From the NCBI GenBank assembly GCA_034437735.1, contig DAOTTS010000102.1, forward strand, positions 16,333 through 80,332: DNA of 64,000 nucleotides. Direction: 5' to 3'. Under the pieces are notes generated by a model. The model saw nothing but the letters and a program-made list of their open reading frames with translations, was not told the origin of the DNA and ran no database searches. This document shows, in pieces, positions 1 to 64,000 of the stretch (position 1 is its first letter; every line of letters starts with the position of its first letter). This DNA comes from Anaerolineae bacterium. Lineage in GTDB: Bacteria > Chloroflexota > Anaerolineae > B4-G1 > SLSP01. Both the position numbers and the translations under genes were made by a program.

Positions 1-183
1 GGTATTTCAGGCGCATTACAGCACAAGGTAGGTATGCAGAACTCCGACTTTATTATCGCCATCAACACCGACCCGAACGCCCCCATCTTTGAGATCGCCG
101 ATCTGGGCATCGTGGGAGACTTGTTCGATGTCATACCGGCGATGATTGAGGAGATCCGATCATGCAAGGAGACCGTAGTATGA
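1..183 (+). CDS. fixB: Electron transfer flavoprotein alpha subunit (FixB/EtfA), C-terminal part; 5' end lies outside the window
   Basis: Frame 1 translated by hand: [46 protein letters not shown], the ETF-alpha FAD-binding C-terminus. TGA at 181-183 overlaps the fixC ATG (ATGA). Confidence 0.92.
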
Positions 184-1505
184 CGAACGAGCGAATTGAA
201 TTTGATGCCGTCGTGGTCGGAGCGGGTTTGGCCGGCTCTGCGGCAGCCATGGTAATGGCGCGCAAAGGGCTCGACGTCGCGCTTGTCGAGCGGGGGCAAA
301 AACCAGGCGGCAAGAACTACTTCGGCGGTGCAATCTACACCCACGCCATCGAAGAGGTCCTGCCCGATTACATGGACCGGCGCCCGCCATTTGAGCGCCC
401 GGTGACGGAAGCCGGTTTCTGGTTTCTTTCCAACGACGGGCTCACCCGTATGACCGTGCAGGGCGGCGAACTCAAGAAGATGGATCCGGCGGATGCGTAC
501 GTCACGCTGCGCGCCCATTTCGACCTCTGGTGGGCCGAACAGGCCCAAGAGGCCGGCTCGTTCCTGATCCCCAAGACCACCGTCGTGGACTTTATCCGCG
601 AGGAAGACGGACAGGTCATCGGCGTCCAGACGGACCGGCCGCAAGGTGATATCTACGCCCCGGTCGTCATCATCTGTGAGGGCGTCAACAATCTCTTGAC
701 CCAGAAGCTGGGTCTCATCGAACACGATCTGGAGCCGGCCCATCTCGCGCTGGCGTTCAAGAAGGTCATCTCGCTGCCCAAGGAGACGATCAACGCACGA
801 TTCGGCCTGCACGACGACGATCAAGGATTAGCCGTCTCGGTCCTGGGCGACGTCTCGCTCGGGCTGCCCGGCATGGGCTTCGTCTACACCAATGAAGAGA
901 GCGTCTCGATCGGCTTGGGCATGATGCTCAACGCGGTCGCGGAGTACGGCTTGCGCCCTTACGATGTCTTGGAGCGCTATCTGGATCACCCGGCGATCGA
1001 ACCGCTCATCCAGGGGGGACAGATCCTCGAGTATGGCGCGCATTTGATCCCCGAGGGGGGCTATCGCGAGATGCCCGCGCTTTACACGGGCGGCGCGATG
1101 GTGGCCGGCGATGCAGCTGCGATGGTCAACGCCCTGCACTGGGAGGGCACCAACATGGCGATTATGGCCGGAAAACACGCGGCAGAGACAGCCCTCGAGG
1201 CCCACAGCCGGGGGGATTTCAGCGAGCGGGTGATGTCCCGCTACAAAGACCGCCTGGACGAGGGCTTCATTTTGAAGGATCTCAGGCAATACCGCCGGTT
1301 TGCCCAATTCCTGGAGACTCACGAAAACTTTATGGAGATCTATCCCAGTTTTGTCAACGATGCACTGGGACAATTCTTCAGCGCTTACGGCAAGCCGAAG
1401 AAGCAGCTTTTCAATGGAATGGTTGGCGCGCTGACCGATCGTCGCTCGCTGCTGAAAGCAGCCGGCGACATCGTCTCGATGGCGCGCGCAGTGATGGGAT
1501 GGTGA
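180..1505 (+). CDS. fixC: FixC-family FAD-dependent ETF oxidoreductase
   Basis: VVVGAGLAG dinucleotide-binding motif, ERGxxPGGKN and AGDAA motifs; lies between fixB and a ferredoxin. Start placed at the coupled ATG 180 (ORF track 162). Confidence 0.88.
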
Positions 1506-1512
1506 TATAACT

Positions 1513-1863
1513 ATGGCGATGAAACAAGGGGATGCATTTGAGTCCAAAGCGCTCTCAGAAGACCAGAAGGCATCGCTGCCGGACGTCTACGTCGACGATC
1601 TTCTGATGACGCTCAAGTACTTTATCGATGAGGACAACGCGCACCTGTGGATCAAAGAGAACGAAGTTTGCGATCGCTGCAAACACAAGCCGTGTCTCAC
1701 CTTCTGTCCGGTGGGGGTCTATACTGAGGGGTCGGACGGCAGGATTCAGGTGGCGTATCAGAGCTGTGTCGAGTGTGGGAGCTGCCGGGTGGGATGTCCC
1801 TATCTCAACATCGGATGGGAACTCCCCCGTGGGGGGTTCGGCGTCGCCTACAAGTTCGGCTAG
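1513..1863 (+). CDS. fixX: FixX-like ferredoxin
   Basis: CxxCxxKPCLTFCPVGVY and CVECGSCRVGC clusters; C-terminal PRGGFGVAYKFG typical of FixX; follows fixC. Confidence 0.88.
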   Translation: MAMKQGDAFESKALSEDQKASLPDVYVDDLLMTLKYFIDEDNAHLWIKENEVCDRCKHKPCLTFCPVGVYTEGSDGRIQVAYQSCVECGSCRVGCPYLNIGWELPRGGFGVAYKFG

Positions 1864-1929
1864 ACGAGAGGCCCCAATTCCAACGGGGTGGTCCCACAGC
1901 ACGAGGAAGTGATAAAAGGAGAGAATTGG

Positions 1930-2526
1930 ATGGATGCTGTATCAATCAAGAAAGAACGAACCCTGGTCCTGCTGAAGCCCGATGCGGTCGCGCGGGGTCT
2001 GGTGGGTGAGATTATCGAGAGATTCGAAAAAATAGGGCTTAAAATCGTGGGCATGAAGATGGTGCACCCGACCCAAGAGAAGGCCGCCGGTCACTACTCA
2101 GGGCCGGATGCCTGGATCGCGGGGATGGGACAGAAGACGCTGGATTCGTTCCAGGAGTTCGGGATGGACGCCGACGAGGTGCTGGGCACCGACGACCCGC
2201 TGGCGATCGGCCAGATGGTGCTGAGCTGGCTCATCGACTACATCTCCTCCGGTCCCATCGTGGCGATGGTGCTGGAGGGCGTCCACGCGATCAAGGCCGT
2301 CCGCAAGATGGTCGGTTTTACGATCCCGTCCCGGGCCGAACCGGGCACGATTCGGGGAGATCTGACGATTGATTCGAATACGATCTCGAGCCTCGAGAAG
2401 CGCTCGACCAAGAACCTCATCCACGCATCCGGAGATCCAGAAGAAGCCGCGCAGGAGATCGCGTTCTGGTTCGATAAGTCAGAGCTGTTCGATTACGAGC
2501 GCGGGGTCGACAACATCGCATTCTGA
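1930..2526 (+). CDS. ndk: Nucleoside diphosphate kinase, long form with an internal insertion
   Basis: ERTLVLLKPDAVARGLVGEII, SGPIVAMV, PGTIRGD and NLIHASG (catalytic His). AGGAGA upstream of ATG 1930. Confidence 0.92.
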   Translation: MDAVSIKKERTLVLLKPDAVARGLVGEIIERFEKIGLKIVGMKMVHPTQEKAAGHYSGPDAWIAGMGQKTLDSFQEFGMDADEVLGTDDPLAIGQMVLSWLIDYISSGPIVAMVLEGVHAIKAVRKMVGFTIPSRAEPGTIRGDLTIDSNTISSLEKRSTKNLIHASGDPEEAAQEIAFWFDKSELFDYERGVDNIAF

Positions 2527-2553
2527 ATCCCAGCGCTTCCATCGGCAAAGCAG

Positions 2554-2590
2554 AACGCGGGGAGGAAAAAAACTCTTTCCTCCCCGCGTT
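2554..2590. terminator. Probable bidirectional intrinsic terminator between convergent ndk and the TPR gene
   Basis: Perfect 15-bp inverted repeat AACGCGGGGAGGAAA (2554-2568) / TTTCCTCCCCGCGTT (2576-2590). Confidence 0.8.
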
Positions 2591-2607
2591 TACGTTTTAA
2601 ACGTTCT

Positions 2608-5600
2608 CTAGAGCAGGTCCATCGCGCGATTGTAGAACTCCAGAGCGCGATCGAGATTACCCTCTTTCATATAGGCATCGCCCAACGTCCGGAGCAGGCT
2701 GCCCGACTGCGGCCGCGCCTCATAATAACGCTCCATATCGGTCAAAACCTCATCCATCTTGTCCCGAGATTCGACCAGTTCCTCATAATGCTTCATCGCC
2801 TCGTCGACCTCATCGGCCTGCCACAGGGCGCGGGCAAGCGCCAGTCGGGCGCCCTCGTCATCCTCGTGCGATTCCGTATAGGCGCGCATCTCGTCAAGCT
2901 CCTCGCCGGTCACCTCTGAGACCTGAGCGGCAGGACGCGGCTCCTCAGAGACCTCCGGCTCGGCAATCGGCATCTCGGGCTCCGCGGATTCTGCCCCAAC
3001 TGATTCTGCCCCAACTGATTCTGCCCCAACTGACTCTGCCCCAACTTCGACCGGGGGTTCAACCGGCGGCTCGACGATCTCATCCTCGGCCTCAGGAAGG
3101 GCCTCGATCTCCGTCACAGGTTGCGCGCCGACCGGGATATCCTCGGGCGGGAGTTCCGCCTCCACCTCAGCCTGAAGTGCGGCCTCGGCCTGCTGCTCGA
3201 CCTCAAGCGCCTCCGCCTCAGGTTCCGGCATATCCTCCACGTCATCAAAGTGGGTGAATCCGAATGCGACCTCGGCCTCCTCGGCCACCTCCCCCTCGCC
3301 GGGCACGGCCTGGCTCGCGAACGCGGTCCAGCCGAAGGGTTCCGCTTCCAACCGTTCGGGGGCCGGGGGCTGCTCCGGCGCAATCTCCTCCACGTCCGGC
3401 ATCTCGCGATCGGCTGTGGTCTCAAAGTCATCCATCCGCGCGGCAGCCTGCGCTTCGATCTCGGACTCAATGTCCTCGGTCTCCTCCGGACTCAGGGCAT
3501 CAAGCCAGGACAGCGCATCTTCACTGGGCTCGGGTTCAGCCGGCGCTTCCGTTCGTACCTCACCGACGTCCTCATCGGCCGGCGCCATCGGCTCGACAAC
3601 CGATTCCGGTTCAGCCTCCGTCGCTATCTCCTCTGTCGCTAGCTCTTCCGTCGCTATCTCCTCTGTCGCTAGCTCTTCCGTCGTTATCTCTTCCTGCGCT
3701 AGCTCCTCCGCTGTCGGCTCTTCTGCGCCTACCTCTTCCGCTTCAGCCGCAAGACTTTCCAGCCAACCGAGGGCATCCTCACCGGACGGGGGTTCTTCCT
3801 CGACCTGCACGGGCTCAACCGACGCCGTCTCAGGCTCCGCCTCGGCGCTTGGCGCCTCAACCTCTTCCACAGCTTCGCGCTTGCGTCCCAGTATCTCCGC
3901 CGTCCGGGCTTCCGCCTCGACCTCCGCCTGGGCACGAAGCTCATCCTCTTTGCCGACCGTCAGGCTTTCGAGCCAAGCCAGCGCATCATCCCCGGAGAGC
4001 ATCTCCGCCTCAGGTTCAAGTTCGGGGGCAGGGGCAGCTTCGACTTCAGGCTCAGGCTGCGGGAGAGCTTCCTCCTCCGCTTCAGCGGCCGCCAGGCCCT
4101 CCAGCCACGACAATGCATCCTCCTCATCGACGGCTTCGGCGACGGGTTCCTCCGGCACTTCCACAACCTCAGTTTCAGACGTATCCGCAGGTTCCTCAAT
4201 CAGGGTGGCGGCCTCGTCCAAATCGGCAAGCGGCCCGGATCTGAACGCTTCCAACCAATCCGGGACATCGGCCGCGACTTCCTCCGCCGTCTCCGACTCA
4301 AGCTCGGCCTCCGCCTCCGTCTCAAGCGGCATCTCTTCCGCTTCAACGCCGGCCAACCAACCGAGTACGTCCTCCTCTTCCACGCCCTCACCCTCCAGAA
4401 GCGCCTCCATCTCGGCGGCGTCTGGTTCGTAAGTCTCTGCTTCACTCAGCATCGTCTCGGGCGCTTCCACTTCGGCGGCCTCATCCGCGCTAACGTCTCC
4501 AAACTGAGATAACCAATCGGTGTCGGTTTCCTCCTCAAAGGCAACCGCTTCGGCCGGCTCCTCCTCAGCACCCGTCGGTTGAAGCTGATCCAACCAATCG
4601 GGCACCTCTTCAGCAGGCTCAGGCACCTCCGCCTCTGGGGATTCCGCGATCAACGTCTCAGCTTCCGCAGCAACCTCGGGTGTTTCAGGTTCTGCCGCCA
4701 TCCCCGCGACGGCTTCGTCCTCCGGCACTTCTTCCTCAGGTGTGGGTTCAGGTTCAGGCGCTTCAGCCTCTTCCTTCTTGCGGCCTAATAACTCGGCCAT
4801 CCGAGCCTCGGACTCAGCTTCAGCCTGGGCGCGGAGTTCCTCCTCCTTGCCCACCGTGAAGCTCTCCAGCCACGCCAAGGCATCATCGCCCGAGAGCATA
4901 TCCCCTTCCATCTCGGGCATGGACGGCTCTTCGGCCTCAGCCGAGGCGGGTTCAGCAGCCACCTCCGCACCGGTCTCGATCTCCTGCTCAGCCGGCGCAA
5001 CCTCCTGGACCGCCTCGGTGACCTCCTCAACCTGCTCGGCAACCTCGGGCTCCTCGGGCTCGGGTTCACGCTTGGGCTTGCGGCCCAATATCTCGGCCGT
5101 CCGGGCCTCCGCCTCAGCCTCCGCCTGCGCCCGCAACTCCTCCTCTTTGCCAACCGTCAAACTCTCCAACCAGGAGAGCGCCTCATCGCCGCCAAGTATC
5201 CCGCCCCCGGCCTCCGCTTCCGCAAGATCCGGCGCAGCGCCTTCTGAGGGCTGCCCCATCTGTTCATCCGGTAACGTCATCTCGGTCTCAGGGACCTCGG
5301 TTTCAGCTACGTCGAAGCCCAGGGATTCTGCTTCAGCGGCTTCCAAAGGCGCCGCTGCTTCCTCTTCCGCTTCCGCCTCAGCCGCTTCTTCAAGTGTCTC
5401 CGGCTTGAAGTCTCGCAGCCAGTCGGGAACCTCGCCTGCGACCTCCACGTCACCCTCAGCCGAGACCGCCTCAGCGGCTTCCCCCTCCGTCGCTTCAGGC
5501 TCCAACGCAGAGAGCCAGTCAGGCACCTCAGCTTCGCCAGCCTCACCCTCGACAAGCTCCTCAACCTCAGCTTCTTTGGGTACCTCTTCTGCGACCTCGG

Positions 5601-7260
5601 CCTCACCCGCCTGAAGCTCGGAGAGCCAGTCAGGCGCGCCCTCCTCCGGCAGCGGGAATCCCTCCGCCGCTTCCTCGTCGCCACCCGCCGGCTCAAGCTC
5701 ACCCAGCCAATCGGGCACGTCCTCAGCCGGCGCTAACGCCTCCTCATCCGTCGCCTCCTCAGCGGACGGCTCTAACTCGCTTAACCAATCCGGCATCTCG
5801 TCAGCCTCGACCGGAGCCTCAGCCTCAACCTCTAGGTCAGGTTGGGCCTCGGTCACTTCGGCCTCAGCGGTTTCTGCCTGCCCCATCTCGGAGCCGGCGA
5901 CGAGTTCCTGCAACCAATCGGGAGCCTCGTCCCCGACCTCGACCTCACCGGCCGCGACGGTCTCCTCGGCAATCCCCAGGTCGCTCAGCCAATCCGCCGC
6001 CTCCTCCAAATCCACGTCCTCCGGCAGCGATTGGTCTGTTTCCTCGGTCAACCCTTGAAGCCACCCGAAAGCCTCACCCTCTGTCTCCGGCATCGCAGCC
6101 TCTGACATAGGCTCCGCAGGCTCCTCCACTGCCGGCGTCGTCTCAGGTACTTCAGCCTCCCATTCCTCAGCAGGCGCAAACTCAACCGCCTCCGGCGACA
6201 CCTCTTCAACGTCCTCAACGGCCTCAACCTCGAGCTCTTCCTCTTCTTCGTCCGTGACGAGATCGGACATCCAATCCAGGTCCCCACCCGCCTCTTCCTC
6301 AAGCTCCGGCACACCGATATCCCGAAGCCAGTCGGGGATTTCAATCTGAGACTCAAGGCCGGCAGTGATGTCCACCAGACGCACCTCAGACTCGGTCATC
6401 TCTGGGGGAGCCTCAGAGATGCCAACCGTAACCGATGCGGCTTCCAACCGCTGGAACCAGCGGGTCTCCCTGTCGACTTCCATCGCATCGGGCTCATAGG
6501 TCAGCCTTTCAAGCGTCACCGGATTGGCCTCAACCGGGGAATCCGCGCCGAACAGCGCGCTGGCAATGTGCCCTTCCGGATCAACGTCCTGAGCACTTTC
6601 GAGGAAAACCCGTCCTTCGCTCTGACCGCTCTCCATCCACAACGACCCTAACAAGAGATTGGCCTTACAATTGTGGGGCATCGTATCGAGGATATTCTGA
6701 CAGACCTCCGAAGCCTGCACGTACTGTTCATCGCGCCAATAGGCCTCAGCCAACGCGGTCAGCAGGTCGGGTCTCGACGGCTCCACCTCCAGCAGAGCCC
6801 GCAGCTCCTCCGCGGCCCGTCCGTAACGATTCCCCCGAATGTACAGGTGAGCCAATCCGGCCTGGGTCTGAGGGATAAAATCAGGCTCCACGCCGTCCCG
6901 ACGCCCCACCATCCGGCGAATCTCATCCGCAATATCCTCATTGCCGGGATCGATCTCAAGCGCACGCTCCAGGTTCCAGATCGCAGCATCAAGATCGTCG
7001 CGCCGCTCGTGGGCCAATCCCAGGCCGATACGAGAGACTAGGTGCTCCGGGTTTGCACTCAACGCCCGCCGGAACATGTCAATGGCCAACTCAGGGAGGT
7101 CGGCGTCCAGCATCGTCTTGCCCAGCAGGTAGTAAGCCTCAAAATAGCGGGGATACTGCTTCAAGATGTGCCGGAGATGAGCCAACGCCTCAAGATACCG
7201 GGACTCATCAATGAGTTGATCAATTTCGTTCTGATATTCCTGTAGCGTGATTTCAGACAC
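2608..7260 (-). CDS. 1550-aa protein: N-terminal TPRs, long Glu/Ala/Pro-rich acidic region with repeated Trp motifs, C-terminal TPR
   Basis: GTG start with AAGGAGG RBS. TPR-like helices at both ends (AYYLLGKTMLDA...ALSANP; LGDAYMKEGNLDRALEFYNRA); about 20 PDWL/ALxWL motifs in between. Confidence 0.85.
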   Translation of the reverse strand: MSEITLQEYQNEIDQLIDESRYLEALAHLRHILKQYPRYFEAYYLLGKTMLDADLPELAIDMFRRALSANPEHLVSRIGLGLAHERRDDLDAAIWNLERALEIDPGNEDIADEIRRMVGRRDGVEPDFIPQTQAGLAHLYIRGNRYGRAAEELRALLEVEPSRPDLLTALAEAYWRDEQYVQASEVCQNILDTMPHNCKANLLLGSLWMESGQSEGRVFLESAQDVDPEGHIASALFGADSPVEANPVTLERLTYEPDAMEVDRETRWFQRLEAASVTVGISEAPPEMTESEVRLVDITAGLESQIEIPDWLRDIGVPELEEEAGGDLDWMSDLVTDEEEEELEVEAVEDVEEVSPEAVEFAPAEEWEAEVPETTPAVEEPAEPMSEAAMPETEGEAFGWLQGLTEETDQSLPEDVDLEEAADWLSDLGIAEETVAAGEVEVGDEAPDWLQELVAGSEMGQAETAEAEVTEAQPDLEVEAEAPVEADEMPDWLSELEPSAEEATDEEALAPAEDVPDWLGELEPAGGDEEAAEGFPLPEEGAPDWLSELQAGEAEVAEEVPKEAEVEELVEGEAGEAEVPDWLSALEPEATEGEAAEAVSAEGDVEVAGEVPDWLRDFKPETLEEAAEAEAEEEAAAPLEAAEAESLGFDVAETEVPETEMTLPDEQMGQPSEGAAPDLAEAEAGGGILGGDEALSWLESLTVGKEEELRAQAEAEAEARTAEILGRKPKREPEPEEPEVAEQVEEVTEAVQEVAPAEQEIETGAEVAAEPASAEAEEPSMPEMEGDMLSGDDALAWLESFTVGKEEELRAQAEAESEARMAELLGRKKEEAEAPEPEPTPEEEVPEDEAVAGMAAEPETPEVAAEAETLIAESPEAEVPEPAEEVPDWLDQLQPTGAEEEPAEAVAFEEETDTDWLSQFGDVSADEAAEVEAPETMLSEAETYEPDAAEMEALLEGEGVEEEDVLGWLAGVEAEEMPLETEAEAELESETAEEVAADVPDWLEAFRSGPLADLDEAATLIEEPADTSETEVVEVPEEPVAEAVDEEDALSWLEGLAAAEAEEEALPQPEPEVEAAPAPELEPEAEMLSGDDALAWLESLTVGKEDELRAQAEVEAEARTAEILGRKREAVEEVEAPSAEAEPETASVEPVQVEEEPPSGEDALGWLESLAAEAEEVGAEEPTAEELAQEEITTEELATEEIATEELATEEIATEAEPESVVEPMAPADEDVGEVRTEAPAEPEPSEDALSWLDALSPEETEDIESEIEAQAAARMDDFETTADREMPDVEEIAPEQPPAPERLEAEPFGWTAFASQAVPGEGEVAEEAEVAFGFTHFDDVEDMPEPEAEALEVEQQAEAALQAEVEAELPPEDIPVGAQPVTEIEALPEAEDEIVEPPVEPPVEVGAESVGAESVGAESVGAESAEPEMPIAEPEVSEEPRPAAQVSEVTGEELDEMRAYTESHEDDEGARLALARALWQADEVDEAMKHYEELVESRDKMDEVLTDMERYYEARPQSGSLLRTLGDAYMKEGNLDRALEFYNRAMDLL
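2987..3046. repeat. 4 x 15-bp in-frame tandem repeat encoding VGAES
   Basis: GATTCTGCCCCAACT three times plus one copy with a single mismatch. Confidence 0.95.
3616..3710. repeat. About 3 x 30-bp in-frame tandem repeat encoding EEIATEELAT
   Basis: (C/T)TCCGTCGCTATCTCCTCTGTCGCTAGCTC with period 30; third copy diverged. Confidence 0.9.
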
Positions 7261-7550
7261 AAGGTCCTCCTTTGGGCAATTCCGCAGGTAACAGAATCCC
7301 CTAGGTTATGAAATCAGTAGATGGTCAGCGAGATCTGACTAAAGGATAGAGGAAGCGAACCGATAAGCCACAAGGTGACTAACACCTTTATTGCGACCAT
7401 TGAAATGGATGACCTTTCTATGATCTCTAGTGATTACTCAGAGTCTCTGACAATTAGGCAGACTATGCTATGCTTCTTATGCGCACAACCCAACAGCTGA
7501 GAGGCTACCTGGACCCAAAGCTGTTTCTGAATATATAGTCTAACGATTAT

Positions 7551-7579
7551 ATTATGCTATGCTTCCCATGAAAAGTCAA
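7551..7579 (-). promoter_or_regulatory. Sigma70-type promoter candidate for the TPR gene
   Basis: Minus strand TTGACT (7579-7574), 17-nt spacer, CATAAT (7556-7551) in an AT-rich divergent intergenic region. Confidence 0.55.
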
Positions 7580-7615
7580 AATAAGGTTCAAACTCAAAAG
7601 GTCTACTAAACATCT

Positions 7616-8656
7616 ATGACCCAACTCGATTTGTACGAGCTATCATACTCAGGTCTCAAGGCCTTACTTGACGCCTGGGGTGAATCTGTCACCTACGCGG
7701 ACACAATCTGGCGCTGGCTTTATCGCGACTACGGCGTCAATCCGTGGAAGCTAGCGGAGATCCCGGCGTCGCTACGAACACGTCTGGCAGAAAACACCAC
7801 TGTGACCCATCCCCGATGCGTGGCACATCAGATCAGCGAAGATCACAATACTCAAAAAGCCCTGCTTGCGCTCACCGATGGCGAACAGATCGAGACAGTG
7901 CTGCTCCGCTACCGCACCCGATACAGCGTCTGCGTCTCAACGCAGGTCGGATGTCGCTGCGGGTGTGCGTTCTGCGCGACCGGGCAGATGGGATTCCACC
8001 GCCAGTTGAGGGCCGGCGAGATCATCGCGCAGGTCATCCATTACCAGCGGACGTTCGCCGATCACGAGGATCGCGCGGTGACGAACGTCGTCTTTATGGG
8101 GATGGGAGAGCCCCTGCTCAATTACGATCACACCTTAGCCGCCGTCGACCGCTGTGTGGATCCGCGCGGGCTCGCGTTGGCGCCGAGAAGGATCACACTC
8201 AGCACGGTCGGCATCATACCGGGCATTCACAAACTAGCCGAGGCCCCTTATCCTATCAAGCTTGCCGTCTCACTTCACGCGGCGACCGACACGCTGCGCG
8301 ACAAACTCATCCCTATTAACCGCCGCTATCCCCTGGATGATCTCTTCCATGCACTGGGAGACTACGTCGAGCGTACGAATCGCCGCATCTTCTTCGAGTG
8401 GCTGATGCTCAAAGGGATCAACGACGGCGTCGATCAAGCCGAGGCCCTGGCGTCACGATTGGCCGACCTGCCGGCTCACGTCAATCTCATTGCCTTAAAT
8501 CCAACTACCCAATTTGAAGAGGAGCCGACCCCGACAGAAGATCTAGAGGCCTTCGTCGCGGTTCTCGACGCTCACGAGATCCCGCATACGATGCGGCAGC
8601 GACGGGGAAGCGACATCGCAGCCGGGTGCGGCCAACTCCGAGCACGTCAAACTTGA
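7616..8656 (+). CDS. rlmN: Dual-specificity RNA methyltransferase RlmN (radical SAM)
   Basis: CVSTQVGCRCGCAFCATG (CxxxCxxC), FMGMGEPL, VSLHA and DIAAGCGQL. Confidence 0.93.
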   Translation: MTQLDLYELSYSGLKALLDAWGESVTYADTIWRWLYRDYGVNPWKLAEIPASLRTRLAENTTVTHPRCVAHQISEDHNTQKALLALTDGEQIETVLLRYRTRYSVCVSTQVGCRCGCAFCATGQMGFHRQLRAGEIIAQVIHYQRTFADHEDRAVTNVVFMGMGEPLLNYDHTLAAVDRCVDPRGLALAPRRITLSTVGIIPGIHKLAEAPYPIKLAVSLHAATDTLRDKLIPINRRYPLDDLFHALGDYVERTNRRIFFEWLMLKGINDGVDQAEALASRLADLPAHVNLIALNPTTQFEEEPTPTEDLEAFVAVLDAHEIPHTMRQRRGSDIAAGCGQLRARQT

Positions 8657-8702
8657 GCGTGAGCCCTTATCCCCCTCATCAAGACAAGGAGCGCTAAATT
8701 TC

Positions 8703-9812
8703 ATGAACATCGATGTGGAAAAGAGAGAGAAACTCATCGCATTCTGCCGGGCGCTGATCAACCCGCACGCGGCCAAGCTGTTGGTGGAGCCTCAGCAACG
8801 ATCGTCCGGATTCTGGTTTGGCGGCGGCAATCTTGCAGAGGATCCGTCGGGCACCTTCTACCTCACGGGTCGGTACCGCAACGTGGGGGACTCGCGCACG
8901 GGCCTCGAAGCCGGTGCCCGAGGTGTCGCGCTCGCGGTCTTTGAATCGACCGACCGGGGCAAGAACTTCGAAAAGATCCTGTCGTTTTCCAAAGCCGACC
9001 TAAGCTATGAAGATCGGCCGGCGCTCTCGATTGAGGGCTCGGCCCTGCATTTTACCGAGGACGGCGTCGAACTTTACGTTTCCAGCGAGAAAGGCAACCT
9101 CGCCTATCCGACGGAACTGTCGGAGTTTCAGAAACCCGGCACAGGCATCTGGACCATCGATAGACTCACCGCCCCTTCCGTACCCGAACTGGCGGACGCC
9201 GACCTGGACCCCCTCTTGACCTCTGACGATCCCAGATTTCAACACGTCAAGGACCCGGTGATCTACAAGCGGCCTGACGGCGCAACCGTGCTGGGTTTCT
9301 GCACGCATCCCTTTAACTGGACGAGTTCCAACTCCGGCCACTGCGTCCGGGAGAAGGGCCGCGAGGCCTTCAGCCCACCCATTCACACTTTTTTCCGCCG
9401 GGGTTACACCTGGGACGTCGCGATCAGCCGCATCACCGCGTATCTCCGGGTGCCTGAACTGGGGGCATTTCGAGAAACGCCTCCGTGGCTTCTGGCTTTC
9501 TACGACGGTGGCGAATCGATGCGCAACTATGAGGAGCACTTGCAGGCGGTCCGACGACCGCGAGGATACTCCTGCGAAGAGATCGGCGGCGTCGCCGTGC
9601 TCTCCCAGTCGACGCTTGCAACCGTCGAACGGCTTTCCAAGCACCTTCCAATGTTCATATCGCCGGAAGGGACGGGGAGTAACCGTTACGTTGATGTCCT
9701 CGAGACCGAGGAAGGATTCTATACGACGTGGGAGCAGTCGCAGGCGGATCAATCGCAACCACTGATGCTGAACTTCTTGAGCCGGCAGGAAGCCCGCGCC
9801 CTCCTGAGCTGA
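8703..9812 (+). CDS. Uncharacterised soluble protein, possibly a beta-propeller or glycosidase-like fold
   Basis: Clean 369-aa ORF with a BNR-like ESTDRGKNF motif and KDPV; no family confidently recognised. Confidence 0.6.
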   Translation: MNIDVEKREKLIAFCRALINPHAAKLLVEPQQRSSGFWFGGGNLAEDPSGTFYLTGRYRNVGDSRTGLEAGARGVALAVFESTDRGKNFEKILSFSKADLSYEDRPALSIEGSALHFTEDGVELYVSSEKGNLAYPTELSEFQKPGTGIWTIDRLTAPSVPELADADLDPLLTSDDPRFQHVKDPVIYKRPDGATVLGFCTHPFNWTSSNSGHCVREKGREAFSPPIHTFFRRGYTWDVAISRITAYLRVPELGAFRETPPWLLAFYDGGESMRNYEEHLQAVRRPRGYSCEEIGGVAVLSQSTLATVERLSKHLPMFISPEGTGSNRYVDVLETEEGFYTTWEQSQADQSQPLMLNFLSRQEARALLS

Positions 9813-9943
9813 GAGAGGGCGGGCGCTTGTCACGCTTTTCACCTTAGAGTATCATACAAAGACTGATTGAAGGCGGAATTGGGGAAAACTCCTATGCAAT
9901 CCGAGAATCGTGAGTCCCCAATACCGGAAAGCGTAGAGAGCCT

Positions 9944-10918
9944 ATGCACACACTGAGTCGAGAACAAAAAATCATCCTCATGGTGCTTGCGATTCTGGAC
10001 GTGGTCGTCATCGGGGGGATGGCAGCGGTCGTCATCCGGTCGATGACCACGGCGCCCGCTCGCCCCCTGCCGACCGCGACGCCCGTCCCTACCTCGGATA
10101 GACAGATACAGCCCACGTGGACCCCGACCACACTCGCTACGGCCCGTCCGACGCTTCCACCACGACCCACCAACACACCGACCGCGACGCCGACGGTGGG
10201 GCCCACGCAAACGCCGACGGCAGAACCGCCCACACCGACGCCAGTGCCGCCGGGACCGGTGCCCATCCCGGGTGCCGACTTTGACTTCATCCTGCCGAAC
10301 CGTATTCCAGGGTGGAATTGGGATGCCTACGTGAACTACAAAGAGGGCGACGAGGATTACAACCCGGATGACTCCTATGCCGAACCTGTCTTTCGAGCTG
10401 CCGACGATCCCGCACGGCAGATCGACGGCTCCACCCTCAAGGTGGAAACGATCCGATGGCTAAAATTCCGAGCGTGGGTCCACCAGACGGTCACCGTCAC
10501 CGCCGGAAGCACCGTCTATTTCCAGATCAAAGCGCAGGCTTTCTCTTCACTCGACCGCCTGATGGTCAAAGCCGGGGTGGATCCAACGGGCGCCGGGAAC
10601 TGCTACAACGCGCTGTGGGGTGAAGAAGAACGGCTCAACCAGGATGAGGGCGTCGTGATTTTGACCTCCCCCGAGGTAGTAGTGGAGGGCCCGCCCCCAG
10701 ATGTTCCAGGGGCTGACGATCAGGAGACCCCGACCCCCACCCCGACACCGGGCATTGAGGAACCGGGAGGTGAGACGCCGACCCCCAGCAGCCCGACCGA
10801 GGTCGAGAATCCGGCGCCGGTCACCCTATGTTTCTTTGCGGAACCGACCTACGCTCATATCAACAACGCGGCCTTTTTCGATGAAGCCGAGCTCATTGTC
10901 GCGCCACCTTCCCCATAG
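9944..10918 (+). CDS. Membrane-anchored Pro/Thr-rich surface protein with a beta-rich extracellular domain
   Basis: N-terminal hydrophobic segment (IILMVLAILDVVVIGGMAAVVI), PTxTP linkers, aromatic-rich globular segment. Confidence 0.7.
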   Translation: MHTLSREQKIILMVLAILDVVVIGGMAAVVIRSMTTAPARPLPTATPVPTSDRQIQPTWTPTTLATARPTLPPRPTNTPTATPTVGPTQTPTAEPPTPTPVPPGPVPIPGADFDFILPNRIPGWNWDAYVNYKEGDEDYNPDDSYAEPVFRAADDPARQIDGSTLKVETIRWLKFRAWVHQTVTVTAGSTVYFQIKAQAFSSLDRLMVKAGVDPTGAGNCYNALWGEEERLNQDEGVVILTSPEVVVEGPPPDVPGADDQETPTPTPTPGIEEPGGETPTPSSPTEVENPAPVTLCFFAEPTYAHINNAAFFDEAELIVAPPSP

Positions 10919-10944
10919 ATCTAAGAAAAGGAGCGATTGACGTT

Positions 10945-12042
10945 ATGCCTCAGACAGAAGGATATCACGTAATCGTAATCGGTGCAGGACTCAGCGGGGC
11001 AGCCCTCGCGCGCATGCTGGCCAAGCAGGATCGCCGCGTCGTGGTTCTTGAAGCAACCGAAGCGCCCGGCGGCACCCTGAAACAAACGCCTGGGCTCGCG
11101 CTATTGGGCACCCCCTATCCTGCGGTGCCGTACTCCCAAGCGAGGAATATCGCGGGGACCTTGGCGCTGTGGAGACTGAGTTACGAGAACCTTCATCTGC
11201 TAGAAAGTGCACTCGAGAGCGCCGGGTTGCCCCTACGATCCGTCGGCAGTCAGCGACTCGCGATGACCGCCGAGGAGGCCAAGGCATTCCAACAATCCAC
11301 GGCACATCTTAAGGAAAACGGCTATACGGTCGCTTTCGAAGAGAACGACCCAACCCTCGACGCACTTTCCAATCGCGGCGAGGCTTTGCAATACACGGGA
11401 TTGTTGAATACCCTGGACGACGTTCAATTCGAATCCGAACCCCTTATTCAACATCTGTTGGATCACGAAAACATCACGGTGGAGCCCCACACGGAAGCGT
11501 ATGCCATCAAACCAAGGCCGGGCATGGGATTGACCATTTGGGCTCACGATCGATATCTTTGGGCTGACAAGGTTGTCGTTGCTAACGGCGTTCACGCCGT
11601 CCGCCTCAATCAGACCTTTGCTCAGACGCTGGATTTTGCTCACGTCCACACGCTAATCCTGAAAGAGATGCCAGATCTACCCACGCCCCTGGTTCTCGAT
11701 CGCGGTCGCGTGATCATTGTGAGTGATCCGGACACGAGCTCCGGTCACCTGAGCGCCTACGGCCCGGAGGGCACGGATCTCTTACAAATACTAACCCCGA
11801 TTGCCGAACAGGTTACGCCTAACGCCGTGGTCATCGACAGATTCTCAAGCCGCGTCGCGGAGAGTGCTGAGCCGGTCCCATGGATCGGCACACAACCGGG
11901 GCAACCCGATCTCTATGCGCTGATAGGCCTGGGGGCCTACGGCGCGAGTTGGGCTTTCGTAGCCGCTCGACGGCTGGCGGATATGATCCTTAACGATCAA
12001 TCGCCCCGGCTGGGACCGCTCGATCAGATCGCCGAATCATAA
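10945..12042 (+). CDS. FAD-dependent oxidoreductase (D-amino-acid oxidase / glycine oxidase-like)
   Basis: VIVIGAGLSG...VVVLE, VVVANG and C-terminal GLGAYGASWA...ARRLADMI; AAGGAG RBS. Confidence 0.78.
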   Translation: MPQTEGYHVIVIGAGLSGAALARMLAKQDRRVVVLEATEAPGGTLKQTPGLALLGTPYPAVPYSQARNIAGTLALWRLSYENLHLLESALESAGLPLRSVGSQRLAMTAEEAKAFQQSTAHLKENGYTVAFEENDPTLDALSNRGEALQYTGLLNTLDDVQFESEPLIQHLLDHENITVEPHTEAYAIKPRPGMGLTIWAHDRYLWADKVVVANGVHAVRLNQTFAQTLDFAHVHTLILKEMPDLPTPLVLDRGRVIIVSDPDTSSGHLSAYGPEGTDLLQILTPIAEQVTPNAVVIDRFSSRVAESAEPVPWIGTQPGQPDLYALIGLGAYGASWAFVAARRLADMILNDQSPRLGPLDQIAES

Positions 12043-12102
12043 ATCCGAGTGAGATGAGTCTAAACCCGAAAGATTGGAACGAGGAACGGAGTTAACGCAC
12101 CT

Positions 12103-12825
12103 ATGGCAGTAGAAAAGAGAGCCGAAGACCGACCAGTTCAAGTTGCCATTATCGATGATCACCCATTCTTTCGTCAGGGCGTACGGGACGTCCTCAATGC
12201 GGAGCCCAATATTGAGGTCATCGCAGAGAGTGATGATGGCCTAGAAGCCTTGAAGATGCTTGAGGAAATCAAACCACAAGTCGTCCTTATGGACGTCAAC
12301 CTACCCAGTCTCAATGGTATGCAAGTCACCCGGAGACTAAAATCCCGCTGTCCGGACGTCCACGTCGTCATTCTGACCGCTTACGATGACGAAGAGCAAA
12401 TTTACCGAGCGATTCGGATTGGTGCCTCCGCCTATTTTGCCAAGGACGTCGCCCCTAAACTTCTTATCGACACCATCCGGGCGGTCGCTGACGGCTATTA
12501 CGTAATCCGCGACAGGCGGATGACGCCGAAGCAGGCGGAGCAATGGATGCTAGAACTCTACCGTCGATACGGCATCGATCCTGAAGAGAAAACCCTCTCG
12601 CCATTGACCAACCGCGAGATGGAAATTCTGGAAGTCATCGTCGAGGGGCTAAGCAACCGCCAGATCGCCAATCGCCTGGGAATCAGTCAGCAAACTGTTA
12701 AGAACCACGTGACCTCCATTCTGTCCAAGTTAGATCTATCCGACCGCACCCAGGCTGCCATCCACGCCATCCGTCACGGATGGGTCCGTCTTCCAGCGGA
12801 CAGAACGGACGAAGCTATCACCTAA
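12103..12825 (+). CDS. NarL/DegU-family response regulator (REC plus LuxR HTH)
   Basis: IIDDH, LMDVNLP (phospho-Asp), FAKD; LTNREMEIL...GLSNRQIA...TVKNHVTSILSKL. Confidence 0.93.
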   Translation: MAVEKRAEDRPVQVAIIDDHPFFRQGVRDVLNAEPNIEVIAESDDGLEALKMLEEIKPQVVLMDVNLPSLNGMQVTRRLKSRCPDVHVVILTAYDDEEQIYRAIRIGASAYFAKDVAPKLLIDTIRAVADGYYVIRDRRMTPKQAEQWMLELYRRYGIDPEEKTLSPLTNREMEILEVIVEGLSNRQIANRLGISQQTVKNHVTSILSKLDLSDRTQAAIHAIRHGWVRLPADRTDEAIT

Positions 12826-12894
12826 CCTATCATCACCGCCGGATCACGTTGAACATCGATCGCGATATGTACTATTCAAGAAGGGACATCACAC

Positions 12895-13953
12895 ATGGTT
12901 GATATGAACTGGGAACAGTTTTCAGAACGCTGCCGCCAAGAAGCGAGCAAGGTCCAGCAAGAGCTCAAAGAGATCGATATGCTCATTCAGCAGACCTCTT
13001 CTGAGGTCAACCGATTTATGCAGACGAATTCCAGGGCCGTTGCCCGCGTGCGGCAGATTGAGTCCTCCTTCGATACGGTGCCACGAGAGGACATTAAGAC
13101 CGCGTACAACCGTCTTCTCGAAAACCAACAGCGACTCTTCACAATGCGGGGACAGCTAGAGAAACTACAAAGCGACCAGAAGAACCTGACGCGGATTGCG
13201 AACCTTTACCAGATCATCCTCGACTTCGGGGCGCCGGAGACCAGCAGCCAAGCGACGGCAGACACGGAGCAGGAAACCGCCCCCTCCCAGGCTATGGTCG
13301 TCAGCATCATTGAGGCCCAAGAGCAGGAAAGATTACGATTGTCCAGACAGATGCACGATGGGCCGGCTCAGTCCCTGACCAACCTGGTCCTCCAGGCTGA
13401 AATCTGCGAGCGACTGTTCGACCGGGATCCTGAAAGCGCCCGAACGGAACTCGCCGACCTGAAGAAGAGCGTCGTGGATGCGTTCAAGATGGTCAAGGTC
13501 TTTATCTTCGATTTGCGTCCTATGATGCTCGACGACCTCGGCCTTATCCCCACGATGAAGCGCTACGTGGAAGGGCTGAGCGATGAGGGATTCAAAGGCC
13601 TCACCTTACAGGTCACCGGCAAGGAAAAGCGCCTCGCTCCACACAAGGAAGTGACGGTCTTCCGAGTCATTCAAGCGCTGATCCATATCAGCCGTGAGCA
13701 GAGCCAGGCCGGCAATATCTCGATCCACCTCGGCCTTGAGGAGGACCAGGTAGACGTGAGGATTGAGGATAACGGCACCGGCTTCGAAATTGACGAGGCC
13801 TTGACCTCGCAGGATGCAAACCGGCTCAACCTGCCCACCCTCCGTGAACGCATCGAGATGCTCGGCGGGGACATCCACTTCTTCAGCGCACCCGGGGAGG
13901 GACTCCGCGTTAACTTCTCCATACCGGCGGAATCCACGTTAGAGGACGTCTAG
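12895..13953 (+). CDS. DegS-like cytoplasmic histidine kinase (coiled coil, HisKA_3, degenerate HATPase)
   Basis: EQERLRLSRQMHDGPAQSL H-box, DLRPMMLDDLGL and DNGTGF present; N-box and G2 box altered; no TM segment. Confidence 0.8.
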   Translation: MVDMNWEQFSERCRQEASKVQQELKEIDMLIQQTSSEVNRFMQTNSRAVARVRQIESSFDTVPREDIKTAYNRLLENQQRLFTMRGQLEKLQSDQKNLTRIANLYQIILDFGAPETSSQATADTEQETAPSQAMVVSIIEAQEQERLRLSRQMHDGPAQSLTNLVLQAEICERLFDRDPESARTELADLKKSVVDAFKMVKVFIFDLRPMMLDDLGLIPTMKRYVEGLSDEGFKGLTLQVTGKEKRLAPHKEVTVFRVIQALIHISREQSQAGNISIHLGLEEDQVDVRIEDNGTGFEIDEALTSQDANRLNLPTLRERIEMLGGDIHFFSAPGEGLRVNFSIPAESTLEDV

Positions 13954-14065
13954 CCGTCTATCCCGCCCAAGCCCGGATTCAAACCACGGGGTGGACAAAC
14001 GCATGAAGGTAGGTATACTCATCAACCACCCCGTTGGGGACGGTAACGCAACATATCATCAGCAC

Positions 14066-14095
14066 TTGACAAAGTTTTCCAGGACGTGCTAGAGT
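14066..14095 (+). promoter_or_regulatory. Sigma70 promoter with extended -10 (upstream of the sigma gene)
   Basis: TTGACA (14066-14071), 18-nt spacer, TGc-TAGAGT (14090-14095). Confidence 0.6.
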
Positions 14096-14106
14096 TCGGT
14101 ACCGTT

Positions 14107-14142
14107 AGCACAGGTGGTTCATGCCGCCCGTGCTCTTTTTTT
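14107..14142 (+). terminator. Intrinsic terminator or attenuator
   Basis: AGCACAGGTGG...CCGCCCGTGCT hairpin (14107-14134) followed by T7 (14136-14142). Confidence 0.7.
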
Positions 14143-14173
14143 GCTCAGGACGCGTTGGCTTCCAGACTCTTAT

Positions 14174-14201
14174 TTGACAAGTGAGACGGGTTCGCTATCT
14201 T
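14174..14201 (+). promoter_or_regulatory. Second sigma70 promoter candidate, proximal to the sigma gene
   Basis: TTGACA (14174-14179), 16-nt spacer, TATCTT (14196-14201). Confidence 0.5.
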
Positions 14202-14229
14202 AATACATAGAACGGTTTGTTGATCGTCG

Positions 14230-15477
14230 TTGCGTGAAGGAACTATACCCTTGGTATCCAATAGCAAAGTCAAAAACAAGCAAAATGAAAAAATAGAAGC
14301 GATGGATCAGTACGCTTCGAGTGAAGAATACCTGATGACGTTAGGCCATGCGCGTGGCTTCGTCACGTATGAGGATATTCACCGTGCGTTCCCCGAAGCC
14401 GAGGAGGACATCAGCCGCCTGGATGAGGTCATCGCAGCCTTGATGAAGGCAGGCATCACCGTCGGCAAGCCCAAGGACAAACCATCGACGGCACCTAAAG
14501 CGACAGATGGGACCGGCAAGCAGAACGAAGAAGCAAAAATGGAAGAGGACATTTACCGGGCTATCCAGGCCGACGACACCATCGGTCTCTATCTCAAAGA
14601 AATCGGCAAAGTCGATCTGCTCACGGCCGAGGAAGAGGTCTCACTGGCGATGCGAATTGAGGCCGGCAAGGAAGCACGGGACAGACTAAACGCGGGGGCC
14701 TATGCCGACAACAAGGAACGCGACGAGCTGGAGTTAATCGTCGATGATGGGATCCAAGCGCGAGAACATCTGATCAGGGCAAACTCCAGGCTGGTCATCA
14801 GCGTAGCCAAGAAGTACATCGGGCGGGGCGTCCCGTTCCTGGATCTGATTCAAGAGGGCAATATCGGCCTTATCCGAGCGACCAATAAGTTCGAATACCA
14901 GCGAGGGCACAAATTCTCCACGTATGCCACCTGGTGGATCCGACAAGCTGTGACCCGCTCCATCGCAGATCAGAGCCGAACGATCCGAATTCCCGTTCAC
15001 ATGGGGGATCAGATCAATAAGATGCTGCGCGCCTCCCACCAACTGACCCAGCGCCTCGGGCGAAGCCCCACCCCCGATGAGCTGGCGGATGACCTGGACA
15101 TCGAACTGAGCAAGGTGGAGCAGATGTTGGATATCGCCCGGCGGCCGCTCTCCCTTGAAATGCCCACCGATGATGAAGGAGACAGCACCCTGGGGGATTT
15201 CATCGAGGATGGCGAGAGTCCGGCCCCGCCGGATCGCGTCAGCGGCATTATCCTTCGGGACCTTCTGATGGAGATCCTGGTTGACCTTCCCCCTCGGGAG
15301 GTCAAAATCCTGCAAATGCGATACGGCTTGCTGGATGGGGAGACCTACACGCTGGAACAGGTGGGGAACAAATTCGGGGTGACCCGCGAGCGGGTACGTC
15401 AGATTGAGGCCCAGGCGCTCAGCCGACTCCGGCATCCGGCCCACGCCCGGCGCCTCCGGGATTTCCTGCGCCGGTAA
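14230..15477 (+). CDS. rpoD: RpoD/SigA-type sigma-70 factor (true start may be downstream)
   Basis: Region 1.2 ([18 protein letters not shown]), 2.x (LVISVAKKY; [10 protein letters not shown]; [12 protein letters not shown]) and 4.2 ([18 protein letters not shown]). Could be a paralogue of the primary sigma. Confidence 0.85.
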
Positions 15478-15481
15478 GACC

Positions 15482-16564
15482 CTACGCTCCGCCGGTATGA
15501 ACGTCGATCACGCGTCCAGCAGCCGCCCGGATCAGTCGATCGGCCACAGCTAACCCCAGACCTCGCGTCCCGAACTCGCGGGCCAAAATGCGTGAAACGC
15601 CCGCACGGTCCAGCGCACGCAACGCCACGAAGAGCCGCTGGGCCACCGTCTCCAGGTCGGCCTCGGGTCCTACACTTTGAAGTTCGACGGGGAGATCACG
15701 GAAAGCATCAAGATCCTCATCGGCGATCAATAATCCCACGGGAACCTTCTCCTGAATCAAGCGCAACGCCACATCCCGCATCTCCTGACGCACCTCAGCC
15801 GGGTCCCCGCGGTACACCGTGACCTGCGCGTTGGGCGCGTAGTGTTTGAGATGGGTCCCCGGGGACGTGGCCACCTCATCCTCGCGAACCACAGCAACCT
15901 TCATCGCAACCTCACCCAGCAGCTCGACCAGCGCCTCACGGCTTATCCCACCGGGTCGCAGAATAGTCGGCGTGTCACCGACGAGCGATAAAACCGTCGA
16001 TTCGACGCCAACAAACGTCGCCCCCCCATCGAGAATCATCGAGATCCGACCATCCAAGTCGGCCAGGACGTGAGCGGGGCGGGTCGGACTGATCTGCCCG
16101 AACCGGTTCGCACTCGGGGCCGCAATCGGCACCCAAGATTCGGCAATCAGTGCATGCGCAACCGGATGCGAGGGGACCCGGACCGCGACCGTCGATTTCC
16201 CGGCCGTGACCAGGTCAGGAACTCGGGCGTGCTTCGGCAGCACCAGGGTCAGCGGCCCCGGCCAAAAGGCCTGGGCCAAATCCTCGACAACCGGAGGGAT
16301 CCTGGACACAACCCGCTTCATGTCATCGATGTCAGCAAGATGGACAATCAGGGGGTCTGAAGCCGGACGCGCCTTCGCAGAAAAGATACGAGCGACCGCC
16401 CGCGTATCGAGCGCGTTAGCCCCCAGCCCATAAACCGTCTCCGTAGGAAAGGCCACCAGGCGCCCGGCACGGATGAGCGCGGCGGCCCGTCGGATTACCT
16501 CGGGTTCGGGAGACCGGGGATCAACTTTCAAACACGCAGTGACCAGATCCGGCTCAACGTTCAT
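15482..16564 (-). CDS. sua5: L-threonylcarbamoyladenylate synthase, Sua5 type
   Basis: VAFPTETVYGLGA, K.RP..DPLIVH, FWPGPLTLVL, AAPSAN, GVESTV and PG..LKHYAP Sua5 domain. Start placed at Met17 of the ORF-track ORF. Confidence 0.92.
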   Translation of the reverse strand: MNVEPDLVTACLKVDPRSPEPEVIRRAAALIRAGRLVAFPTETVYGLGANALDTRAVARIFSAKARPASDPLIVHLADIDDMKRVVSRIPPVVEDLAQAFWPGPLTLVLPKHARVPDLVTAGKSTVAVRVPSHPVAHALIAESWVPIAAPSANRFGQISPTRPAHVLADLDGRISMILDGGATFVGVESTVLSLVGDTPTILRPGGISREALVELLGEVAMKVAVVREDEVATSPGTHLKHYAPNAQVTVYRGDPAEVRQEMRDVALRLIQEKVPVGLLIADEDLDAFRDLPVELQSVGPEADLETVAQRLFVALRALDRAGVSRILAREFGTRGLGLAVADRLIRAAAGRVIDVHTGGA

Positions 16565-16598
16565 AGAGGCAGCATCCGCTGCAACTTGTGACTGAGCA

Positions 16599-16877
16599 TT
16601 ACGATTGGGCAATCAGAACGTTTCGAGCGGTAAGGTCCTCGGCAAAGTTCAAGACATCGGTCTGCACACGGGAAAGATCCGCCTCAAATCGATCGGCGAT
16701 CTCAGTGGCAATTTCAGCAAGGGTGCGTCTCCCATCAGCCAACTGCACCATCTGAGCCCCGGTCGCATTCAAAACCACAAACTTTCCCTTTTCCGGAAGG
16801 ACAACGACCAACTCACCCTCCGTCTCGCGCGTCACAATTTTATCGCTGGTCACTACGACATCATTCAAACTCAGCAT
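16599..16877 (-). CDS. Stand-alone PqqD-family (RiPP recognition element) protein
   Basis: RETEGELVVV...FVVLNATGAQMVQLADGRRTLAEIATEIADRFEADLSRVQTDVLNFAEDL fits the PqqD pattern. ATG 16877 overlaps the end of the upstream kinase gene. Confidence 0.85.
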   Translation of the reverse strand: MLSLNDVVVTSDKIVTRETEGELVVVLPEKGKFVVLNATGAQMVQLADGRRTLAEIATEIADRFEADLSRVQTDVLNFAEDLTARNVLIAQS

Positions 16878-17682
16878 CCATCGCCTCCCAAAAACTTGCA
16901 TCCTTACGGAATTGAAGCGCATACGCGGGTACGTCGCGCAACACACTTTCCCAACGCGCCATCAACAGTGGAAGCCACTCAGGATCCCCGGATACCACCG
17001 GGGAATTAGCAACCAGTTCAGCCAACGCACGTCCTGGAGGCAACCGGTCGACCGACACCTCGGGAGACTTCACCAGACGCAGCAAAGCTGACAGGGGGGC
17101 GTGCCTTACGTCGCCGCGGCGCTTCCCAAATGGCGTTGCGGCCATCACCCAGCCGGTATCCTCGGGGCGCACCACAACCAAATCGTCATTCAAGACAGGA
17201 TCCGGCGCCGACAATCGCGATGCCGTCGTCTTGCCGCTACCCGAGGTGCCGAAAAACGCGTACCCACGACCGCGATGCAGGACCGCAGCTGTGTGAAAGA
17301 TCAACGCATCTCGCGCAAACGCCTGACAGGTCAGGGCAACTCGCATAAAATATCCCACATCCGCCGCTCTGGCGTCAGGATGAAGGCGTAACTCCGCATA
17401 CCCTTCCTCTGTCGACACATACCCCTCAAAGCCGGGACGATCGAGAACGCACGCACCGGCTCGACATTGGGGGATCGCTTCAAAGAGTGGCCCCTCAGGT
17501 GGGGAGAGATGAGAGGCCGCGCGGATATGCACGGGCCAACAGACCGTATCCGGAGAGGGCTCCCATGAAGCCCAACTGCGCGCGATAATGTCCAACCAAA
17601 CCGGGGGGCAGATTACCCGCACGCCCAACCCGGCCATGCCGAAATCAAACGTCGAATTCAACGCCTCAGGAATGTCTGCCAT
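16861..17682 (-). CDS. HPr-kinase-related P-loop protein (HprK-rel / ScmC-like)
   Basis: HTAAV...AFFGTSGSGKTT (Walker A), LNDDLVVV, ATPFG: the HprK-like C-terminal kinase signature. Confidence 0.8.
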   Translation of the reverse strand: MADIPEALNSTFDFGMAGLGVRVICPPVWLDIIARSWASWEPSPDTVCWPVHIRAASHLSPPEGPLFEAIPQCRAGACVLDRPGFEGYVSTEEGYAELRLHPDARAADVGYFMRVALTCQAFARDALIFHTAAVLHRGRGYAFFGTSGSGKTTASRLSAPDPVLNDDLVVVRPEDTGWVMAATPFGKRRGDVRHAPLSALLRLVKSPEVSVDRLPPGRALAELVANSPVVSGDPEWLPLLMARWESVLRDVPAYALQFRKDASFWEAMDAEFE

Positions 17683-18131
17683 ATAATAAACAGCGCGACA
17701 GCGATGAGCAGCCCCCCCTCAACCCTGACCCAAAGGCGAGGCAGCCCCGCCCGCACCTCTACCGTCTCGGGATAAAGGGTCGTTGTACCATCCAGTTCAA
17801 CCTCTTCGATGCGATAACGGTAGCGCACGCCGGGCCTCACATCTGAGTCCTCAAAGCGGTAGCTCGCTCCCACCATCTCATCCCCCTGCGCCGGTATCAG
17901 GGCCTCGTTAACCTGGGTGAAGTCTTCCTCACCGACAGGCGAACGATAGACGTTGAAGCCGGCTGCACCGACTTCGCTGGCCGTCTCCCACGTAAGCACC
18001 ACAGGCGCCAAATCGGAAACTAACAGCCAAACGCCTCCGAACGCCAACAACGCTGCAAGGGCAGCCCAAAATATCCGACGAGGGGCCCCCCGTTGTGTTG
18101 AAGGCTCACGCTGCATATCTGGTGTCGTCAA
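17658..18131 (-). CDS. Small membrane protein with an FN3-like beta-sandwich between two hydrophobic segments
   Basis: N-terminal TM; LTWETASEVGAAGFNVYRS...YRFED...YRYRIEEV; C-terminal TM plus RR. TTG start inferred from the GGAGGA spacing. Confidence 0.65.
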   Translation of the reverse strand: MTTPDMQREPSTQRGAPRRIFWAALAALLAFGGVWLLVSDLAPVVLTWETASEVGAAGFNVYRSPVGEEDFTQVNEALIPAQGDEMVGASYRFEDSDVRPGVRYRYRIEEVELDGTTTLYPETVEVRAGLPRLWVRVEGGLLIAVALFIIWQTFLRR

Positions 18132-18199
18132 GGACCTATCCTCCAGGTGCGAAAGCACGGTGCAATTCGTCTACTCACCCCATTATACCCAACCCAGCA

Positions 18200-19180
18200 C
18201 TAATCCGTACTGATGTCCTTCGCCCACTGGCGATTGTTTTCGTACCATCGCACCAATGCCGCAATCCCTTCGCGATATGAGGTCTGAGGACGCCAACCTA
18301 ATAAGCGCTCCGCTTTTGAAATATCCGCCCACGTCGCATACACGTCGGCCGGGTGGCTGGGCTCATAGACGAGGTTCGCCTCCCGTCCCAGCAGCGACTC
18401 AATCTCTCGGATCGTGTCCATCAATACGACCGGGGTATCCGACCCGAGGTTGATAACCTCATAGCCAAGCGGCTTCAACCCGGCGATTGTGCCCCGCGCG
18501 ATATCGTCGACAAACGTAAAATCCCGCTTCTGGGTGCCATCCCCATAGATCGTCACCGGGCGACCCTCAGCAATCCACTGCGTGAAACGGAAAAGGCTCA
18601 TATCCGGACGCCCGGCCGGACCGTAAACTGTGAAATAACGGAAGACGGTGACGTCCAGGTCGTAAAGATAATGATACGTATAGCACATCGCCTCAGCAGC
18701 CTTCTTCGAGGCCGCATAGGGCGAGAGCGGTCGAGACGTATCCTGATCCTCCCGGTACGGCATAGGGTTATCCTTGCCATAGAGACTGGAGGTCGATGCC
18801 AACACAAACTTCTCAACTCCGTGGTTGCGGCACAGATCCAATAAATTGAGCGTCCCTTTGGCGTTCGTCTCGAGGTAGATCCAGGGATCCTTGACCGAAC
18901 GACGCACACCCGCCCACGCAGCCAAATTGATCACCCCATCAAACGGAGGCTCCGGGGCATGAAAGAGCGCACGAAGTTCGCCCAAGTCCGTGATATCAAG
19001 CGCGTGGAAGGTAAACAACGGATGATCCTGAATCTGCTTCAGCCGCCATTCCTTTAACCGAACATCGTACGCTTCATTGAGATTGTCGACCCCGATCACT
19101 GTGTGACCCTCGGCCAAAAGAAATTCCGCGACCTTAGAGGCGATAAAGCCAGCCGTCCCGGTCACCAAATACGTCCCCAT
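18200..19180 (-). CDS. NAD-dependent epimerase, UDP-glucuronate 4-epimerase-like
   Basis: TGTAGFI, NLAAWAGVR, ASTSSLYG, YAASK, RYFTVYGPAGRPDM. Confidence 0.85.
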   Translation of the reverse strand: MGTYLVTGTAGFIASKVAEFLLAEGHTVIGVDNLNEAYDVRLKEWRLKQIQDHPLFTFHALDITDLGELRALFHAPEPPFDGVINLAAWAGVRRSVKDPWIYLETNAKGTLNLLDLCRNHGVEKFVLASTSSLYGKDNPMPYREDQDTSRPLSPYAASKKAAEAMCYTYHYLYDLDVTVFRYFTVYGPAGRPDMSLFRFTQWIAEGRPVTIYGDGTQKRDFTFVDDIARGTIAGLKPLGYEVINLGSDTPVVLMDTIREIESLLGREANLVYEPSHPADVYATWADISKAERLLGWRPQTSYREGIAALVRWYENNRQWAKDISTD

Positions 19181-19256
19181 ATTTCCTCCTGCTATCTAGC
19201 GCCTACGATGTCATAACGCTCAAAGCCCAACACAAGCCCGCTGTTTGTCACGCCAA

Positions 19257-20258
19257 CTACCCAGCGCCATCACCCTCATCACGATAGTAGGCAATGACCT
19301 GTCGAAGCGTCTCCGGCAACGTGATCTCCGGCTGCCAGTTAAGCGTCCTCTGAATCTTACGCGTGTCCGGCACCCGCCGGTGCATATCCTCAAATCCCGG
19401 CTGGTACGCATCCTCATAGGGCACGAAGACGATGCGATCCTCAGGGTCGGACGCCGGCGCAACTTGAGCCAGAATCTCACGGGCCAAATCCAGGATCGTA
19501 ATCTCGTGAGTGCTCCCAACGTTGAAGATCTCCCCGACCGCGTCAGGACTCTCAATCAGCCCAACCAAGGCACGCACGACGTCTGAAACGTTGCAAAAGC
19601 AGCGGCTTTGGCTGCCATCCCCGTAAACCGTGATCGGCTCCCCACCCAGCGCCTGCTGCACAAATCGGGGGACGACCATCCCGTACTGCCCGGTCTGTCT
19701 CGGCCCGACCGTGTTGAAGAGCCGGCAGATAACGACCGGCAAATCCATCTGACGGTAATAGGCTAAGCCCAGGAACTCCTCCACGGCCTTAGAATCCGAG
19801 TAGCTCCAGCGGGCCTTCGTCGTCGCTCCCAAGACCCGATCATCATCTTCAGCGAAGGGAACCTGGGTTGATTTGCCATAAATCTCCGAGGTAGAAACGA
19901 GCAGCACCTTCTTCCGGTATCGCGCCGCCGTTCGAAGGACAGCCTGGGATCCCAAGACGTTGGTTTCGATCACACGAACGGGATCCCGCACAATGAGTTT
20001 CACGCCAACGGCTGCCGCCAGATGAAAAATCACGTCACACTCGCTGACGAGGCGGTCCATCACAATACCATTGCTGATCGTATCGATCACAAAATGAAAC
20101 CGAGGGTGCTCAACCAGATGCACGATATTGGCAAATCGCCCTGTCGAGAGGTCATCGATGATTGTGACCTCCCCCCCACGCTCCAACCACGCCTCTGCAA
20201 GATGAGAGCCGATGAATCCGGCTCCACCCGTGATCAACGCATGCTCACCAGCCGACAT
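19257..20258 (-). CDS. NAD-dependent nucleotide-sugar epimerase/dehydratase (SDR_e)
   Basis: TGGAGFIG, HLAAAVGV, STSEIYG, YSDSK, RLFNTVGPRQ. Confidence 0.88.
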   Translation of the reverse strand: MSAGEHALITGGAGFIGSHLAEAWLERGGEVTIIDDLSTGRFANIVHLVEHPRFHFVIDTISNGIVMDRLVSECDVIFHLAAAVGVKLIVRDPVRVIETNVLGSQAVLRTAARYRKKVLLVSTSEIYGKSTQVPFAEDDDRVLGATTKARWSYSDSKAVEEFLGLAYYRQMDLPVVICRLFNTVGPRQTGQYGMVVPRFVQQALGGEPITVYGDGSQSRCFCNVSDVVRALVGLIESPDAVGEIFNVGSTHEITILDLAREILAQVAPASDPEDRIVFVPYEDAYQPGFEDMHRRVPDTRKIQRTLNWQPEITLPETLRQVIAYYRDEGDGAG

Positions 20259-20294
20259 ATGCGCATCCCTCCCATTGCCTCAATCCGCCCAGAT

Positions 20295-21509
20295 TCAAGG
20301 GTGCTGCCCATTCAGGAGTCTGGCCGGGCCATCCGAACGACAAAAGTGTACGCTGTACTGCCCCTCAATATCCGGATGCGCCTTAGGATAACGTTCAGCG
20401 ACAAAGGTCTTGATTTCGTCCCGGAACTCCGGGTGACTCAACCCGATACACGACCCTCGAAAGCCCCCACCACTGAAGCGTGCCCCGTAGACCCAGGGAC
20501 ATTCACTCAGAATCTCATACAACGTCGTCAGTTGCGGACATCCCGATTCATAATTATGCACCGAACTCGCACCAGACGCCCGCATCAACTCGCCGACGAC
20601 GTTGATCTTTCCCTCACGCCAGGCATTAACGCCCTGCCGAACCCGATCAATCTCGGTGAAAAAATGACGGGCGCGACGGTCCAGGGGAGCGGCAAGGCGG
20701 TCCTTGTAGACCTTATAGATCTCCGGATCGACCATCCGCAAACGGGGATCCTCAGGTATGGACTCCCCCGCCAGCGTCAGCAGCCGGCGCGCTGCCGCCT
20801 GACACTCCACCACACGGTTATTATAGTCCGTACCGGTGAGGCTCTGCGAGACGCCTGAGTAGACCACCAAGATCTCAAAAGGACTTTCAGACCGCGACGC
20901 AGGCACCTTTTCGACGTCCATGGTTTGGCAATCGAGATAGGTCAGACAGTTTTCTTCACTCAACAGGATCATCGACTGATCCAACACCCCATTACGAAGT
21001 CCAAGATAGACATTCTCAATGAAGCGATCCAACTCAATATTCTGTTCTGGGGGCAGGTCGAGATCGTTCGCGGCCTCCAGGGCGAGCAAATACGCGATCC
21101 CCACCGCAGCAGACGAACTCAATCCGCCGATAGGCATCGATCCCACAACAACGGCCGTGATCCCCTGAGACAGATCGTACGCCTCGGTCAGCGCCATCGC
21201 AGCCCCCCGGGCGTAGTTACCCCAATCCCTGGGGACCTTAGGCGGAATTTCATCGAGCTGAAAATCCACCCGGCCCGGAAAGTTTAGGCTCTCGACGACG
21301 ACGCGGCGATCCTCCCGAGGCACAAAAGCCAGAAAGATCGCGCGATCGAGGGTCATCCCGGTGACCAGACCATCCTGATGGTCCACGTGAGCGCCCAATG
21401 GGGAGATACGCAGAGGCGCCCGCACAACCCGAATATCGCCGTACGAACACCCTGCTAAACCACAAAGACGCGCCTTCAATCTATCAATCTGAGTCATAAG
21501 GTTCATCAT
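20295..21509 (-). CDS. GHMP sugar kinase resembling plant galacturonokinase (GalAK)
   Basis: APLRISPLGAHVDHQ in place of the GalK GRVNLIGEHxDY motif; GLSSSAAVG; NGVLDQ; YGARFSGGGFRG. Confidence 0.8.
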   Translation of the reverse strand: MMNLMTQIDRLKARLCGLAGCSYGDIRVVRAPLRISPLGAHVDHQDGLVTGMTLDRAIFLAFVPREDRRVVVESLNFPGRVDFQLDEIPPKVPRDWGNYARGAAMALTEAYDLSQGITAVVVGSMPIGGLSSSAAVGIAYLLALEAANDLDLPPEQNIELDRFIENVYLGLRNGVLDQSMILLSEENCLTYLDCQTMDVEKVPASRSESPFEILVVYSGVSQSLTGTDYNNRVVECQAAARRLLTLAGESIPEDPRLRMVDPEIYKVYKDRLAAPLDRRARHFFTEIDRVRQGVNAWREGKINVVGELMRASGASSVHNYESGCPQLTTLYEILSECPWVYGARFSGGGFRGSCIGLSHPEFRDEIKTFVAERYPKAHPDIEGQYSVHFCRSDGPARLLNGQHP

Positions 21510-21567
21510 CTATCCATCCCACAAATCAGCCAATACGCTTATGTGTTTCGAGGTTTTCGGTGCGAAG

Positions 21568-22170
21568 TCAGCGACGTTGGCGATAGAGCGATGGATCCAC
21601 CACCGCGCCCATCGCTTGAAGATCCATAGGCCGATCCAAAAACGCTTGAATCTCATCCAGTTGCGCCTCAGGGGCGGAAAGCATCACATTGTAATCCACA
21701 TCGAGAAACCGGACATTGTCCTGTTTTCGCATCCACTCGTAGACCTGGGCAAGGTGCTTCTCAAAGAGTCGCGCCATTTCCCGGTCATCGGCCGTATCCG
21801 GATCCTCGCAGCGCCGCACCAGCATGCGGCGCTGCGAGGCCAGAATCTCATCCATCTTGCGACGCATCATAAAAACGCGGTACTCATAAGTGTCCGGAAG
21901 GTGCAGGAGCAGGGCGGCAATCACCTTCACAACCTTGCCCCGGGCATCCTCCAACCACGCCGTATCGCCCTCAGGCAACTTCTTGACCCGTTCAAATTCA
22001 TAGTAGCCCCTGGGGTTATCCGCGTTCGGTTCCCGGATGCCGTCGGTCACAACCTCAAGACCGCCGACATCCAGCATCCGCATCATCATCGAGGTCCCAG
22101 ATCTCGGCAAGCCCGAGACCGCAATCACAGGTTCCGATCGACCCCCAAACCATTTCTTGAAAAGACGCAC
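21568..22170 (-). CDS. PAPS-dependent sulfotransferase family protein
   Basis: VSGLPRSGTSMMMRML (5'-phosphosulfate-binding loop) and MRRKMDEILASQ; directly downstream of sat-cysC. Confidence 0.85.
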   Translation of the reverse strand: MRLFKKWFGGRSEPVIAVSGLPRSGTSMMMRMLDVGGLEVVTDGIREPNADNPRGYYEFERVKKLPEGDTAWLEDARGKVVKVIAALLLHLPDTYEYRVFMMRRKMDEILASQRRMLVRRCEDPDTADDREMARLFEKHLAQVYEWMRKQDNVRFLDVDYNVMLSAPEAQLDEIQAFLDRPMDLQAMGAVVDPSLYRQRR

Positions 22171-22179
22171 GTCCCCTCC

Positions 22180-23913
<1,734 letters not shown>

Positions 23914-23969
23914 TCAATCCTCCATACAGCCTAATGCTTATGTTAATGAACAAATAATACTTTGATTCT

Positions 23970-25400
23970 TCAATCACCAACCGCCACTTCGGCGCCGTAA
24001 GCCAAGAGCGCTTCCACTTCTTTCTCGTTGTGACCTTCCGCATAGACACGCAACACGGGCTCCGTGCCCGAGAGGCGGATCAGCAACCACGCATCATCCG
24101 CCAGCAGATACTTGACCCCATCAATGACCTGAACCTCCACCACTGACTGCCCAGCAAGGTTCGCGGGGGCCATCTCCTGAAGCCGGGTCACCATTTGAGG
24201 TTTCGAGACCGGTCGACCCAGCGGCAGATCCTGCCGGGTGTAATGGGTGGGCCCATACGTCTCCTGAATGTCGCGGATCAAGACGTGGAGAGGTTCACCG
24301 GCATCAGCCATAATCTCCAACAAGAGGAGGCCCATCAGAATGCCATCCCCCTCGGGGATGTGGCCCCGGATCGATATCCCCCCGGACTCCTCCCCCCCGA
24401 TCAAAACATCCCCTTCCAATATGTGTTTGGCGATGTGGTTAAATCCGACCGGGGTCTCGTAGAGGGGTAAATCATAACGTTTGGCCAGGCGATCCACCAT
24501 CCGGGTTGTCGACACGGTCTTAATCACGGCACCCCGCGCGCCCCGAACCTCAACGAGATAACGCAAGACCAGCGTGAAGATATGATGGGGATCCACATAA
24601 TGTCCCTGGGCATCCATCGCCCCAATCCGGTCAGCATCACCGTCCAGGGCCAAGCCGATGTGCGCGTGATGCGCCTGAAGTGCTGCAACTAGTGCCTGTA
24701 AATTATGCTCCGCAGGCTCAGGATGGATACCGCCAAAGCCGGGGTTCATCTCCCCCCGGATCTCATAGAGCGAGCACCGCGTACGGCTTAGCAAGTCGCG
24801 AAAGGCCCCGCGACCCGACCCATACATCGCATCGGCGACGACCCGCAACTCCCCGGTCGACACAGCATCGAGGTCAACCAACGTCGAGAGGTGCTGATAG
24901 TAAGCCCAGGCGGGATCGAACCGGCGGATCAAACCGGCATCCGTCGCCTCGTCGAAAGCCATCAAGTTAGGCCCTCGTGAATCCCGCTGATTGCGGGTCA
25001 ACAACGCCTCAATCTGTTGGGCCTGCTCCGGAAGCACCGATCCCCCGAACGCAGCCTTAAGCTTCAAGCCATTGTACCGGGGGGGGTTGTGGCTCGCGGT
25101 GATCATTACCCCGGCATGCGCCTGTTTCTCGACAATGGCGTAGGAGACAGCAGGGGTAGGTGCATCAGCGCGGGTCAGATGCGCGACGACCCCGTTCCCC
25201 GCCATGACCCGCGCAACCTCCCTCGCATAACGATCGGAAAGAAAACGGGTATCGAACCCGACGACAACCTCCGGTTCTTCTCCATAACATAACTCACGCA
25301 CGTAATCGGCAACCGCCTGCGCGACCACCCGCAAGTTCTCGAAGGTAAACATATCACTGATGACGGCCCGCCATCCATCCGTTCCGAATCTGATCGTCAC
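23970..25400 (-). CDS. Phosphoglucomutase/phosphomannomutase family
   Basis: FGTDGWR, TASHNP (phospho-Ser), DGDADR, GGEESGG, RLSGTEP. Confidence 0.93.
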   Translation of the reverse strand: MTIRFGTDGWRAVISDMFTFENLRVVAQAVADYVRELCYGEEPEVVVGFDTRFLSDRYAREVARVMAGNGVVAHLTRADAPTPAVSYAIVEKQAHAGVMITASHNPPRYNGLKLKAAFGGSVLPEQAQQIEALLTRNQRDSRGPNLMAFDEATDAGLIRRFDPAWAYYQHLSTLVDLDAVSTGELRVVADAMYGSGRGAFRDLLSRTRCSLYEIRGEMNPGFGGIHPEPAEHNLQALVAALQAHHAHIGLALDGDADRIGAMDAQGHYVDPHHIFTLVLRYLVEVRGARGAVIKTVSTTRMVDRLAKRYDLPLYETPVGFNHIAKHILEGDVLIGGEESGGISIRGHIPEGDGILMGLLLLEIMADAGEPLHVLIRDIQETYGPTHYTRQDLPLGRPVSKPQMVTRLQEMAPANLAGQSVVEVQVIDGVKYLLADDAWLLIRLSGTEPVLRVYAEGHNEKEVEALLAYGAEVAVGD

Positions 25401-25458
25401 CGATCCATCTCTCCTCCGAACCCGCGCTCAATCATCCTATTTCGACCCCGTGTCACAT

Positions 25459-25498
25459 AAAAAGAAGCCCATGCCCAAGTCTGCTGCGGAGCATAGGC
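25459..25498 (-). terminator. Intrinsic terminator or attenuator upstream of the PGM gene
   Basis: Minus strand GCCTATGC...GCATGGGC stem followed by TTCTTTTT. Confidence 0.6.
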
Positions 25499-25517
25499 CT
25501 CAATGACCTTTGAAATG

Positions 25518-25545
25518 ATCATAAACCGTTCTGTCTAATTGTCAA
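25518..25545 (-). promoter_or_regulatory. Sigma70 promoter candidate for the PGM-sat operon
   Basis: Minus strand TTGACA (25545-25540), 16-nt spacer, TATGAT (25523-25518). Confidence 0.55.
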
Positions 25546-25581
25546 CCTTTCGCCTGCATTCTCGTCCCATGTCTGGCGAAA

Positions 25582-25606
25582 CCGGAGATTGCAAATCTCC
25601 TCGGAG
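25582..25606 (-). repeat. Solitary copy of the REP-like palindrome that forms the array at 61.9 kb
   Basis: CCGGAGATTGCAAATCTCCT (25582-25601) is the exact reverse complement of the array's AGGAGATTTGCAATCTCCGG and is followed by the array flank CGGAG. Confidence 0.85.
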
Positions 25607-25652
25607 CGAGCAGGATCGAAATGTGCACTTTAATAAAGGCAGGCTCCCCTTC

Positions 25653-26288
25653 CTACTCGTGGGCGTCCAGCGCCTTGCGCAGCCGGACCATCTGGAGATT
25701 GCTGGTCAGGTCGCCCCGGGTCCGCTCCAGAACCCCACGAAGGCGATCCACCCGGCGCCGCAGCCCCCGGGTGATGGCATCCGGGAAACTGAACGACATC
25801 AGCACTTCGTACGCCGCATCCATGGCCTCCAGAAGATGCTCGGCCTCCTCAAAGGACTCCTGGCGAAGCAGATCCAGGCAACGGCGCCGCAACTCACTGG
25901 CTGCCTCACACACACCGTTGAGATAGGTGTTCAAGGGAATGTCCACGTCCTCAACCGGTGGGAGCGGACGGTCGGAGATCAATGCCAGCGTGACGCGAGC
26001 CTCCGCCAACTCCTTGAGCGCATCCTGCGTATAGCCCGCGTAGTAGAGCTCCGGATACGCCTCGGTCAACGTCGCCATCTCATGCCCCAGGGCCTCGGCA
26101 TTGGTCAACAGCGAGACGGCCTCCTCCCATTCGTCGCGGTGCCCGGCTCGAATCGCACTCGAACAGAGCCGGATGAGCTCCCGACTCTTACGGAGCACTC
26201 GATCCCGAACATCGTTCTGCGCTGCCATATCGGCCTGCGCGAGATCCGCCAAATGGTCCAACCACTGCTGCAGATGACTGATATCCAT
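25653..26288 (-). CDS. Translin/TRAX (C3PO-like) family protein, prokaryotic type
   Basis: RDRVLRKSRELIRLCSSAIRAGH, ALKELAEA (ExxE), YLNGVCEAASELRR and LRRRVD..RGVLERTR match the translin helical pattern as recalled. Confidence 0.8.
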   Translation of the reverse strand: MDISHLQQWLDHLADLAQADMAAQNDVRDRVLRKSRELIRLCSSAIRAGHRDEWEEAVSLLTNAEALGHEMATLTEAYPELYYAGYTQDALKELAEARVTLALISDRPLPPVEDVDIPLNTYLNGVCEAASELRRRCLDLLRQESFEEAEHLLEAMDAAYEVLMSFSFPDAITRGLRRRVDRLRGVLERTRGDLTSNLQMVRLRKALDAHE

Positions 26289-26297
26289 CGCGATTCT

Positions 26298-26627
26298 TCA
26301 CTCCGTTTCCGGTGGTTTGACGTGTCCAAAAAAAGCCTGGGCCAACCCTTCGGCCTCCCCAGGCATAGGAATTTCACCAAACGACGACTCATATTTGGCC
26401 AAGTTATCCTGAAGGGCCCGCAAAAGCAACTTTGCATTGAGCGGCGTCATCACAACACGGGACTTCACATGGGCACTCGGCTGATTCGGCAGGACTTGGG
26501 CCAGGTCAATGACCAGCTCCGAGGCCGTGTGGGAGATCAAGGCAAAATTCGCATAGACTGGCTCCAGATCTCTCGGCATTTCGACATTCAACGATTGCGG
26601 TTTCTTAGGCTTCCCGCCACTCATCAT
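26298..26627 (-). CDS. DUF3467-like small protein
   Basis: PVYANFALISHTASELVIDLAQ...SRVVMTP..AK.LL.AL..NL.KYE..FGEI. Confidence 0.8.
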   Translation of the reverse strand: MMSGGKPKKPQSLNVEMPRDLEPVYANFALISHTASELVIDLAQVLPNQPSAHVKSRVVMTPLNAKLLLRALQDNLAKYESSFGEIPMPGEAEGLAQAFFGHVKPPETE

Positions 26628-26662
26628 TCCTCCCCATTGCACCTAACGACGCTCAATAAGAA

Positions 26663-26686
26663 ATAAGGGGGGAAATCCCCCCTTAT
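26663..26686 (-). terminator. Terminator downstream of ssb
   Basis: Perfect 11-bp inverted repeat ATAAGGGGGGA / TCCCCCCTTAT, with a T-rich tail on the minus strand. Confidence 0.75.
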
Positions 26687-26756
26687 GAACTAACCAGCCC
26701 GATCCTGCACGGTTCGGCTCAAGCAAATCTAACCCAAGGGTGAGATTGCGCGGCAC

Positions 26757-27191
26757 TCAGAATGGAATACCCTCTTCATCCTCAACGCCGTAGTCCGGCC
26801 CACCACCCGCCTGCCCCTGAGCGCCACCCGATGGTTGATCGGTCCGCCCCTGCAGGAAAATAATGCGGAACGCGTTAATCTCAAAACTTGCTCCCCACGA
26901 GCCGTCATTGCGTTGATAGACTTTAGGCCCTCCGGTCTCAGGGTCGACTCGGAGCCGTCCCTCGACCATAACCTGACGCCCTTTACTCAAGTATTGAGCG
27001 GCAGTCTCAGCCTGTCGACGCCAAGCCGACACCCTGAACCACGTTGTCTCTTCCCGCTGTGATCCATCCGAACCCGTCCAACGCCGATTGGTCGCCACGC
27101 TGAATGACGTGACCGGTGTACCATCCCCCGTGTACCGCATCTCGGGGTCGCGACCCAGATTGCCTACGATGATAATCTTTTGATAGGACAT
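26757..27191 (-). CDS. ssb: Single-stranded DNA-binding protein
   Basis: IIVGNLGRDPEMRY, FSVATNRRW, KGRQVMVEGRL and acidic C-terminal EEGIPF. Confidence 0.96.
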   Translation of the reverse strand: MSYQKIIIVGNLGRDPEMRYTGDGTPVTSFSVATNRRWTGSDGSQREETTWFRVSAWRRQAETAAQYLSKGRQVMVEGRLRVDPETGGPKVYQRNDGSWGASFEINAFRIIFLQGRTDQPSGGAQGQAGGGPDYGVEDEEGIPF

Positions 27192-27315
27192 TGCGCGCCT
27201 CCTTTCTGAAAATGTAGAATAACACTCCGCTGCGCAAAGCTACGTGCATTGTACTCGACTAATCACGAAGCGCAAACCGATACGCACGGGGACTCAAACC
27301 TTGTTTAACTGAGAC

Positions 27316-29286
27316 TCAACGCTCGATAATCCCCGCCTCCACAAGCGCATCGCTGATGCGCTCAGGTGCATCGACCTGCACCGCGATCCACGCCACACCG
27401 GGATAGTGGGTCTCAAAGAAGGCCGCCAGATCCCCATCCCACCGCGCGGGGTTGATCGCAATCACCCGCCGCACTTTAAGATCGCCGATACCGGCATCGT
27501 CCACACTCCCCCCAACCGTAAACCGGTATCGCTGCCACGTCGCCTTCACCACAGCCTCGGCCCAGGCAACATCCGCATCCGGGGGGAGGAGGACATACGT
27601 ACGCGCATAGGGCTCGCGCGGCAATCCAAAAGGCCACGTCAACTCACCCGCGCGGCTCTCGGGAAACGGGGTGACGTCCGCCAACCGTTCGCTCAACAAC
27701 TCAGGACGGTCGATCTCCAAGGGTATATAGAGAGTCCCGGGATAGTGGGTCTCGAAAAACGCCGAGAGGTCGCCCGACCAGCCCTGGGGGTTGACGGCAA
27801 TCACCCGACGGAAATCCAAGGCCCCAATGCCGGCATCATCCGCACTGCCACCTATCGTCAACCGATGGGCATCCCAACTACCGCGCACGGCTGCAACCGC
27901 CCAGTCGGTGTTCAATTCGGGGGATAACAGCACATAGGTCCGCGCATACGATTCTCGCGGGGAGCCTCGCGGGGGCGCCACCAGATACGGTCGCGGGTTG
28001 AGCCAATCGAAGATGGCACGCATATGCACACCCGACACCCGCATCCCTAAATGAAGGTGCGGCCCGGTACTAAACCCTGTCGAACCCGCCCATCCCAACA
28101 GATCCCCCCGGGAGACCAAGCCTCCCACTTCGACCTCAATATCCGAAAGGTGAGCGTAGAGCAAGGTGATCTCCTCACCATCCGGACCATAGCTACGCAC
28201 CCGGAGATGCCGTCCGTACCCATCGCGATCCATTGCGACCTGGCTGACCGTCCCCGGAAGCGCCGCAAAAATGGGGGAGGTCTCAGGGGCCTCGAGATCC
28301 ACCCGCAGGTCGACGCCGTTATGCCCCCCTGTCATCCGGCAGCAATTATAGTAAACGCGTTGATTCTCTCCGAACCGCTGAGTATAGCGCCGGCACTGCG
28401 TAGGCCAGAGCATCCACATCTGACGAGGGTGCGGCAATGTGGGACGTTTCGCGACCTTGTCCACCAACGGCTTGGGGCGACCCTCGGGATCGAGCCAAGC
28501 CAAGGGTGCGTAATGCGGATCGTTGGAACGTAAAATCAAACTACAGACCGCAGTGATGCGATCGTACTGGGCCATCAGCGAGAAAAACTCCGCATACTGC
28601 GCGCCCCGAGCCTCAGAGGAAACCTGAGGGCTCACGTTAGCAAATTCAGTAATCGCAAACGTCTGATCCTTAAAGGGCTCCAGATAGATGCGTAGGAACC
28701 GCATGACCTCTTCGAACCCCCGCATCTCCTCAACCGTCCGCCAATAGAGGTGAAGAGCAGCCCAATCCGCAGCCCGCAAGGCATCCTGACAATCCTCGAG
28801 GAAGATGGTCTCATCGATGGGGGCAGAGGGAACCGGGCGCGCGAGGGCCGAGGGAGCAAGCGCCGGAAAGCCAACGCTCACCGCTTCCCCAAAGCGCGCC
28901 CTCAGCAATCGCTGCACTTCTAGGAACCAGTCCGCAAACGCTTTCCCATCCTGCCAAGACGTCCCGGCGCCGCGATCAGTCCGATTCGGCTCATCGTGAA
29001 CCTCCAGGCGCCCAACGTCTTGATGTAGAAAAGCATGAATGTCTTCCAAAAAATAGTCCACAAATGACAAGGGATCGACGGCCTCAGTCGACGATTGGGG
29101 CATCAACAATTGGAGAATAAACGCCCGGGCGCCAGCACCTCGCCACTTCGGAACATCGTCGCTGGAATTTACCCGGGCGCGGAGACGCACAAGCTGCAAC
29201 TTCGCAAGGTTAAACGCAGCAAGATCGGACTCCCATGCCGGCCCAACCGGCGCTTGAACGCCGGCCTTTGCGTAGGGAGCGCTCAC
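27316..29286 (-). CDS. Multidomain M23 metallopeptidase with a duplicated C-terminal module
   Basis: GHNGVDL (HxxxD), YAHL, GPHLHLG (HxH); two copies of a PRE.YARTYVLL...W...R.T.GGS.DDAGIG.L..RRVIA.NP..W.GDL.AFFETHYPG module. GTG start overlaps the amidase stop. Confidence 0.82.
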   Translation of the reverse strand: MSAPYAKAGVQAPVGPAWESDLAAFNLAKLQLVRLRARVNSSDDVPKWRGAGARAFILQLLMPQSSTEAVDPLSFVDYFLEDIHAFLHQDVGRLEVHDEPNRTDRGAGTSWQDGKAFADWFLEVQRLLRARFGEAVSVGFPALAPSALARPVPSAPIDETIFLEDCQDALRAADWAALHLYWRTVEEMRGFEEVMRFLRIYLEPFKDQTFAITEFANVSPQVSSEARGAQYAEFFSLMAQYDRITAVCSLILRSNDPHYAPLAWLDPEGRPKPLVDKVAKRPTLPHPRQMWMLWPTQCRRYTQRFGENQRVYYNCCRMTGGHNGVDLRVDLEAPETSPIFAALPGTVSQVAMDRDGYGRHLRVRSYGPDGEEITLLYAHLSDIEVEVGGLVSRGDLLGWAGSTGFSTGPHLHLGMRVSGVHMRAIFDWLNPRPYLVAPPRGSPRESYARTYVLLSPELNTDWAVAAVRGSWDAHRLTIGGSADDAGIGALDFRRVIAVNPQGWSGDLSAFFETHYPGTLYIPLEIDRPELLSERLADVTPFPESRAGELTWPFGLPREPYARTYVLLPPDADVAWAEAVVKATWQRYRFTVGGSVDDAGIGDLKVRRVIAINPARWDGDLAAFFETHYPGVAWIAVQVDAPERISDALVEAGIIER

Positions 29287-30053
29287 GGAGAGGACCCTTC
29301 CCCCTCAACGAAACAGATCAAGCCATTTACAATGCCTTCCACCACCAGGTCCGATCGGTCGGTGAGCAGCTCTCGATCCTCAAGCATAAAGCCGGCCTCG
29401 AGAATTGCGGCCGGCGTACTCGGGTCAATCTCATAATAGGCATGATACCGGGTCATATCATACGTGATGGTATAGCGATCAAAAGCCAAACCCGTCGCCT
29501 CATGATAATGTTTGCTGACACAATCAACGAGCTTATCCTCAGGTCCGGGAATATAGCTTGATTCGGCCCGCGCGATTTTAAAGCCAGAACGGCCCGGAAT
29601 ATTGCAGGAATCAGCGTGAACGGCTAAGAGGGCGTCTGCGCTGTATCCGTTGAGTTTCGCGTCAAACTCCTCCAGCAACTCCACCTGCCAACCCAGGTCC
29701 TTTAACCGTTCGACCACCTGGGTCGCGATATTCCGGTTGACGTCAACCTCCTGCAGGCCGTCCGGACATATGGCTCCGGAGTCGCTGCCCATATGCCCCG
29801 CGATGATACCGACGTGATTGACGTCAGGGGTGGAAGTCGCTATCTGAGGCGTCGGAGTAGGCACAGGGGTGTTCAGCAGAACGGTAATCGGGCCTTGATC
29901 TGTCTCCTCTTCCTCCTGCGCGATGGTATCCGACACAGAGATGATGGGAAACCCCAGGGGGACCGCAAAGGCCGCGACAAACGCGATGAAGATCAAGCCA
30001 CGAATCGTCCAGGCAATGGCCCAAGGATCGGGTTCGGGTGTCTTTTTTATCAT
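29283..30053 (-). CDS. Membrane-anchored N-acetylmuramoyl-L-alanine amidase (Amidase_3)
   Basis: N-terminal TM plus Pro/Thr linker; Zn and catalytic motifs IAGH, QEVDVN, VHAD, ILEAGF. Confidence 0.85.
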   Translation of the reverse strand: MIKKTPEPDPWAIAWTIRGLIFIAFVAAFAVPLGFPIISVSDTIAQEEEETDQGPITVLLNTPVPTPTPQIATSTPDVNHVGIIAGHMGSDSGAICPDGLQEVDVNRNIATQVVERLKDLGWQVELLEEFDAKLNGYSADALLAVHADSCNIPGRSGFKIARAESSYIPGPEDKLVDCVSKHYHEATGLAFDRYTITYDMTRYHAYYEIDPSTPAAILEAGFMLEDRELLTDRSDLVVEGIVNGLICFVEGEGSSP

Positions 30054-30140
30054 AGCTATCCAATCATAGCTAACGCACAGTCCAGAAGTGTAAAACCTTT
30101 ACAGATCAGAGTCTGTAAAAGCGTAACGTCCCGCGCCGAC

Positions 30141-30159
30141 GCCCCCGGGACGGGGGCTG
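30141..30159. repeat. Short intergenic palindrome, 18/19 identical to 47754-47772
   Basis: GCCCCCGGGACGGGGGCTG. Confidence 0.7.
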
Positions 30160-30197
30160 AAAGCGTTAGAGTAGGGAGGTTATGTCCTTACGAACCC

Positions 30198-30989
30198 TCA
30201 GCGCATCCGGCGCTTCCACTGCTCCTTTACCTCAATCCGATCCCAGTCATCACCGTAAAGGAGAAAATCCTGCACAAGGCGACTGAACTTACTGGGTTCA
30301 TCCAACATAGGATAGTGTTGAGAACGATCAAAAACCACCGCATAGACGTTATAATCCAAGCTCGAAAGCCGGTCCTCATCCGGCGGATGAATGAGAGGAT
30401 CCGCGCGTCCGCCCAACAGCAAAACCGGAACTTGCAGGAACACCAAAGACCCCAAGACATCCGTATTCATTGCCGAACGGACACTCTTCGCAACCGCTTC
30501 CCCATCGGTCTTACCCGCCTCGATCTTCACCTCCTCATAGTTACGAAGCGTCCGACGTCCTAGAATCGAGCGGGCCGGCTGCCCGCCCCCGCCGTAGGAA
30601 CTGAGAGGTCGCGCAATATCATCAGGCAGAAGCGGCGCACTGATTGACATCACCTGTTCAACCCGGTCAGGATTCTCCATCGCATATTGGATGGCTACGA
30701 TTCCGCCCAAGCCATGGCCGATAATCGGCACCCGCCCAATGCCCATCTGATCCATAAAGAGTTCAATCTGACCCACGTAGCCGTGGACGGAATAGCGGCT
30801 CGCAAGCTTGTCTGAGTCCCCAAAACCCCAGAAGTCCAGGGCATAGACCCGATACGACGAGGAAAGGTCCACCATCGTCGGCACCCAATACCGCCAGGAG
30901 CCGAGCCAGTCGTGCAAGAAAAGCAGCGGCCTCCCTCGGCCTAGGGCTTCATAATGGACCAGACTGCTTTCAAGGATAATAGCACTCAT
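30198..30989 (-). CDS. Alpha/beta hydrolase fold protein lacking the catalytic Ser (probable pseudo-enzyme)
   Basis: LHDWLGSWRYW and YALDFWGFGDS; nucleophile elbow reads GHGLGG instead of GxSxGG; His kept in QHYPMLDEP. Confidence 0.85.
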   Translation of the reverse strand: MSAIILESSLVHYEALGRGRPLLFLHDWLGSWRYWVPTMVDLSSSYRVYALDFWGFGDSDKLASRYSVHGYVGQIELFMDQMGIGRVPIIGHGLGGIVAIQYAMENPDRVEQVMSISAPLLPDDIARPLSSYGGGGQPARSILGRRTLRNYEEVKIEAGKTDGEAVAKSVRSAMNTDVLGSLVFLQVPVLLLGGRADPLIHPPDEDRLSSLDYNVYAVVFDRSQHYPMLDEPSKFSRLVQDFLLYGDDWDRIEVKEQWKRRMR

Positions 30990-31026
30990 CGGCTATCGTC
31001 ACTTTTCTCCAAAGATAATAGACAGC

Positions 31027-31404
31027 TCACGTTATATTCAATTCCTTCAAAATGCGATTCACCTTCTCGGTAAGATCATCCGGGGCAAAGGGCTTGAGAA
31101 TATAGTCCACAGCACCGACCTCCAACCCCTCCTGGATCTCGCTCTCCTGTCCTTTCGCCGAAAGGAAAATGACCGGGAGGTTTTTCGTCTCTTCCTTCTT
31201 CTTAAGTGCGGCGCAGGCCTGATAGCCCGTCATACGCGGCATACGCACATCCATCATAACCAAATCCGGCTTAATCTTCGAAGCTAGCTCAACCGCCTCG
31301 GCTCCATTCGCGGCCAGGGTCACATCGAAACCGGCAAACCGTAACGTAAACGCTATCAGTTCACGAATATCGCGCTCATCCTCTGCGACTAAGATTTTGA
31401 CCAT
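31027..31404 (-). CDS. Single-domain response regulator (REC)
   Basis: ILVAEDE, DLVMMDVRMP, FLSAK, YILKPF. Confidence 0.95.
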   Translation of the reverse strand: MVKILVAEDERDIRELIAFTLRFAGFDVTLAANGAEAVELASKIKPDLVMMDVRMPRMTGYQACAALKKKEETKNLPVIFLSAKGQESEIQEGLEVGAVDYILKPFAPDDLTEKVNRILKELNIT

Positions 31405-31406
31405 AA

Positions 31407-34400
31407 TTATAGCTCCTTGAGTGCATCGTTTTCGTGAATCAACGCTTCAATATCAGCCGCTAATTGATCCGGCGCGTAAGGCTTGGTCACAACACGCACG
31501 ACATCCAAAGCCTCAAGATCCTCTCTCGCCACATTGGTCATATTGGCCCCGGTGACCAAGACGGGGATATCCGTTATGGAGGCGCTACGCTTCAATGACT
31601 TCAGCATCTGATAACTGTTACCCTCTGCACTGAGCGTCATATCATAAACCAGCATCGCGGGCCGGAACTTTTGCACCAGCGGTAACACACGCTCGGGATG
31701 GGTCGTCGTGCGCACCCCAAACCCCTTGGACTGCAAGACCGTGCGTATCTGATTGAGCACGTCCTTATCGCGATCGACAACGACAATGCCCTCGGACGTA
31801 TCCAGCGACTGCTTGATCACAGCGAGAAGCTTTTCTGCATCCAACGGCTTATTAAGATAAGCGACCGCACCCAGATCCAATCCATGCGCACGGTCCAAGA
31901 CGACGGAGACAATGGCGACCGGGATATCGGCCGTCTCCGGCTCGCGTTTGAGAAGCTGCATCACTTCGAATCCATCCAAATCCGGGAGCCGGATATCTAA
32001 CGAGATAAAGTCCGGCAAACTTTCGCGGGCCATCCGAATCGCTTCATCCCCGGATCGAGCAAGGACGACCTCATATCCCTCAGATTCCAGCGTCACCCGC
32101 AAGAACTCACCGACCTCGGCATCATCCTCGACGACAAGGATAAGCGGTGCGGAGTCCTCCACGAGCAGGGGGGGAGGCATCCCCACTTCCTGAGTTGGGG
32201 CACCCTCAGCCAATGGGACTGAGAAGGTAAAGATACTCCCCGTTCCCAATACACTTTCCAGCCAAATCTCCCCCCCGTGCATCTGAATAAGTGACAGGGT
32301 AATCGCCAGACCCAAACCGGTACCCGACACCTCGTAAACGGCCGGATCATCCTCAACCCGGTAGAACCGATCAAAGATCTTCTGCTGATTCTCCGGCGCG
32401 ATCCCAATCCCCGTATCTTTGACGGCCACGTGCATCATCTCGTCACGGACATAGACGTACAAAGCAATCGTCCCGTCGATCGGCGTATACTTATAGGCAT
32501 TACTCACAATATTGGTGATGATCTGATTCAGGCGAGCCGGGTCAGCGTGTACTTCCGGCAGATTATCAGGCGCCACAATCTCAACAGCCTGGCCTTTATC
32601 CGCGATCTTCGGCATCATCAAATCCACAACCTGCTGGACGATGTCCATAAGGACAACCGGTTCTTGCTGCAGCTCAATACGACCCTGCTCAATGCGCGAG
32701 ATATCGAGAAGATCATTCACCAATATCGTCAAACGATCGGCGTTATTCTTCACCTTCTTCAGGAAGCTCAACTGCATTTCAGATATCTCACCGACCGCAC
32801 CGTTGACCAGCAGATCGACGTAGCCCACAATCGAGGTCATAGGCGTGCGCAGCTCGTGCGATACGGTCGACACAAATTCACTCTTCACACGGTCGGCCTC
32901 GATCTCCGATGTGATATCGCGGAAGACCGAAACGACCCCTAAGAATTCGCCGCCCTGAGAGACCACGGGAGAGACGTGAACACCCACGTAGCGACGCCCC
33001 ACCTCCAGTCGATGGGAGATAAAAGCATCAGCATCCTCATCCCCAGGGTTCTCTTTCCACGTTTCGATCTGCGACGACCACTCGCGGGTCTCATTCCCAT
33101 ACAGACTCAGGATCTCCTCCTGATGACGATCCAAGGCTTGATTGCGGTCAATCGAAAGAATCCGTTCTGCGGCCGCATTGAACATGATGACCCGACCATC
33201 CGTATCGGACACCATCACGCCGTCCGCAATACCCTCCAGGATCGCCTGGTTCTTCGCGGCATCAATGCGCTGCGACCGCAGCATCTCACCCAAGCGCTCC
33301 GCCTGTTCGCGGATCATCCGATAGAGGTCGGCGTTATTGAGCGCGTTGCCCAACTGAATCGCAGCGGCCTCAACCAACTGCATGTGCATCTCGTCGAAGA
33401 CGGAGGACGCTTCAGACTGCAACAGGATGACGCCCATCCCCTCACCCGCATTGCCCAGGATCGGCACGACCATCGTCGCGTGCATCCGACCTAAGGCATC
33501 CACCCGACAACGATCATCCGTCTGAGCATCCGGGAGGATAATCGCTTCCTTATGCTCCAGCACCCACCCTACCAGACTATCCCGTCGGTTAAAGGGCGTC
33601 GGCTCACCGCCGGGTGAGATCGGCTCTGAGTGACCAATGACCGCCCGATAGACAAGTTGCCCCGTATCATTGTCGAGCAAAATCACCGAACCTCGGTCAG
33701 CACGCACGGCTTGCTGCAATAACATCAACGCCTGACTGAGCACCCGATCCATATCCAAACTGGCCACCAATTCAGAGGCAATTCGGTAGAGCACCTCAGA
33801 GCGGTCGCGCTGCAAGCGCAGATGCTCCAGGGCCTCACCCAACTCCTGGGTGCGTTCGGCCACCCGGGCCTCCAGCTCTTCACTGAACCGCTTCACCTCA
33901 TCAAAGAGCCGCGCATTGTCCACAGCCACCGACACTTGATCCGCCAAAGCGGTGAGCGTGGCGACCTCCGCCGGGGTAAAATCCCCCTGGGCTCGGCGGT
34001 CGGCGGTCAAAATACCCACCGGACGCCTCTCAACGACCAAAGGCACCAGAATCGAAGAGCCGATCGGGACCCGACCCTCAATAAAACTCCCCTCTTCCCT
34101 GACGTCTTCAATGACCACCGGCATACCGGTATTGGCAACCTGTTGGATAGCGCCGCTATCCCTGCTGAGGTCCAAATCCTCCAATAAGTTCAGGGCATAT
34201 CCTGATGAAGCCAGCGGCACAAAATGATCCACCTCATCCTCACTGAGGAAAATCGTTGAATAGTCATATTCAAGGAGGTTAGTCACCGACTGGACAACCG
34301 TATTCAGCACCAGCGAGAGATCTAACTTCGTCGTGATCGAACGGTTGAGCTCGTTAAAGAGGCTGAGTGTGTTCACCTGCCGGCGCAGGTCCTCAACCAG

Positions 34401-36464
34401 GCGGTTATTCTCGATGGCCAACGCGACCTGAGAGGCAAAGAGCTCAACAATTTCTGCCACGCCAGCATCAGGGGCCAGGCCATCCCTCGGTCGATCGACG
34501 GACATCAACCCGAGTACCTGTCCCGTATTTCCGCGCAGGGGCACAAAGAAGAGATCCTCAGGATGCCACAGCTCCTCACCGATCGCCTCAGGGGACGCCC
34601 CAGAGGGAAAGACGTCCAATCCCTCACGGACATCCTTATGCTCTGCCGGAATATAATAGCACCGGCCAATCTGAAATTGTTCCTGACAGAGCTTTTCCAC
34701 ACGGGTCCAAGGGATCCGCACGTCCTTGCGTTCCTCGAATTCCTTCAAGGGAATACCGGCTACAGCGACGCGCTGTAACGCATCACCAGCCAACACACTG
34801 ATGAGGACAACCTCGAACCCGGAGCCCTCCTGGATGACATAAGCCGCGTCCAGCAGGATATCGCTCAGGGGGCGATCGGAGCGCATAATGCGCCCCATCT
34901 CCAAAAGCCTGGACATCTGCTCGATCCGCCGCCGCATCTGCTCGCCGCGATGCAACTGATCCTGATATCGCTGGGCGTTCCCCAACGCGATGGCGATATG
35001 CAGCGCCAGCCCCTCCAGGAGCGACTGCAGGGCAGGCGCAAACGTCTTTTCCCGAGGTGACTGCAGCAAAATCGCAGCCGACAAACGCTGCTCAAAAAAT
35101 ACCGGCGTGATCAGAAGACTACCCGATCCGGGCAGCGTCGTTTCAAACCGCTCACGATCCGCCATCGATCGAAGATCAATCATCTCTCGGGCAGCAAGCT
35201 CAGCCACCACATCCGTATTGGAAGTCCACGATTCAATCACCCTTCGCACCGACGCCAACGCCTCGTCACCATAGCCTTGATGAACTCGAACCCGGTTCCC
35301 CTCCTCGAAAAAGGTGAGGATACTGCCGGCCTCGGCGTCCCCAAACTGAACTGCTTCGCTTAACGCAAGGTCAAGGATCTGATCCAAAGCCACCGTCGAC
35401 GCAATCTCACGGGTCACCCGCTGAATCGACTCCATCGCATCCAACCGGCGACGAAGCTCGACATCGGCCTCGGTATAGCGCTGAGCGTTCTCAACCGCAA
35501 CGGCGACCTGATCGCCAAATAGCTGGGCCAAGTCTCGATCACGCTCACCGAACCGTCCCACTTGATCCGAGGCGATCTCCAACGTACCGATCAACTGATC
35601 CCGGACCTCTAAGGGTACGCCCAGATACGAGTGCGCCCAATGCCGCAGGGCATCACTCTTGGGTGCAACGCGCTCATACCCCGAGATATCATTAACCAAA
35701 AGCGGTGCGCGATTTTGAGCCAACCAGCCGGAGAGGCCTTCCTCCCGGTTATAGGTCGCTTCGAGACTCTCGCCCGCCTTATCTGCGGTTTCGGTCGAGC
35801 GGTAGGCACGACGGACCAAAAGGTCAAGATCCGAATCATAGAGCGTGATCTCCCCAGCATCATAGGGAATCAGCACGTAGACGGCATCCAGGACCTTTTG
35901 CAGGACTGTCTGAAGTTCGAGGGTCTCCCCAACGAGACGGGCCATCTGCTGCACCGTCCGCAGTTCATCAACCTGACGCGCCCGAATGGCATTCGCCCGT
36001 CGATATCGTGCAATGCCGGCGGCAGCAACCCGCCCGATCTCACAGAGCGCCATTCCTAAAGCTTGAGAGTCCGCATCAAACGCAGCATCGGCCCGCCCCA
36101 ACACCAGCCACCCGTTCTGTGCATACTCAGAGACAGGAAAAGCCAGAATCTCTCCCCACACCCCATCGGGGGAGGAAAGACTCAACGGTTGAAACTCGTC
36201 ACCCTGTGTCAAGCGGTCGACCGCCCACTGAGGCACGCCGGCTTCAGCGTTGGCAGGCAGCGAAGCCAGGACCTCTCCCGTATCCGCGGATACCCACGCC
36301 CCGACCTCCGCGCCCAACAAGCTGAACGCAGACGATAACGTCAGGGACCAGACTTCGTCCTCGTCCGACGCATCACTCAACCGCTGACCGACCTGGGTCA
36401 GGGCATCAAGGTCAGGCACATAGACGCCTTCTTCTAGCATTGTCTGATCATCCAACGCATTCAT
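31407..36464 (-). CDS. 1685-aa cytoplasmic hybrid histidine kinase: about 5-6 GAF, PAS, HisKA, HATPase, REC, REC-like
   Basis: Repeated GAF tails (S.L.VPL...IG.L...F...L..LA.Q.A.A.ENA); SHELRTP; NIVSNAYKY, DTGIGI, GTGLGL; two receiver-like C-terminal domains; no TM segment seen. Confidence 0.92.
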   Translation of the reverse strand: MNALDDQTMLEEGVYVPDLDALTQVGQRLSDASDEDEVWSLTLSSAFSLLGAEVGAWVSADTGEVLASLPANAEAGVPQWAVDRLTQGDEFQPLSLSSPDGVWGEILAFPVSEYAQNGWLVLGRADAAFDADSQALGMALCEIGRVAAAGIARYRRANAIRARQVDELRTVQQMARLVGETLELQTVLQKVLDAVYVLIPYDAGEITLYDSDLDLLVRRAYRSTETADKAGESLEATYNREEGLSGWLAQNRAPLLVNDISGYERVAPKSDALRHWAHSYLGVPLEVRDQLIGTLEIASDQVGRFGERDRDLAQLFGDQVAVAVENAQRYTEADVELRRRLDAMESIQRVTREIASTVALDQILDLALSEAVQFGDAEAGSILTFFEEGNRVRVHQGYGDEALASVRRVIESWTSNTDVVAELAAREMIDLRSMADRERFETTLPGSGSLLITPVFFEQRLSAAILLQSPREKTFAPALQSLLEGLALHIAIALGNAQRYQDQLHRGEQMRRRIEQMSRLLEMGRIMRSDRPLSDILLDAAYVIQEGSGFEVVLISVLAGDALQRVAVAGIPLKEFEERKDVRIPWTRVEKLCQEQFQIGRCYYIPAEHKDVREGLDVFPSGASPEAIGEELWHPEDLFFVPLRGNTGQVLGLMSVDRPRDGLAPDAGVAEIVELFASQVALAIENNRLVEDLRRQVNTLSLFNELNRSITTKLDLSLVLNTVVQSVTNLLEYDYSTIFLSEDEVDHFVPLASSGYALNLLEDLDLSRDSGAIQQVANTGMPVVIEDVREEGSFIEGRVPIGSSILVPLVVERRPVGILTADRRAQGDFTPAEVATLTALADQVSVAVDNARLFDEVKRFSEELEARVAERTQELGEALEHLRLQRDRSEVLYRIASELVASLDMDRVLSQALMLLQQAVRADRGSVILLDNDTGQLVYRAVIGHSEPISPGGEPTPFNRRDSLVGWVLEHKEAIILPDAQTDDRCRVDALGRMHATMVVPILGNAGEGMGVILLQSEASSVFDEMHMQLVEAAAIQLGNALNNADLYRMIREQAERLGEMLRSQRIDAAKNQAILEGIADGVMVSDTDGRVIMFNAAAERILSIDRNQALDRHQEEILSLYGNETREWSSQIETWKENPGDEDADAFISHRLEVGRRYVGVHVSPVVSQGGEFLGVVSVFRDITSEIEADRVKSEFVSTVSHELRTPMTSIVGYVDLLVNGAVGEISEMQLSFLKKVKNNADRLTILVNDLLDISRIEQGRIELQQEPVVLMDIVQQVVDLMMPKIADKGQAVEIVAPDNLPEVHADPARLNQIITNIVSNAYKYTPIDGTIALYVYVRDEMMHVAVKDTGIGIAPENQQKIFDRFYRVEDDPAVYEVSGTGLGLAITLSLIQMHGGEIWLESVLGTGSIFTFSVPLAEGAPTQEVGMPPPLLVEDSAPLILVVEDDAEVGEFLRVTLESEGYEVVLARSGDEAIRMARESLPDFISLDIRLPDLDGFEVMQLLKREPETADIPVAIVSVVLDRAHGLDLGAVAYLNKPLDAEKLLAVIKQSLDTSEGIVVVDRDKDVLNQIRTVLQSKGFGVRTTTHPERVLPLVQKFRPAMLVYDMTLSAEGNSYQMLKSLKRSASITDIPVLVTGANMTNVAREDLEALDVVRVVTKPYAPDQLAADIEALIHENDALKEL

Positions 36465-36498
36465 AAACTCTCAAGAGGTTGTAAATCCATTCCTCACG

Positions 36499-37392
36499 TC
36501 AATCGGCAGCATCCCGGCGCCGGGCTTCCGCAGCATCCTCCGTGATCTCCCGAATGTCCGTGAAAGGGCCATCTTCAGCCGTCAAAATCCCAACCATCAA
36601 ACTCATCAACGGAACCTGAATTTCGTTGCCCTGATCATCCTTCGTCACGACGTAGCCCTGCATCCGCGATTTGAAATCATAATGCGTGCCAACATTCGCG
36701 TTAAATCGCTCAACAATTTTCTCTTTCAGCTCTCCAACCAAGGCTTGACGGGTGATCACGATGAAATCGTCACCGCTAATGTGGCCCACAAAATCCTCAG
36801 GGGTTCCGTGCTCGTCGATGATCTGATTGAGCAACATGCCGGTGAAACGCAGCACCTCTTCACCGGCCACAAAACCGTACACCTCGTTAAAGACATCCAA
36901 TCCTTTGATACCAATATAGAGAATGCCCCAGTCGGCCCGGCCCATGAGCTCGCGGAGCTGCTGCTCAATCAAACGACCGCTGGCGAGCCCGGTACTGGGG
37001 CTCGTCAACGCAGCGACCTCGGCACTTTTGATCGTATTGCGCACGCGCAGGCGGAGCTCTTCCACGTCAAAGGGTTTGACGATGTAATCATCGGCCCCAA
37101 GCTCCAAGCCATGGATCTTATCACTGCGCTCATCCTTCTGGGTCAGGAAGATGATCGGGATATGACTGGTACGCAGATTCGTCCGCAATCGACGGCAGAC
37201 CTCATACCCATCGATGTCCGGAAGCATAATATCCAGAACGATGACGTTGGGCATCTTCTGACGGGTCAAGTCAAGGGCTTCCTGCCCACGGGAGGCAACA
37301 TACACTTCGTATCCCTGAGACTTGAAGTAAACGTCAAGCATATTGGAGATATCAAAATCATCTTCAACTACGAGGATGCGGCCTTCACTCAT
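36499..37392 (-). CDS. Response regulator with a degenerate GGDEF output domain
   Basis: REC intact (VEDD, LDIMLP, KPF); GGDEF site reads SGDDF and the metal-binding DID/DxFK stretch reads GIKGLD. Confidence 0.85.
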   Translation of the reverse strand: MSEGRILVVEDDFDISNMLDVYFKSQGYEVYVASRGQEALDLTRQKMPNVIVLDIMLPDIDGYEVCRRLRTNLRTSHIPIIFLTQKDERSDKIHGLELGADDYIVKPFDVEELRLRVRNTIKSAEVAALTSPSTGLASGRLIEQQLRELMGRADWGILYIGIKGLDVFNEVYGFVAGEEVLRFTGMLLNQIIDEHGTPEDFVGHISGDDFIVITRQALVGELKEKIVERFNANVGTHYDFKSRMQGYVVTKDDQGNEIQVPLMSLMVGILTAEDGPFTDIREITEDAAEARRRDAAD

Positions 37393-38482
37393 CCCTACCT
37401 CCCCCATAAACGCGTGCTCGCACTTGTTGAATCACAGCATCATCCAGCCGGTGTTCAAAACTCCGCAGCGCAGCCAATTCAAAGCCGTGCTCCGTCGCCC
37501 GCTCATCAATCCATTGTACCTGATCCAGCGATACCTGCTTCCCGATAGAAAAGTCCTCAGAGACGTGCTCAAATGCTAACGTCATCGTCTCTGCCAAACA
37601 CCCATAGGTCAAGTCTGGCGGCAGTCCATAATCGAATCCAAAATCCACCTCACCCGGAACCCGAACCAACCCACCATCGATGACCAACACGTCCTCCCGC
37701 GCGCGCCCCACCTCAAGCGAAACGTCCCTGGGCCGGGAGACATCACACACAATCGAACCGGGACGCAACATCTCAGGGCTGACCAAATCGCCTCCCGAGC
37801 TGGTAACCGTGACCACCACCTCAGCCTGTCGAATATCCCCCACGTCCGTGGAGGTCTCCAGATCATCCGTGGACGGGCCTCCGTCCGCACTCACCCGAAC
37901 CCTGGTACGCTCCAACCGGGCCTCGTCCCTGGCGATCAATAGCATACGCCCGACATACGGCACAAGCAGCTTAGTAACTGCCAATCCGATAGCGCCTGAA
38001 GCCCCGACGACAGCAACGGTAGCCTCCGCCAGACGGATATTCATCTTGCAGGCAGCATCGCGCACTGCCTGAACCGAAACGGCTGCCGTATAGCTGTCAC
38101 CGGTGGTCACCGGAATATTCAGGGCCTTGGCAATCGTCCGCCCACCGTCCCCGACGACCGAGGTGTAGGCACCCAATCCCATCATGTGCGCGCCCAGCTC
38201 CTCAGCCAGATGGCCCGCCGCGATAATCTTCCGATAGACCTCCTGGGTCGGCAAGCTCAGCATACGCCTCGGCGTATAAGGGACAGCAATCAACCAGCCC
38301 TCAATCGACTCTCCGGTCAGGGCCGAACGCGCACCCTCCACGTGTGAGAGCTCAAGCGGCGGCCAAAAACGCGAGAAAAAATCAATAGCTTTTTCTGGCA
38401 AAAATCGACCCAGCAATGGATATTTACGTGCTACGTCACGCTTCGTGTCGATCGGGTGAATGATAAACGCAAATGAACTCAC
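37385..38482 (-). CDS. Fatty acyl-ACP reductase-like NAD(P)-dependent oxidoreductase
   Basis: FAFIIHP, LGAYTSVVG, TTGDSYTA, VAVVGASGAIG, DVSRPRDV, and GCLAETM at the position of the cyanobacterial AAR catalytic Cys. Confidence 0.75.
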   Translation of the reverse strand: MSSFAFIIHPIDTKRDVARKYPLLGRFLPEKAIDFFSRFWPPLELSHVEGARSALTGESIEGWLIAVPYTPRRMLSLPTQEVYRKIIAAGHLAEELGAHMMGLGAYTSVVGDGGRTIAKALNIPVTTGDSYTAAVSVQAVRDAACKMNIRLAEATVAVVGASGAIGLAVTKLLVPYVGRMLLIARDEARLERTRVRVSADGGPSTDDLETSTDVGDIRQAEVVVTVTSSGGDLVSPEMLRPGSIVCDVSRPRDVSLEVGRAREDVLVIDGGLVRVPGEVDFGFDYGLPPDLTYGCLAETMTLAFEHVSEDFSIGKQVSLDQVQWIDERATEHGFELAALRSFEHRLDDAVIQQVRARVYGGGRDE

Positions 38483-38548
38483 GTGCTACTTTATTGTATC
38501 CTCTCTACCAAACTCTGCCACCCTAACCACAGACTACGCGCCACCATT

Positions 38549-39808
38549 TCAGTCACGAGGGTATCGACGGGGATGAATGCTCTCCCCGTTTTCGAGCTTC
38601 AGGTGATCGCTATCCTCCCACTGCACATTTTTGCGGATAACGCGGCGATCCTTGGAGGCAAACAACACCACATCCGAGTCGATCATACGGGCGGGGAAGA
38701 CAATCATCCCCGAACCAATACGGACGTTATGCCCCACCGCACTTCCCAGCGCCGTCATCCCCGTATCCTCCAGCCCGCCCCGGAAATGGGAGCGGATCGG
38801 TTTGTCCACCAGGTTGAAGTCCGTAAAGGTATTGCCGGCTCCAATAAAGGAGCCCCGTCCCACAACGCACATTTGGAGACACGAATTCTGAGCCACCATA
38901 CAGTCTTCCATCAAGACCGTACGGTAGAGCGCAGCCCCAAACGGCAGGAACGACCCATCCCCGACGACGCTGAGCATCAGCTGACAGCCCTGGTCAATGG
39001 TCACGTTATCCCCAATATAGCAATTCCCGATCACCGTGCCAGGGCCGATGCTCACATTGTTACCGATGAAAGCCGGGCCCTGAATCGTGGCCGTCGGATC
39101 GATACTGCAATTGCGCCCCACCTCAACCAGCGCGGAGGTCTGCAGGATCTGCTTGCGCTCCAGCATGCCACGCCACAAGAGTTTAAGGTTCAGCAGGAAA
39201 TCCTCCTCAGCCTCCTGCTCGAAGCGCGCCCCAATGGCAAAGATGCCGAAGTCAATGTTGGCGTGCAAAATCTGCAGCCAGTGCTCAATGGAGAGAAACG
39301 GCTTGGTGGGCAAATCGTACACCAGATCCCCATATTGATTTGACATATGGGTGGGGATATGATAAAAACCTACTTCACGCGCCTCGGTATCCATCACCAA
39401 CGGACGGACCACCGGATCGATACCATAGGGATAGTACCACAAATCGGCCACGTAATAAGGCCCATCCCGCCGGATGCCGCGCTGTAGATACCGTGCCTGT
39501 CCCCTGATCGCCGGATCGTCCCGCTCAAACGCGACCCGGCACGCCTTGCCAGAGGCCCTGGCGCGGTCAAGAAAGTCCTCAATGAAACGGGCATCGAAGT
39601 AGAGGTTATCCCGGTACACCAGCATCTCCTCACGATCCGCCGAGATCTGGGAGAGAGAATCGACCTCATACTCTTCGGTGGTGTAAGGCGCCAGGATATC
39701 CCGCTGGTGGAGCCACAACGGCTTCGTCAGCACGCTAAGGGCTCGCGCCGGCTCATTGAAGGGCGGAATTTTCCGCCGGTCTCTCAGGATAACCTTACGC
39801 ATACCCAC
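38549..39808 (-). CDS. Uncharacterised protein with a nucleotidyltransferase-like N-terminus and a left-handed beta-helix (hexapeptide repeats)
   Basis: C-terminal VGRNCSIDPTATIQGPAFIGNNVSIGPGTVIGNCYIGDNVTI...VGHNVRIG repeats; the GlmU-type GxGTR motif is not visible. Confidence 0.7.
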   Translation of the reverse strand: MGMRKVILRDRRKIPPFNEPARALSVLTKPLWLHQRDILAPYTTEEYEVDSLSQISADREEMLVYRDNLYFDARFIEDFLDRARASGKACRVAFERDDPAIRGQARYLQRGIRRDGPYYVADLWYYPYGIDPVVRPLVMDTEAREVGFYHIPTHMSNQYGDLVYDLPTKPFLSIEHWLQILHANIDFGIFAIGARFEQEAEEDFLLNLKLLWRGMLERKQILQTSALVEVGRNCSIDPTATIQGPAFIGNNVSIGPGTVIGNCYIGDNVTIDQGCQLMLSVVGDGSFLPFGAALYRTVLMEDCMVAQNSCLQMCVVGRGSFIGAGNTFTDFNLVDKPIRSHFRGGLEDTGMTALGSAVGHNVRIGSGMIVFPARMIDSDVVLFASKDRRVIRKNVQWEDSDHLKLENGESIHPRRYPRD

Positions 39809-39819
39809 TCCAGACTAAA

Positions 39820-40458
39820 TCAATCAAGAGGCACCTTGCCCACGGACATCGTGCAGGCCGCATCTCCGCACGCGATACAGGACGTCTCCTCAACCTGAAG
39901 GCGCGTCCCCTGACTGAACCAAAACAATACCTCATCCAATAAACCTACGATAAAGCTACAAGCCGGCGTCGTCGTTTGAGGACGCCAACAGAAGCCACAA
40001 CGATCCAGCACAAAGAAGAAATTCTCCTCATCCGAGTCCAACGTCACGTGCTGCCCACTATAGCGATTGAAGATTTCGGCCATAACCTCCAGCCCGAGGC
40101 GCACGCGAAACCCCATCGGCAGGAGCCGCAGCGCGAAATCCGCAAATCCAATACTCCGCTCAAATCCCGCGATCCAATACTGAAAGCTCGCCTGCCCGGC
40201 CTGACGCATCAGACGCCGCCCCTCGCGGATCCCGTGGATCGATTCAACCGCCTCAGAGAGACGACCCACTTCCTCAAATGACAAGCCAGCCTCAAAGTCA
40301 GCGGGGGGTAAGACCTCGGCCAAGTCCGTCAAACGGGCCGTTGCCAGCACCGCATCCCATGCATTCTCATCCACGACATCCCGAATCGCAAGCAGAATAA
40401 TGCGGGAAATGCGGTTGGGAAACCCGTCGTATCTGCCTTCGCTCCGATCCTCAGTCAC
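39820..40458 (-). CDS. V4R (4-vinyl reductase) domain protein
   Basis: C-terminal RCGFCW...PACSFIVGLLDE...VEETSCIACGDAACTM V4R Cys pattern; N-terminal HNOB-like segment. Confidence 0.85.
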   Translation of the reverse strand: MTEDRSEGRYDGFPNRISRIILLAIRDVVDENAWDAVLATARLTDLAEVLPPADFEAGLSFEEVGRLSEAVESIHGIREGRRLMRQAGQASFQYWIAGFERSIGFADFALRLLPMGFRVRLGLEVMAEIFNRYSGQHVTLDSDEENFFFVLDRCGFCWRPQTTTPACSFIVGLLDEVLFWFSQGTRLQVEETSCIACGDAACTMSVGKVPLD

Positions 40459-41243
40459 ACGTCTGTCAGAAAATCACGAATCGTCTGGTGAAAATGATCG
40501 GTCTCATCGAGCATCGGGAAATGACCGGAGTCGGCGAAGTAGTGGACCGTATGCTCAGACACGCCTTGCCGGAGGATCTCACCTTGTTTGGGATCCACAA
40601 TATTGTCCTTACGTCCATAAATACCCATCGCAGGAATCTGGAAATCAGGCAATTCAGGGCGCAAATCGGTCTCACGGAGATCTCGAATACTCCGCGAAAA
40701 AGACTCCATCGTCGTACGTGAGAGGTCCTTCCTCAACATGTCATACAAGGTACGCCAATCTTGCGCATACGTAATCGAGAGGAGCCGGATGAGCGTGGGC
40801 AAGAGTCCGGGAACTGCATAGAGCAACTGAGCGACCGTCTGATAACCAGACACTTTCAGGAGCAGGCTCAACCCAGCCCCCGTAATCGGGGAACCCACGA
40901 CGGCCACCTTCGATACCCGTTGAGGGTGTTGCACCGTCAAGGCTAATGACACCGTGCCGCCCATGGAGTGGCCCATCACTCGGGCCGAACGGAGCCCCAT
41001 CCGATCCATAAACTGCTCCACCATCTCAACGTATTCGTCGACGGAAAAGACGCCCTGCTTCGCGGACTCTCCAAACCCCCAGAAATCAAGGGCATACGTC
41101 TTGTAGCCATAGTCGGCAAGATACTCCATCGTGGAGAACCAATAGCTCCACGACCCCAGCCAACAGTGTAAGAGTACGACCGGTTTACCCCGGCCAAACG
41201 TCTCGTAGTGTACAATCCCTTGATTGGTGACAATCGAACTCAT
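40455..41243 (-). CDS. Alpha/beta hydrolase with intact triad motifs; paralogue of 30198-30989
   Basis: LHCWLGSWSYW, YALDFWGFGES, GHSMGG (nucleophile), GRKDNIV (acid), SGHFPMLDE (His). Confidence 0.9.
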   Translation of the reverse strand: MSSIVTNQGIVHYETFGRGKPVVLLHCWLGSWSYWFSTMEYLADYGYKTYALDFWGFGESAKQGVFSVDEYVEMVEQFMDRMGLRSARVMGHSMGGTVSLALTVQHPQRVSKVAVVGSPITGAGLSLLLKVSGYQTVAQLLYAVPGLLPTLIRLLSITYAQDWRTLYDMLRKDLSRTTMESFSRSIRDLRETDLRPELPDFQIPAMGIYGRKDNIVDPKQGEILRQGVSEHTVHYFADSGHFPMLDETDHFHQTIRDFLTDV

Positions 41244-41366
41244 ACGTTACCCGCATATCTTGTCAACCACACTAACACAAAGCCATACCTAGATTCCCTG
41301 TATTCATCCTACCACAAGACGAACGTACATGACGAAAAGAAGCATATCATTTCAGTTAAAAAGCGG

Positions 41367-41900
41367 TTAACCCTCCTCCATCAGCGCAAGGATCGAATAG
41401 AGGAGCTCCAACAGGACGTCCTTAACCGTCTCCTTGTCCTGAGCGACACACGGGACCACTTTGATCTCGGAATCCACCCGCAGGACGATGCGCATATCAT
41501 CCGCCGGCCACGCATCCTCCAGATCTTGCTTGTTGGCGGCGACGATGTAGGGTACCGGTGAGTAGCTGCGGAAGGTATCGAGAATACGGCGGGCCTCACG
41601 GAAGGTCTCGGGACGGGTGCTGTCAACCAGCACGACGAACCCTAACATACCCTCCGACAGAATCTCCCACATGAAATTGAACCGCTTCTGCCCAGGTGTA
41701 CCAAAAAGATAGAGGATCAACTCCTCATCAACCGTAATACGACCGAAATCCATCGCGACCGTGGTCTGATTCTTAATACGTTCAGAGGTTCGCGAGATTT
41801 TTCGCTCCGTGGACACGACGTCGATCTCACTGATAGCTTGGATAAATTCCGTTTTACCCGATGAAAAAGGGCCAGTTACAACGATCTTCAATGTCTGCAT
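41367..41900 (-). CDS. Small GTPase of the MglA / Streptomyces conservon CvnD-like family
   Basis: KIVVTGPFSSGKT (G1), TTVAMDFGRI (G2), LYLFGTPGQKRF (G3), ANKQD (G4). Confidence 0.9.
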   Translation of the reverse strand: MQTLKIVVTGPFSSGKTEFIQAISEIDVVSTERKISRTSERIKNQTTVAMDFGRITVDEELILYLFGTPGQKRFNFMWEILSEGMLGFVVLVDSTRPETFREARRILDTFRSYSPVPYIVAANKQDLEDAWPADDMRIVLRVDSEIKVVPCVAQDKETVKDVLLELLYSILALMEEG

Positions 41901-41903
41901 AGA

Positions 41904-42767
41904 TTACAACTCCCGGATACGGCGAATTAATTTATTGATAATGCCACGCTTGACCGCAGGACGATGCATCTCGGGTTTTGCCTGCTGTTGTTCAGATGCC
42001 CTGGCACGCTCCTCCTGCTCACCTTGGGGCGTTGCACTACCGGGTACGCTGCGGGGGCGATGAACGACTTCGACCAGCCCGGCTTGTAGCAGACCGTAAA
42101 CGATCTTACGAATCTGAAGCTCGTCCATATTATTATAATGCGCAATCTGACGGATCGAGTTACTGGGATTGATAAAGGAGATGACCCGCCACTCTTCCAC
42201 ACTAAGATTAATATCACGCAAAGGGGTCGTCGGGCGTTCGGCGAATTTGAGTGAAATATCGAGATCCGGCAGCTCATCCTGGAGCAGCTCCCACTCCTTA
42301 ACCCGCCGGCTCCCCTCCATAATCACATTTTCCAAGGCGATCGCCGCGGTCACCCGACCGCGAATGGGCAAGGTAGACGGCTCGAATCGGAAGCTTCCCT
42401 GTCGCCACGAAAAGATCTGATAAACCAGACTCAAGAAATGCTCGCGGACATTGCGCGCCACCTGCTGCTGTTCGAGACGACCGCTCGTGATGAGCACCTG
42501 CGCGATATCCCGGTCCGAGCGTCCGGGCATATTTTTCCGAATCGTCTGCACGTGCTCCGGCGTGAAGATACCGGCCCGTTGAAGAATCACCGGGAGATAC
42601 TCCTCGATGTCTTCAACCGACGCATAGATCAGCTTTCCCTCGCGAAAAGAAAGGAAAGCCTCTTTCTCCCCACCCTCCAAATAGAGCGTCCCGGTCTTCC
42701 GGGCCAGGTTGATGAGATTCAGCAATTGGGTGATCCCAAAATCCTCAAGCTTGCCTTTTAACGCCAT
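41904..42767 (-). CDS. DUF4388 (PATAN-like) domain protein with a probable C-terminal winged helix
   Basis: LKGKLEDFGITQLLNLINLARKTGTLYL...REGKLIYA and W..GSFRFEP...LENVIMEG.RR..EW. Confidence 0.82.
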   Translation of the reverse strand: MALKGKLEDFGITQLLNLINLARKTGTLYLEGGEKEAFLSFREGKLIYASVEDIEEYLPVILQRAGIFTPEHVQTIRKNMPGRSDRDIAQVLITSGRLEQQQVARNVREHFLSLVYQIFSWRQGSFRFEPSTLPIRGRVTAAIALENVIMEGSRRVKEWELLQDELPDLDISLKFAERPTTPLRDINLSVEEWRVISFINPSNSIRQIAHYNNMDELQIRKIVYGLLQAGLVEVVHRPRSVPGSATPQGEQEERARASEQQQAKPEMHRPAVKRGIINKLIRRIREL

Positions 42768-42979
42768 ATGCGACCATCCTTAATCTTTCGATCCTACGGT
42801 TAAGGTTGAGAACGAATCAAGATCCACGCCTGGGCCGACCCGACGTCCGTACGCTCAACACAACCCAGCCGTATTCAACGGTTCTCCTATACAATTGCGT
42901 CCCATTATAGGGAACTTAAGCCGTTCAGCAAATAAGTCCTATTTTCCGCTTGCATTCATCGATTATCGGGGGATAACCC

Positions 42980-44800
42980 TCATCCTGCCGGCACCCGTTT
43001 TAGCTGCTCGGACTGCTCCAAGATCTCCAGCGCCCCTTCTTCCGCGGCCGTACCGTGCGTGCCCAACATCTGCGCCAACTCCCAAACGCGGGCATCCCCC
43101 TCGATCTGCTTTACCTGCGTCACAGTCCTTCCCGAGACGACCTGCTTCATGACCCGGAAATGCGCATCGCCGAAGCCCGCCAATTGCGGCAAGTGCGTGA
43201 TACACATCACCTGATGGCAGAAGTCGTCAATGCCGGGGATCGCGGTCAACCGCCACAACTTCGTCCCCACAATCGCACCGATCCGTCCCCCGATTCCCTG
43301 ATCGATCTCATCAAAAATCAGCGTCGGCGTCCGGTCCTCGCGCGACAGGACCGTCTTCAGCGCTAACATCAACCGCGAAGTCTCACCTCCGGAGGCCGTC
43401 CGGGTCATGGACTGCAGCCCCTCACCCACGTTGGGAGCGACCAAGAATTCGACGCGATCCATCCCACTGGCGTCAAAGGCCACCTGAGATACCGGATCCT
43501 CCACGACAACCTCGGATCCCTCGCGGGTCACGGCCATCCGAGACGGACGCTGCGCATCCAGAGCGAGGCCCTCCGGATCGGGGGCCCACTCAAACGCAAT
43601 ACCGAACTGCGCACCGGTCATCCGCAGATCCTGCAACTCAGCCTCGACCCGGGCCGCCAGCTCGGCTGCGGCGGCCTGTCGTTTCTCAGACAGATCCAAG
43701 CAGCGCGTGGAACAGACCGCGAGGAGCTCCTGTTCCCGAGCCTGCAGATCCGCGATCCGCTCATCGCTATGTTCGAGCGAATGGAGCTCCGCTTCCGCCT
43801 CTGCCGCATATCGGAGAATATCCTCGGCCGACCCACCATACTTGCGCTCCAGCCGGCGCAAATCCCGCAGCCGCCCCTGGACCTGAGCGAGACGCCGGGG
43901 CTCAAACTCGATCTCCTCCTGATAATCCCTGAGCTTCCGCGCCACGTCTTCCAAACGGTATATGGCATCCTCAAGCTCGGTCAAGGCCCCTTCCTGGGTC
44001 GCGTCGATGCGAGCCAGTCCCGCGAGATCCCGCTGGCAGAGGCCGAGGAGATCGAGAATACCCGGCATCCGATCCTCCCCCTCATCAAGACGCTCAATCA
44101 AGCCGGCCGTCATCGACATCAACTCCTCGGCGTGATTAAGACGCACCAGCTCCGCTTCCAAGTCCTCCATCTCTCCCGACGACAACTCGGCGGCACGAAT
44201 CTCCCGTACCTGGAAACGGAGAAGGTCAATGCGCTGCATACGCGCCCGCTCGTTGTCGAGCAAGTCACGCAGCTCAGCCCGGACGCGCTGAATCTCATTG
44301 ACGACGGCACGGACCTCATTACGAATCTGTATCGTGCCGGCGAAATCATCGAGAAGATTCAGGTGCTCGCGAACGCGCAGCAAGCTCAAGTGCTCCCCCT
44401 GTCCATGGATATCCACCAATCCCTGGGCAACCTCGCGCATCACGGATACCGAGGCGACGCGACCATTGACCCGGGCAACCGACCGCCCGGTACTTCGCAG
44501 TTCTCGAGAGAGCCACAGGGTATCCACCACGTCGCCCTCCAAGCCCTCCCGCTCAAGCATTGGCGCCAGGGAGGCCTGGAGTCCCGGGGAAAGAAGAAAC
44601 ATTCCCTCAATCCTGGCTCGTTCAGTACCCGTACGGATCTGTGAGGTGTCCGCACGGCTCCCCAACAGCAACGCCACCGCGTCGATCAAAATCGATTTAC
44701 CCGCACCGGTCTCGCCGGTGAGGATATTCAGCCCACGCTCCAACGTGAGATGCAAATCGTCAATAATTGCAAAATCTTTGATATGCAGTTCTTTCAACAT
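42980..44800 (-). CDS. recN: DNA repair protein RecN
   Basis: LTGETGAGKSILIDA, LVDIHGQ, ASGGETSRLMLALK, LIFDEIDQGIGG, ITHLPQ. Confidence 0.96.
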   Translation of the reverse strand: MLKELHIKDFAIIDDLHLTLERGLNILTGETGAGKSILIDAVALLLGSRADTSQIRTGTERARIEGMFLLSPGLQASLAPMLEREGLEGDVVDTLWLSRELRSTGRSVARVNGRVASVSVMREVAQGLVDIHGQGEHLSLLRVREHLNLLDDFAGTIQIRNEVRAVVNEIQRVRAELRDLLDNERARMQRIDLLRFQVREIRAAELSSGEMEDLEAELVRLNHAEELMSMTAGLIERLDEGEDRMPGILDLLGLCQRDLAGLARIDATQEGALTELEDAIYRLEDVARKLRDYQEEIEFEPRRLAQVQGRLRDLRRLERKYGGSAEDILRYAAEAEAELHSLEHSDERIADLQAREQELLAVCSTRCLDLSEKRQAAAAELAARVEAELQDLRMTGAQFGIAFEWAPDPEGLALDAQRPSRMAVTREGSEVVVEDPVSQVAFDASGMDRVEFLVAPNVGEGLQSMTRTASGGETSRLMLALKTVLSREDRTPTLIFDEIDQGIGGRIGAIVGTKLWRLTAIPGIDDFCHQVMCITHLPQLAGFGDAHFRVMKQVVSGRTVTQVKQIEGDARVWELAQMLGTHGTAAEEGALEILEQSEQLKRVPAG

Positions 44801-44828
44801 ATCTCACCGACATATCTCACCGACATAT
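44798..44828. repeat. 13-bp tandem duplication of the recN RBS and start codon
   Basis: CATATCTCACCGA at 44798-44810 and 44811-44823, then CATAT. Confidence 0.9.
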
Positions 44829-45312
44829 TCCACTAACATACCCCACTCGATCTCCGAGCTAAAGAAGTCCGTTATGCTGTCTGGAAAATTCTGGTTAGCA
44901 ATGTTAGTGTTTAAGAAAGGCAATTCCACCCCCGAATCACCCCGAGAATATATGAAACCGCTAGGAAATCAAACCGGCGTAAGTCTATTATAACTCTATT
45001 TCTGTAAATGTTAGTTAAACGTTAGACACCCTGATGGATCCCCAGTAGCGCTGACTTGACAGCAATGGTATACTAAGATTAGGTTTAATTACTCTAACTT
45101 TAACACAAATTTACGTAAAGATAAGGTATATAATGTAGGGAGTGATCATTGACTAGGATCACGTGAGTCGAACTGAAAAGAGAAAGGCGCCCATGAACCC
45201 CTAAACCGACCGATTTTTGAAACTTTCAGCCTCAAATACCGAGATTGATAGCTTTTGGGAGAGTCTCTGTGCTATGATTGAGAAGTCTGCAAGCCAAAAA
45301 GGAGTTGCCAGC

Positions 45313-46599
45313 GTGCCTGTGAAGATCAACTCGCGCCTGAGTGGTTTTTATAATTTGCCGATCAGGAAGAGAATATCAATTATATCTGAGCAAGCGCGCC
45401 TGACCCCAAAAGAGACCGCAACGCTATCCCACGCGATGGACGTTGCACACGCGGATCCGATGATTGAAAACACCATCGGCATCCACGCCCTTCCGCTGGG
45501 CATCGCGACGTATTTCAGGGTCAATAGGCGCGACGTGCTCGTCCCGATGGTCATCGAGGAACCTTCGGTGGTCGCAGGGGCCTCGCTGGCTGCCAAACTG
45601 GTCCGCACCGGCGGCGGTTTCACGGCGGAGGCCGATCCCCCGGTGATGATTGGGCAGATTCAGCTGATGGATCTCAAGGATCCGGAGGCCGCACGCATGG
45701 ACGTGCTCGCCCATGAGGCGGAACTCCTGACCCTCGCCGACGAGGTCGATCCCGTGCTGGTTGAACTGGGGGGAGGAGCCCAGTCGGTCGAGGCACGCGT
45801 GATCGACGCCCCCTCGGGCACGATGCTGATTGTGCATCTGCTCTACGACGTCAGGGATGCGATGGGGGCCAATGCCGTCAACACCGCATGCGAGCGGCTG
45901 GCCCCGGTGCTGGAAGGCATCACCGGAGGGCGCGCCTACCTCCGCATTCTGAGCAACCTGGCCGACCGACGACTGGCCCGCGCCGAGGTCTCCATCCCCG
46001 AGCAAGCCCTGGCCTTCAAGGACTACACCGGCGCGGAGGTGGCGGAGGGGATCGAGCGCGCCTGGGCGTTCGCGGCAAGCGATCCCTACCGCGCGACAAC
46101 CCACAACAAGGGCATTATGAACGGGATCGATGCGGTGGTGCTCGCCACCGGCAATGATTGGCGCGCGATCGAGGCCGGCGCCCACGCCTATGCGGCCCGC
46201 GACGGCGCGTACACCAGCTTGAGCACGTGGCATCGCGATGGCAACGGCCACCTGCTGGGCAGTCTGGAGGTCCCGCTGGCCCTGGGGATCATCGGAGGCG
46301 CCACACGCGTCCATCCGACGGCCCAGGTATCCCTTAAAATTCTGAACGTCGAGACGGCCCAAGCGCTCGCAGAGATCGTGGTGAGCGTGGGGCTGGCCCA
46401 GAACCTGGCGGCGATCCGGGCCCTGGCAACCGAGGGCATCCAACGCGGCCATATGCGCCTCCACGCTCGCCAGGTCGCCATGGCCGCAGGGGCCACAGGC
46501 GACAAAATCGGTGAGGTCGCCAGATGGCTGATTCAGGATGACAACGTCCGCATCGACTATGCCCGACGCTTACTCGATGATACCTTGGAGGATCGCTAA
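45313..46599 (+). CDS. mvaA: Class II HMG-CoA reductase
   Basis: SRLSGFY, ENTIG, EEPSVVAG, DAMGAN, THNKGIMNG, GHMRLH. GTG start chosen after GGAG at 45301. Confidence 0.92.
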   Translation: MPVKINSRLSGFYNLPIRKRISIISEQARLTPKETATLSHAMDVAHADPMIENTIGIHALPLGIATYFRVNRRDVLVPMVIEEPSVVAGASLAAKLVRTGGGFTAEADPPVMIGQIQLMDLKDPEAARMDVLAHEAELLTLADEVDPVLVELGGGAQSVEARVIDAPSGTMLIVHLLYDVRDAMGANAVNTACERLAPVLEGITGGRAYLRILSNLADRRLARAEVSIPEQALAFKDYTGAEVAEGIERAWAFAASDPYRATTHNKGIMNGIDAVVLATGNDWRAIEAGAHAYAARDGAYTSLSTWHRDGNGHLLGSLEVPLALGIIGGATRVHPTAQVSLKILNVETAQALAEIVVSVGLAQNLAAIRALATEGIQRGHMRLHARQVAMAAGATGDKIGEVARWLIQDDNVRIDYARRLLDDTLEDR

Positions 46600-46677
46600 G
46601 CCCATGTCTCGACAATCCTTGCGACCTTTCGATCTGGTTCTTTTGACACCTGCAACGGCTGCGATAAGGAGGCCCGT

Positions 46678-47736
46678 GTGAACACCACCCATCTGATGAA
46701 AACTCAACGCGATACGGGCATCATCGGCTACGGATCTTATATCCCTATGTACCGCCTGCCCAACGCCGAGATCGCCCGCGTCTGGTCCGGTCGGGACGGC
46801 GGCCCGGTCGAGGAAAAAGCAGTCGCCGGACTGGATGAGGATACCGTGACCATCGCCATCGAGGCCGCACGGAACGCCATGACCCGAGCCGACATCGCCC
46901 CTTCCGCCCTGCGAGGCATCTGGGTGGGCAGCGAGTCCCATCCCTACGCCGTGAAACCCTCCTCCACCCTGGTAGGCGAGGCGCTGGGCGCGACGCCGTA
47001 TCTGTTGGCTGCCGACTTCGAATTTGCCTGCAAAGCCGGCAGCGAGGCCATGCAGGCCGCCACCGGGCTGGTCGGATCCGGGATGGGAGACTACGCCCTG
47101 GCGATCGGGGCTGACACGGCCCAGGCCCGCCCCGGCGATGCCCTGGAATACACAGCCGCCAGCGGGGGCAGCGCGTTTGTTATCGGACCTGCGGATGAAG
47201 CGCTGGCCGTCTGTCAGGGATCGGTCTCCTATGCCACGGACACCCCGGACTTCTGGCGGCGCGCTCATCAGCACTATCCGCGGCACGGCGGCCGCTTCAC
47301 GGGGGAACCCGCCTACTTCCACCACATTCAATCCGCGACCGAGGCCCTATTGGAGGCCCTGGATCTGCACCCTGACGATTTCGACTACGCCATCTTCCAC
47401 CAGCCCAACCTCAAGTTCCCGCAACGGGTGGCGCGCCGGCTGGGATTCACCGCCGAGCAGATCGAACCCGGCTTGTTGAGCGGCGCCATCGGCAACACGT
47501 ACGCCGCGGCAGCGATCACCGGACTCTCCGCCACCTTGGACGTCGCGCAGCCCGGCGACCGGATCCTGATGACCAGCTTCGGCTCTGGAGCCGGTTCCGA
47601 CGCGTTCGTCTGGCACGTGACCGAGGCGATCACTACGAGGCGAGACCGAGCGCCGAGCGTACGGTCCTATATCGAGCGGCGGGTGGAGATCGATTACGCA
47701 CTCTACGCCCGCTATCGAGGCAAACTGAGGCTTTAG
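46678..47736 (+). CDS. HMG-CoA synthase, archaeal type
   Basis: [32 protein letters not shown] (catalytic Cys), TPDFWRR, FHQPN.KFP, GNTY. Confidence 0.9.
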
Positions 47737-47753
47737 GGTCTGTTAGCTACGCC

Positions 47754-47772
47754 GCCCCCGAGACGGGGGCTG
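47754..47772. repeat. Short intergenic palindrome, second copy of 30141-30159
   Basis: GCCCCCGAGACGGGGGCTG. Confidence 0.7.
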
Positions 47773-47930
47773 GGAGCGCCAGCAGTTCCCTGTTCTATCG
47801 GGGCTTTGAAGCATAGGGGGCCTTGTAAAAACCATCCGCGAGGACGGGGAGCGTTTTTTTAGAGGACTAAGACGGGATGAGGACACGACGATCATACGCG
47901 CGCCAACACGAGTGGAGGAGAGCCTAAGGT

Positions 47931-49088
47931 ATGCGAGACGTTGCTATTATTGGAGTCGGCCAGACGCCGGTCGATGAGCATTGGACCACCGGCATCCGGC
48001 ACCTGATGCTGGGTGCGGCGATGAACGCCCTTAAGGACGCCAACATCGAGGAGGTCGACGCCGTTTACGTCGGCAATATGCTGTCCGGCGAGATCGCCGG
48101 GCAGTCCCATCTCGGTGCGCTGGCCGTCGATTTTATGGGGATGAGCGGGGTCGAGGCCTACAAGGTCGAGGCCGCCTGCGCCTCCGGAGCCTCCGCGCTC
48201 CGGGTCGGGTATATGGGCGTCGCCAGCGGGCTCATCGATCTGGCTTTGATCCTGGGCGTCGAGAAGATGACCGACACCTCGGGGCGACGGACGACGGCCG
48301 CGCTGGCCGCAGCGGCCGACGCGGAATACGAGGTCAGCCAGGGCATATCCTTTGTGGCCCTGAACGCCCTGCTGATGCGCCGGTACATGCACGAGTTCGG
48401 GTGGGCTCACGAAGACTTCGCCCATTTCGCGATCAACGCGCACGCCAACGGGATCCACAATCCGAACGCGATGTTCCAACGCGCCATCAGCGCGGCGTCC
48501 TACGCCCGCGCGCCGATGATTGCCACCCCGGTGAGTCTCTTTGACGCCTCCCCGGTCTGCGACGGCGCAGCCGCCGTCGTGCTGGCCCCGGCGGCCTACG
48601 CGCGCACCCTGAGCCCGGCGCCGGTCAAGATTCTGGCTTCGGCGGTAGGAACGGCCCCCTTAGCCGTTCACGACCGGCCCGATCCGATGGTGCTGGAAGC
48701 CGGCGTCCTCTCCTCCGGCAAGGCCTACGAACAGGCGGGGATCGAGCCGTGGGACGTGGATTTCTTCGAGCTGCATGACGCGTTTACGATTATGGCCGCG
48801 CTCAGCCTGGAAGCCAGTGGGTTCGCGGACAGGGGACAGGGTATCCGGATGGCCTTGGAGGGTGAGATCACCAAGGACGGCAAGCTGCCCATCTGCACAA
48901 TGGGGGGACTGAAAGCTCGCGGGCACCCGGTCGGCGCGACCGGGCTCTATCAAATCGTCGAGTCTGTGCTCCAGCTACGGGGATTGGCCGGGGAGAACCA
49001 GATACCCGATGCCGAGCTGGGGATGGCTCAGAACATCGGCGGGAGCGGGGCCACCATTATTACGCATATTTTGGAATCGATGGTCTGA
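47931..49088 (+). CDS. Acetyl-CoA acetyltransferase (archaeal / SCP2-type thiolase)
   Basis: VEAACASG, ELHDAF, GHPVGATG, QNIGGSG. Confidence 0.9.
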   Translation: MRDVAIIGVGQTPVDEHWTTGIRHLMLGAAMNALKDANIEEVDAVYVGNMLSGEIAGQSHLGALAVDFMGMSGVEAYKVEAACASGASALRVGYMGVASGLIDLALILGVEKMTDTSGRRTTAALAAAADAEYEVSQGISFVALNALLMRRYMHEFGWAHEDFAHFAINAHANGIHNPNAMFQRAISAASYARAPMIATPVSLFDASPVCDGAAAVVLAPAAYARTLSPAPVKILASAVGTAPLAVHDRPDPMVLEAGVLSSGKAYEQAGIEPWDVDFFELHDAFTIMAALSLEASGFADRGQGIRMALEGEITKDGKLPICTMGGLKARGHPVGATGLYQIVESVLQLRGLAGENQIPDAELGMAQNIGGSGATIITHILESMV

Positions 49089-49170
49089 GATTCTCAAACG
49101 AATCAGAGGACAGCATTGTCATTATGGACGATCAAGTATCCAATTGAACGATCAGAAAAGGAGAGGACCT

Positions 49171-49584
49171 ATGAGCTCTCGAGTTGTGAACGATTGGCGA
49201 CTGCGAGGTCAACGGTACCGATTGGAAGGTGAAGTTTGCGATCACTGCGGGGAGGTCGTCTTTCCCCCGCGCGATATTTGCCCGGCATGCAAGCAGCCGG
49301 CGAAAGAGCCGCACACGTTGAGTGGGCGGGGGGAAGTTTACTCATTCAGCACCGTTTACAGCGCACCGGAGGGGTTCGAAACCTATACCCCCTACACCGT
49401 GGCCCTGATCCACCTGGAAGAGGGACCAATGGTGACCGCGCAGTTGACCGACGTGGCCCCCGATGACGTTCAAATCGGCATGCCCGTCGAGATGGTCACC
49501 CGGCGCTTGCAGGCCCAGGGCGACGAAGGAATCATTAACTACGGGTACAAGTTCCGACCCCGATTGGCCACCGGCGCGGACTAG
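49171..49584 (+). CDS. DUF35 Zn-ribbon/OB-fold thiolase scaffold
   Basis: CDHCG...FPPR.ICP.C, G.GEVYSFSTV, PY.VALI.LEEGP.VTAQLTD; AGGAGAGG RBS before ATG 49171. Confidence 0.9.
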   Translation: MSSRVVNDWRLRGQRYRLEGEVCDHCGEVVFPPRDICPACKQPAKEPHTLSGRGEVYSFSTVYSAPEGFETYTPYTVALIHLEEGPMVTAQLTDVAPDDVQIGMPVEMVTRRLQAQGDEGIINYGYKFRPRLATGAD

Positions 49585-49638
49585 GCGATAACGTCTGGGG
49601 GACTGTCTGGCGGGATTGTCTGGCAGGAGCGAGGCGTT

Positions 49639-49995
49639 CTAAGATCGAGACCTTTCGATTTTCGAACTGCCTTGCTCCTGTGAGGTGGCTTGCAGCTGCG
49701 CCGGTCGCGGCGGATAACGCCAGATCAGTTCCCGCAAGTGGTCGAAGAAGTAGCGGTAATTGTCCCAGGAGACATCCGGGGGCACCCCGTGGTCAAGGCC
49801 GGGCACGTAGCGTCCCTGCTCCAGCATATAAGAAACCTTCTCAAGCTCCTTATCGATAGCCTCCCGGCCGTGGGCTAAGGCGAACTTATCCAGTCCCCCC
49901 ATCATGCCCACATGGGGATATTGACGTCGCACCTCGGTGATGTCGAGGCCGAATTGTGTCTCCCAAGGGAAGATAATCGTAATTCCCCCCCACGA
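49639..49995 (-). pseudogene. 5'-truncated remnant of a uroporphyrinogen-decarboxylase / cobalamin methyltransferase family gene
   Basis: Hand translation GGITIIFPWETQFGLDITEVRRQYPHVGMMGGLDK...YVPGLDHGVPPDVSWDNY matches the family C-terminus. Only about 120 codons fit before the dehydrogenase stop, with no credible start. Confidence 0.7.
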
Positions 49996-50007
49996 TCTTG
50001 CTCTTCC

Positions 50008-51030
50008 CTAATCCAACTCGATCATCACCTTCATATACTTACCCTCTGACGCCTCGATGGCTTCATAGGCATCGAGGTAATCCTTGAAGTCAAAGCGATG
50101 GGTGACCATCGGATCAAGGTCCATCTTGCCGCTCGCGACCAGCTCGATGGCACGCGCATAGTCCGATCTCTGATACATCAACGTGCCGGCCAGGTTGAGC
50201 TCGTGGTCCTGGACGAGGCCCAGGTCGACCCTCGGCTTCTCGCCGAACACCCCGACGACGACGATGGTCGTGCCCTTGCGCGCGTTCTCGATCGCCTGAT
50301 CGATGGTCTCCTGCGCGCCCACACACTCCAGAATCAGGTCGGCACGGTCGGGACCGAAGATGCGCAGGATCGCCTCCCCAAGATCCTCCCGCCGGGTGTT
50401 GATGCCGTGCTCAAGGCCACACGCCTTCGCCTTGTCCAGCTTATAATCACTGATATCCGTGTTGATGACCCCAGCTGCTCCGGAGGCCTTGGCGACCTGG
50501 CCGACCAGATTGCCGATCGTACCGGATCCAAGCACCACGACCTTCTTACCCTTGACGTCCCCACCACGCCGCAGGGCGTGCACCGCAACCGAGATCGGTT
50601 CGATCATCGCGGCCTCGTCGATGGAGACCGACGGCGGGATTTTCAGCACCTTCTCGGCAGAAACCGGGAAATACTCCGAGGCCGCCCCGGTTGTCTGGAA
50701 TCCCATCACCTTGAGCGAATCACAGATGTGGTAATCGCCGTGCCGGCACTGATAGCACGTCTCGTCGACGACCTGAGGCGTGAACGTCACCATATCCCCA
50801 ACCTCAAAATCCTGCACCGCATTCCCTGTCTCTGCGATGACCCCCGAGACCTCGTGGCCCTGAACGACCGGGTAACTGGTATACGGGTGCGTCCCATGGT
50901 AGACGTGGATGTCCGACCCGCAGATGCCGAGGCGCATCACCTCAACGAGGACCTCGTCATCCCCGATCTCCGGCTTCTCAACCTCACGGAACTCGATCTT
51001 GCCGGGTTCTGTCATCACTGCTTGCAACAT
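50008..51030 (-). CDS. Zn-dependent polyol/sugar dehydrogenase (MDR family)
   Basis: GICGSDIH, GHEVSG, structural Zn loop D..C..C...C, GSGTIG. Confidence 0.9.
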   Translation of the reverse strand: MLQAVMTEPGKIEFREVEKPEIGDDEVLVEVMRLGICGSDIHVYHGTHPYTSYPVVQGHEVSGVIAETGNAVQDFEVGDMVTFTPQVVDETCYQCRHGDYHICDSLKVMGFQTTGAASEYFPVSAEKVLKIPPSVSIDEAAMIEPISVAVHALRRGGDVKGKKVVVLGSGTIGNLVGQVAKASGAAGVINTDISDYKLDKAKACGLEHGINTRREDLGEAILRIFGPDRADLILECVGAQETIDQAIENARKGTTIVVVGVFGEKPRVDLGLVQDHELNLAGTLMYQRSDYARAIELVASGKMDLDPMVTHRFDFKDYLDAYEAIEASEGKYMKVMIELD

Positions 51031-51232
51031 TGGTAACCCCCTTCAATTTTCTAGACTAAGTACGTTAAAACACTGTCTCTTTCTCTCAGGAAATTCCAGA
51101 GTCCGGCAAAGCCGGAGAGTGCGGGAGAAGAAAATCGCTCTGCCCCCTCCTCCGAGCGAGAATGATAAAGCCGTTCACGAAAAGAGGAGGAAAGAGGGAT
51201 GCTAGTTCAACAACGCGTGACTACCCTACGAC

Positions 51233-51259
51233 ACGAGGCGGCCCAGTGGGCCGCCTCGT
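51233..51259. terminator. Strong hairpin downstream of rny
   Basis: ACGAGGCGGCCC-AGT-GGGCCGCCTCGT, a perfect 12-bp stem. Confidence 0.7.
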
Positions 51260-51284
51260 ATAGCTTTCGACAAAACGCAGAAGA

Positions 51285-52817
51285 TTACTTCGCGTACTCC
51301 ACCGCGCGGGTCTCCCGGATGACCGTCACTTTGATCTGTCCGGGATAGTCCATATTTTCCTCGATCTGACGCGCGACGTCGCGGGAGAGGCGCAGGGCGT
51401 CCAGATCGTCGATCTCGCCGGGCCGGACGATGATACGAATCTCACGACCGGCCTGGATCGCGTAGGACTCCTCCACCCCCTTGAACGACCGCGCCACCTC
51501 TTCGAGCGCGCGGATGCGCTTGATGTAGTGCTCCAGGCTCTCGCGGCGGGCGCCAGGGCGCGCGCCGGATATGGCATCGGCAGCCTCAACCAAAACGGCC
51601 TCCAACGACTCCTGTTCGGCCTCGTGATGGTGCGCCTCAATGCAGTTGATGACCGCTTTGGGCACGCCATAGCGCCGGGCTAACTCCGCACCGATGGTGG
51701 CGTGTGTGCCCTCGACCTCAAAGTCCACGGCCTTGCCCAGATCGTGCAGCAGCCCACCCAGGCGTGCGACGTCCGGATTCGCCCCGACCTCCGCAGCCAA
51801 CAGGCTGGATAGCTTCGCCACCTCAACCGCGTGGGAGAGCATATTTTGCCCGTAGCTGGTGCGGAAATGGAGACGGCCCAACAGCTTCATCACCTCGGGG
51901 TGCAGCTTGGGCACCTCGGCCTCATAGACGGCCTGCTCCGCACGCTCGCGCATGATCTGCCCGACCTCGCGCTCGGCCTTGTCGAGCACCTTCTCAATCC
52001 GGGCCGGGTGGATCCGTCCATCGGAGACCAGGTAATGCATCGCCCGGGCCGCCGCCTCGCGGCGCACGGGATCAAAGGATGAGATCGTAATCATCTCCGG
52101 GGTATCATCGACGATGACGTCGACCCCGGCCTTCTGCTCAAAGACGCGGATGTTGCGGCCTCCGCGCCCGATAATGCGACCCTTCAACTCGTCCGAGGGG
52201 ATCTCCAACGTGCGGGTTGTCAGCTCCGCCACGTGCTCGGTCGCCAAGCGTTGAATCGCCGTCGTGATGATCTCACGGGTGCGACGATCCGCCTCATCTT
52301 TGGCCCGCAGCTCCTCCTCGCGGATCACGCGCGCCATATCCTGACGCGTCTCCTTCGCCACCTGCTCCAACACGATGTCGCGCGCCTCGGCCTCCGACAG
52401 ATTGGCGATCCGCTGGAGCTCCTCACGACGCTGACTGTCGAGCTCCTTGATCTCATTCCAGCGCTTATCGAGGGAGCTCTGGCGCTTGTTCAACTGCTGC
52501 ATCCGACGATCGATGCGCTCCTGCCGGTTGTCGATCTGCTCCCGGCGGTTTTGCAGCCGATCCTCCTCGCGTCTCAGCTTTTGATTGCGACTTTCAAGCT
52601 CGGCCTCCATCTCCTGCCGGGTCTTGAGCGCCTCATCTTTCGCATTGAGAACGATGTCCCGGGCCTGCTTTTCGGCTTCCTCCAGAAGCCGGGAGCGCAT
52701 CGCCTCGAGATTGCCCATCTCGCGTACATAACGCTGTTGGCGGATCAAATACCCTACAGCACCGCCAAGTCCTAAGCCAACGACCAGAAATACAAATCCT
52801 AACCACCACTGAATCAT
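51285..52817 (-). CDS. rny: Ribonuclease Y
   Basis: N-terminal TM, coiled coil, KH domain (KGRIIGRGGRNIR), HD domain (HAVEV...LLHDLGK), VTVIRETRAVEYAK. Confidence 0.97.
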   Translation of the reverse strand: MIQWWLGFVFLVVGLGLGGAVGYLIRQQRYVREMGNLEAMRSRLLEEAEKQARDIVLNAKDEALKTRQEMEAELESRNQKLRREEDRLQNRREQIDNRQERIDRRMQQLNKRQSSLDKRWNEIKELDSQRREELQRIANLSEAEARDIVLEQVAKETRQDMARVIREEELRAKDEADRRTREIITTAIQRLATEHVAELTTRTLEIPSDELKGRIIGRGGRNIRVFEQKAGVDVIVDDTPEMITISSFDPVRREAAARAMHYLVSDGRIHPARIEKVLDKAEREVGQIMRERAEQAVYEAEVPKLHPEVMKLLGRLHFRTSYGQNMLSHAVEVAKLSSLLAAEVGANPDVARLGGLLHDLGKAVDFEVEGTHATIGAELARRYGVPKAVINCIEAHHHEAEQESLEAVLVEAADAISGARPGARRESLEHYIKRIRALEEVARSFKGVEESYAIQAGREIRIIVRPGEIDDLDALRLSRDVARQIEENMDYPGQIKVTVIRETRAVEYAK

Positions 52818-53462
52818 TCATGCCTCCTCGCTCTTTTCAGAATTAGGGCGGGGAATGTCCGGCGAGTCGATCACGTCACGAATTAAGGCGTAGTCAAAGC
52901 CACGCCGAGCCAGGCGCCCATAGAGACGACGGCGAAAGGTCTCCGGGTCACAATGCTGCAGACGGCGAGCGTGTTTCTGTGTCACACGCTCAATCGCTGC
53001 CGTCTCATCGTACCCCTCCAGCGCCTCCTCGATGACCGCATCCGCGATCCCCTTCTGATAAAGTTCGTGTCGCAACATCCGCCGTCCCCGGGGACGAAAC
53101 TTCTTTCGGTTCTCAATCCAAAAGCGCGCGAATTCGGTGTCATCCACCAAATCCACCCGCTCCAGACGGGCAATGACCTCGTCAATCACAGACTCAGAGA
53201 AATCACGCTTTGACAAATACTGGCGCACCTCGGCCTTGCTGCGGGGGCGGTGCGTGAGATAACTCAACGCTTTGTCTTTGGCACGCGCCACCCCATCCGC
53301 GACCTCAAGGTCGACGAGATCCTCATGGGATAGCTGCATCCCCACCTTCAGCTTAACCGCCAGGTCGATAGCGAGACCCAGGACGAACGCACCGTCAACG
53401 AAGACGTTGACCCGGTTCGTGTCATGCTTCTGTGGTTCGATCGCTGTAATTTCTCCACCCAT
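52818..53462 (-). CDS. recX: Regulatory protein RecX
   Basis: ALSYLTHRPRS..EVRQYL, VDDTEFARFW, G.R.LR.EL..KGI, LARRGF. Confidence 0.93.
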   Translation of the reverse strand: MGGEITAIEPQKHDTNRVNVFVDGAFVLGLAIDLAVKLKVGMQLSHEDLVDLEVADGVARAKDKALSYLTHRPRSKAEVRQYLSKRDFSESVIDEVIARLERVDLVDDTEFARFWIENRKKFRPRGRRMLRHELYQKGIADAVIEEALEGYDETAAIERVTQKHARRLQHCDPETFRRRLYGRLARRGFDYALIRDVIDSPDIPRPNSEKSEEA

Positions 53463-53474
53463 AGTTCATGCAAT

Positions 53475-54043
53475 AACGGCTATGGCAGTCCAGCCATAGC
53501 CGTTGTCCCATCGCATTGAGCCCAAACCAGCCAATCCTCTGGGGCAGCGCGACCTACGAGCGCCCAGAGGTCAGTGTCCGTTTACGTATGATTTAATGGG
53601 CTTTCAACCCGCTAACACTTCCATGGTGGCCATCAAATCACCGCCAACCGGGTACCGTGAAAGGCTCGATCGTTATCGAGACTCAATTTGCACGTTGGAA
53701 ACCTATCGTGTCGACCCAGATCGGGGTCAAAATCACGAGAGCATACACAACAGCCAGGGCAGCCTGCAATTCCGACGCCCCGATACACTCGGCGTCTCCA
53801 TCTTTATGCCCGGACCAACCGCCCGCCAGCTATGAAGAAGCCGTCGATACATCTACCAGGCATCCCACCACTGGATCTCGAGCGGATATCTTGATTCTTG
53901 AGATCGAGCTCGCGAACTGTCCGTGATCGTCACAAAAGCTGTAGCATTGCGAACGGCTCGCAGCTCCTATCCTCAGGTTACAGATCATCACGACCCCTCA
54001 ATCCTGTTGCTGACGCACATTCGGGATCGCAAACCTGAGTTGT
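53475..54043 (-). ncRNA. Candidate structured non-coding RNA or long 5' leader of recX-rny (family unassigned)
   Basis: No credible ORF; minus-strand TATAAT at 54055-54050; several stems (53972-54039, 53774-53796, 53536-53570, 53475-53504), one pairing better on the minus strand via G-U wobbles. Confidence 0.3.
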
Positions 54044-54239
54044 TTACCTATTATACACCAGTCTACAACAAAGGGAATCTACGGACAAATGCTCGTTCGC
54101 CGGCGGGTATAGCGCAGAACATTGGGAGCCGCAGAGCTCAAAGGTTTTTGCCGACGCAACGTGTCATCTATCGTCAAGGCCAGAAACCTTTGAGCGCTCA
54201 CGCCAGTTCGCCGGCGTTATCTGGGGGGCGTTTTGCGAC

Positions 54240-54267
54240 TTGTCAAAGGTCTCGTTCGAAGTATAAT
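54240..54267 (+). promoter_or_regulatory. Sigma70 promoter of the tRNA
   Basis: TTGTCA (54240-54245), 16-nt spacer, TATAAT (54262-54267), 15 nt before the tRNA. Confidence 0.75.
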
Positions 54268-54282
54268 GTCCATTGTACGTAA

Positions 54283-54355
54283 GCCACCCTAGCTCAATCG
54301 GCAGAGCAGGCGCTTCGTAAGCGTCAGGTTTTGGGTTCGATTCCCAAGGGTGGCT
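54283..54355 (+). tRNA. tRNA-Thr (anticodon CGT); CCA not encoded
   Basis: Acceptor GCCACCC/GGGTGGC, D-arm TAGCTCAATCGGCAGAGC, anticodon arm GGCGC-TTCGTAA-GCGTC, T-arm TTGGG-TTCGATT-CCCAA. Confidence 0.96.
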
Positions 54356-54359
54356 CTCA

Positions 54360-54383
54360 GCCCCGGATCACGGGGCCTTTTTT
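54360..54383 (+). terminator. Intrinsic terminator after the tRNA
   Basis: GCCCCG-GATCA-CGGGGC followed by T6. Confidence 0.8.
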
Positions 54384-54390
54384 ATGAGCA

Positions 54391-55404
54391 ATGACGAACC
54401 CTATGCCAATACGAGAGGTTATGCGCCGGGTGTGGACGTGGATCGCGGACCGGAAACGATGGCTCGAAGCGATCATTGTTTACACCATCCTCCATCTGCT
54501 CACGTTCCTCATCCCTCAAGCCCCCACACTTCCTAAGGAAAGCCCGGCCTTCACGCGTTGGCTGGCCGGCATGCGCCCCGTCTTCGGAGATCGTGTGGGC
54601 ATGTGGGCAGAGCTGGGCCTCTTTACCCTGCGCAGCAGCCTCATGATGCGCCTCACCCTCGGCGCCATCGGCTTCCTCGCCTGCGTGCAACTGGCCACCC
54701 TGGGCGAACGCTACCATGATTTCAGTGCTGAGAGACGCCGCCGCACCCTCATCCTCGGTCTCAGCGGGGTGCTGATCCTGCTCGGCTGGTTCGCGCACCT
54801 CCAGTGGGGCTGGATCGAGTCGGGCGTGATCGCCTGGCCCAATGAACCCGTCACTGTTCGGGATCGGGAACTCCCTTCGATCCCATCCAACGGCAGCATC
54901 CCCATCTGGACCCGCCATTACGGTCTGTTCCTGGTGCCGGAGGGCGAGCGGACCGGCCTGATCATCCGAGCCTTCGATGACGAAGGCGCATCCCTGCCCC
55001 TCCTCTCCTCCGTCCGGGATGAGCCCACAGCGGTGATGCGCGCCATCTTGACCGATCCATCGCCGGAGACCTTCTTCGCCGTCCCCAAGGCTGGGATCAT
55101 CTTCCGGCTCAGCCAGTGGCAGGATCAGGTGCAGGTGCAGGCCTACCGCAGCGCCAGCGGCGAACTTCTGGCCGAGGTATCGTTGTCCTCAGAGACCCCG
55201 CTGCTCATTGAGAACGTGACCCTTGACGTGGACACGCAGCCGCTGTCGCGCTATCGCGCGGTCTACAACCCCGGCGCCGTGTTCGAAGTCGCCGGGATGC
55301 TGGGCATCATCGGCAGTTTAATAGGCGGGCGCCCCCAACCCCCGGAGACTTCCGAGGGATCCGAGACGCCCGAAGCGATCGAGAACCAAGAGGACGCCGA
55401 GTAG
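54391..55404 (+). CDS. Uncharacterised multi-pass membrane protein with a large soluble loop
   Basis: Three N-terminal hydrophobic segments, a beta-rich loop and a C-terminal TM; ResB-like topology is only a guess. Confidence 0.6.
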   Translation: MTNPMPIREVMRRVWTWIADRKRWLEAIIVYTILHLLTFLIPQAPTLPKESPAFTRWLAGMRPVFGDRVGMWAELGLFTLRSSLMMRLTLGAIGFLACVQLATLGERYHDFSAERRRRTLILGLSGVLILLGWFAHLQWGWIESGVIAWPNEPVTVRDRELPSIPSNGSIPIWTRHYGLFLVPEGERTGLIIRAFDDEGASLPLLSSVRDEPTAVMRAILTDPSPETFFAVPKAGIIFRLSQWQDQVQVQAYRSASGELLAEVSLSSETPLLIENVTLDVDTQPLSRYRAVYNPGAVFEVAGMLGIIGSLIGGRPQPPETSEGSETPEAIENQEDAE

Positions 55405-55461
55405 CTGTCCGGCTTGAACGGGATCAAATCTACCCACACGCAAAACGTAAGGAGATCGAGG

Positions 55462-56079
55462 ATGGACTGTGTCATTATTGGAGTCGCCGGTGGGACCGGG
55501 TCGGGCAAGACGACCGTGGCGAACAGGATACTCGACCGGGTCGGTGCGGAGCACATCGCCTACATCCCCCACGACGCGTATTACAAAGACCTGAGCCATC
55601 TCCCTAAAGAGGAACGGATCCAGACCAACTTCGACCACCCTGACGCCCTGGAGACGTCGCTGATGGTGGCCCATCTGCAGGCGCTGCGGGAAGGAAAAAC
55701 CGTCGAGATTCCCGTTTACGATTTCACCCATCACGTCCGCACCCACACAACCCGGCACGTCGAACCGGCCCCCATCATCCTGGTCGAGGGCATTCTGCTC
55801 TTCGTGGAACCCGAATTATGCCGGCTGCTCGACGTGAAGATCTTTATTGACACCGACGCCGACATCCGCTTTATCCGGAGGCTGCGGCGGGACGTCAACG
55901 AACGAGGGCGCACGGTCGACTCCGTGATTGATCAATATCTACGGACGGTGCGCCCTATGCACCAGGAATTCGTCGAACCGAGCAAGCGCGCCGCCGACGT
56001 CATCATCCCCGAGGGCGGATTCAATGAGGTGGCGATCGAAATGCTGGCCTCCCGCATCCGGGGCCTGCTGGCCGACTGA
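55462..56079 (+). CDS. udk: Uridine kinase
   Basis: IIGVAGGTGSGKTT, NFDHPDA, ILVEGIL, D.RFIRRL.RD..ERGR, FVEPSKR.AD.IIP. Confidence 0.95.
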   Translation: MDCVIIGVAGGTGSGKTTVANRILDRVGAEHIAYIPHDAYYKDLSHLPKEERIQTNFDHPDALETSLMVAHLQALREGKTVEIPVYDFTHHVRTHTTRHVEPAPIILVEGILLFVEPELCRLLDVKIFIDTDADIRFIRRLRRDVNERGRTVDSVIDQYLRTVRPMHQEFVEPSKRAADVIIPEGGFNEVAIEMLASRIRGLLAD

Positions 56080-56152
56080 CGGCAACCGAACCGGCCCGAC
56101 CCTTGTTGAACCCCTGCAACCCGCTACAATACAAGCCTTGTAAACCGGACTG

Positions 56153-56890
56153 GTGGTAAAAGATAGCGTGAAGACATTCGTCATCGTACCGACCTACAAC
56201 GAGAAAGAGAACCTGGAACCCTTGGTCCTGCAGCTGCTGGCTCAACCGGTCGACCTCCACCCCCTCGTGGTCGACGACAACTCCCCTGACGGGACAGGCG
56301 CGATCGCCGATCGATTGGCAGACACGCACGCCCCGAAGATCCACGTCGTTCACCGGGAGGGGAAACTGGGCTTGGGCACGGCGTACATCGCAGGCTTCCA
56401 CTACGCTATTGAGGCGGAGGCCGACCTGATCATCACCATGGACGCGGATTTCTCGCATCCGCCCGAACGCATTCCGGCGATGATCGAGAAGGCGCAATCA
56501 GGCTACGATGTCGTCATCGGCAGCCGGTACGTGCCCGGTGGGGCGACGGTGGAGTGCACCCTGCCGCGCAAGGTCCTGAGCTGGGGCGCCAATGCCTTTG
56601 CCCGCGCCCTGTTGGGCCTACAAGCCCACGACGCGACCGCCGGGTTTCGCTGCTACCATCGCAAGGTGCTGGCCTCGATCTCCTTTGACGATATCTTCTC
56701 CGACGGTTACTCCTTCCTCATTGAGATGCTCTACAAGGTCCAGCGGGAGGGATGGCAAGTTGGTGAGGTGCCGATCGTCTTTCACAACCGGCAGCAAGGG
56801 GTATCCAAAATCTCCCGCACCGAGATCTACAAGGCCCTCTACACAGTCGCCAGGCTCTTCGGCCACCGGATCAAAGCCACGATTTCATGA
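56153..56890 (+). CDS. GT2 polyprenol-phosphate glycosyltransferase (DPM1-like)
   Basis: VIVPTYNE.ENL, VVDDNSPDGT, MDADFSHPP, D.TAGFR.Y, EVPIVF..R..G.SK. Confidence 0.92.
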   Translation: MVKDSVKTFVIVPTYNEKENLEPLVLQLLAQPVDLHPLVVDDNSPDGTGAIADRLADTHAPKIHVVHREGKLGLGTAYIAGFHYAIEAEADLIITMDADFSHPPERIPAMIEKAQSGYDVVIGSRYVPGGATVECTLPRKVLSWGANAFARALLGLQAHDATAGFRCYHRKVLASISFDDIFSDGYSFLIEMLYKVQREGWQVGEVPIVFHNRQQGVSKISRTEIYKALYTVARLFGHRIKATIS

Positions 56891-57825
56891 CGCCAGCGGA
56901 TCACGCACCCGCCCAACCCGAACACATCCGCTGTCCGCTTTGTGACGCCGACGACGCCGTCGAACTCATTCCCTCCACACTGGAGCCCCACAAGCCCAGC
57001 ACATGGGCCCCCTACGCCTGTACGAGCAGCGGCTACGGACGCCACGGTCCCATCGTGCGCTGCCGGCGGTGCAGGCTCGTGTACGCGAACCCCCGCCCCC
57101 CGGCCTCCGACGTGATGGACAAATACGAGGCCGTGGAGGACCCTCTCTACGTGGAGGAACGGGCAGGGCGCATCCTGACCTTCGAGCACCACTTGAAGCC
57201 GATGGAGCGGGTCACCGGTCCGGCCCGGGGGCGGCGACTCCTGGACGTCGGCGCGTACACCGGCGTCTTCGTGGGCATCGCATCGGAGCACGGGTGGGAC
57301 GCGTGGGGACTCGAACCGAGCGCCTGGGCCGTGGCCCAGGCCCGCGCGCAGGGGCGGCCCATGCATCAGGGGACGCTGGAACACACCGACATCCCGCCGG
57401 CAAGCGTCCAGGTCGTCACGATGTGGGACGTGATCGAGCACGTGACCGACCCGCTCCGCACGCTCCAAGCGGCGTGGCGCGTGTTGGAACCCGGCGGACT
57501 GCTGGTCGTCCACACGATGGACCTCAACAGCGCGTTCGCGCGCCTGATGGGCAAGCGCTGGCCCTGGTTTATGGAGATGCACCTCACCTACTTCACCCGG
57601 GCAACGATGAAGCAGATGCTGACCAAGGCTGGCTTCGAGGTCGATTGGATGGGCGCGCAGGGACGCTATCTTCAGGCCGGCTACCTCGCCAGCCGCGTCA
57701 CGGCGCTGATGCCCCTTGTGGGCCGCCCCCTGGAATGGCTCGTCTCGGCGCTCAAGCTGCGGCAGCTCAGCCTGCGCATCAACCTCGGCGACCTTTTCAC
57801 GACCTACGCCACCAAAGTCGCGTAG
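56887..57825 (+). CDS. Class I SAM methyltransferase with an N-terminal Zn-ribbon
   Basis: CPLC...C..C.LVY, LLDVGAYTG, TMWDVIEHV.DP, HL.YF. Confidence 0.85.
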   Translation: MTPADHAPAQPEHIRCPLCDADDAVELIPSTLEPHKPSTWAPYACTSSGYGRHGPIVRCRRCRLVYANPRPPASDVMDKYEAVEDPLYVEERAGRILTFEHHLKPMERVTGPARGRRLLDVGAYTGVFVGIASEHGWDAWGLEPSAWAVAQARAQGRPMHQGTLEHTDIPPASVQVVTMWDVIEHVTDPLRTLQAAWRVLEPGGLLVVHTMDLNSAFARLMGKRWPWFMEMHLTYFTRATMKQMLTKAGFEVDWMGAQGRYLQAGYLASRVTALMPLVGRPLEWLVSALKLRQLSLRINLGDLFTTYATKVA

Positions 57826-57850
57826 GCGATTCCCAACCAGTTCACCTCGG

Positions 57851-58576
57851 CTAGCCGAACCAGACCGGCCCATCCTGGCAGACGAGCCAGCCGTCACGGC
57901 CCTCCAGCTCACACGATCCACAGAGCCCGATACCGCACCGCATATGGGCCTCCCAGGAGAGCTGATGGGGAAGGTTATGGCGCAGGCACTGGCGCTCGAC
58001 GGCCTCCAGCATGGGCACCGGCCCGCACGCGTAGACCGTATGCGGCGGCCGAGCCCGAATGACGGCCTCGGCGGCCTCTGTCACCAACCCCGCCGTGCCC
58101 AGGGACCCGTCCTCCGTCGTGATCGCCATCGAGGCACCGGTGCGCTCGAACGCCTCGACCCACAACACGTCCCCGACGGTGCCCGCGCCGATGCAGACGT
58201 CGACGCGACAGCCGGCGCCGGCGGCCCGATCCGCCAGAAAGCGCAAGGGCGCGACGCCGTACCCCCCACCCACCAGAAGGATCCGCTTGCCCACCGGCGC
58301 CTCCGGCAGACAGTAGCCCCGGCCTAACGGGCCGCGCACCCACACCCGGTCGCCCGGACCCAGCCGGTGCAGCGCGTCGCTCATCGGGCCTACAGCGACC
58401 ACCAACAGGGTCAAGGGGTCGGCAGCCGCGATGCTGAAGGGTTTCTCGTCAATTCCGGGCAGCCAGGCCATCACGAACTGCCCGGGTTGGGCGGGCAGCG
58501 CGTGATCGAAGATCAACGTCTTGGTGCGGACGTTCTCACGGCGCACCTCGGTCACCGTAAATGTTTCGTGCATCAT
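57851..58576 (-). CDS. pyrK: Dihydroorotate dehydrogenase electron-transfer subunit
   Basis: QPGQFVM..LP...EKPFSI, VRGPLGRG, GGGYG.APL, ACGP..M, M.CGIGLCGSC...CQDGPV (2Fe-2S). Confidence 0.9.
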   Translation of the reverse strand: MMHETFTVTEVRRENVRTKTLIFDHALPAQPGQFVMAWLPGIDEKPFSIAAADPLTLLVVAVGPMSDALHRLGPGDRVWVRGPLGRGYCLPEAPVGKRILLVGGGYGVAPLRFLADRAAGAGCRVDVCIGAGTVGDVLWVEAFERTGASMAITTEDGSLGTAGLVTEAAEAVIRARPPHTVYACGPVPMLEAVERQCLRHNLPHQLSWEAHMRCGIGLCGSCELEGRDGWLVCQDGPVWFG

Positions 58577-58603
58577 CAATTCAACGGATCGGGGCGCGTT
58601 CAA

Positions 58604-60106
58604 CTATGTGACGGTAACCGCTACCACGGCTTTGGAGGGCACCGTGATCGATGCCACGCCATCCTGAACCCTCATCCCGGTCAGGTCACGAGGAGAGACG
58701 ACATCCGGCTGCTCGAACGTATTATGAGCAGTTATCGCCTCCGCCGTCAGCACCCGTCCCTCGATCTTGGAGACGTCCATACCGCGAACATCACACGTGA
58801 GCTCGACGGCCCGGTTCGGATTGAGGTTGCAGACGGTCAGGTGGACCCGACCATCCCGGTCGCGGGACGCACTGGCATTCAACGCCGGCATCGCATCGTC
58901 CTGATACGCGTAGTCCTCACTGTCCAGATCGAGGGGCAGCCGCGTCGCATCCTGATGCACCTTGTACATATCGAAGACGTGATACGTCGGGGTCTTGATC
59001 ATCCGCTCGCCCTCGGTCAACACCATCGCCTGCAGGACATTGACCGTCTGAGCGATGTTCGCCATCCGCACCCGGTCGCTGTGACAGTTGAAGATGTTGA
59101 GCGTCACGCCGGCGACCAACGCGTCGCGCAGCGAATTCTGTTGGTAGAGGAAACCCGGGTTCGTCCCCGGCTCCACCTCGTACCACGTGCCCCACTCGTC
59201 GACGATCAGATCGACCCGCTTCTCAGGGTCGTAGCGGTCCATAATCGTGCTGTGCTTCTCGACCAGCGTCTCCATCACGCGCGCATTCTGAAGGATGGCA
59301 AACCACGCATCCTCCCCAAAGGCCGTCGCCGACCCCCGGTCGCCCGGCCTCCCCAGGCGGGTATAGTAGTGGAGCGCCAGCGCCCCCATAAAGGGCGGCT
59401 TGCCGGGCCGGCTGCGCAACCCCTCGGTCTGGGACATCAGCACCTCGGTCCAGGGGTAGTTATCGGAGTTAGGGCCGCACGCGATCTTGTGAAGCACGTT
59501 ATCCCCGAAGTCACGCAGATACGTCGCGAACCGGCGGTATTGATCGGCATAGAACGCCGGGCGCATCCGCCCGCCGCAGCCCCAGTTCTCGTTGCCCACC
59601 CCCCAGAACTTGACGGACCACGGCTCCTCCCGCCCGTGTTCGCGGCGGAGGTCGGCCATCGGGCTCTTGCCGTCGAAGGTCAGGTATTCGACCCACTGCT
59701 GCATCTCCTGCACGGTCCCGCTCCCCACGTTGCCGCAGATGTAGGGCTCGCAGCCTAGTTGAGCGCAGAGGTCCATGAACTCATGCGTGCCGAAGTGGTT
59801 GTTCTCCGTCACCCCACCCCAATGGGTGTTCACCATCTCGGGGCGCTCCGACTTGGGGCCGATGCCGTCCATCCAGTGGTACTCATCGGCGAAGCAGCCG
59901 CCGGGCCAGCGCAGCACGGGGATCCGGAGCTGGCGCAGGGCTGCCACCACGTCGGATCGAATCCCCCGCACGTTCGGGATGGGCGAATCCTCCCCCACCC
60001 AGATCCCGCCGTAGATACAGCGGCCCAGATGCTCGGCAAAGTGGCCGTAGATATGCCGGCTGATGGTGTGCGTGCCCAAGTCCGCATCAATCACGATTTG
60101 ATTCAT
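58604..60106 (-). CDS. abfA: Alpha-L-arabinofuranosidase, GH51
   Basis: [36 protein letters not shown] (acid/base), VDEWG (nucleophile), MANIAQ.VNVLQ. Confidence 0.93.
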
Positions 60107-60150
60107 CCTGTAGCCTCCTCATCTATCTGCTCTCTCCGTTAGCCGCCTGA

Positions 60151-60792
60151 TCAAGCAACATCCGTACCCACGATCGACTCCAGGATCTCGACGCAGAGCA
60201 CGGCGCCGGGGTCGGGCTGGTTCTCGGTCCGCTCGCCCACCCACGAGGCCCGCCCGACCTGGCTGCGCAGCGGGATGATGGCATCGCGGCCTTCGCGGGC
60301 CGCCTGCACCATGGCGTCGCCCGCCGCATCCAGGCTCTCCCCGCGGTCAATCGCGGCCGAGAACGCCTCGGCGGCGGGGTGCAGGGCGTCGATCACGGTC
60401 TTGTCGCCCGGCTTGGCCTTCCCCCGCGCCTGAATGCCCACGTCGGCGGCCTCCAGCATCTCGGCAAGCATCGGAGCATCCAGGTTGGCCCGACCCCGGG
60501 CTGCTTTCCCCGCCCGCATCAGCGCGGTCGCGATCAGGGTGCCCATGGTCCCCGGGGCCGCCCGATTGAAGGCCATGCCCATCCCCAGGAGGAACTTGCC
60601 CAGATCGCCGCCGGGATCGTTCGCCGCCACGTACGCCCGGACGGCGGTCGCTCCCTTGGAAGCGGTAATGCCCAAATCCCCGTCGCCCACCGCTGCGTCC
60701 AACCGGGTCAGGGTGTCCTTCACGTCCTCCATCCGCGCAGCCGCCCGTTCGGCGGCGGCGATTACGGCCTCTCCGTTGATTGTAGTCGTCAT
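60151..60792 (-). CDS. dhaL: Dihydroxyacetone-kinase family subunit L (DAK2)
   Basis: LDAAVGDGDLG, GTMGTL, RGKAKPGDKT..DAL, GRAS..GER....DPGA. Confidence 0.9.
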   Translation of the reverse strand: MTTTINGEAVIAAAERAAARMEDVKDTLTRLDAAVGDGDLGITASKGATAVRAYVAANDPGGDLGKFLLGMGMAFNRAAPGTMGTLIATALMRAGKAARGRANLDAPMLAEMLEAADVGIQARGKAKPGDKTVIDALHPAAEAFSAAIDRGESLDAAGDAMVQAAREGRDAIIPLRSQVGRASWVGERTENQPDPGAVLCVEILESIVGTDVA

Positions 60793-60796
60793 CGCG

Positions 60797-61798
60797 CTAC
60801 CCCTGCACGAAGAAGGGGGACCGCGCCGGATAGTCGAGAAGGTCCCGCAGCTCGTCATCCAACTTGAAGAGGGTGATCGAGGCGCCCGCCATCTCCATAC
60901 TGGTCGCGTACTCGCCGATATACGGGCGGTAGATGGTGACGTCCAAATCGGTCAGCATCTGGTGCACCTTCCGGAAGAGGATGTAGAGCTCCTCAGGCGG
61001 CGTGGCCCCCAGACTGTTGACCATCACGGCGACCTCATCCCCCGCAGCGAGGGGCATGTCGGCGAGGATCGTCGAGACCATCCGTTCGGCGATCTCGTCG
61101 GCGGGCTTGAGCGCCTCGCGCTTCACGCCGGGCTCGCCGTGGATGCCCATGCCGATCTCCATCTCGTCCTCACCGAGGGTGAACGTCGGCTCGCCGGCCA
61201 TGGGGACCGTGCACGGCGAGAGGGCCACGCCCATGGTGCGGATGTTGTCCAGCGCTTTGCGCGTCACCGCCTCGACCTCGTCGAGCGTGCCGCCCTGATC
61301 GGCCTTGGCCCCGGCGACCTTGAACGCAAAGACCATCCCGGCCACGCCGCGCCGGCGATCGGCCCGCTCCGGAGGGGCGGACGCCACGTCGTCGGTGACC
61401 AGCACGGTGCGCACCTCGATGTCCTCGAAGTCCGCCATCTCCGAGGCCATATCGAAGTTCATCACGTCGCCGCTGTAATTGCCGTAGATATAGAGGACGC
61501 CCTTGCCGGCGTGGATGCGCTTGGTGACCTCGAGCATCTGGTCGGCGCTGGGCGACTGAAAGACGTCCCCGACCGCACAGCCGTCCAGGAGCCCCTCGCC
61601 CACATAGCCCAGGAAGACGGGAAGGTGCCCGGAGCCGCCGCCGGTCGCCAGGGCGACCTTGTCCTCGACGGGGGCCGCCGCTCTGACGATGCAGTGGGGA
61701 TCGTCCCCGGTAACATCCAACTGGTCGCCGTGGGCTTTGAGCAGGCCGTCCAGCATTTCGGCCACAAACTCGTTCGGATCGTTAAGGATCTTCTTCAT
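60797..61798 (-). CDS. dhaK: Dihydroxyacetone-kinase family subunit K (DAK1)
   Basis: MKKILN.P, GGGSGH.P...G.VG.G, NYSGD.MNF, G.GIHGEPG, TS.EMAG.S.T. Confidence 0.92.
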   Translation of the reverse strand: MKKILNDPNEFVAEMLDGLLKAHGDQLDVTGDDPHCIVRAAAPVEDKVALATGGGSGHLPVFLGYVGEGLLDGCAVGDVFQSPSADQMLEVTKRIHAGKGVLYIYGNYSGDVMNFDMASEMADFEDIEVRTVLVTDDVASAPPERADRRRGVAGMVFAFKVAGAKADQGGTLDEVEAVTRKALDNIRTMGVALSPCTVPMAGEPTFTLGEDEMEIGMGIHGEPGVKREALKPADEIAERMVSTILADMPLAAGDEVAVMVNSLGATPPEELYILFRKVHQMLTDLDVTIYRPYIGEYATSMEMAGASITLFKLDDELRDLLDYPARSPFFVQG

Positions 61799-61902
61799 GA
61801 TGGCCTCCTTATAGGTTGAGGTATGCCAGGTGTCTGGGGATAGTATACCACAGAAGGAGCAGCTCTCCCTGTTGCGAAGAAGCGTCTCACCCTATTGCTC
61901 GC

Positions 61903-62283
61903 AGGAGATTTGCAATCTCCGGGCTTCGGAGCAAGAGCCTGCTCTCCCTTAAGCCGGGGATTACAAATCCCCTCGGAGCATGGGAAAGTGTCGCCTTCAA
62001 TCGTTCCAAGGAGATTTGCAATCTCCGGGCTTCGGAGCAAGAGCCCGCTCTCCCTTAAGCCGGGGATTACAAGTCCCCTCGGAGCATGGGAAAGTGTCGC
62101 TTTCAATCGTTCCAAGGAGATTTGTAATCTCCGGGCTTCGGAGCAAGAGCCCGCTCTCCCTCAAGCCGGGGATTACAAATCCCCTCGGAGCATGGGAAAG
62201 TGTCGCCTTCAATCGTTCCAAGGAGATTTGCAATCTCCGGGCTTAGCGCCAGATGTCCCAAATACAAATCCCCTCGGAGCATG
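61903..62283. repeat. Tandem array of three 106-bp units plus a partial unit, built from inverted REP-like palindromes (BIME/REPIN-like)
   Basis: Units start at 61903, 62009, 62115 and 62221. Each has GGAGATT-TGC-AATCTCC and an inverted GGGGATT-ACA-AATCCCC; linkers are near-identical. Confidence 0.92.
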
Positions 62284-62309
62284 CGGAGCGTGCAACAAGC
62301 GCATCTCGC

Positions 62310-63254
62310 CTAACGATGAATCAAGCCCCGCAGCTCGTCGAGGGACACGTAACCCTGGTCGCGCATGAAGGCCGCCAGCTCCTCCGCGATCTTGCCCAGG
62401 GCCCCGGCGCCACGGTACCAGACGGCGGTGCCGACGCCCACGGCGGTCGCGCCGGCCATCAGCATCTCCGCCGCGTCCCGCCCGGTGCTGACCCCGCCGG
62501 TGCCGAGGATGGGCACGTCGACGGCCTGGGCGACCGCCGCCACGCAGCGGAGAGCGATGGGCTTGAGCGCCGGCCCGGAGAGACCGCCCACGCGGTTGGA
62601 GAGCACGGGCCGCCCGGCCTCCGCGTCGATGACCATCCCGGGCATGGTGTTGATCGCGGTGATAGCATCGGCCCCCGCCTCGACCACCGCCGCCGCGATG
62701 CGGCCGATGTCCGGCACGTTGGGCGCCAGCTTGACGGCGATGGGGATAGCACCGGCGGCGGCCTTGACCGCCTCGGTGACATCCCCGGCACTGGCGCAAC
62801 TGGCGGCAAAGGGCGTCCCAAATTCATCGGCGACGTTGGGACAGGAGATGTTGACCTCGATGAGATGCGGCGCCGCCCTTGCGATCGTGCGGGCGACCTC
62901 GGCATACTCGGCGACGGTGCCGCCGAAGACGCTGGCGATCAGGGGCACGCCGAGCGGCGCAAGACGCCGGCGCGCATCGGCCAGGAGCGGGACCTCCGCC
63001 TGGGCGCCGGGGTTGGTCAGGCCGATGGCGTTGATCACCCCGTGGCCCCAATCCAGGGTCACGGGGTTGGGATGCCCCTCACGGGGTCGGGGGCCGCAGC
63101 TCTTCGCCGTGACGGCCCCCGCGCCCTCGCGGGCCGCCCGGACGAGGAGGGATACGCTGGTCCCCAGGATCCCCGAAGCCAGGACGAGCGGATTGTGCAG
63201 CCGGAGGCCCAACAGCTCGCACCCGAGATCGACGCCGTTCATCGCCGCGCCCAT
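62310..63254 (-). CDS. pyrD: Dihydroorotate dehydrogenase, class 1B catalytic subunit
   Basis: [49 protein letters not shown]...KP.A. Confidence 0.95.
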
Positions 63255-64000
63255 CAGGATGCCAGGTACGCCTGCACGTCCGCAAAGGTCTCAGGGCTGA
63301 TGCAACCCTCATCGCGCAGGACGCCCAGAATTTCATCGAGGGTCAACACCGCGTGAAGCGCGTACCCGGCCTCCGCCAGCCGCTCGCGCCCGCCCTGCCC
63401 GCGGTCGACCAGGACGACGGCGTCCTCGACCACCAGGCCGGCGTCCTCCATCGCCTCGATGGCGCGGATCAGGCTGCCGCCACTGGTGACCACGTCCTCG
63501 ACGGCCACCGCGCGGTGCCCCGGCTCGAAGGCGCCCTCGACGGCCCGCCCGGTGCCGTGATCCTTGACCTCCTTGCGGGGGTAGATCAGGGGCGCGTCCA
63601 GGGCCATCGCCACAGCAGCCGCCGCCGGCAGGGCCGCGTACGGCACCGCCGCCAGCCGGTCGTAGCGCAGGGGGCGGATCTGACCGGCGTAGGCGTCCAC
63701 CACCTGGCGGAAGAGCGACGGGTAGGAGATCACCCGGCGCAGGTCGACGTAGATGGGCGAGGTCCGGCCCGAGGCCAGCGTGAACTCGCCGAACCGCACG
63801 CAGCCGGCCTCGAAGAGCGCCCGCACCAGCTCGCGGTGCGGGCCATAGGCCCGGGCATGATTGATCCGGTCGCGAATCTGCTGGGCCGCCGCCCGGGGAT
63901 CGTCAGCGTAGAGCACGCCCCGGGAGACCGGCACGATGAGCCCCAGACCGCGCGCGTCCAATCCCGCTGCAAGCGCGGCGCTGAGATCCGCACCCTGGGC
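63254..64000 (-). CDS. pyrE: C-terminal part of a fused OMP decarboxylase - orotate phosphoribosyltransferase (PyrF-PyrE); 5' end lies outside the window
   Basis: Frame open from 64000: AQGADL...[23 protein letters not shown] (PyrF C-terminus) runs without a stop into [17 protein letters not shown]...[10 protein letters not shown] (OPRT). Confidence 0.88.

Follow-up and report, generated by a model that had tools for sequence, protein, structure and literature searches.

To our knowledge, a kinase that forms GalA-1-phosphate has been characterised only in Arabidopsis. The known bacterial routes for GalA are catabolism, through an isomerase or by oxidation, and the de novo formation of UDP-GalA by UGDH and a 4-epimerase. 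Bacteria also possess two-gene modules for sugar salvage that combine an anomeric kinase with a nucleotidylyltransferase, such as AmgK-MurU and HddA-HddC. The plant galacturonokinase (GalAK) is Arabidopsis At3g10700 (EC 2.7.1.44), according to the passages of PMC2823444 and PMC8636097 that cite Yang et al. (2009, J Biol Chem 284:21526). GalAK shares almost no identity with GlcAK (At3g01640), which has a peptide with an N-terminal LGNPSD motif (PMC2823444).

We analysed a GalAK-like kinase gene in a 64-kb stretch of DNA (the window, by which we mean the whole of this stretch). The gene lies in a co-directional string with the following features, given from upstream to downstream:

25518..25545, minus strand: sigma-70-like promoter match (TTGACA-16-TATGAT, 11/12) upstream of the phosphoglucomutase gene; a consensus match only
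23970..25400, minus strand: phosphoglucomutase/phosphomannomutase (PGM/PMM)-family protein, first gene of the string
22180..23907, minus strand: bifunctional ATP sulfurylase/APS kinase (PAPS synthase)
21568..22170, minus strand: sulfotransferase (Pfam Sulfotransfer_3), 58 bp upstream of the kinase gene
20295..21509, minus strand: GalAK-like GHMP sugar-1-kinase, 404 aa, ATG start, the ORF running from 21509 to 20295
19257..20258, minus strand: UXS-like SDR (UDP-glucuronate decarboxylase/UDP-xylose synthase); human UXS1, 194 bits; ArnA C-terminal domain, 140 bits
18200..19180, minus strand: GAE-like SDR (UDP-glucuronate 4-epimerase); 5u4q, 274 bits; Bacillus cereus UGAepi 6zl6, 194 bits; MoeE5, 160 bits
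17658..18158, minus strand: small predicted membrane protein, no Pfam match

Relationship of the kinase to plant galacturonokinase and to galactokinase

A sequence-only reading of this DNA had likened the kinase to plant GalAK rather than to ordinary galactokinase (GalK), and had quoted several motifs. All of these strings were found literally in the ORF at 20295-21509: PLGAHVDHQ at residue 37, SSSAAVGIAYLLALEAANDL at residue 131, ELDRFIENVYLGLRNGVLDQSMILLS at residue 159, YNNRVVECQAAARRLL at residue 229, NYESGCPQLTTLYEIL at residue 319 and GARFSGGGFRGSC at residue 342. The six quoted patterns recur in near-identical form in the proteins of Camellia sinensis (P0133) and Wolffia australiana (P0286) that are named galacturonokinase, and none of the six was present in E. 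coli GalK. A public protein (P0001) has the same sequence as the window kinase but counts 403 aa, as it begins at the second Met.

A phmmer search of a library of about 1.84 billion representatives gave 904 matches at E <= 1e-30. The Camellia protein (P0133; UniRef V9QNR1) scored 329 bits with 49% identity (E = 4.5e-93) in this search and 311 bits with 44% identity by BLASTP, as compared with 152 bits and 29% identity for E. coli GalK by BLASTP. The plant comparators are named galacturonokinase by homology to Arabidopsis GalAK, the comparison being with these named orthologues, and an identity of 44-49% does not fix the substrate specificity of the window kinase. R-x-x-P-L-G-A-H-x-D-H was present in 103 of the 150 best representatives (50% cluster level), plant proteins included; within these 150, the classical R-V-N-L-I-G-E-H-T-D-Y galactokinases appeared only under about 193 bits. 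When 104 sequences were placed in a neighbour-joining tree with E. coli GalK as the root, the GAHxDH sequences formed one clade, and 200/200 bootstraps separated them from the GEHxDY galactokinases. The window kinase does not, therefore, cluster with ordinary GalK, and the kinship with plant GalAK proposed in the earlier reading is borne out by the tree, by the bit scores and by the comparison with curated families that follows.

We considered the possibility that the protein is nevertheless a normal galactokinase of the Leloir pathway whose signature has diverged. Its Pfam matches are PF00288, PF10509 and PF08544, i.e., the GHMP N- and C-terminal domains and the galactokinase galactose-binding signature; its best solved relatives are all galactokinases (at most 137 bits); and both NCBI and many JGI records use the names 'galactokinase' or 'galactokinase family protein'. 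The five NCBIfam galactokinase equivalogs also match the window kinase, but every score falls under the curated cut-off (179.9 for TIGR00131, with a cut-off of 226.65; 182.3 for PRK05322, with a cut-off of 385; lower still for the remaining three models). These scores, the 200/200 separation in the tree and the replacement of the Glu and the Tyr of the GalK signature all argue against a galactokinase, as does the gene context described below.

The catalytic residues themselves do not distinguish the two groups. R34, D43, D177 and the GLSSSAA phosphate-binding loop are common to GalK, and the first three, along with G129, S132, S133 and A134, are kept in both clades. A40, H44 and Q45 stand where GalK has Glu, Tyr and Asn; they are part of GAHVDHQ (residues 39-45), and the GAHxDHQ positions were invariant across 42 diverse clade members. 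Twelve columns discriminate between the clades (P37, A40, H44, Q45, L176, L189, V233, W297, S316, G323, F345 and P379), and the window kinase, like the plant protein, has the GalAK-clade residue at all 12. R172, in LGLRNG, was considered as a universal carboxylate ligand and ruled out, the clade having K, R, N or Q at this position. An AF2 model built on 42 clade members (pLDDT 95.5) superposes on the human, Lactococcus and archaeal GalK with TM values of 0.86-0.92, at about 27% identity. No solved structure of a GAHxDH-clade member was found in the PDB. The window kinase has the GHMP domains and the GalK fold, a place in the clade of plant GalAK, the GAHxDHQ signature and an intact catalytic core. 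Judged by its sequence, it belongs to the GalAK clade rather than to GalK.

The closest relatives of the window kinase (60-87% identity) come from Anaerolineae metagenome bins. NCBI labels them 'galactokinase family protein' or 'GHMP kinase', and JGI labels them 'galactokinase' or, in some records, 'galacturonokinase'. The novelty implied by the earlier reading is thus partial: we found no report of a bacterial GalAK in the literature searched, but the name is already attached to some JGI records. KO-based annotation already labels some relatives, and it is the cassette formed by the kinase and a transferase (see below) that is possibly a new pathway variant.

A scan that took one genome from each GTDB species detected the family in at least 495 genomes, which belong to more than 10 phyla. 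Among the matches listed were members of the Chloroflexota, KSB1, Calditrichota, Spirochaetota, Planctomycetota, Verrucomicrobiota, Latescibacterota, Bacteroidota, Gemmatimonadota, Sumerlaeota and Bacillota, the listed carriers in the last of these being Gracilibacillus, Amphibacillus, Evansella and Proteiniclasticum. All eukaryotic members that could be named were Viridiplantae (Camellia, Tetracentron, Wolffia, Closterium, Mesotaenium, Spirogloea and Micromonas), and the GalAK-like family is, as far as these sequence matches indicate, predominantly bacterial. The Viridiplantae members sit in one region of the clade in our first tree; the trees do not resolve the deep branching. Their monophyly received 0/200 bootstrap support for six named sequences, because metagenomic sequences interleave with the named ones.

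Gene order around the kinase

The genes of the string follow each other on the minus strand in the order PGM/PMM, PAPS synthase, sulfotransferase, kinase, UXS-like SDR, GAE-like SDR and membrane protein, with intergenic gaps of 9-76 bp (36 bp between the kinase and UXS-like genes, 76 bp between the UXS-like and GAE-like genes). The promoter-like site upstream of the PGM gene is the best in the region and no strong terminator-like site was found within the string, both on consensus evidence only. The UDP-GlcA-4-epimerase-like gene that had been read from the sequence as a neighbour of the kinase is indeed there: it is the SDR at 18200-19180, whose best solved relatives comprise 5u4q, the B. cereus enzyme BcUGAepi (6zla as well as 6zl6) and MoeE5. 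Elsewhere, the window encodes a GH51 arabinofuranosidase.

Parts of this arrangement recur in relatives. The sulfotransferase gene adjoins the kinase gene in loci L001, L010, L011 and L014, and a PAPS synthase gene lies near it in 8 of the 11 loci of the window's subclade. This linkage is limited to one subclade in which gene order is broadly conserved, and it may therefore be inherited rather than functional. Several relatives in the same subclade have a gene for a GDP-fucose-synthase-like SDR near the kinase. In L010-L012 and L016 the next gene after the kinase is the homologue of that for the small membrane protein; the UXS-like and GAE-like genes were therefore apparently inserted between the two in the lineage of the window and its 85%-identical relative L009. 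UXS-like and UGDH genes also come after the kinase in another Anaerolineae lineage (L018), independently of the window and L009. UDP-uronate genes have thus been recruited twice, which argues for a functional link over inherited gene order.

Neighbours across the family and the nucleotidylyltransferase

The neighbours of the kinase were surveyed by tblastn, independently of gene calling, at 84 related loci (85 with the window). A nucleotidylyltransferase gene was found directly downstream of the kinase gene, on the same strand and often overlapping it, in 46 of the 76 loci with sufficient downstream sequence, and this in 10 phylum-level groups. A 4-bp overlap between the kinase gene and the start of the transferase gene (NTP_transferase, PF00483) was seen in bins of KSB1 and Zipacnadales. 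The kinase-linked transferase is akin to RmlA and GalU, and it scores under every curated equivalog cut-off, including those for MurU and HddC.

UGDH, GAE-like (at least 35% identity to the window SDR) or UXS-like genes were present at 12 of the 84 loci (about 14%), spread over five groups, and at 0/67 loci with a stand-alone transferase, a rough control made with 3-kb flanks. The kinase-transferase pair adjoins UGDH and a UDP-GlcA 4-epimerase homologue in Bacillota, Spirochaetota, a relative of Haloplasma and a Lactococcus exopolysaccharide (EPS) plasmid. In Gracilibacillus suaedae, the GAE-like, kinase, transferase and UGDH genes form a compact cassette on one strand, the SDR of which has 5u4q and the B. 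cereus UDP-GlcA 4-epimerase as best solved relatives. The same four genes lie within a Wzy-type exopolysaccharide cluster on plasmid CP066001.1 of Lactococcus garvieae; here the reading frame of the kinase is interrupted near codon 80. The Evansella locus has a Wzx-type flippase gene in addition, and the cassettes of this locus and of the L. garvieae plasmid both stand among flippase, glycosyltransferase and chain-length genes.

Taken together, these data strongly suggest that a salvage module made of a kinase and a pyrophosphorylase exists across the family. A salvage route had been proposed for the window itself. At the level of the family, such a route is suggested by the downstream transferase (46/76), the linkage to UGDH and GAE-like genes and the one EPS cluster; the 64-kb window contains no pyrophosphorylase (see below).

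The survey also bears on the alternatives to a GalAK. Neither galT nor galM was found at any of the 85 loci (the window and its 84 relatives), and the GalE-type matches at these loci reflected generic SDR similarity, save for one true GalE in L070. The window kinase thus departs from GalK in three respects, namely the equivalog cut-offs, the GEHxDY(N) signature and the Leloir gene context, and we consider it highly improbable that it is a galactokinase.

A kinase of the GalAK clade could, on the other hand, act on another sugar, such as D-glucuronic acid, L-arabinose, a galactose derivative or a sulfated sugar, and feed another NDP-sugar pathway. A few substitutions can shift specificity among GHMP sugar kinases. 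UDP-uronate genes are found at just about 14% of the loci; the conserved neighbours in the window's subclade are PAPS synthase, sulfotransferase and, in several relatives, a GDP-fucose-synthase-like SDR rather than uronate enzymes; and in Planctomycetota and Verrucomicrobiota the kinase is paired with a 390-aa protein instead of the transferase. Against this, the R-x-x-P-L-G-A-H-x-D-H-Q pocket signature is invariant from plants to the window kinase, and the informative neighbours are enzymes of UDP-GlcA and UDP-GalA metabolism or uronate isomerase- and dehydratase-like proteins. As for D-glucuronic acid, its plant kinase, GlcAK, comes from another, unrelated branch of the GHMP kinases (PMC2823444). 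Action on another sugar than GalA appears to us rather unlikely.

One could also imagine that the kinase, while acting on GalA, serves catabolism: environmental GalA would be converted to GalA-1-phosphate and then to an NDP-sugar, which would be epimerised and decarboxylated to UDP-xylose as a carbon route. The UXS-like decarboxylase and GAE-like epimerase genes directly downstream of the kinase in the window would fit this scheme, and the GH51 arabinofuranosidase suggests the use of plant polymers. Distant uxaC/uxaA-like genes were also observed, at three of the 85 loci, all in Chloroflexota. However, we see no path by which UDP-xylose would reach central metabolism, a pathway through NDP-sugars would be energetically costly, and the cassettes of the L. 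garvieae plasmid and Evansella are embedded in genes for glycan export and assembly, as described above. A catabolic role is in our opinion very unlikely, and salvage of GalA remains the reading that we prefer.

In the earlier reading, a broad UDP-sugar pyrophosphorylase of the plant type had been expected as the partner of the kinase. This expectation was not confirmed: the partner in the family is of the RmlA/GalU type, and tblastn with four kinase-linked transferases found no homologue in the 64-kb window. Nor does a transferase adjoin the kinase at any of the 11 loci in the window's subclade, for which a kinase identity of 65% or more was required. In Chloroflexota loci less closely related to the window, 16-17 in number, the kinase has as its neighbour the Chloroflexota-type transferase (317 aa, with an NTP_transferase and a short hexapeptide domain). 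Of 10 MAGs belonging to the subclade, nine, among them that of the closest relative, encode this transferase at a site unlinked to the kinase. Its pairing with the kinase in the window's lineage is plausible. As it stands alone in 67 of 80 loci, it may also be an enzyme of general use and not one dedicated to the kinase.

Two other candidates were discarded. A protein with an LbH domain (38549-39808) resembled the two-domain fold of ST0452 (Foldseek E of about 1e-7), but it was rejected as a partner because its model was weak (pLDDT 63, TM 0.36) and it contained no LAAGxGxRL nucleotide-binding motif. In other genomes, a separate GHMP kinase with an LGNPAD motif pairs with the same Chloroflexota transferase; its assignment as a GlcAK orthologue was not retained, as it is backed only by the shared LGNP[S/A]D motif and by two names in JGI, with no curated family.

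Proposed function and comparison with known systems

We propose that the window kinase is an ATP-dependent anomeric kinase of the GalK fold and the GalAK clade, which probably catalyses the reaction D-GalA + ATP -> alpha-D-GalA-1-phosphate + ADP. GalA is put forward as the substrate because of the orthology with plant GalAK, the uronate context and the loss of the acidic signature residue. The catalytic machinery is that of GalK: Arg34 and Asp177 form the pair at the anomeric hydroxyl, Asp43 serves the sugar hydroxyls, and GLSSSAA is the phosphate loop. The Glu that is replaced by A40 presumably contacts the C6-OH of galactose in GalK crystal structures. Its loss, and the gain of His and Gln beside it, could allow a C6 carboxylate to bind.

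The sugar 1-phosphate would then be activated by a nucleotidylyltransferase of the RmlA/GalU type, non-homologous to plant USP, the gene of which would be in an operon with the kinase gene in most lineages and elsewhere in the genome in the window's Anaerolineae subclade. The resulting NDP-GalA may enter the UDP-GalA/UDP-GlcA/UDP-Xyl pool with the help of the adjacent 4-epimerase-like and decarboxylase-like SDRs, and this pool would supply a surface glycan. Since PAPS synthase and sulfotransferase genes are co-directional with the kinase gene, the glycan may be sulfated, though this is speculative.

A wider scenario can be offered more tentatively, as one that is possible but that we would not expect to hold in all its parts. 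More than 10 bacterial phyla would possess a dedicated pair for the salvage of NDP-uronic acids, in which a GalAK-type kinase would work with an RmlA-like transferase of its own, non-homologous to USP, the Chloroflexota transferase working alternatively with a GlcAK-like kinase. Plant GalAK would be a branch of this bacterial family and a candidate for an ancient transfer into the ancestor of the Viridiplantae, and the module of the window would have been rewired beside PAPS synthase and sulfotransferase for a sulfated uronic-acid glycan.

If the proposed activity is confirmed, a bacterial GalAK with its own nucleotidylyltransferase would represent a salvage entry into bacterial UDP-uronate metabolism, and the 'galactokinase' labels on many records of the family would need correcting. 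There would also be a practical interest in such orthologues, because GalA-1-phosphate is reportedly no longer sold, and the plant kinase is reported to have been too unstable and too weakly active for the preparative synthesis of UDP-GalA (PMC7984243). Candidate replacements are the orthologues of cultured Gracilibacillus and Amphibacillus or of thermophilic Chloroflexota. The family further provides comparative material on how a GalK pocket may come to accept a carboxylate, and on the origin of the plant enzyme.

In comparison with plant GalAK, of which it is a credible bacterial version as far as its sequence goes, the window kinase has the same GHMP/GalK fold, 44-49% identity to the named orthologues, GAHxDHQ, the clade residue at 12/12 columns and the same catalytic core. 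It differs from it in being bacterial and encoded in an operon-like string, and it is about 20-30 residues shorter, lacking the plant insertion after residue ~90. Plants use USP ('Sloppy'), of the UDPGP family, whereas the usual bacterial partner is a nucleotidylyltransferase of the RmlA/GalU type. With GalK (TIGR00131; 1pie, 1wuu and 2cz9) the window kinase shares the fold (TM 0.86-0.92), the catalytic core and about 27-29% identity, but not the scores required by the curated models, the Glu, Tyr and Asn that are replaced by Ala, His and Gln, or the galT/galM context. The GlcAK of plants and animals has a presumably analogous role, as a uronic-acid 1-kinase that feeds a salvage pyrophosphorylase, but it lies on an unrelated GHMP branch and its LGNPSD motif is absent from the window kinase. 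Finally, the family differs from AmgK-MurU and HddA-HddC in the kinase family, in the presumed substrate and in a transferase that scores under the MurU and HddC cut-offs, but it resembles these modules in that the kinase gene is translationally coupled to a small NTP_transferase gene.

Sulfation and uxaC/uxaA-like genes beside the kinase

Two sulfation genes were found immediately upstream of the GalAK-like kinase.

Window 21568-23907, minus strand: sulfotransferase and bifunctional ATP sulfurylase/APS kinase (PAPS synthase)

The PAPS synthase stays close to the kinase in 8 of the 11 loci of the subclade (kinase at least 65% identical to the window protein), despite varying genes in between. 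The presence of a sulfotransferase and a PAPS synthase beside the kinase could be a sign of a sulfated glycan. At three Chloroflexota loci, the kinase is adjoined by distant homologues of uxaC (uronate isomerase) and uxaA (altronate dehydratase), and at the first of these (L028) such a gene lies directly upstream of it.

L028 (~7867), L026 (2173 and 13781) and L039 (10461): uxaC/uxaA-like genes

Other genes of the window

Further features of the window were as follows.

38549-39808, minus strand: 417-419-aa protein with a C-terminal left-handed beta-helix
16599-17682, minus strand: two overlapping ORFs between the glycan genes and Sua5/TsaC
45217-49088, plus strand: HMG-CoA reductase, HMG-CoA-synthase/KAS-III-like protein and thiolase in a row (mevalonate-pathway genes)
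2608-7260 and 31407-36464, both minus strand: very long ORFs (1550 and 1685 aa)
58604-60106, minus strand: GH51-type alpha-L-arabinofuranosidase with an Alpha-L-AF_C domain

The first of these proteins is strongly conserved in Anaerolineae (63-95% identity). The low-confidence model of its N-terminal half has a nucleotidylyltransferase-like fold, with ST0452 as the top match, and this half lacks the GxGxR motif. Its relatives carry the NCBI name 'multidrug transporter', almost certainly in error. One of the two overlapping ORFs encodes a protein of 273 aa that contains a P-loop-like GTSGSGKTT motif, and the other a protein of 115 aa; neither had a Pfam match. The position corresponding to a very long ORF is occupied in the related locus L002 by a multi-GAF-domain sensor. 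The arabinofuranosidase hints that plant hemicellulose or the side chains of pectin are utilised.

Partners of the kinase and a second GHMP kinase

In Planctomycetota and Verrucomicrobiota, the partner of the GalAK-like kinase is not the nucleotidylyltransferase but a conserved protein of ~390 aa, which had no match in Pfam or NCBIfam. Its N-terminus carries what looks like a Rossmann GxGxxG motif.

L060:9215-10387: ~390-aa kinase-paired protein (homologues in L050, L057, L059, L075, L077, L079, L081 and L088)

We also found a GalAK-like gene in an EPS cluster on a Lactococcus garvieae plasmid.

L169 (CP066001.1), 28100-29276 of the record: GalAK-like gene

Owing to a frameshift near codon 80, its annotation consists of two 'hypothetical proteins'. 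The PLSDB gene table omits the transferase gene, which sits in the 800-bp gap after the kinase gene. The annotation of the GAE-like SDR reads 'GDP-mannose 4,6-dehydratase'.

In 26 of the 80 transferase loci (L089-L168), the Chloroflexota-type nucleotidylyltransferase, which in some genomes lies downstream of the GalAK-like kinase, is preceded by another GHMP kinase, of ~376 aa, in place of the GalAK-like one.

L163:1846-3000: ~376-aa GHMP kinase, example (25 further loci among L089-L168; e.g. protein P0292)

The end of its ORF coincides exactly with the start codon of the nucleotidylyltransferase. No curated family was found for this kinase; two members of the group are named 'glucuronokinase' by JGI, and its INLLGNPADG stretch is similar to the lily glucuronokinase peptide VGFLGNPSDVYFGR (PMC2823444).

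Follow-up and report, generated by a model that had tools for sequence, protein, structure and literature searches.

A hydrolase-fold protein without its nucleophile in a phosphorelay gene cluster of Anaerolineae

We consider two alpha/beta-hydrolase (ABH) fold proteins, ABH1 and ABH2, that are encoded in one signalling cluster of an Anaerolineae bacterium; the window is the whole stretch of DNA that was analysed, 64,000 nucleotides long. ABH2 functions without a nucleophile, as part of a phosphorelay, and none of the described families matches it. ABH1 is predicted to be an ordinary serine hydrolase of the esterase, lactonase or thioesterase type. Judged from their sequences, the two descend from an old duplication within a signalling cluster that is conserved across the Chloroflexota class Anaerolineae. 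We tentatively propose, at a little under even odds, that ABH2 takes part in the phosphorelay as a signalling protein without hydrolytic activity, whose pocket holds a small molecule and whose tail docks onto the response regulator (REC) or the kinase.

Organisation of the gene cluster

The genes of the cluster, and two features within ABH2, are as follows.

41904..42767, minus strand: DUF4388/PATAN (PatA_N) protein, 287 aa, first gene of the cluster (Pfam PF14332, E 9.3e-28)
41367..41900, minus strand: small Ras-superfamily GTPase (ATP_bind_1/Ras/Arf), 177 aa (PF03029, 7.2e-20; Ras, 2.1e-9)
40455..41243, minus strand: ABH1, alpha/beta-hydrolase, 262 aa, GHSMGG, intact Ser93-Asp213-His241 triad
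39820..40458, minus strand: V4R-domain protein, 212 aa (Pfam V4R, 2.2e-6, short of the family cut-off)
38549..39808, minus strand: left-handed beta-helix (hexapeptide) protein, 419 aa (Pfam Hexapep, 2.8e-13; LbH_EIF2B, 5.1e-14)
37385..38482, minus strand: acyl-thioester reductase-like protein (AAR / PigE N-terminal type), 365 aa
36499..37407, minus strand: response regulator with a degenerate GGDEF-like domain (Pfam Response_reg, 3.3e-30)
31407..36464, minus strand: hybrid sensor kinase, 1685 aa (Pfam: four GAF stretches, PAS, HisKA, HATPase_c, two REC)
31027..31404, minus strand: single-domain response regulator (REC), 125 aa (Pfam Response_reg, 8e-32)
30198..30989, minus strand: ABH2, alpha/beta-hydrolase fold, 263 aa, GHGLGG, without nucleophile, Asp197 and His225 kept, lid KTD motif
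30711..30713, minus strand: Gly93 codon GGC of ABH2, at the nucleophile-elbow position
30201..30227, minus strand: C-terminal tail of ABH2, K255-R263, KEQWKRRMR, absent from ABH1

The cluster opens with the PATAN gene, and the GTPase gene, the most constrained of the cluster (dN/dS 0.008), begins 3 nt after it. A PATAN gene is found at the equivalent position in the loci L001, L004, L009, L018, L019, L021, L023, L075, L078 and L088. A preliminary description of this region had the two hydrolase paralogues bracket the operon; this holds only roughly, as the PATAN and GTPase genes precede ABH1, also in related genomes.

ABH1, the V4R protein, the hexapeptide protein and the acyl-thioester reductase make up a module that is present in some lineages only. 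The first 4 nt of the V4R gene overlap with the stop of ABH1; in Caldilineae-type loci the V4R gene lies immediately after ABH2 instead. The V4R protein has weak NCBIfam matches to MsvR and BchJ. For the hexapeptide protein (dN/dS 0.02), the PDB matches to GlmU and LpxD extend only over the left-handed beta-helix part; the N-terminal ~200 aa are unassigned. The reductase matches the NCBIfam models for the PigE N-terminal region (7.6e-63) and AcACP_reductase (4.7e-31), but both scores fall short of the equivalog thresholds (213 against 850, and 108 against 450), so that we would describe it as a relative and not as an equivalog. It aligns with the PDB entry 4ppm over residues 3-354 (E 1.9e-38) and with AAR (6jzq, E 1.9e-23). 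The Cys in its 'YGCLAETM' aligns with the Cys in 'GCMAET' of PigE, and is presumably the catalytic Cys. The reductase gene is missing in L001, L004, L009, L018, L019, L021 and L023. Given the PigE/AAR-type reductase, the V4R protein and the hexapeptide transferase-like protein of the window cluster, it is plausible that a small acyl-derived molecule is involved.

The core module has the order REC-GGDEF-like protein, GAF-PAS hybrid kinase, single-domain REC and, as the last gene, ABH2. In the REC-GGDEF-like protein the Pfam GGDEF match (1.9e-8) is limited to positions 5-101 of the 161 in the profile, and the motif reads SGDDF in the window and mostly GGDDF or GGDNF in the orthologues; with neither GG[DE]EF nor a full-length domain, it was rejected as a diguanylate cyclase. 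The kinase (dN/dS 0.08-0.10) carries one PAS directly before HisKA (residues 1072-1187). Two nt separate the REC gene from the kinase gene before it, and 37 nt lie between REC and ABH2. That ABH2 follows the kinase and REC genes, as had been noted before, is thereby confirmed, and the adjacency to REC is near-universal: in 79 of 81 loci ABH2 is preceded by a homologous REC at a distance within 400 nt (median 43 nt). The kinase is kept upstream of REC-ABH2 in most loci, and L018 and L021 retain REC-ABH2 in a cluster that has no kinase. Some lineages retain the REC-GGDEF/kinase/REC/ABH2 module without the adjoining ABH1 module, and the ABH1/ABH2 pair is therefore not obligatory. The enzyme/receptor interpretation given in the preliminary description is supported in part, by the paralogy, the intact triad of ABH1, the missing nucleophile of ABH2 and its link to the kinase and REC genes; that ABH2 might bind what ABH1 hydrolyses, or any other ligand, is a conjecture.

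The paralogous pair and the constraint on ABH2

Both open reading frames are real and lie on the minus strand, and so are the motifs that had been quoted from them. ABH1 and ABH2 are 34% identical over 262 columns (BLASTP E 9e-50), and their orthologue profiles align over 242 columns with a probability of 100% (hhalign E 7.5e-83), which bears out the suspected paralogy. They have in common the motifs VHYE..GRG.P...LH.WLGSW.YW..TM, YALDFWGFG.S.K and H[FY]PMLDE. Against a curated cut-off of 25.8 bits, the Pfam Abhydrolase_1 model gives 116 bits for ABH1 (E 2.4e-33) and 76 bits for ABH2 (E 5.4e-21). Sequence score, AF2 models and Foldseek comparison (TM 0.8-0.85 to esterases, lactonases and C-C hydrolases) place both in the alpha/beta-hydrolase fold superfamily (Abhydrolase_1 / Abhydrolase_6). 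The ABH2 model shows the fold with a helical lid at high confidence (pLDDT 94.5, pTM 0.93), and its best PDB sequence and fold matches are CumD, epoxide hydrolases and esterases; the ABH1 model (pLDDT 86) has its best structural matches in an enol-lactonase, an aryl esterase and C-C hydrolases (TM about 0.85). In the profile alignment the ABH1 lid has an extra hydrophobic segment of ~18 residues compared with ABH2, and the mean lid hydropathy is +0.13 for ABH1 and -0.18 for ABH2; the lids differ, and therefore the pockets of the two proteins are not the same.

ABH1 has what a serine hydrolase requires, a Ser at the Sm-X-Nu-X-Sm elbow (codon TCC at 40965-40967, minus strand) plus the acid and the His. 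Its orthologues retain Ser93 (120/120), Asp213 (121/121) and His241 (121/121), with a dN/dS of 0.027-0.05. ABH2 has no Ser at the elbow and is not a serine hydrolase of the Ser-His-Asp type. The reported difference between GHSMGG and GHGLGG, with the His kept in ABH2, is found at the codon level and again across 121 close orthologues, in which the elbow is G in 106, A in 13, S in one and T in one (Gly or Ala in 119 of 121), His225 is present in all 121 and Asp197 in 115 (95%). A set of 84 ORFs from 83 loci, for the most part in species-level genomes of the scan, gives G 46, A 27, S 8, T 1 and 2 unreadable. A large subclade carries a long low-complexity insertion in the lid, rich in Pro/Ala/Ser/Glu, and has G 101, A 4, S 3 and D 1 at the elbow. 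The wider family spans at least 579 Chloroflexota species, and a Gly/Ala elbow occurs in hundreds of species; throughout the family the elbow drifts among G/A/S/T/D, while the His, the Asp, the lid KTD and a C-terminal W-x-R-R-x-R tail are fixed. In a neighbour-joining tree the S, A, G, T and D elbows are scattered across the tail-bearing clade, and ABH1 has Ser throughout. At the codon level, each of the four Gly codons and each of the four Ala codons occurs at the elbow among the ABH2 orthologues, and Ser is encoded there only by TCN.

Most orthologues in the alignment that the preliminary description had proposed do not retain the Ser, and ABH2 is under strong purifying selection (dN/dS 0.03-0.04, or more precisely 0.029-0.039), comparable to ABH1 and below the kinase. 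With Gly/Ala at the elbow of most lineages, and with small residues replacing one another freely there, ABH2 cannot form an acyl-enzyme. It is probably no longer working as an ordinary hydrolase. The earlier wording, a dead copy, is right for acyl-enzyme hydrolysis and too strong beyond it, as a protein that keeps the His-Asp pair is not necessarily dead for all catalysis. Invariant or near-invariant in ABH2 are W28, L94, P119, D162, A165, D197, H225, P227 and M228, and conservation is highest in elements of the former active site: the His, the Asp, H92 and L94 on either side of the elbow residue, and the lid KTD.

The W-x-R-R-x-R tail is invariant in the 121 close orthologues and found in all 117 members of the insert-bearing clade; W258, R260 and R261 are also invariant in a wider alignment of 93 sequences. 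Residues 256-263 are predicted to be disordered (AF2 pLDDT below 50). A tail that is invariant and disordered would be expected of a docking motif.

The search for orthologues also returns more distant relatives (34-39% identity) that are fused to TIR or CHAT domains, with a Gly elbow in four of the five that were read. In these fusions an effector would carry the ABH domain as a non-hydrolytic module.

Possible roles of ABH2

In the role that we favour, the old active-site pocket of ABH2, in which His225, Asp197, Leu94, Pro119 and the lid KTD are still fixed, would keep a small molecule without turnover, and the W-x-R-R-x-R tail would dock onto the adjacent REC or kinase. The adjacency to REC, the purifying selection, the unconstrained elbow, the disordered tail and the TIR/CHAT fusions support such a role. 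The gene order fits ABH2 either upstream of the kinase, as a sensor, or downstream of it, as a target of the REC. Any link between the substrate of ABH1 and a putative ligand of ABH2 is conjectural. What speaks against this role is the near-total conservation of His and Asp over deep divergence, which would be the pattern of a general-base enzyme. The unlike lids and pockets of ABH1 and ABH2 also count against it. An enzyme of this kind, without a nucleophile and with His225-Asp197 as the general base of a non-hydrolytic or water-mediated reaction, is possible, though on the unlikely side; the candidate reactions are decarboxylation, elimination, isomerisation and cofactor-free oxygenation, and the phosphorylated REC might control them. 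It would agree with an invariant His, an Asp at ~95% and an elbow of S/A/G/T/D, and the conserved ABH2 residues are near the active site in the standard ABH topology. With an acyl-thioester reductase and an intact hydrolase in the cluster, a metabolic role is conceivable. A precedent would be tomato MKS1, an Ala-His-Asn ABH protein that decarboxylates beta-keto acids. HOD/AqdC use the His-Asp pair only and have natural Ser-to-Ala replacements (PMC10548524). However, neither HOD/AqdC nor MKS1 is among the top sequence and fold matches of ABH2; no specific similarity to HOD/AqdC is seen in the best 60 of 197 PDB sequence matches and the 50 fold matches listed. Moreover, ABH2 travels with the REC and the kinase and not with metabolic-looking genes, which are missing beside it in L084 and L085, the long lid insertion tolerated in a large subclade would be unusual for a tuned active site, and His-Asp is also kept in the true pseudoenzyme DPP10 (PMC4350108).

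The invariant, disordered, basic tail and the obligatory adjacency to REC could also be those of a pure scaffold or adaptor for the phosphorelay, which binds no small-molecule ligand and whose fold presents the tail and a surface to the REC/kinase; that the lid accepts long disordered insertions is in line with this. Neuroligins and NDRG proteins are non-catalytic ABH adaptors. DPP6/DPP10 are another example (PMC4350108). We regard a pure scaffold as improbable, however, since conservation peaks in the former active site and not on an obvious separate surface, and since the His and Asp are kept where their loss would be expected over such divergence. Still less probable is that ABH2 works as a hydrolase with another residue as its nucleophile, or with the Asp/Ser where present. 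A minority of the family does have Ser, Thr or Asp at the elbow, and S31 and T161/D162 are conserved candidates, but most members have Gly/Ala with no compensating change across the family, and a covalent mechanism would not tolerate the G/A/S/T/D drift; S31 shows the same conservation in ABH1, whose nucleophile is Ser93, and is therefore a shared structural residue. A sequencing error, or the recent strain-specific decay of a redundant duplicate, could in principle produce the Gly by a single-base change from AGC (Ser) to GGC (Gly). This is refuted by the orthologue, codon and dN/dS data: Gly/Ala is present in about 98% of the close orthologues and over hundreds of species, the TCN codons of the family's Ser are two steps from GGN with all synonymous Gly codons in use, and a dN/dS of ~0.03 goes with a full-length frame and a high-confidence predicted fold.

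Comparison with known systems

The preliminary description had drawn a comparison with plant hydrolase-fold receptors. In these, D14/KAI2 and GID1, the ABH fold perceives a small molecule and triggers protein-protein signalling. The Ser-His-Asp triad is intact in D14 and KAI2, which hydrolyse their ligand, whereas GID1 is of the hormone-sensitive-lipase branch and without the His. ABH2, in contrast, keeps His and Asp with the Ser gone, and is no closer to these receptors than to generic esterases; KAI2-like and D14 structures are ordinary fold matches (rank 47 in the ABH2 and ABH1 lists).

A bacterial parallel is RsbQ, which keeps an intact triad. The pairing of RsbQ with RsbP-PAS is described for Bacillus subtilis and 45 homologous pairs, and a direct contact of the ABH protein with its partner has been proposed; in the model the hydrolase supplies an activity that the PAS needs (PMC3183031). 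The likeness is that of a stand-alone ABH-fold protein beside a PAS-containing signalling protein, whose output can be a histidine kinase or GGDEF. However, ABH2 is without the nucleophile, its constant and immediate neighbour is the single-domain REC and not a PAS gene, the kinase with its PAS before HisKA lies two genes upstream, and RsbQ is without the W-x-R-R-x-R tail. No specific similarity to RsbQ is seen: RsbQ is absent both from the best 60 of 197 PDB sequence matches of ABH2 and from the 50 fold matches listed.

At its upstream end the window cluster, with its PATAN (DUF4388) and small GTPase genes, resembles the conservon/MglA-type GTPase modules, in which PATAN is paired with a Ras-superfamily GTPase in some members of MglA groups 1 and 5, including Chloroflexi (PMC4316618). 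Hydrolase and V4R neighbours go unmentioned in that survey, and no Roadblock/MglB gene is seen among the ORFs and Pfam matches of the window cluster.

For the elbow itself, two systems can be compared. DPP10 has Ser replaced by Gly and DPP6 by Asp, with the His-Asp pair kept and hydrogen-bonded and the elbow geometry intact, and DPP10 acts purely as a binding subunit (PMC4350108). Both alternatives, G and D, also occur in the ABH2 family, but DPP10/DPP6, non-catalytic channel modulators that act by binding other proteins, are eukaryotic membrane proteins of the S9B family with a beta-propeller, without a two-component link or close sequence similarity to ABH2. In HOD/AqdC the nucleophile is dispensable, the elbow varies naturally between Ser and Ala, and His-Asp is essential (PMC10548524). 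These enzymes belong to quinolone-degradation contexts with no REC/kinase neighbours, and a Gly elbow is unreported in them; they share with ABH2 the same conservation signature, a conserved His-Asp with a dispensable nucleophile, so that ABH2 could work like them without being a member of their family. An invariant His-Asp together with a freely varying elbow would fit a nucleophile-independent enzyme such as HOD/AqdC and a pseudoenzyme such as DPP10 equally well.

Two hydrolase-fold genes in a minus-strand cluster

We begin by considering the genes around the two alpha/beta-hydrolase-fold proteins, ABH1 (triad Ser93-Asp213-His241) and its serine-less paralogue ABH2 (Gly93). From 27.3 to 44.8 kb of the window every gene lies on the minus strand, and the order of transcription is as follows.

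Genes of the cluster and its flanks
42980-44800, minus: RecN, first in transcription order
41904-42767, minus: DUF4388/PATAN protein
41367-41900, minus: small Ras-superfamily GTPase
40455-41243, minus: ABH1
39820-40458, minus: V4R-domain protein, its start overlapping the ABH1 stop
38549-39808, minus: hexapeptide (left-handed beta-helix) protein
37385-38482, minus: acyl-thioester reductase-like protein
36499-37407, minus: response regulator with a degenerate GGDEF-like domain
31407-36464, minus: hybrid kinase of 1685 aa, with four GAF stretches, PAS, HisKA, HATPase and two REC domains
31027-31404, minus: single-domain REC
30198-30989, minus: ABH2
downstream of ABH2, minus: Amidase_3 protein, then M23 peptidase

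By their coordinates, the genes from PATAN to ABH2 are spaced between a 23-nt overlap and a gap of 123 nt. A promoter and terminator scan of 29000-43300 gives counts no higher than the shuffled expectation, and at that background no terminator-like site is found in the intergenic gaps of this region; the terminator-free gaps only weakly suggest a single transcript. Many long plus-strand ORFs (29793-30563, 36682-37548, 38483-39343 and similar others) overlap the minus-strand genes; they run antisense to well-supported genes and are most likely spurious. The remainder of the window holds ordinary chromosomal genes (SSB, phosphoglucomutase, ATP-sulfurylase/APS kinase, HMG-CoA reductase, RNase Y, one tRNA-Thr).

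The preliminary description took ABH1 and ABH2 to be paralogues, one intact and one with Ser replaced by Gly, and both points are borne out. The two proteins align end to end with 34% identity (E 9e-50), and the profiles of their orthologues align with E 7.5e-83. They share the unusual motifs H-x-WLGSW-x-YW, DFWGFG and H[FY]PMLDE, while the nucleophile elbow (residue 93) reads GHSMGG in ABH1 (Ser codon TCC) and GHGLGG in ABH2 (Gly codon GGC, 30711-30713). Among 1.84 billion representative proteins, 138 match ABH2 at 1e-30 or better; since the best 140 or so matches comprise proteins of the ABH2 and ABH1 types along with a few fusions, the two types are mutual nearest families.

The AF2 model of ABH2 (pLDDT 94.5, pTM 0.93) combines a canonical hydrolase core with a lid of helices (residues 127-184). 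The invariant basic tail, residues 256-263, is disordered in the manner of a short linear docking motif. In the ABH1 model (pLDDT 86) the lid is longer and less confident, with an additional hydrophobic segment of about 18 residues; the difference in lid hydropathy (+0.13 in ABH1 vs -0.18 in ABH2) is modest and carries little weight. Foldseek places both paralogues among small esterases, an enol-lactonase, an AHL lactonase and C-C hydrolases (TM about 0.8), with KAI2-like proteins and D14 as ordinary matches at rank 47. In PDB sequence searches, too, both proteins draw generic matches to esterases, lactonases and C-C hydrolases, and the relatives of ABH2 are inseparable from those of ABH1. RsbQ and HOD are not found among the Foldseek matches listed for the two proteins, and membership of ABH2 in the RsbQ, HOD or GID1 families is unsupported by the sequence and fold matches listed. 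NCBIfam gives sub-threshold generic matches only (AcoC, PHA depolymerase, PcaD, BioH); we found no curated Pfam or NCBIfam family specific to ABH2, and ten cluster representatives yield one database name, the generic 'pimeloyl-ACP methyl ester carboxylesterase'.

Conservation of the serine-less state

The next question is whether the Gly of ABH2 is fixed and under purifying selection, the tests that had been proposed for it. Our close set consists of the window protein plus the 120 homologues that match it best, at 49-92% identity (the named assemblies are all Anaerolineae or Thermoflexia). The elbow residue is Gly in 106 of these, Ala in 13, Thr in one and Ser in just one of the 121, while His225 is kept in 121/121 and Asp197 in 115/121. 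The ABH1 orthologues retain Ser in 120/120, Asp in 121/121 and His in 121/121. Against the two closest relatives, dN/dS, approximate here as dS exceeds 1, is 0.029-0.039 for ABH2 and 0.027-0.050 for ABH1, to be compared with 0.03 for the REC, 0.08-0.10 for the kinase, 0.11-0.15 for V4R and 0.09-0.11 for the reductase. The elbow codons of the ABH2 orthologues include all four for Gly and all four for Ala, and the Ser copies use TCN only, which is consistent with a path from Ser (TCN) through Ala (GCN) to Gly (GGN). Strain-specific decay and sequencing error, foreseen as objections, both fail on the elbow counts, the low dN/dS and the codon diversity, and the chance that the Gly is an artefact is negligible. 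The serine-less state of ABH2 is old, fixed and selected.

To see the wider family, one genome per GTDB species was scanned with the peptide pattern W[LVI]G[ST]WRYW, giving at least 600 matches, of which at least 579 were confirmed by tblastn. The best 80 of these loci carry Chloroflexota titles (Anaerolineae, Anaerolineales, Thermoflexales, Caldilineaceae) in 79 cases and 'uncultured bacterium' in the other. The 80 together with three other loci contain 84 ABH2 ORFs, with Gly at the elbow in 46, Ala in 27, Ser in 8 and Thr in one (2 unreadable). In a neighbor-joining tree, which is only indicative of elbow history, the ABH1 clade is uniformly Ser-Asp-His, while the tail-bearing ABH2 clade has G, A, S, T and D interspersed and keeps Asp and His. 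Invariant or nearly so in the ABH2 family are the MSA start, H12-Y-E, W28/W32/W35, D52, L94, G95, P119, D162 and A165 of the lid (the KTD motif), D197, H225-x-P-M-L and the terminal K-x-x-W-x-R-R-x-R; conservation in the protein still peaks in the region of the former active site. The drift of the elbow amid conserved residues implies that this position requires a small residue and can dispense with the hydroxyl, and covalent catalysis is excluded as the conserved function of the family. Its members can be recognised by the MSA start, WLGSWRYW, GH[GA]LG[GA], the lid KTD motif and the terminal W-x-R-R-x-R.

Several variants of the fold were also seen. A large subclade (P0275, P0424, P0450 and about 115 relatives; loci L084 and L085) carries a Pro/Ala/Ser/Glu-rich low-complexity lid insertion of roughly 70-240 residues, apparently disordered, and keeps all other family marks; its elbow is Gly in 101, Ala in 4, Ser in 3 and Asp in 1, and the associated kinase in L085 has 2749 aa. 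Locus L014 has a tandem duplicate (10001-10771 and 10814-11566), the second copy with GHGLGG and no W-x-R-R-x-R tail. Distant relatives (34-39% identity; loci L090, L091) are fused to effector domains of conflict systems, as TIR-ABH (P0303, P0331), ABH-TIR (P0333, P0345) or ABH-CHAT (P0309); they lack the tail, and four of the five have a Gly elbow (GHGLGA or GHGFGA; the fifth is unreadable). In such fusions the nucleophile-less fold may serve by itself as a sensor module, and they lend support to a signalling role for ABH2.

Synteny and the neighbouring proteins

Using tblastn with the window proteins, we find a recurring order (PATAN, GTPase, ABH1, V4R, hexapeptide protein, the reductase where present, REC-GGDEF-like, kinase, REC, ABH2) in the relatives of the window, in many Anaerolineales and in Thermoflexia. 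The genes 3' of ABH2, Amidase_3 and M23, are common to close relatives only. The proposed link of ABH2 to the kinase and REC genes stands, as in 79 of 81 loci the end of a REC homologue lies no more than 400 nt (median 43 nt) before ABH2. The two exceptions are a partial REC (L011) and a REC-GGDEF-like gene that directly abuts ABH2 (L078). Two loci (L018, L021) keep REC-GGDEF-like, REC and ABH2 and have no kinase in the cluster; it may be encoded elsewhere or replaceable. The V4R gene, translationally coupled to ABH1 in the window, instead follows ABH2 directly (by about 60-200 nt) in Caldilineae-type loci (L055, L057, L059, L060, L063, L066, L070, L073, L074), so that V4R pairs with whichever hydrolase-fold gene adjoins it. 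The two insert-bearing loci examined (L084, L085) have kinase-REC-ABH2 with the ABH1 module not upstream, and the REC-GGDEF-like gene is detected in L085 and not in L084. From these variants, the core unit is REC-GGDEF-like, kinase, REC and ABH2; a second module, frequently linked to it, comprises ABH1, V4R, the hexapeptide protein and the reductase. This arrangement weakens the idea of an obligatory enzyme/receptor pair of ABH1 and ABH2 and strengthens the place of ABH2 in the phosphorelay.

Three neighbouring proteins merit description. The response regulator at 36499-37407 (minus) has SGDDF in the window and mostly GGDDF or GGDNF in 60 orthologues; its GGDEF Pfam match covers the first 100 of 161 positions only, it is highly constrained (dN/dS 0.02-0.04), and it is a candidate second pseudoenzyme of the operon. 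The hexapeptide protein has as its best Pfam match the eIF2B-epsilon LbH domain (52.6 bits vs a cut-off of 54), with some 200 N-terminal residues outside any domain match, and its dN/dS of 0.02 is among the lowest of the cluster, with only the GTPase lower. As eIF2B is a GTPase exchange factor, its co-occurrence with the small GTPase provides a lead. The protein at 37385-38482 (minus) is similar to the PigE N-terminal domain and to the acyl-ACP reductase of cyanobacteria, and has a Cys aligned with one in PigE which we take to be catalytic. Its gene, missing in several loci and part of some cluster versions only, hints at an aldehyde-forming step.

Possible roles of ABH2 and comparison with known systems

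ABH2 is unable to use a Ser nucleophile and is strongly constrained. Its His, Asp and pocket-proximal residues persist, its basic tail is both conserved and disordered, and a single-domain REC is encoded alongside it. The reading that we favour, tentatively and at somewhat less than even confidence, is that of a non-hydrolytic signalling or binding component. ABH2 would act by binding: the old pocket would take up a small molecule, and the tail would contact the REC or the kinase. Single-domain REC proteins generally signal through protein-protein contact, and the invariant Arg-rich tail and the acidic receiver would make a reasonable docking pair.

Two published precedents pull in opposite directions on the mechanism. 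In DPP10 (Ser to Gly) and DPP6 (Ser to Asp) the His-Asp pair is hydrogen-bonded and the proteins are pure binding subunits (PMC4350108), while in HOD/AqdC, with natural Ser/Ala variation at the elbow, His-Asp alone serves as general base (PMC10548524). An ABH2 that works as a His-Asp enzyme, with the retained His225 and Asp197 on its side, is the less likely of these two outcomes, and a real contender. A ligand-free scaffold would fit the tail and the REC pairing, and we consider it improbable; the strongest conservation lies in the former active site. A hydrolase with an alternative nucleophile is more doubtful still; the elbow drifts among G, A, S, T and D.

Beyond a binding role, the ten-gene cluster could be a putative self-contained make-and-sense system specific to Anaerolineae with ABH2 as its receptor, a proposal that we regard as rather unlikely. 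In it, an acyl-derived molecule (aldehyde or ester) would be produced or trimmed by ABH1, the hexapeptide protein and the acyl-thioester reductase and carried by V4R. The serine-less ABH2 would receive this molecule without hydrolysing it, relaying occupancy to the phosphorelay with the W-x-R-R-x-R tail docked on the single-domain REC. If true, this would give a bacterial enzyme/receptor pair from one duplicated hydrolase fold, parallel to and independent of the plant receptors. Should ABH2 prove to be a receptor or an effector controlled by the REC, two-component signalling would gain a novel type of accessory component, and the two paralogues would offer a natural enzyme/non-enzyme pair for the study of hydrolase-fold repurposing; if it is a His-Asp enzyme, it would bring a novel nucleophile-free chemistry of this fold under phosphorelay control. 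In each case a serine-less family across a bacterial class, as constrained as its catalytic paralogue, is tied to a REC/hybrid-kinase module, and a large uncharacterised Anaerolineae signalling cluster (PATAN, GTPase, V4R, degenerate GGDEF, GAF kinase) is flagged; the Anaerolineae in these searches are almost all metagenome-assembled genomes.

We turn our attention to known systems. A literature search on the cluster domains and on serine-less or pseudoenzyme hydrolases found no account of the ABH2 family or the cluster in the papers covered. Non-catalytic or nucleophile-independent proteins of this fold are familiar in eukaryotes (neuroligins, CGI-58, NDRG, GID1), and DPP6/10 provide a documented precedent (PMC4350108). 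The pairing of PATAN with the GTPase is already known, and the same GTPase survey mentions PATAN neighbours and does not list hydrolase or V4R neighbours (PMC4316618). The plant hydrolase-fold receptors, a class that the preliminary description invoked and that includes D14/KAI2 and GID1, are functional analogies only. RsbQ is perhaps the best-studied bacterial signalling hydrolase, and it is a working enzyme. The closest functional analogue is the RsbQ/RsbP-PAS system, in which a hydrolase-fold protein is combined with a PAS signalling protein whose outputs are kinase, GGDEF or phosphatase (PMC3183031). Unlike RsbQ, ABH2 has no nucleophile and no specific RsbQ similarity, and its partner is a REC. 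The interpretation in the preliminary description is supported in part: paralogy, the intact and the serine-less copy, fixation, selection and the kinase and REC link are upheld, and a ligand-receptor function coupled to ABH1 would be a further, putative step. ABH2 is a non-nucleophilic protein of the alpha/beta-hydrolase fold in a signalling setting, class-wide in Anaerolineae.
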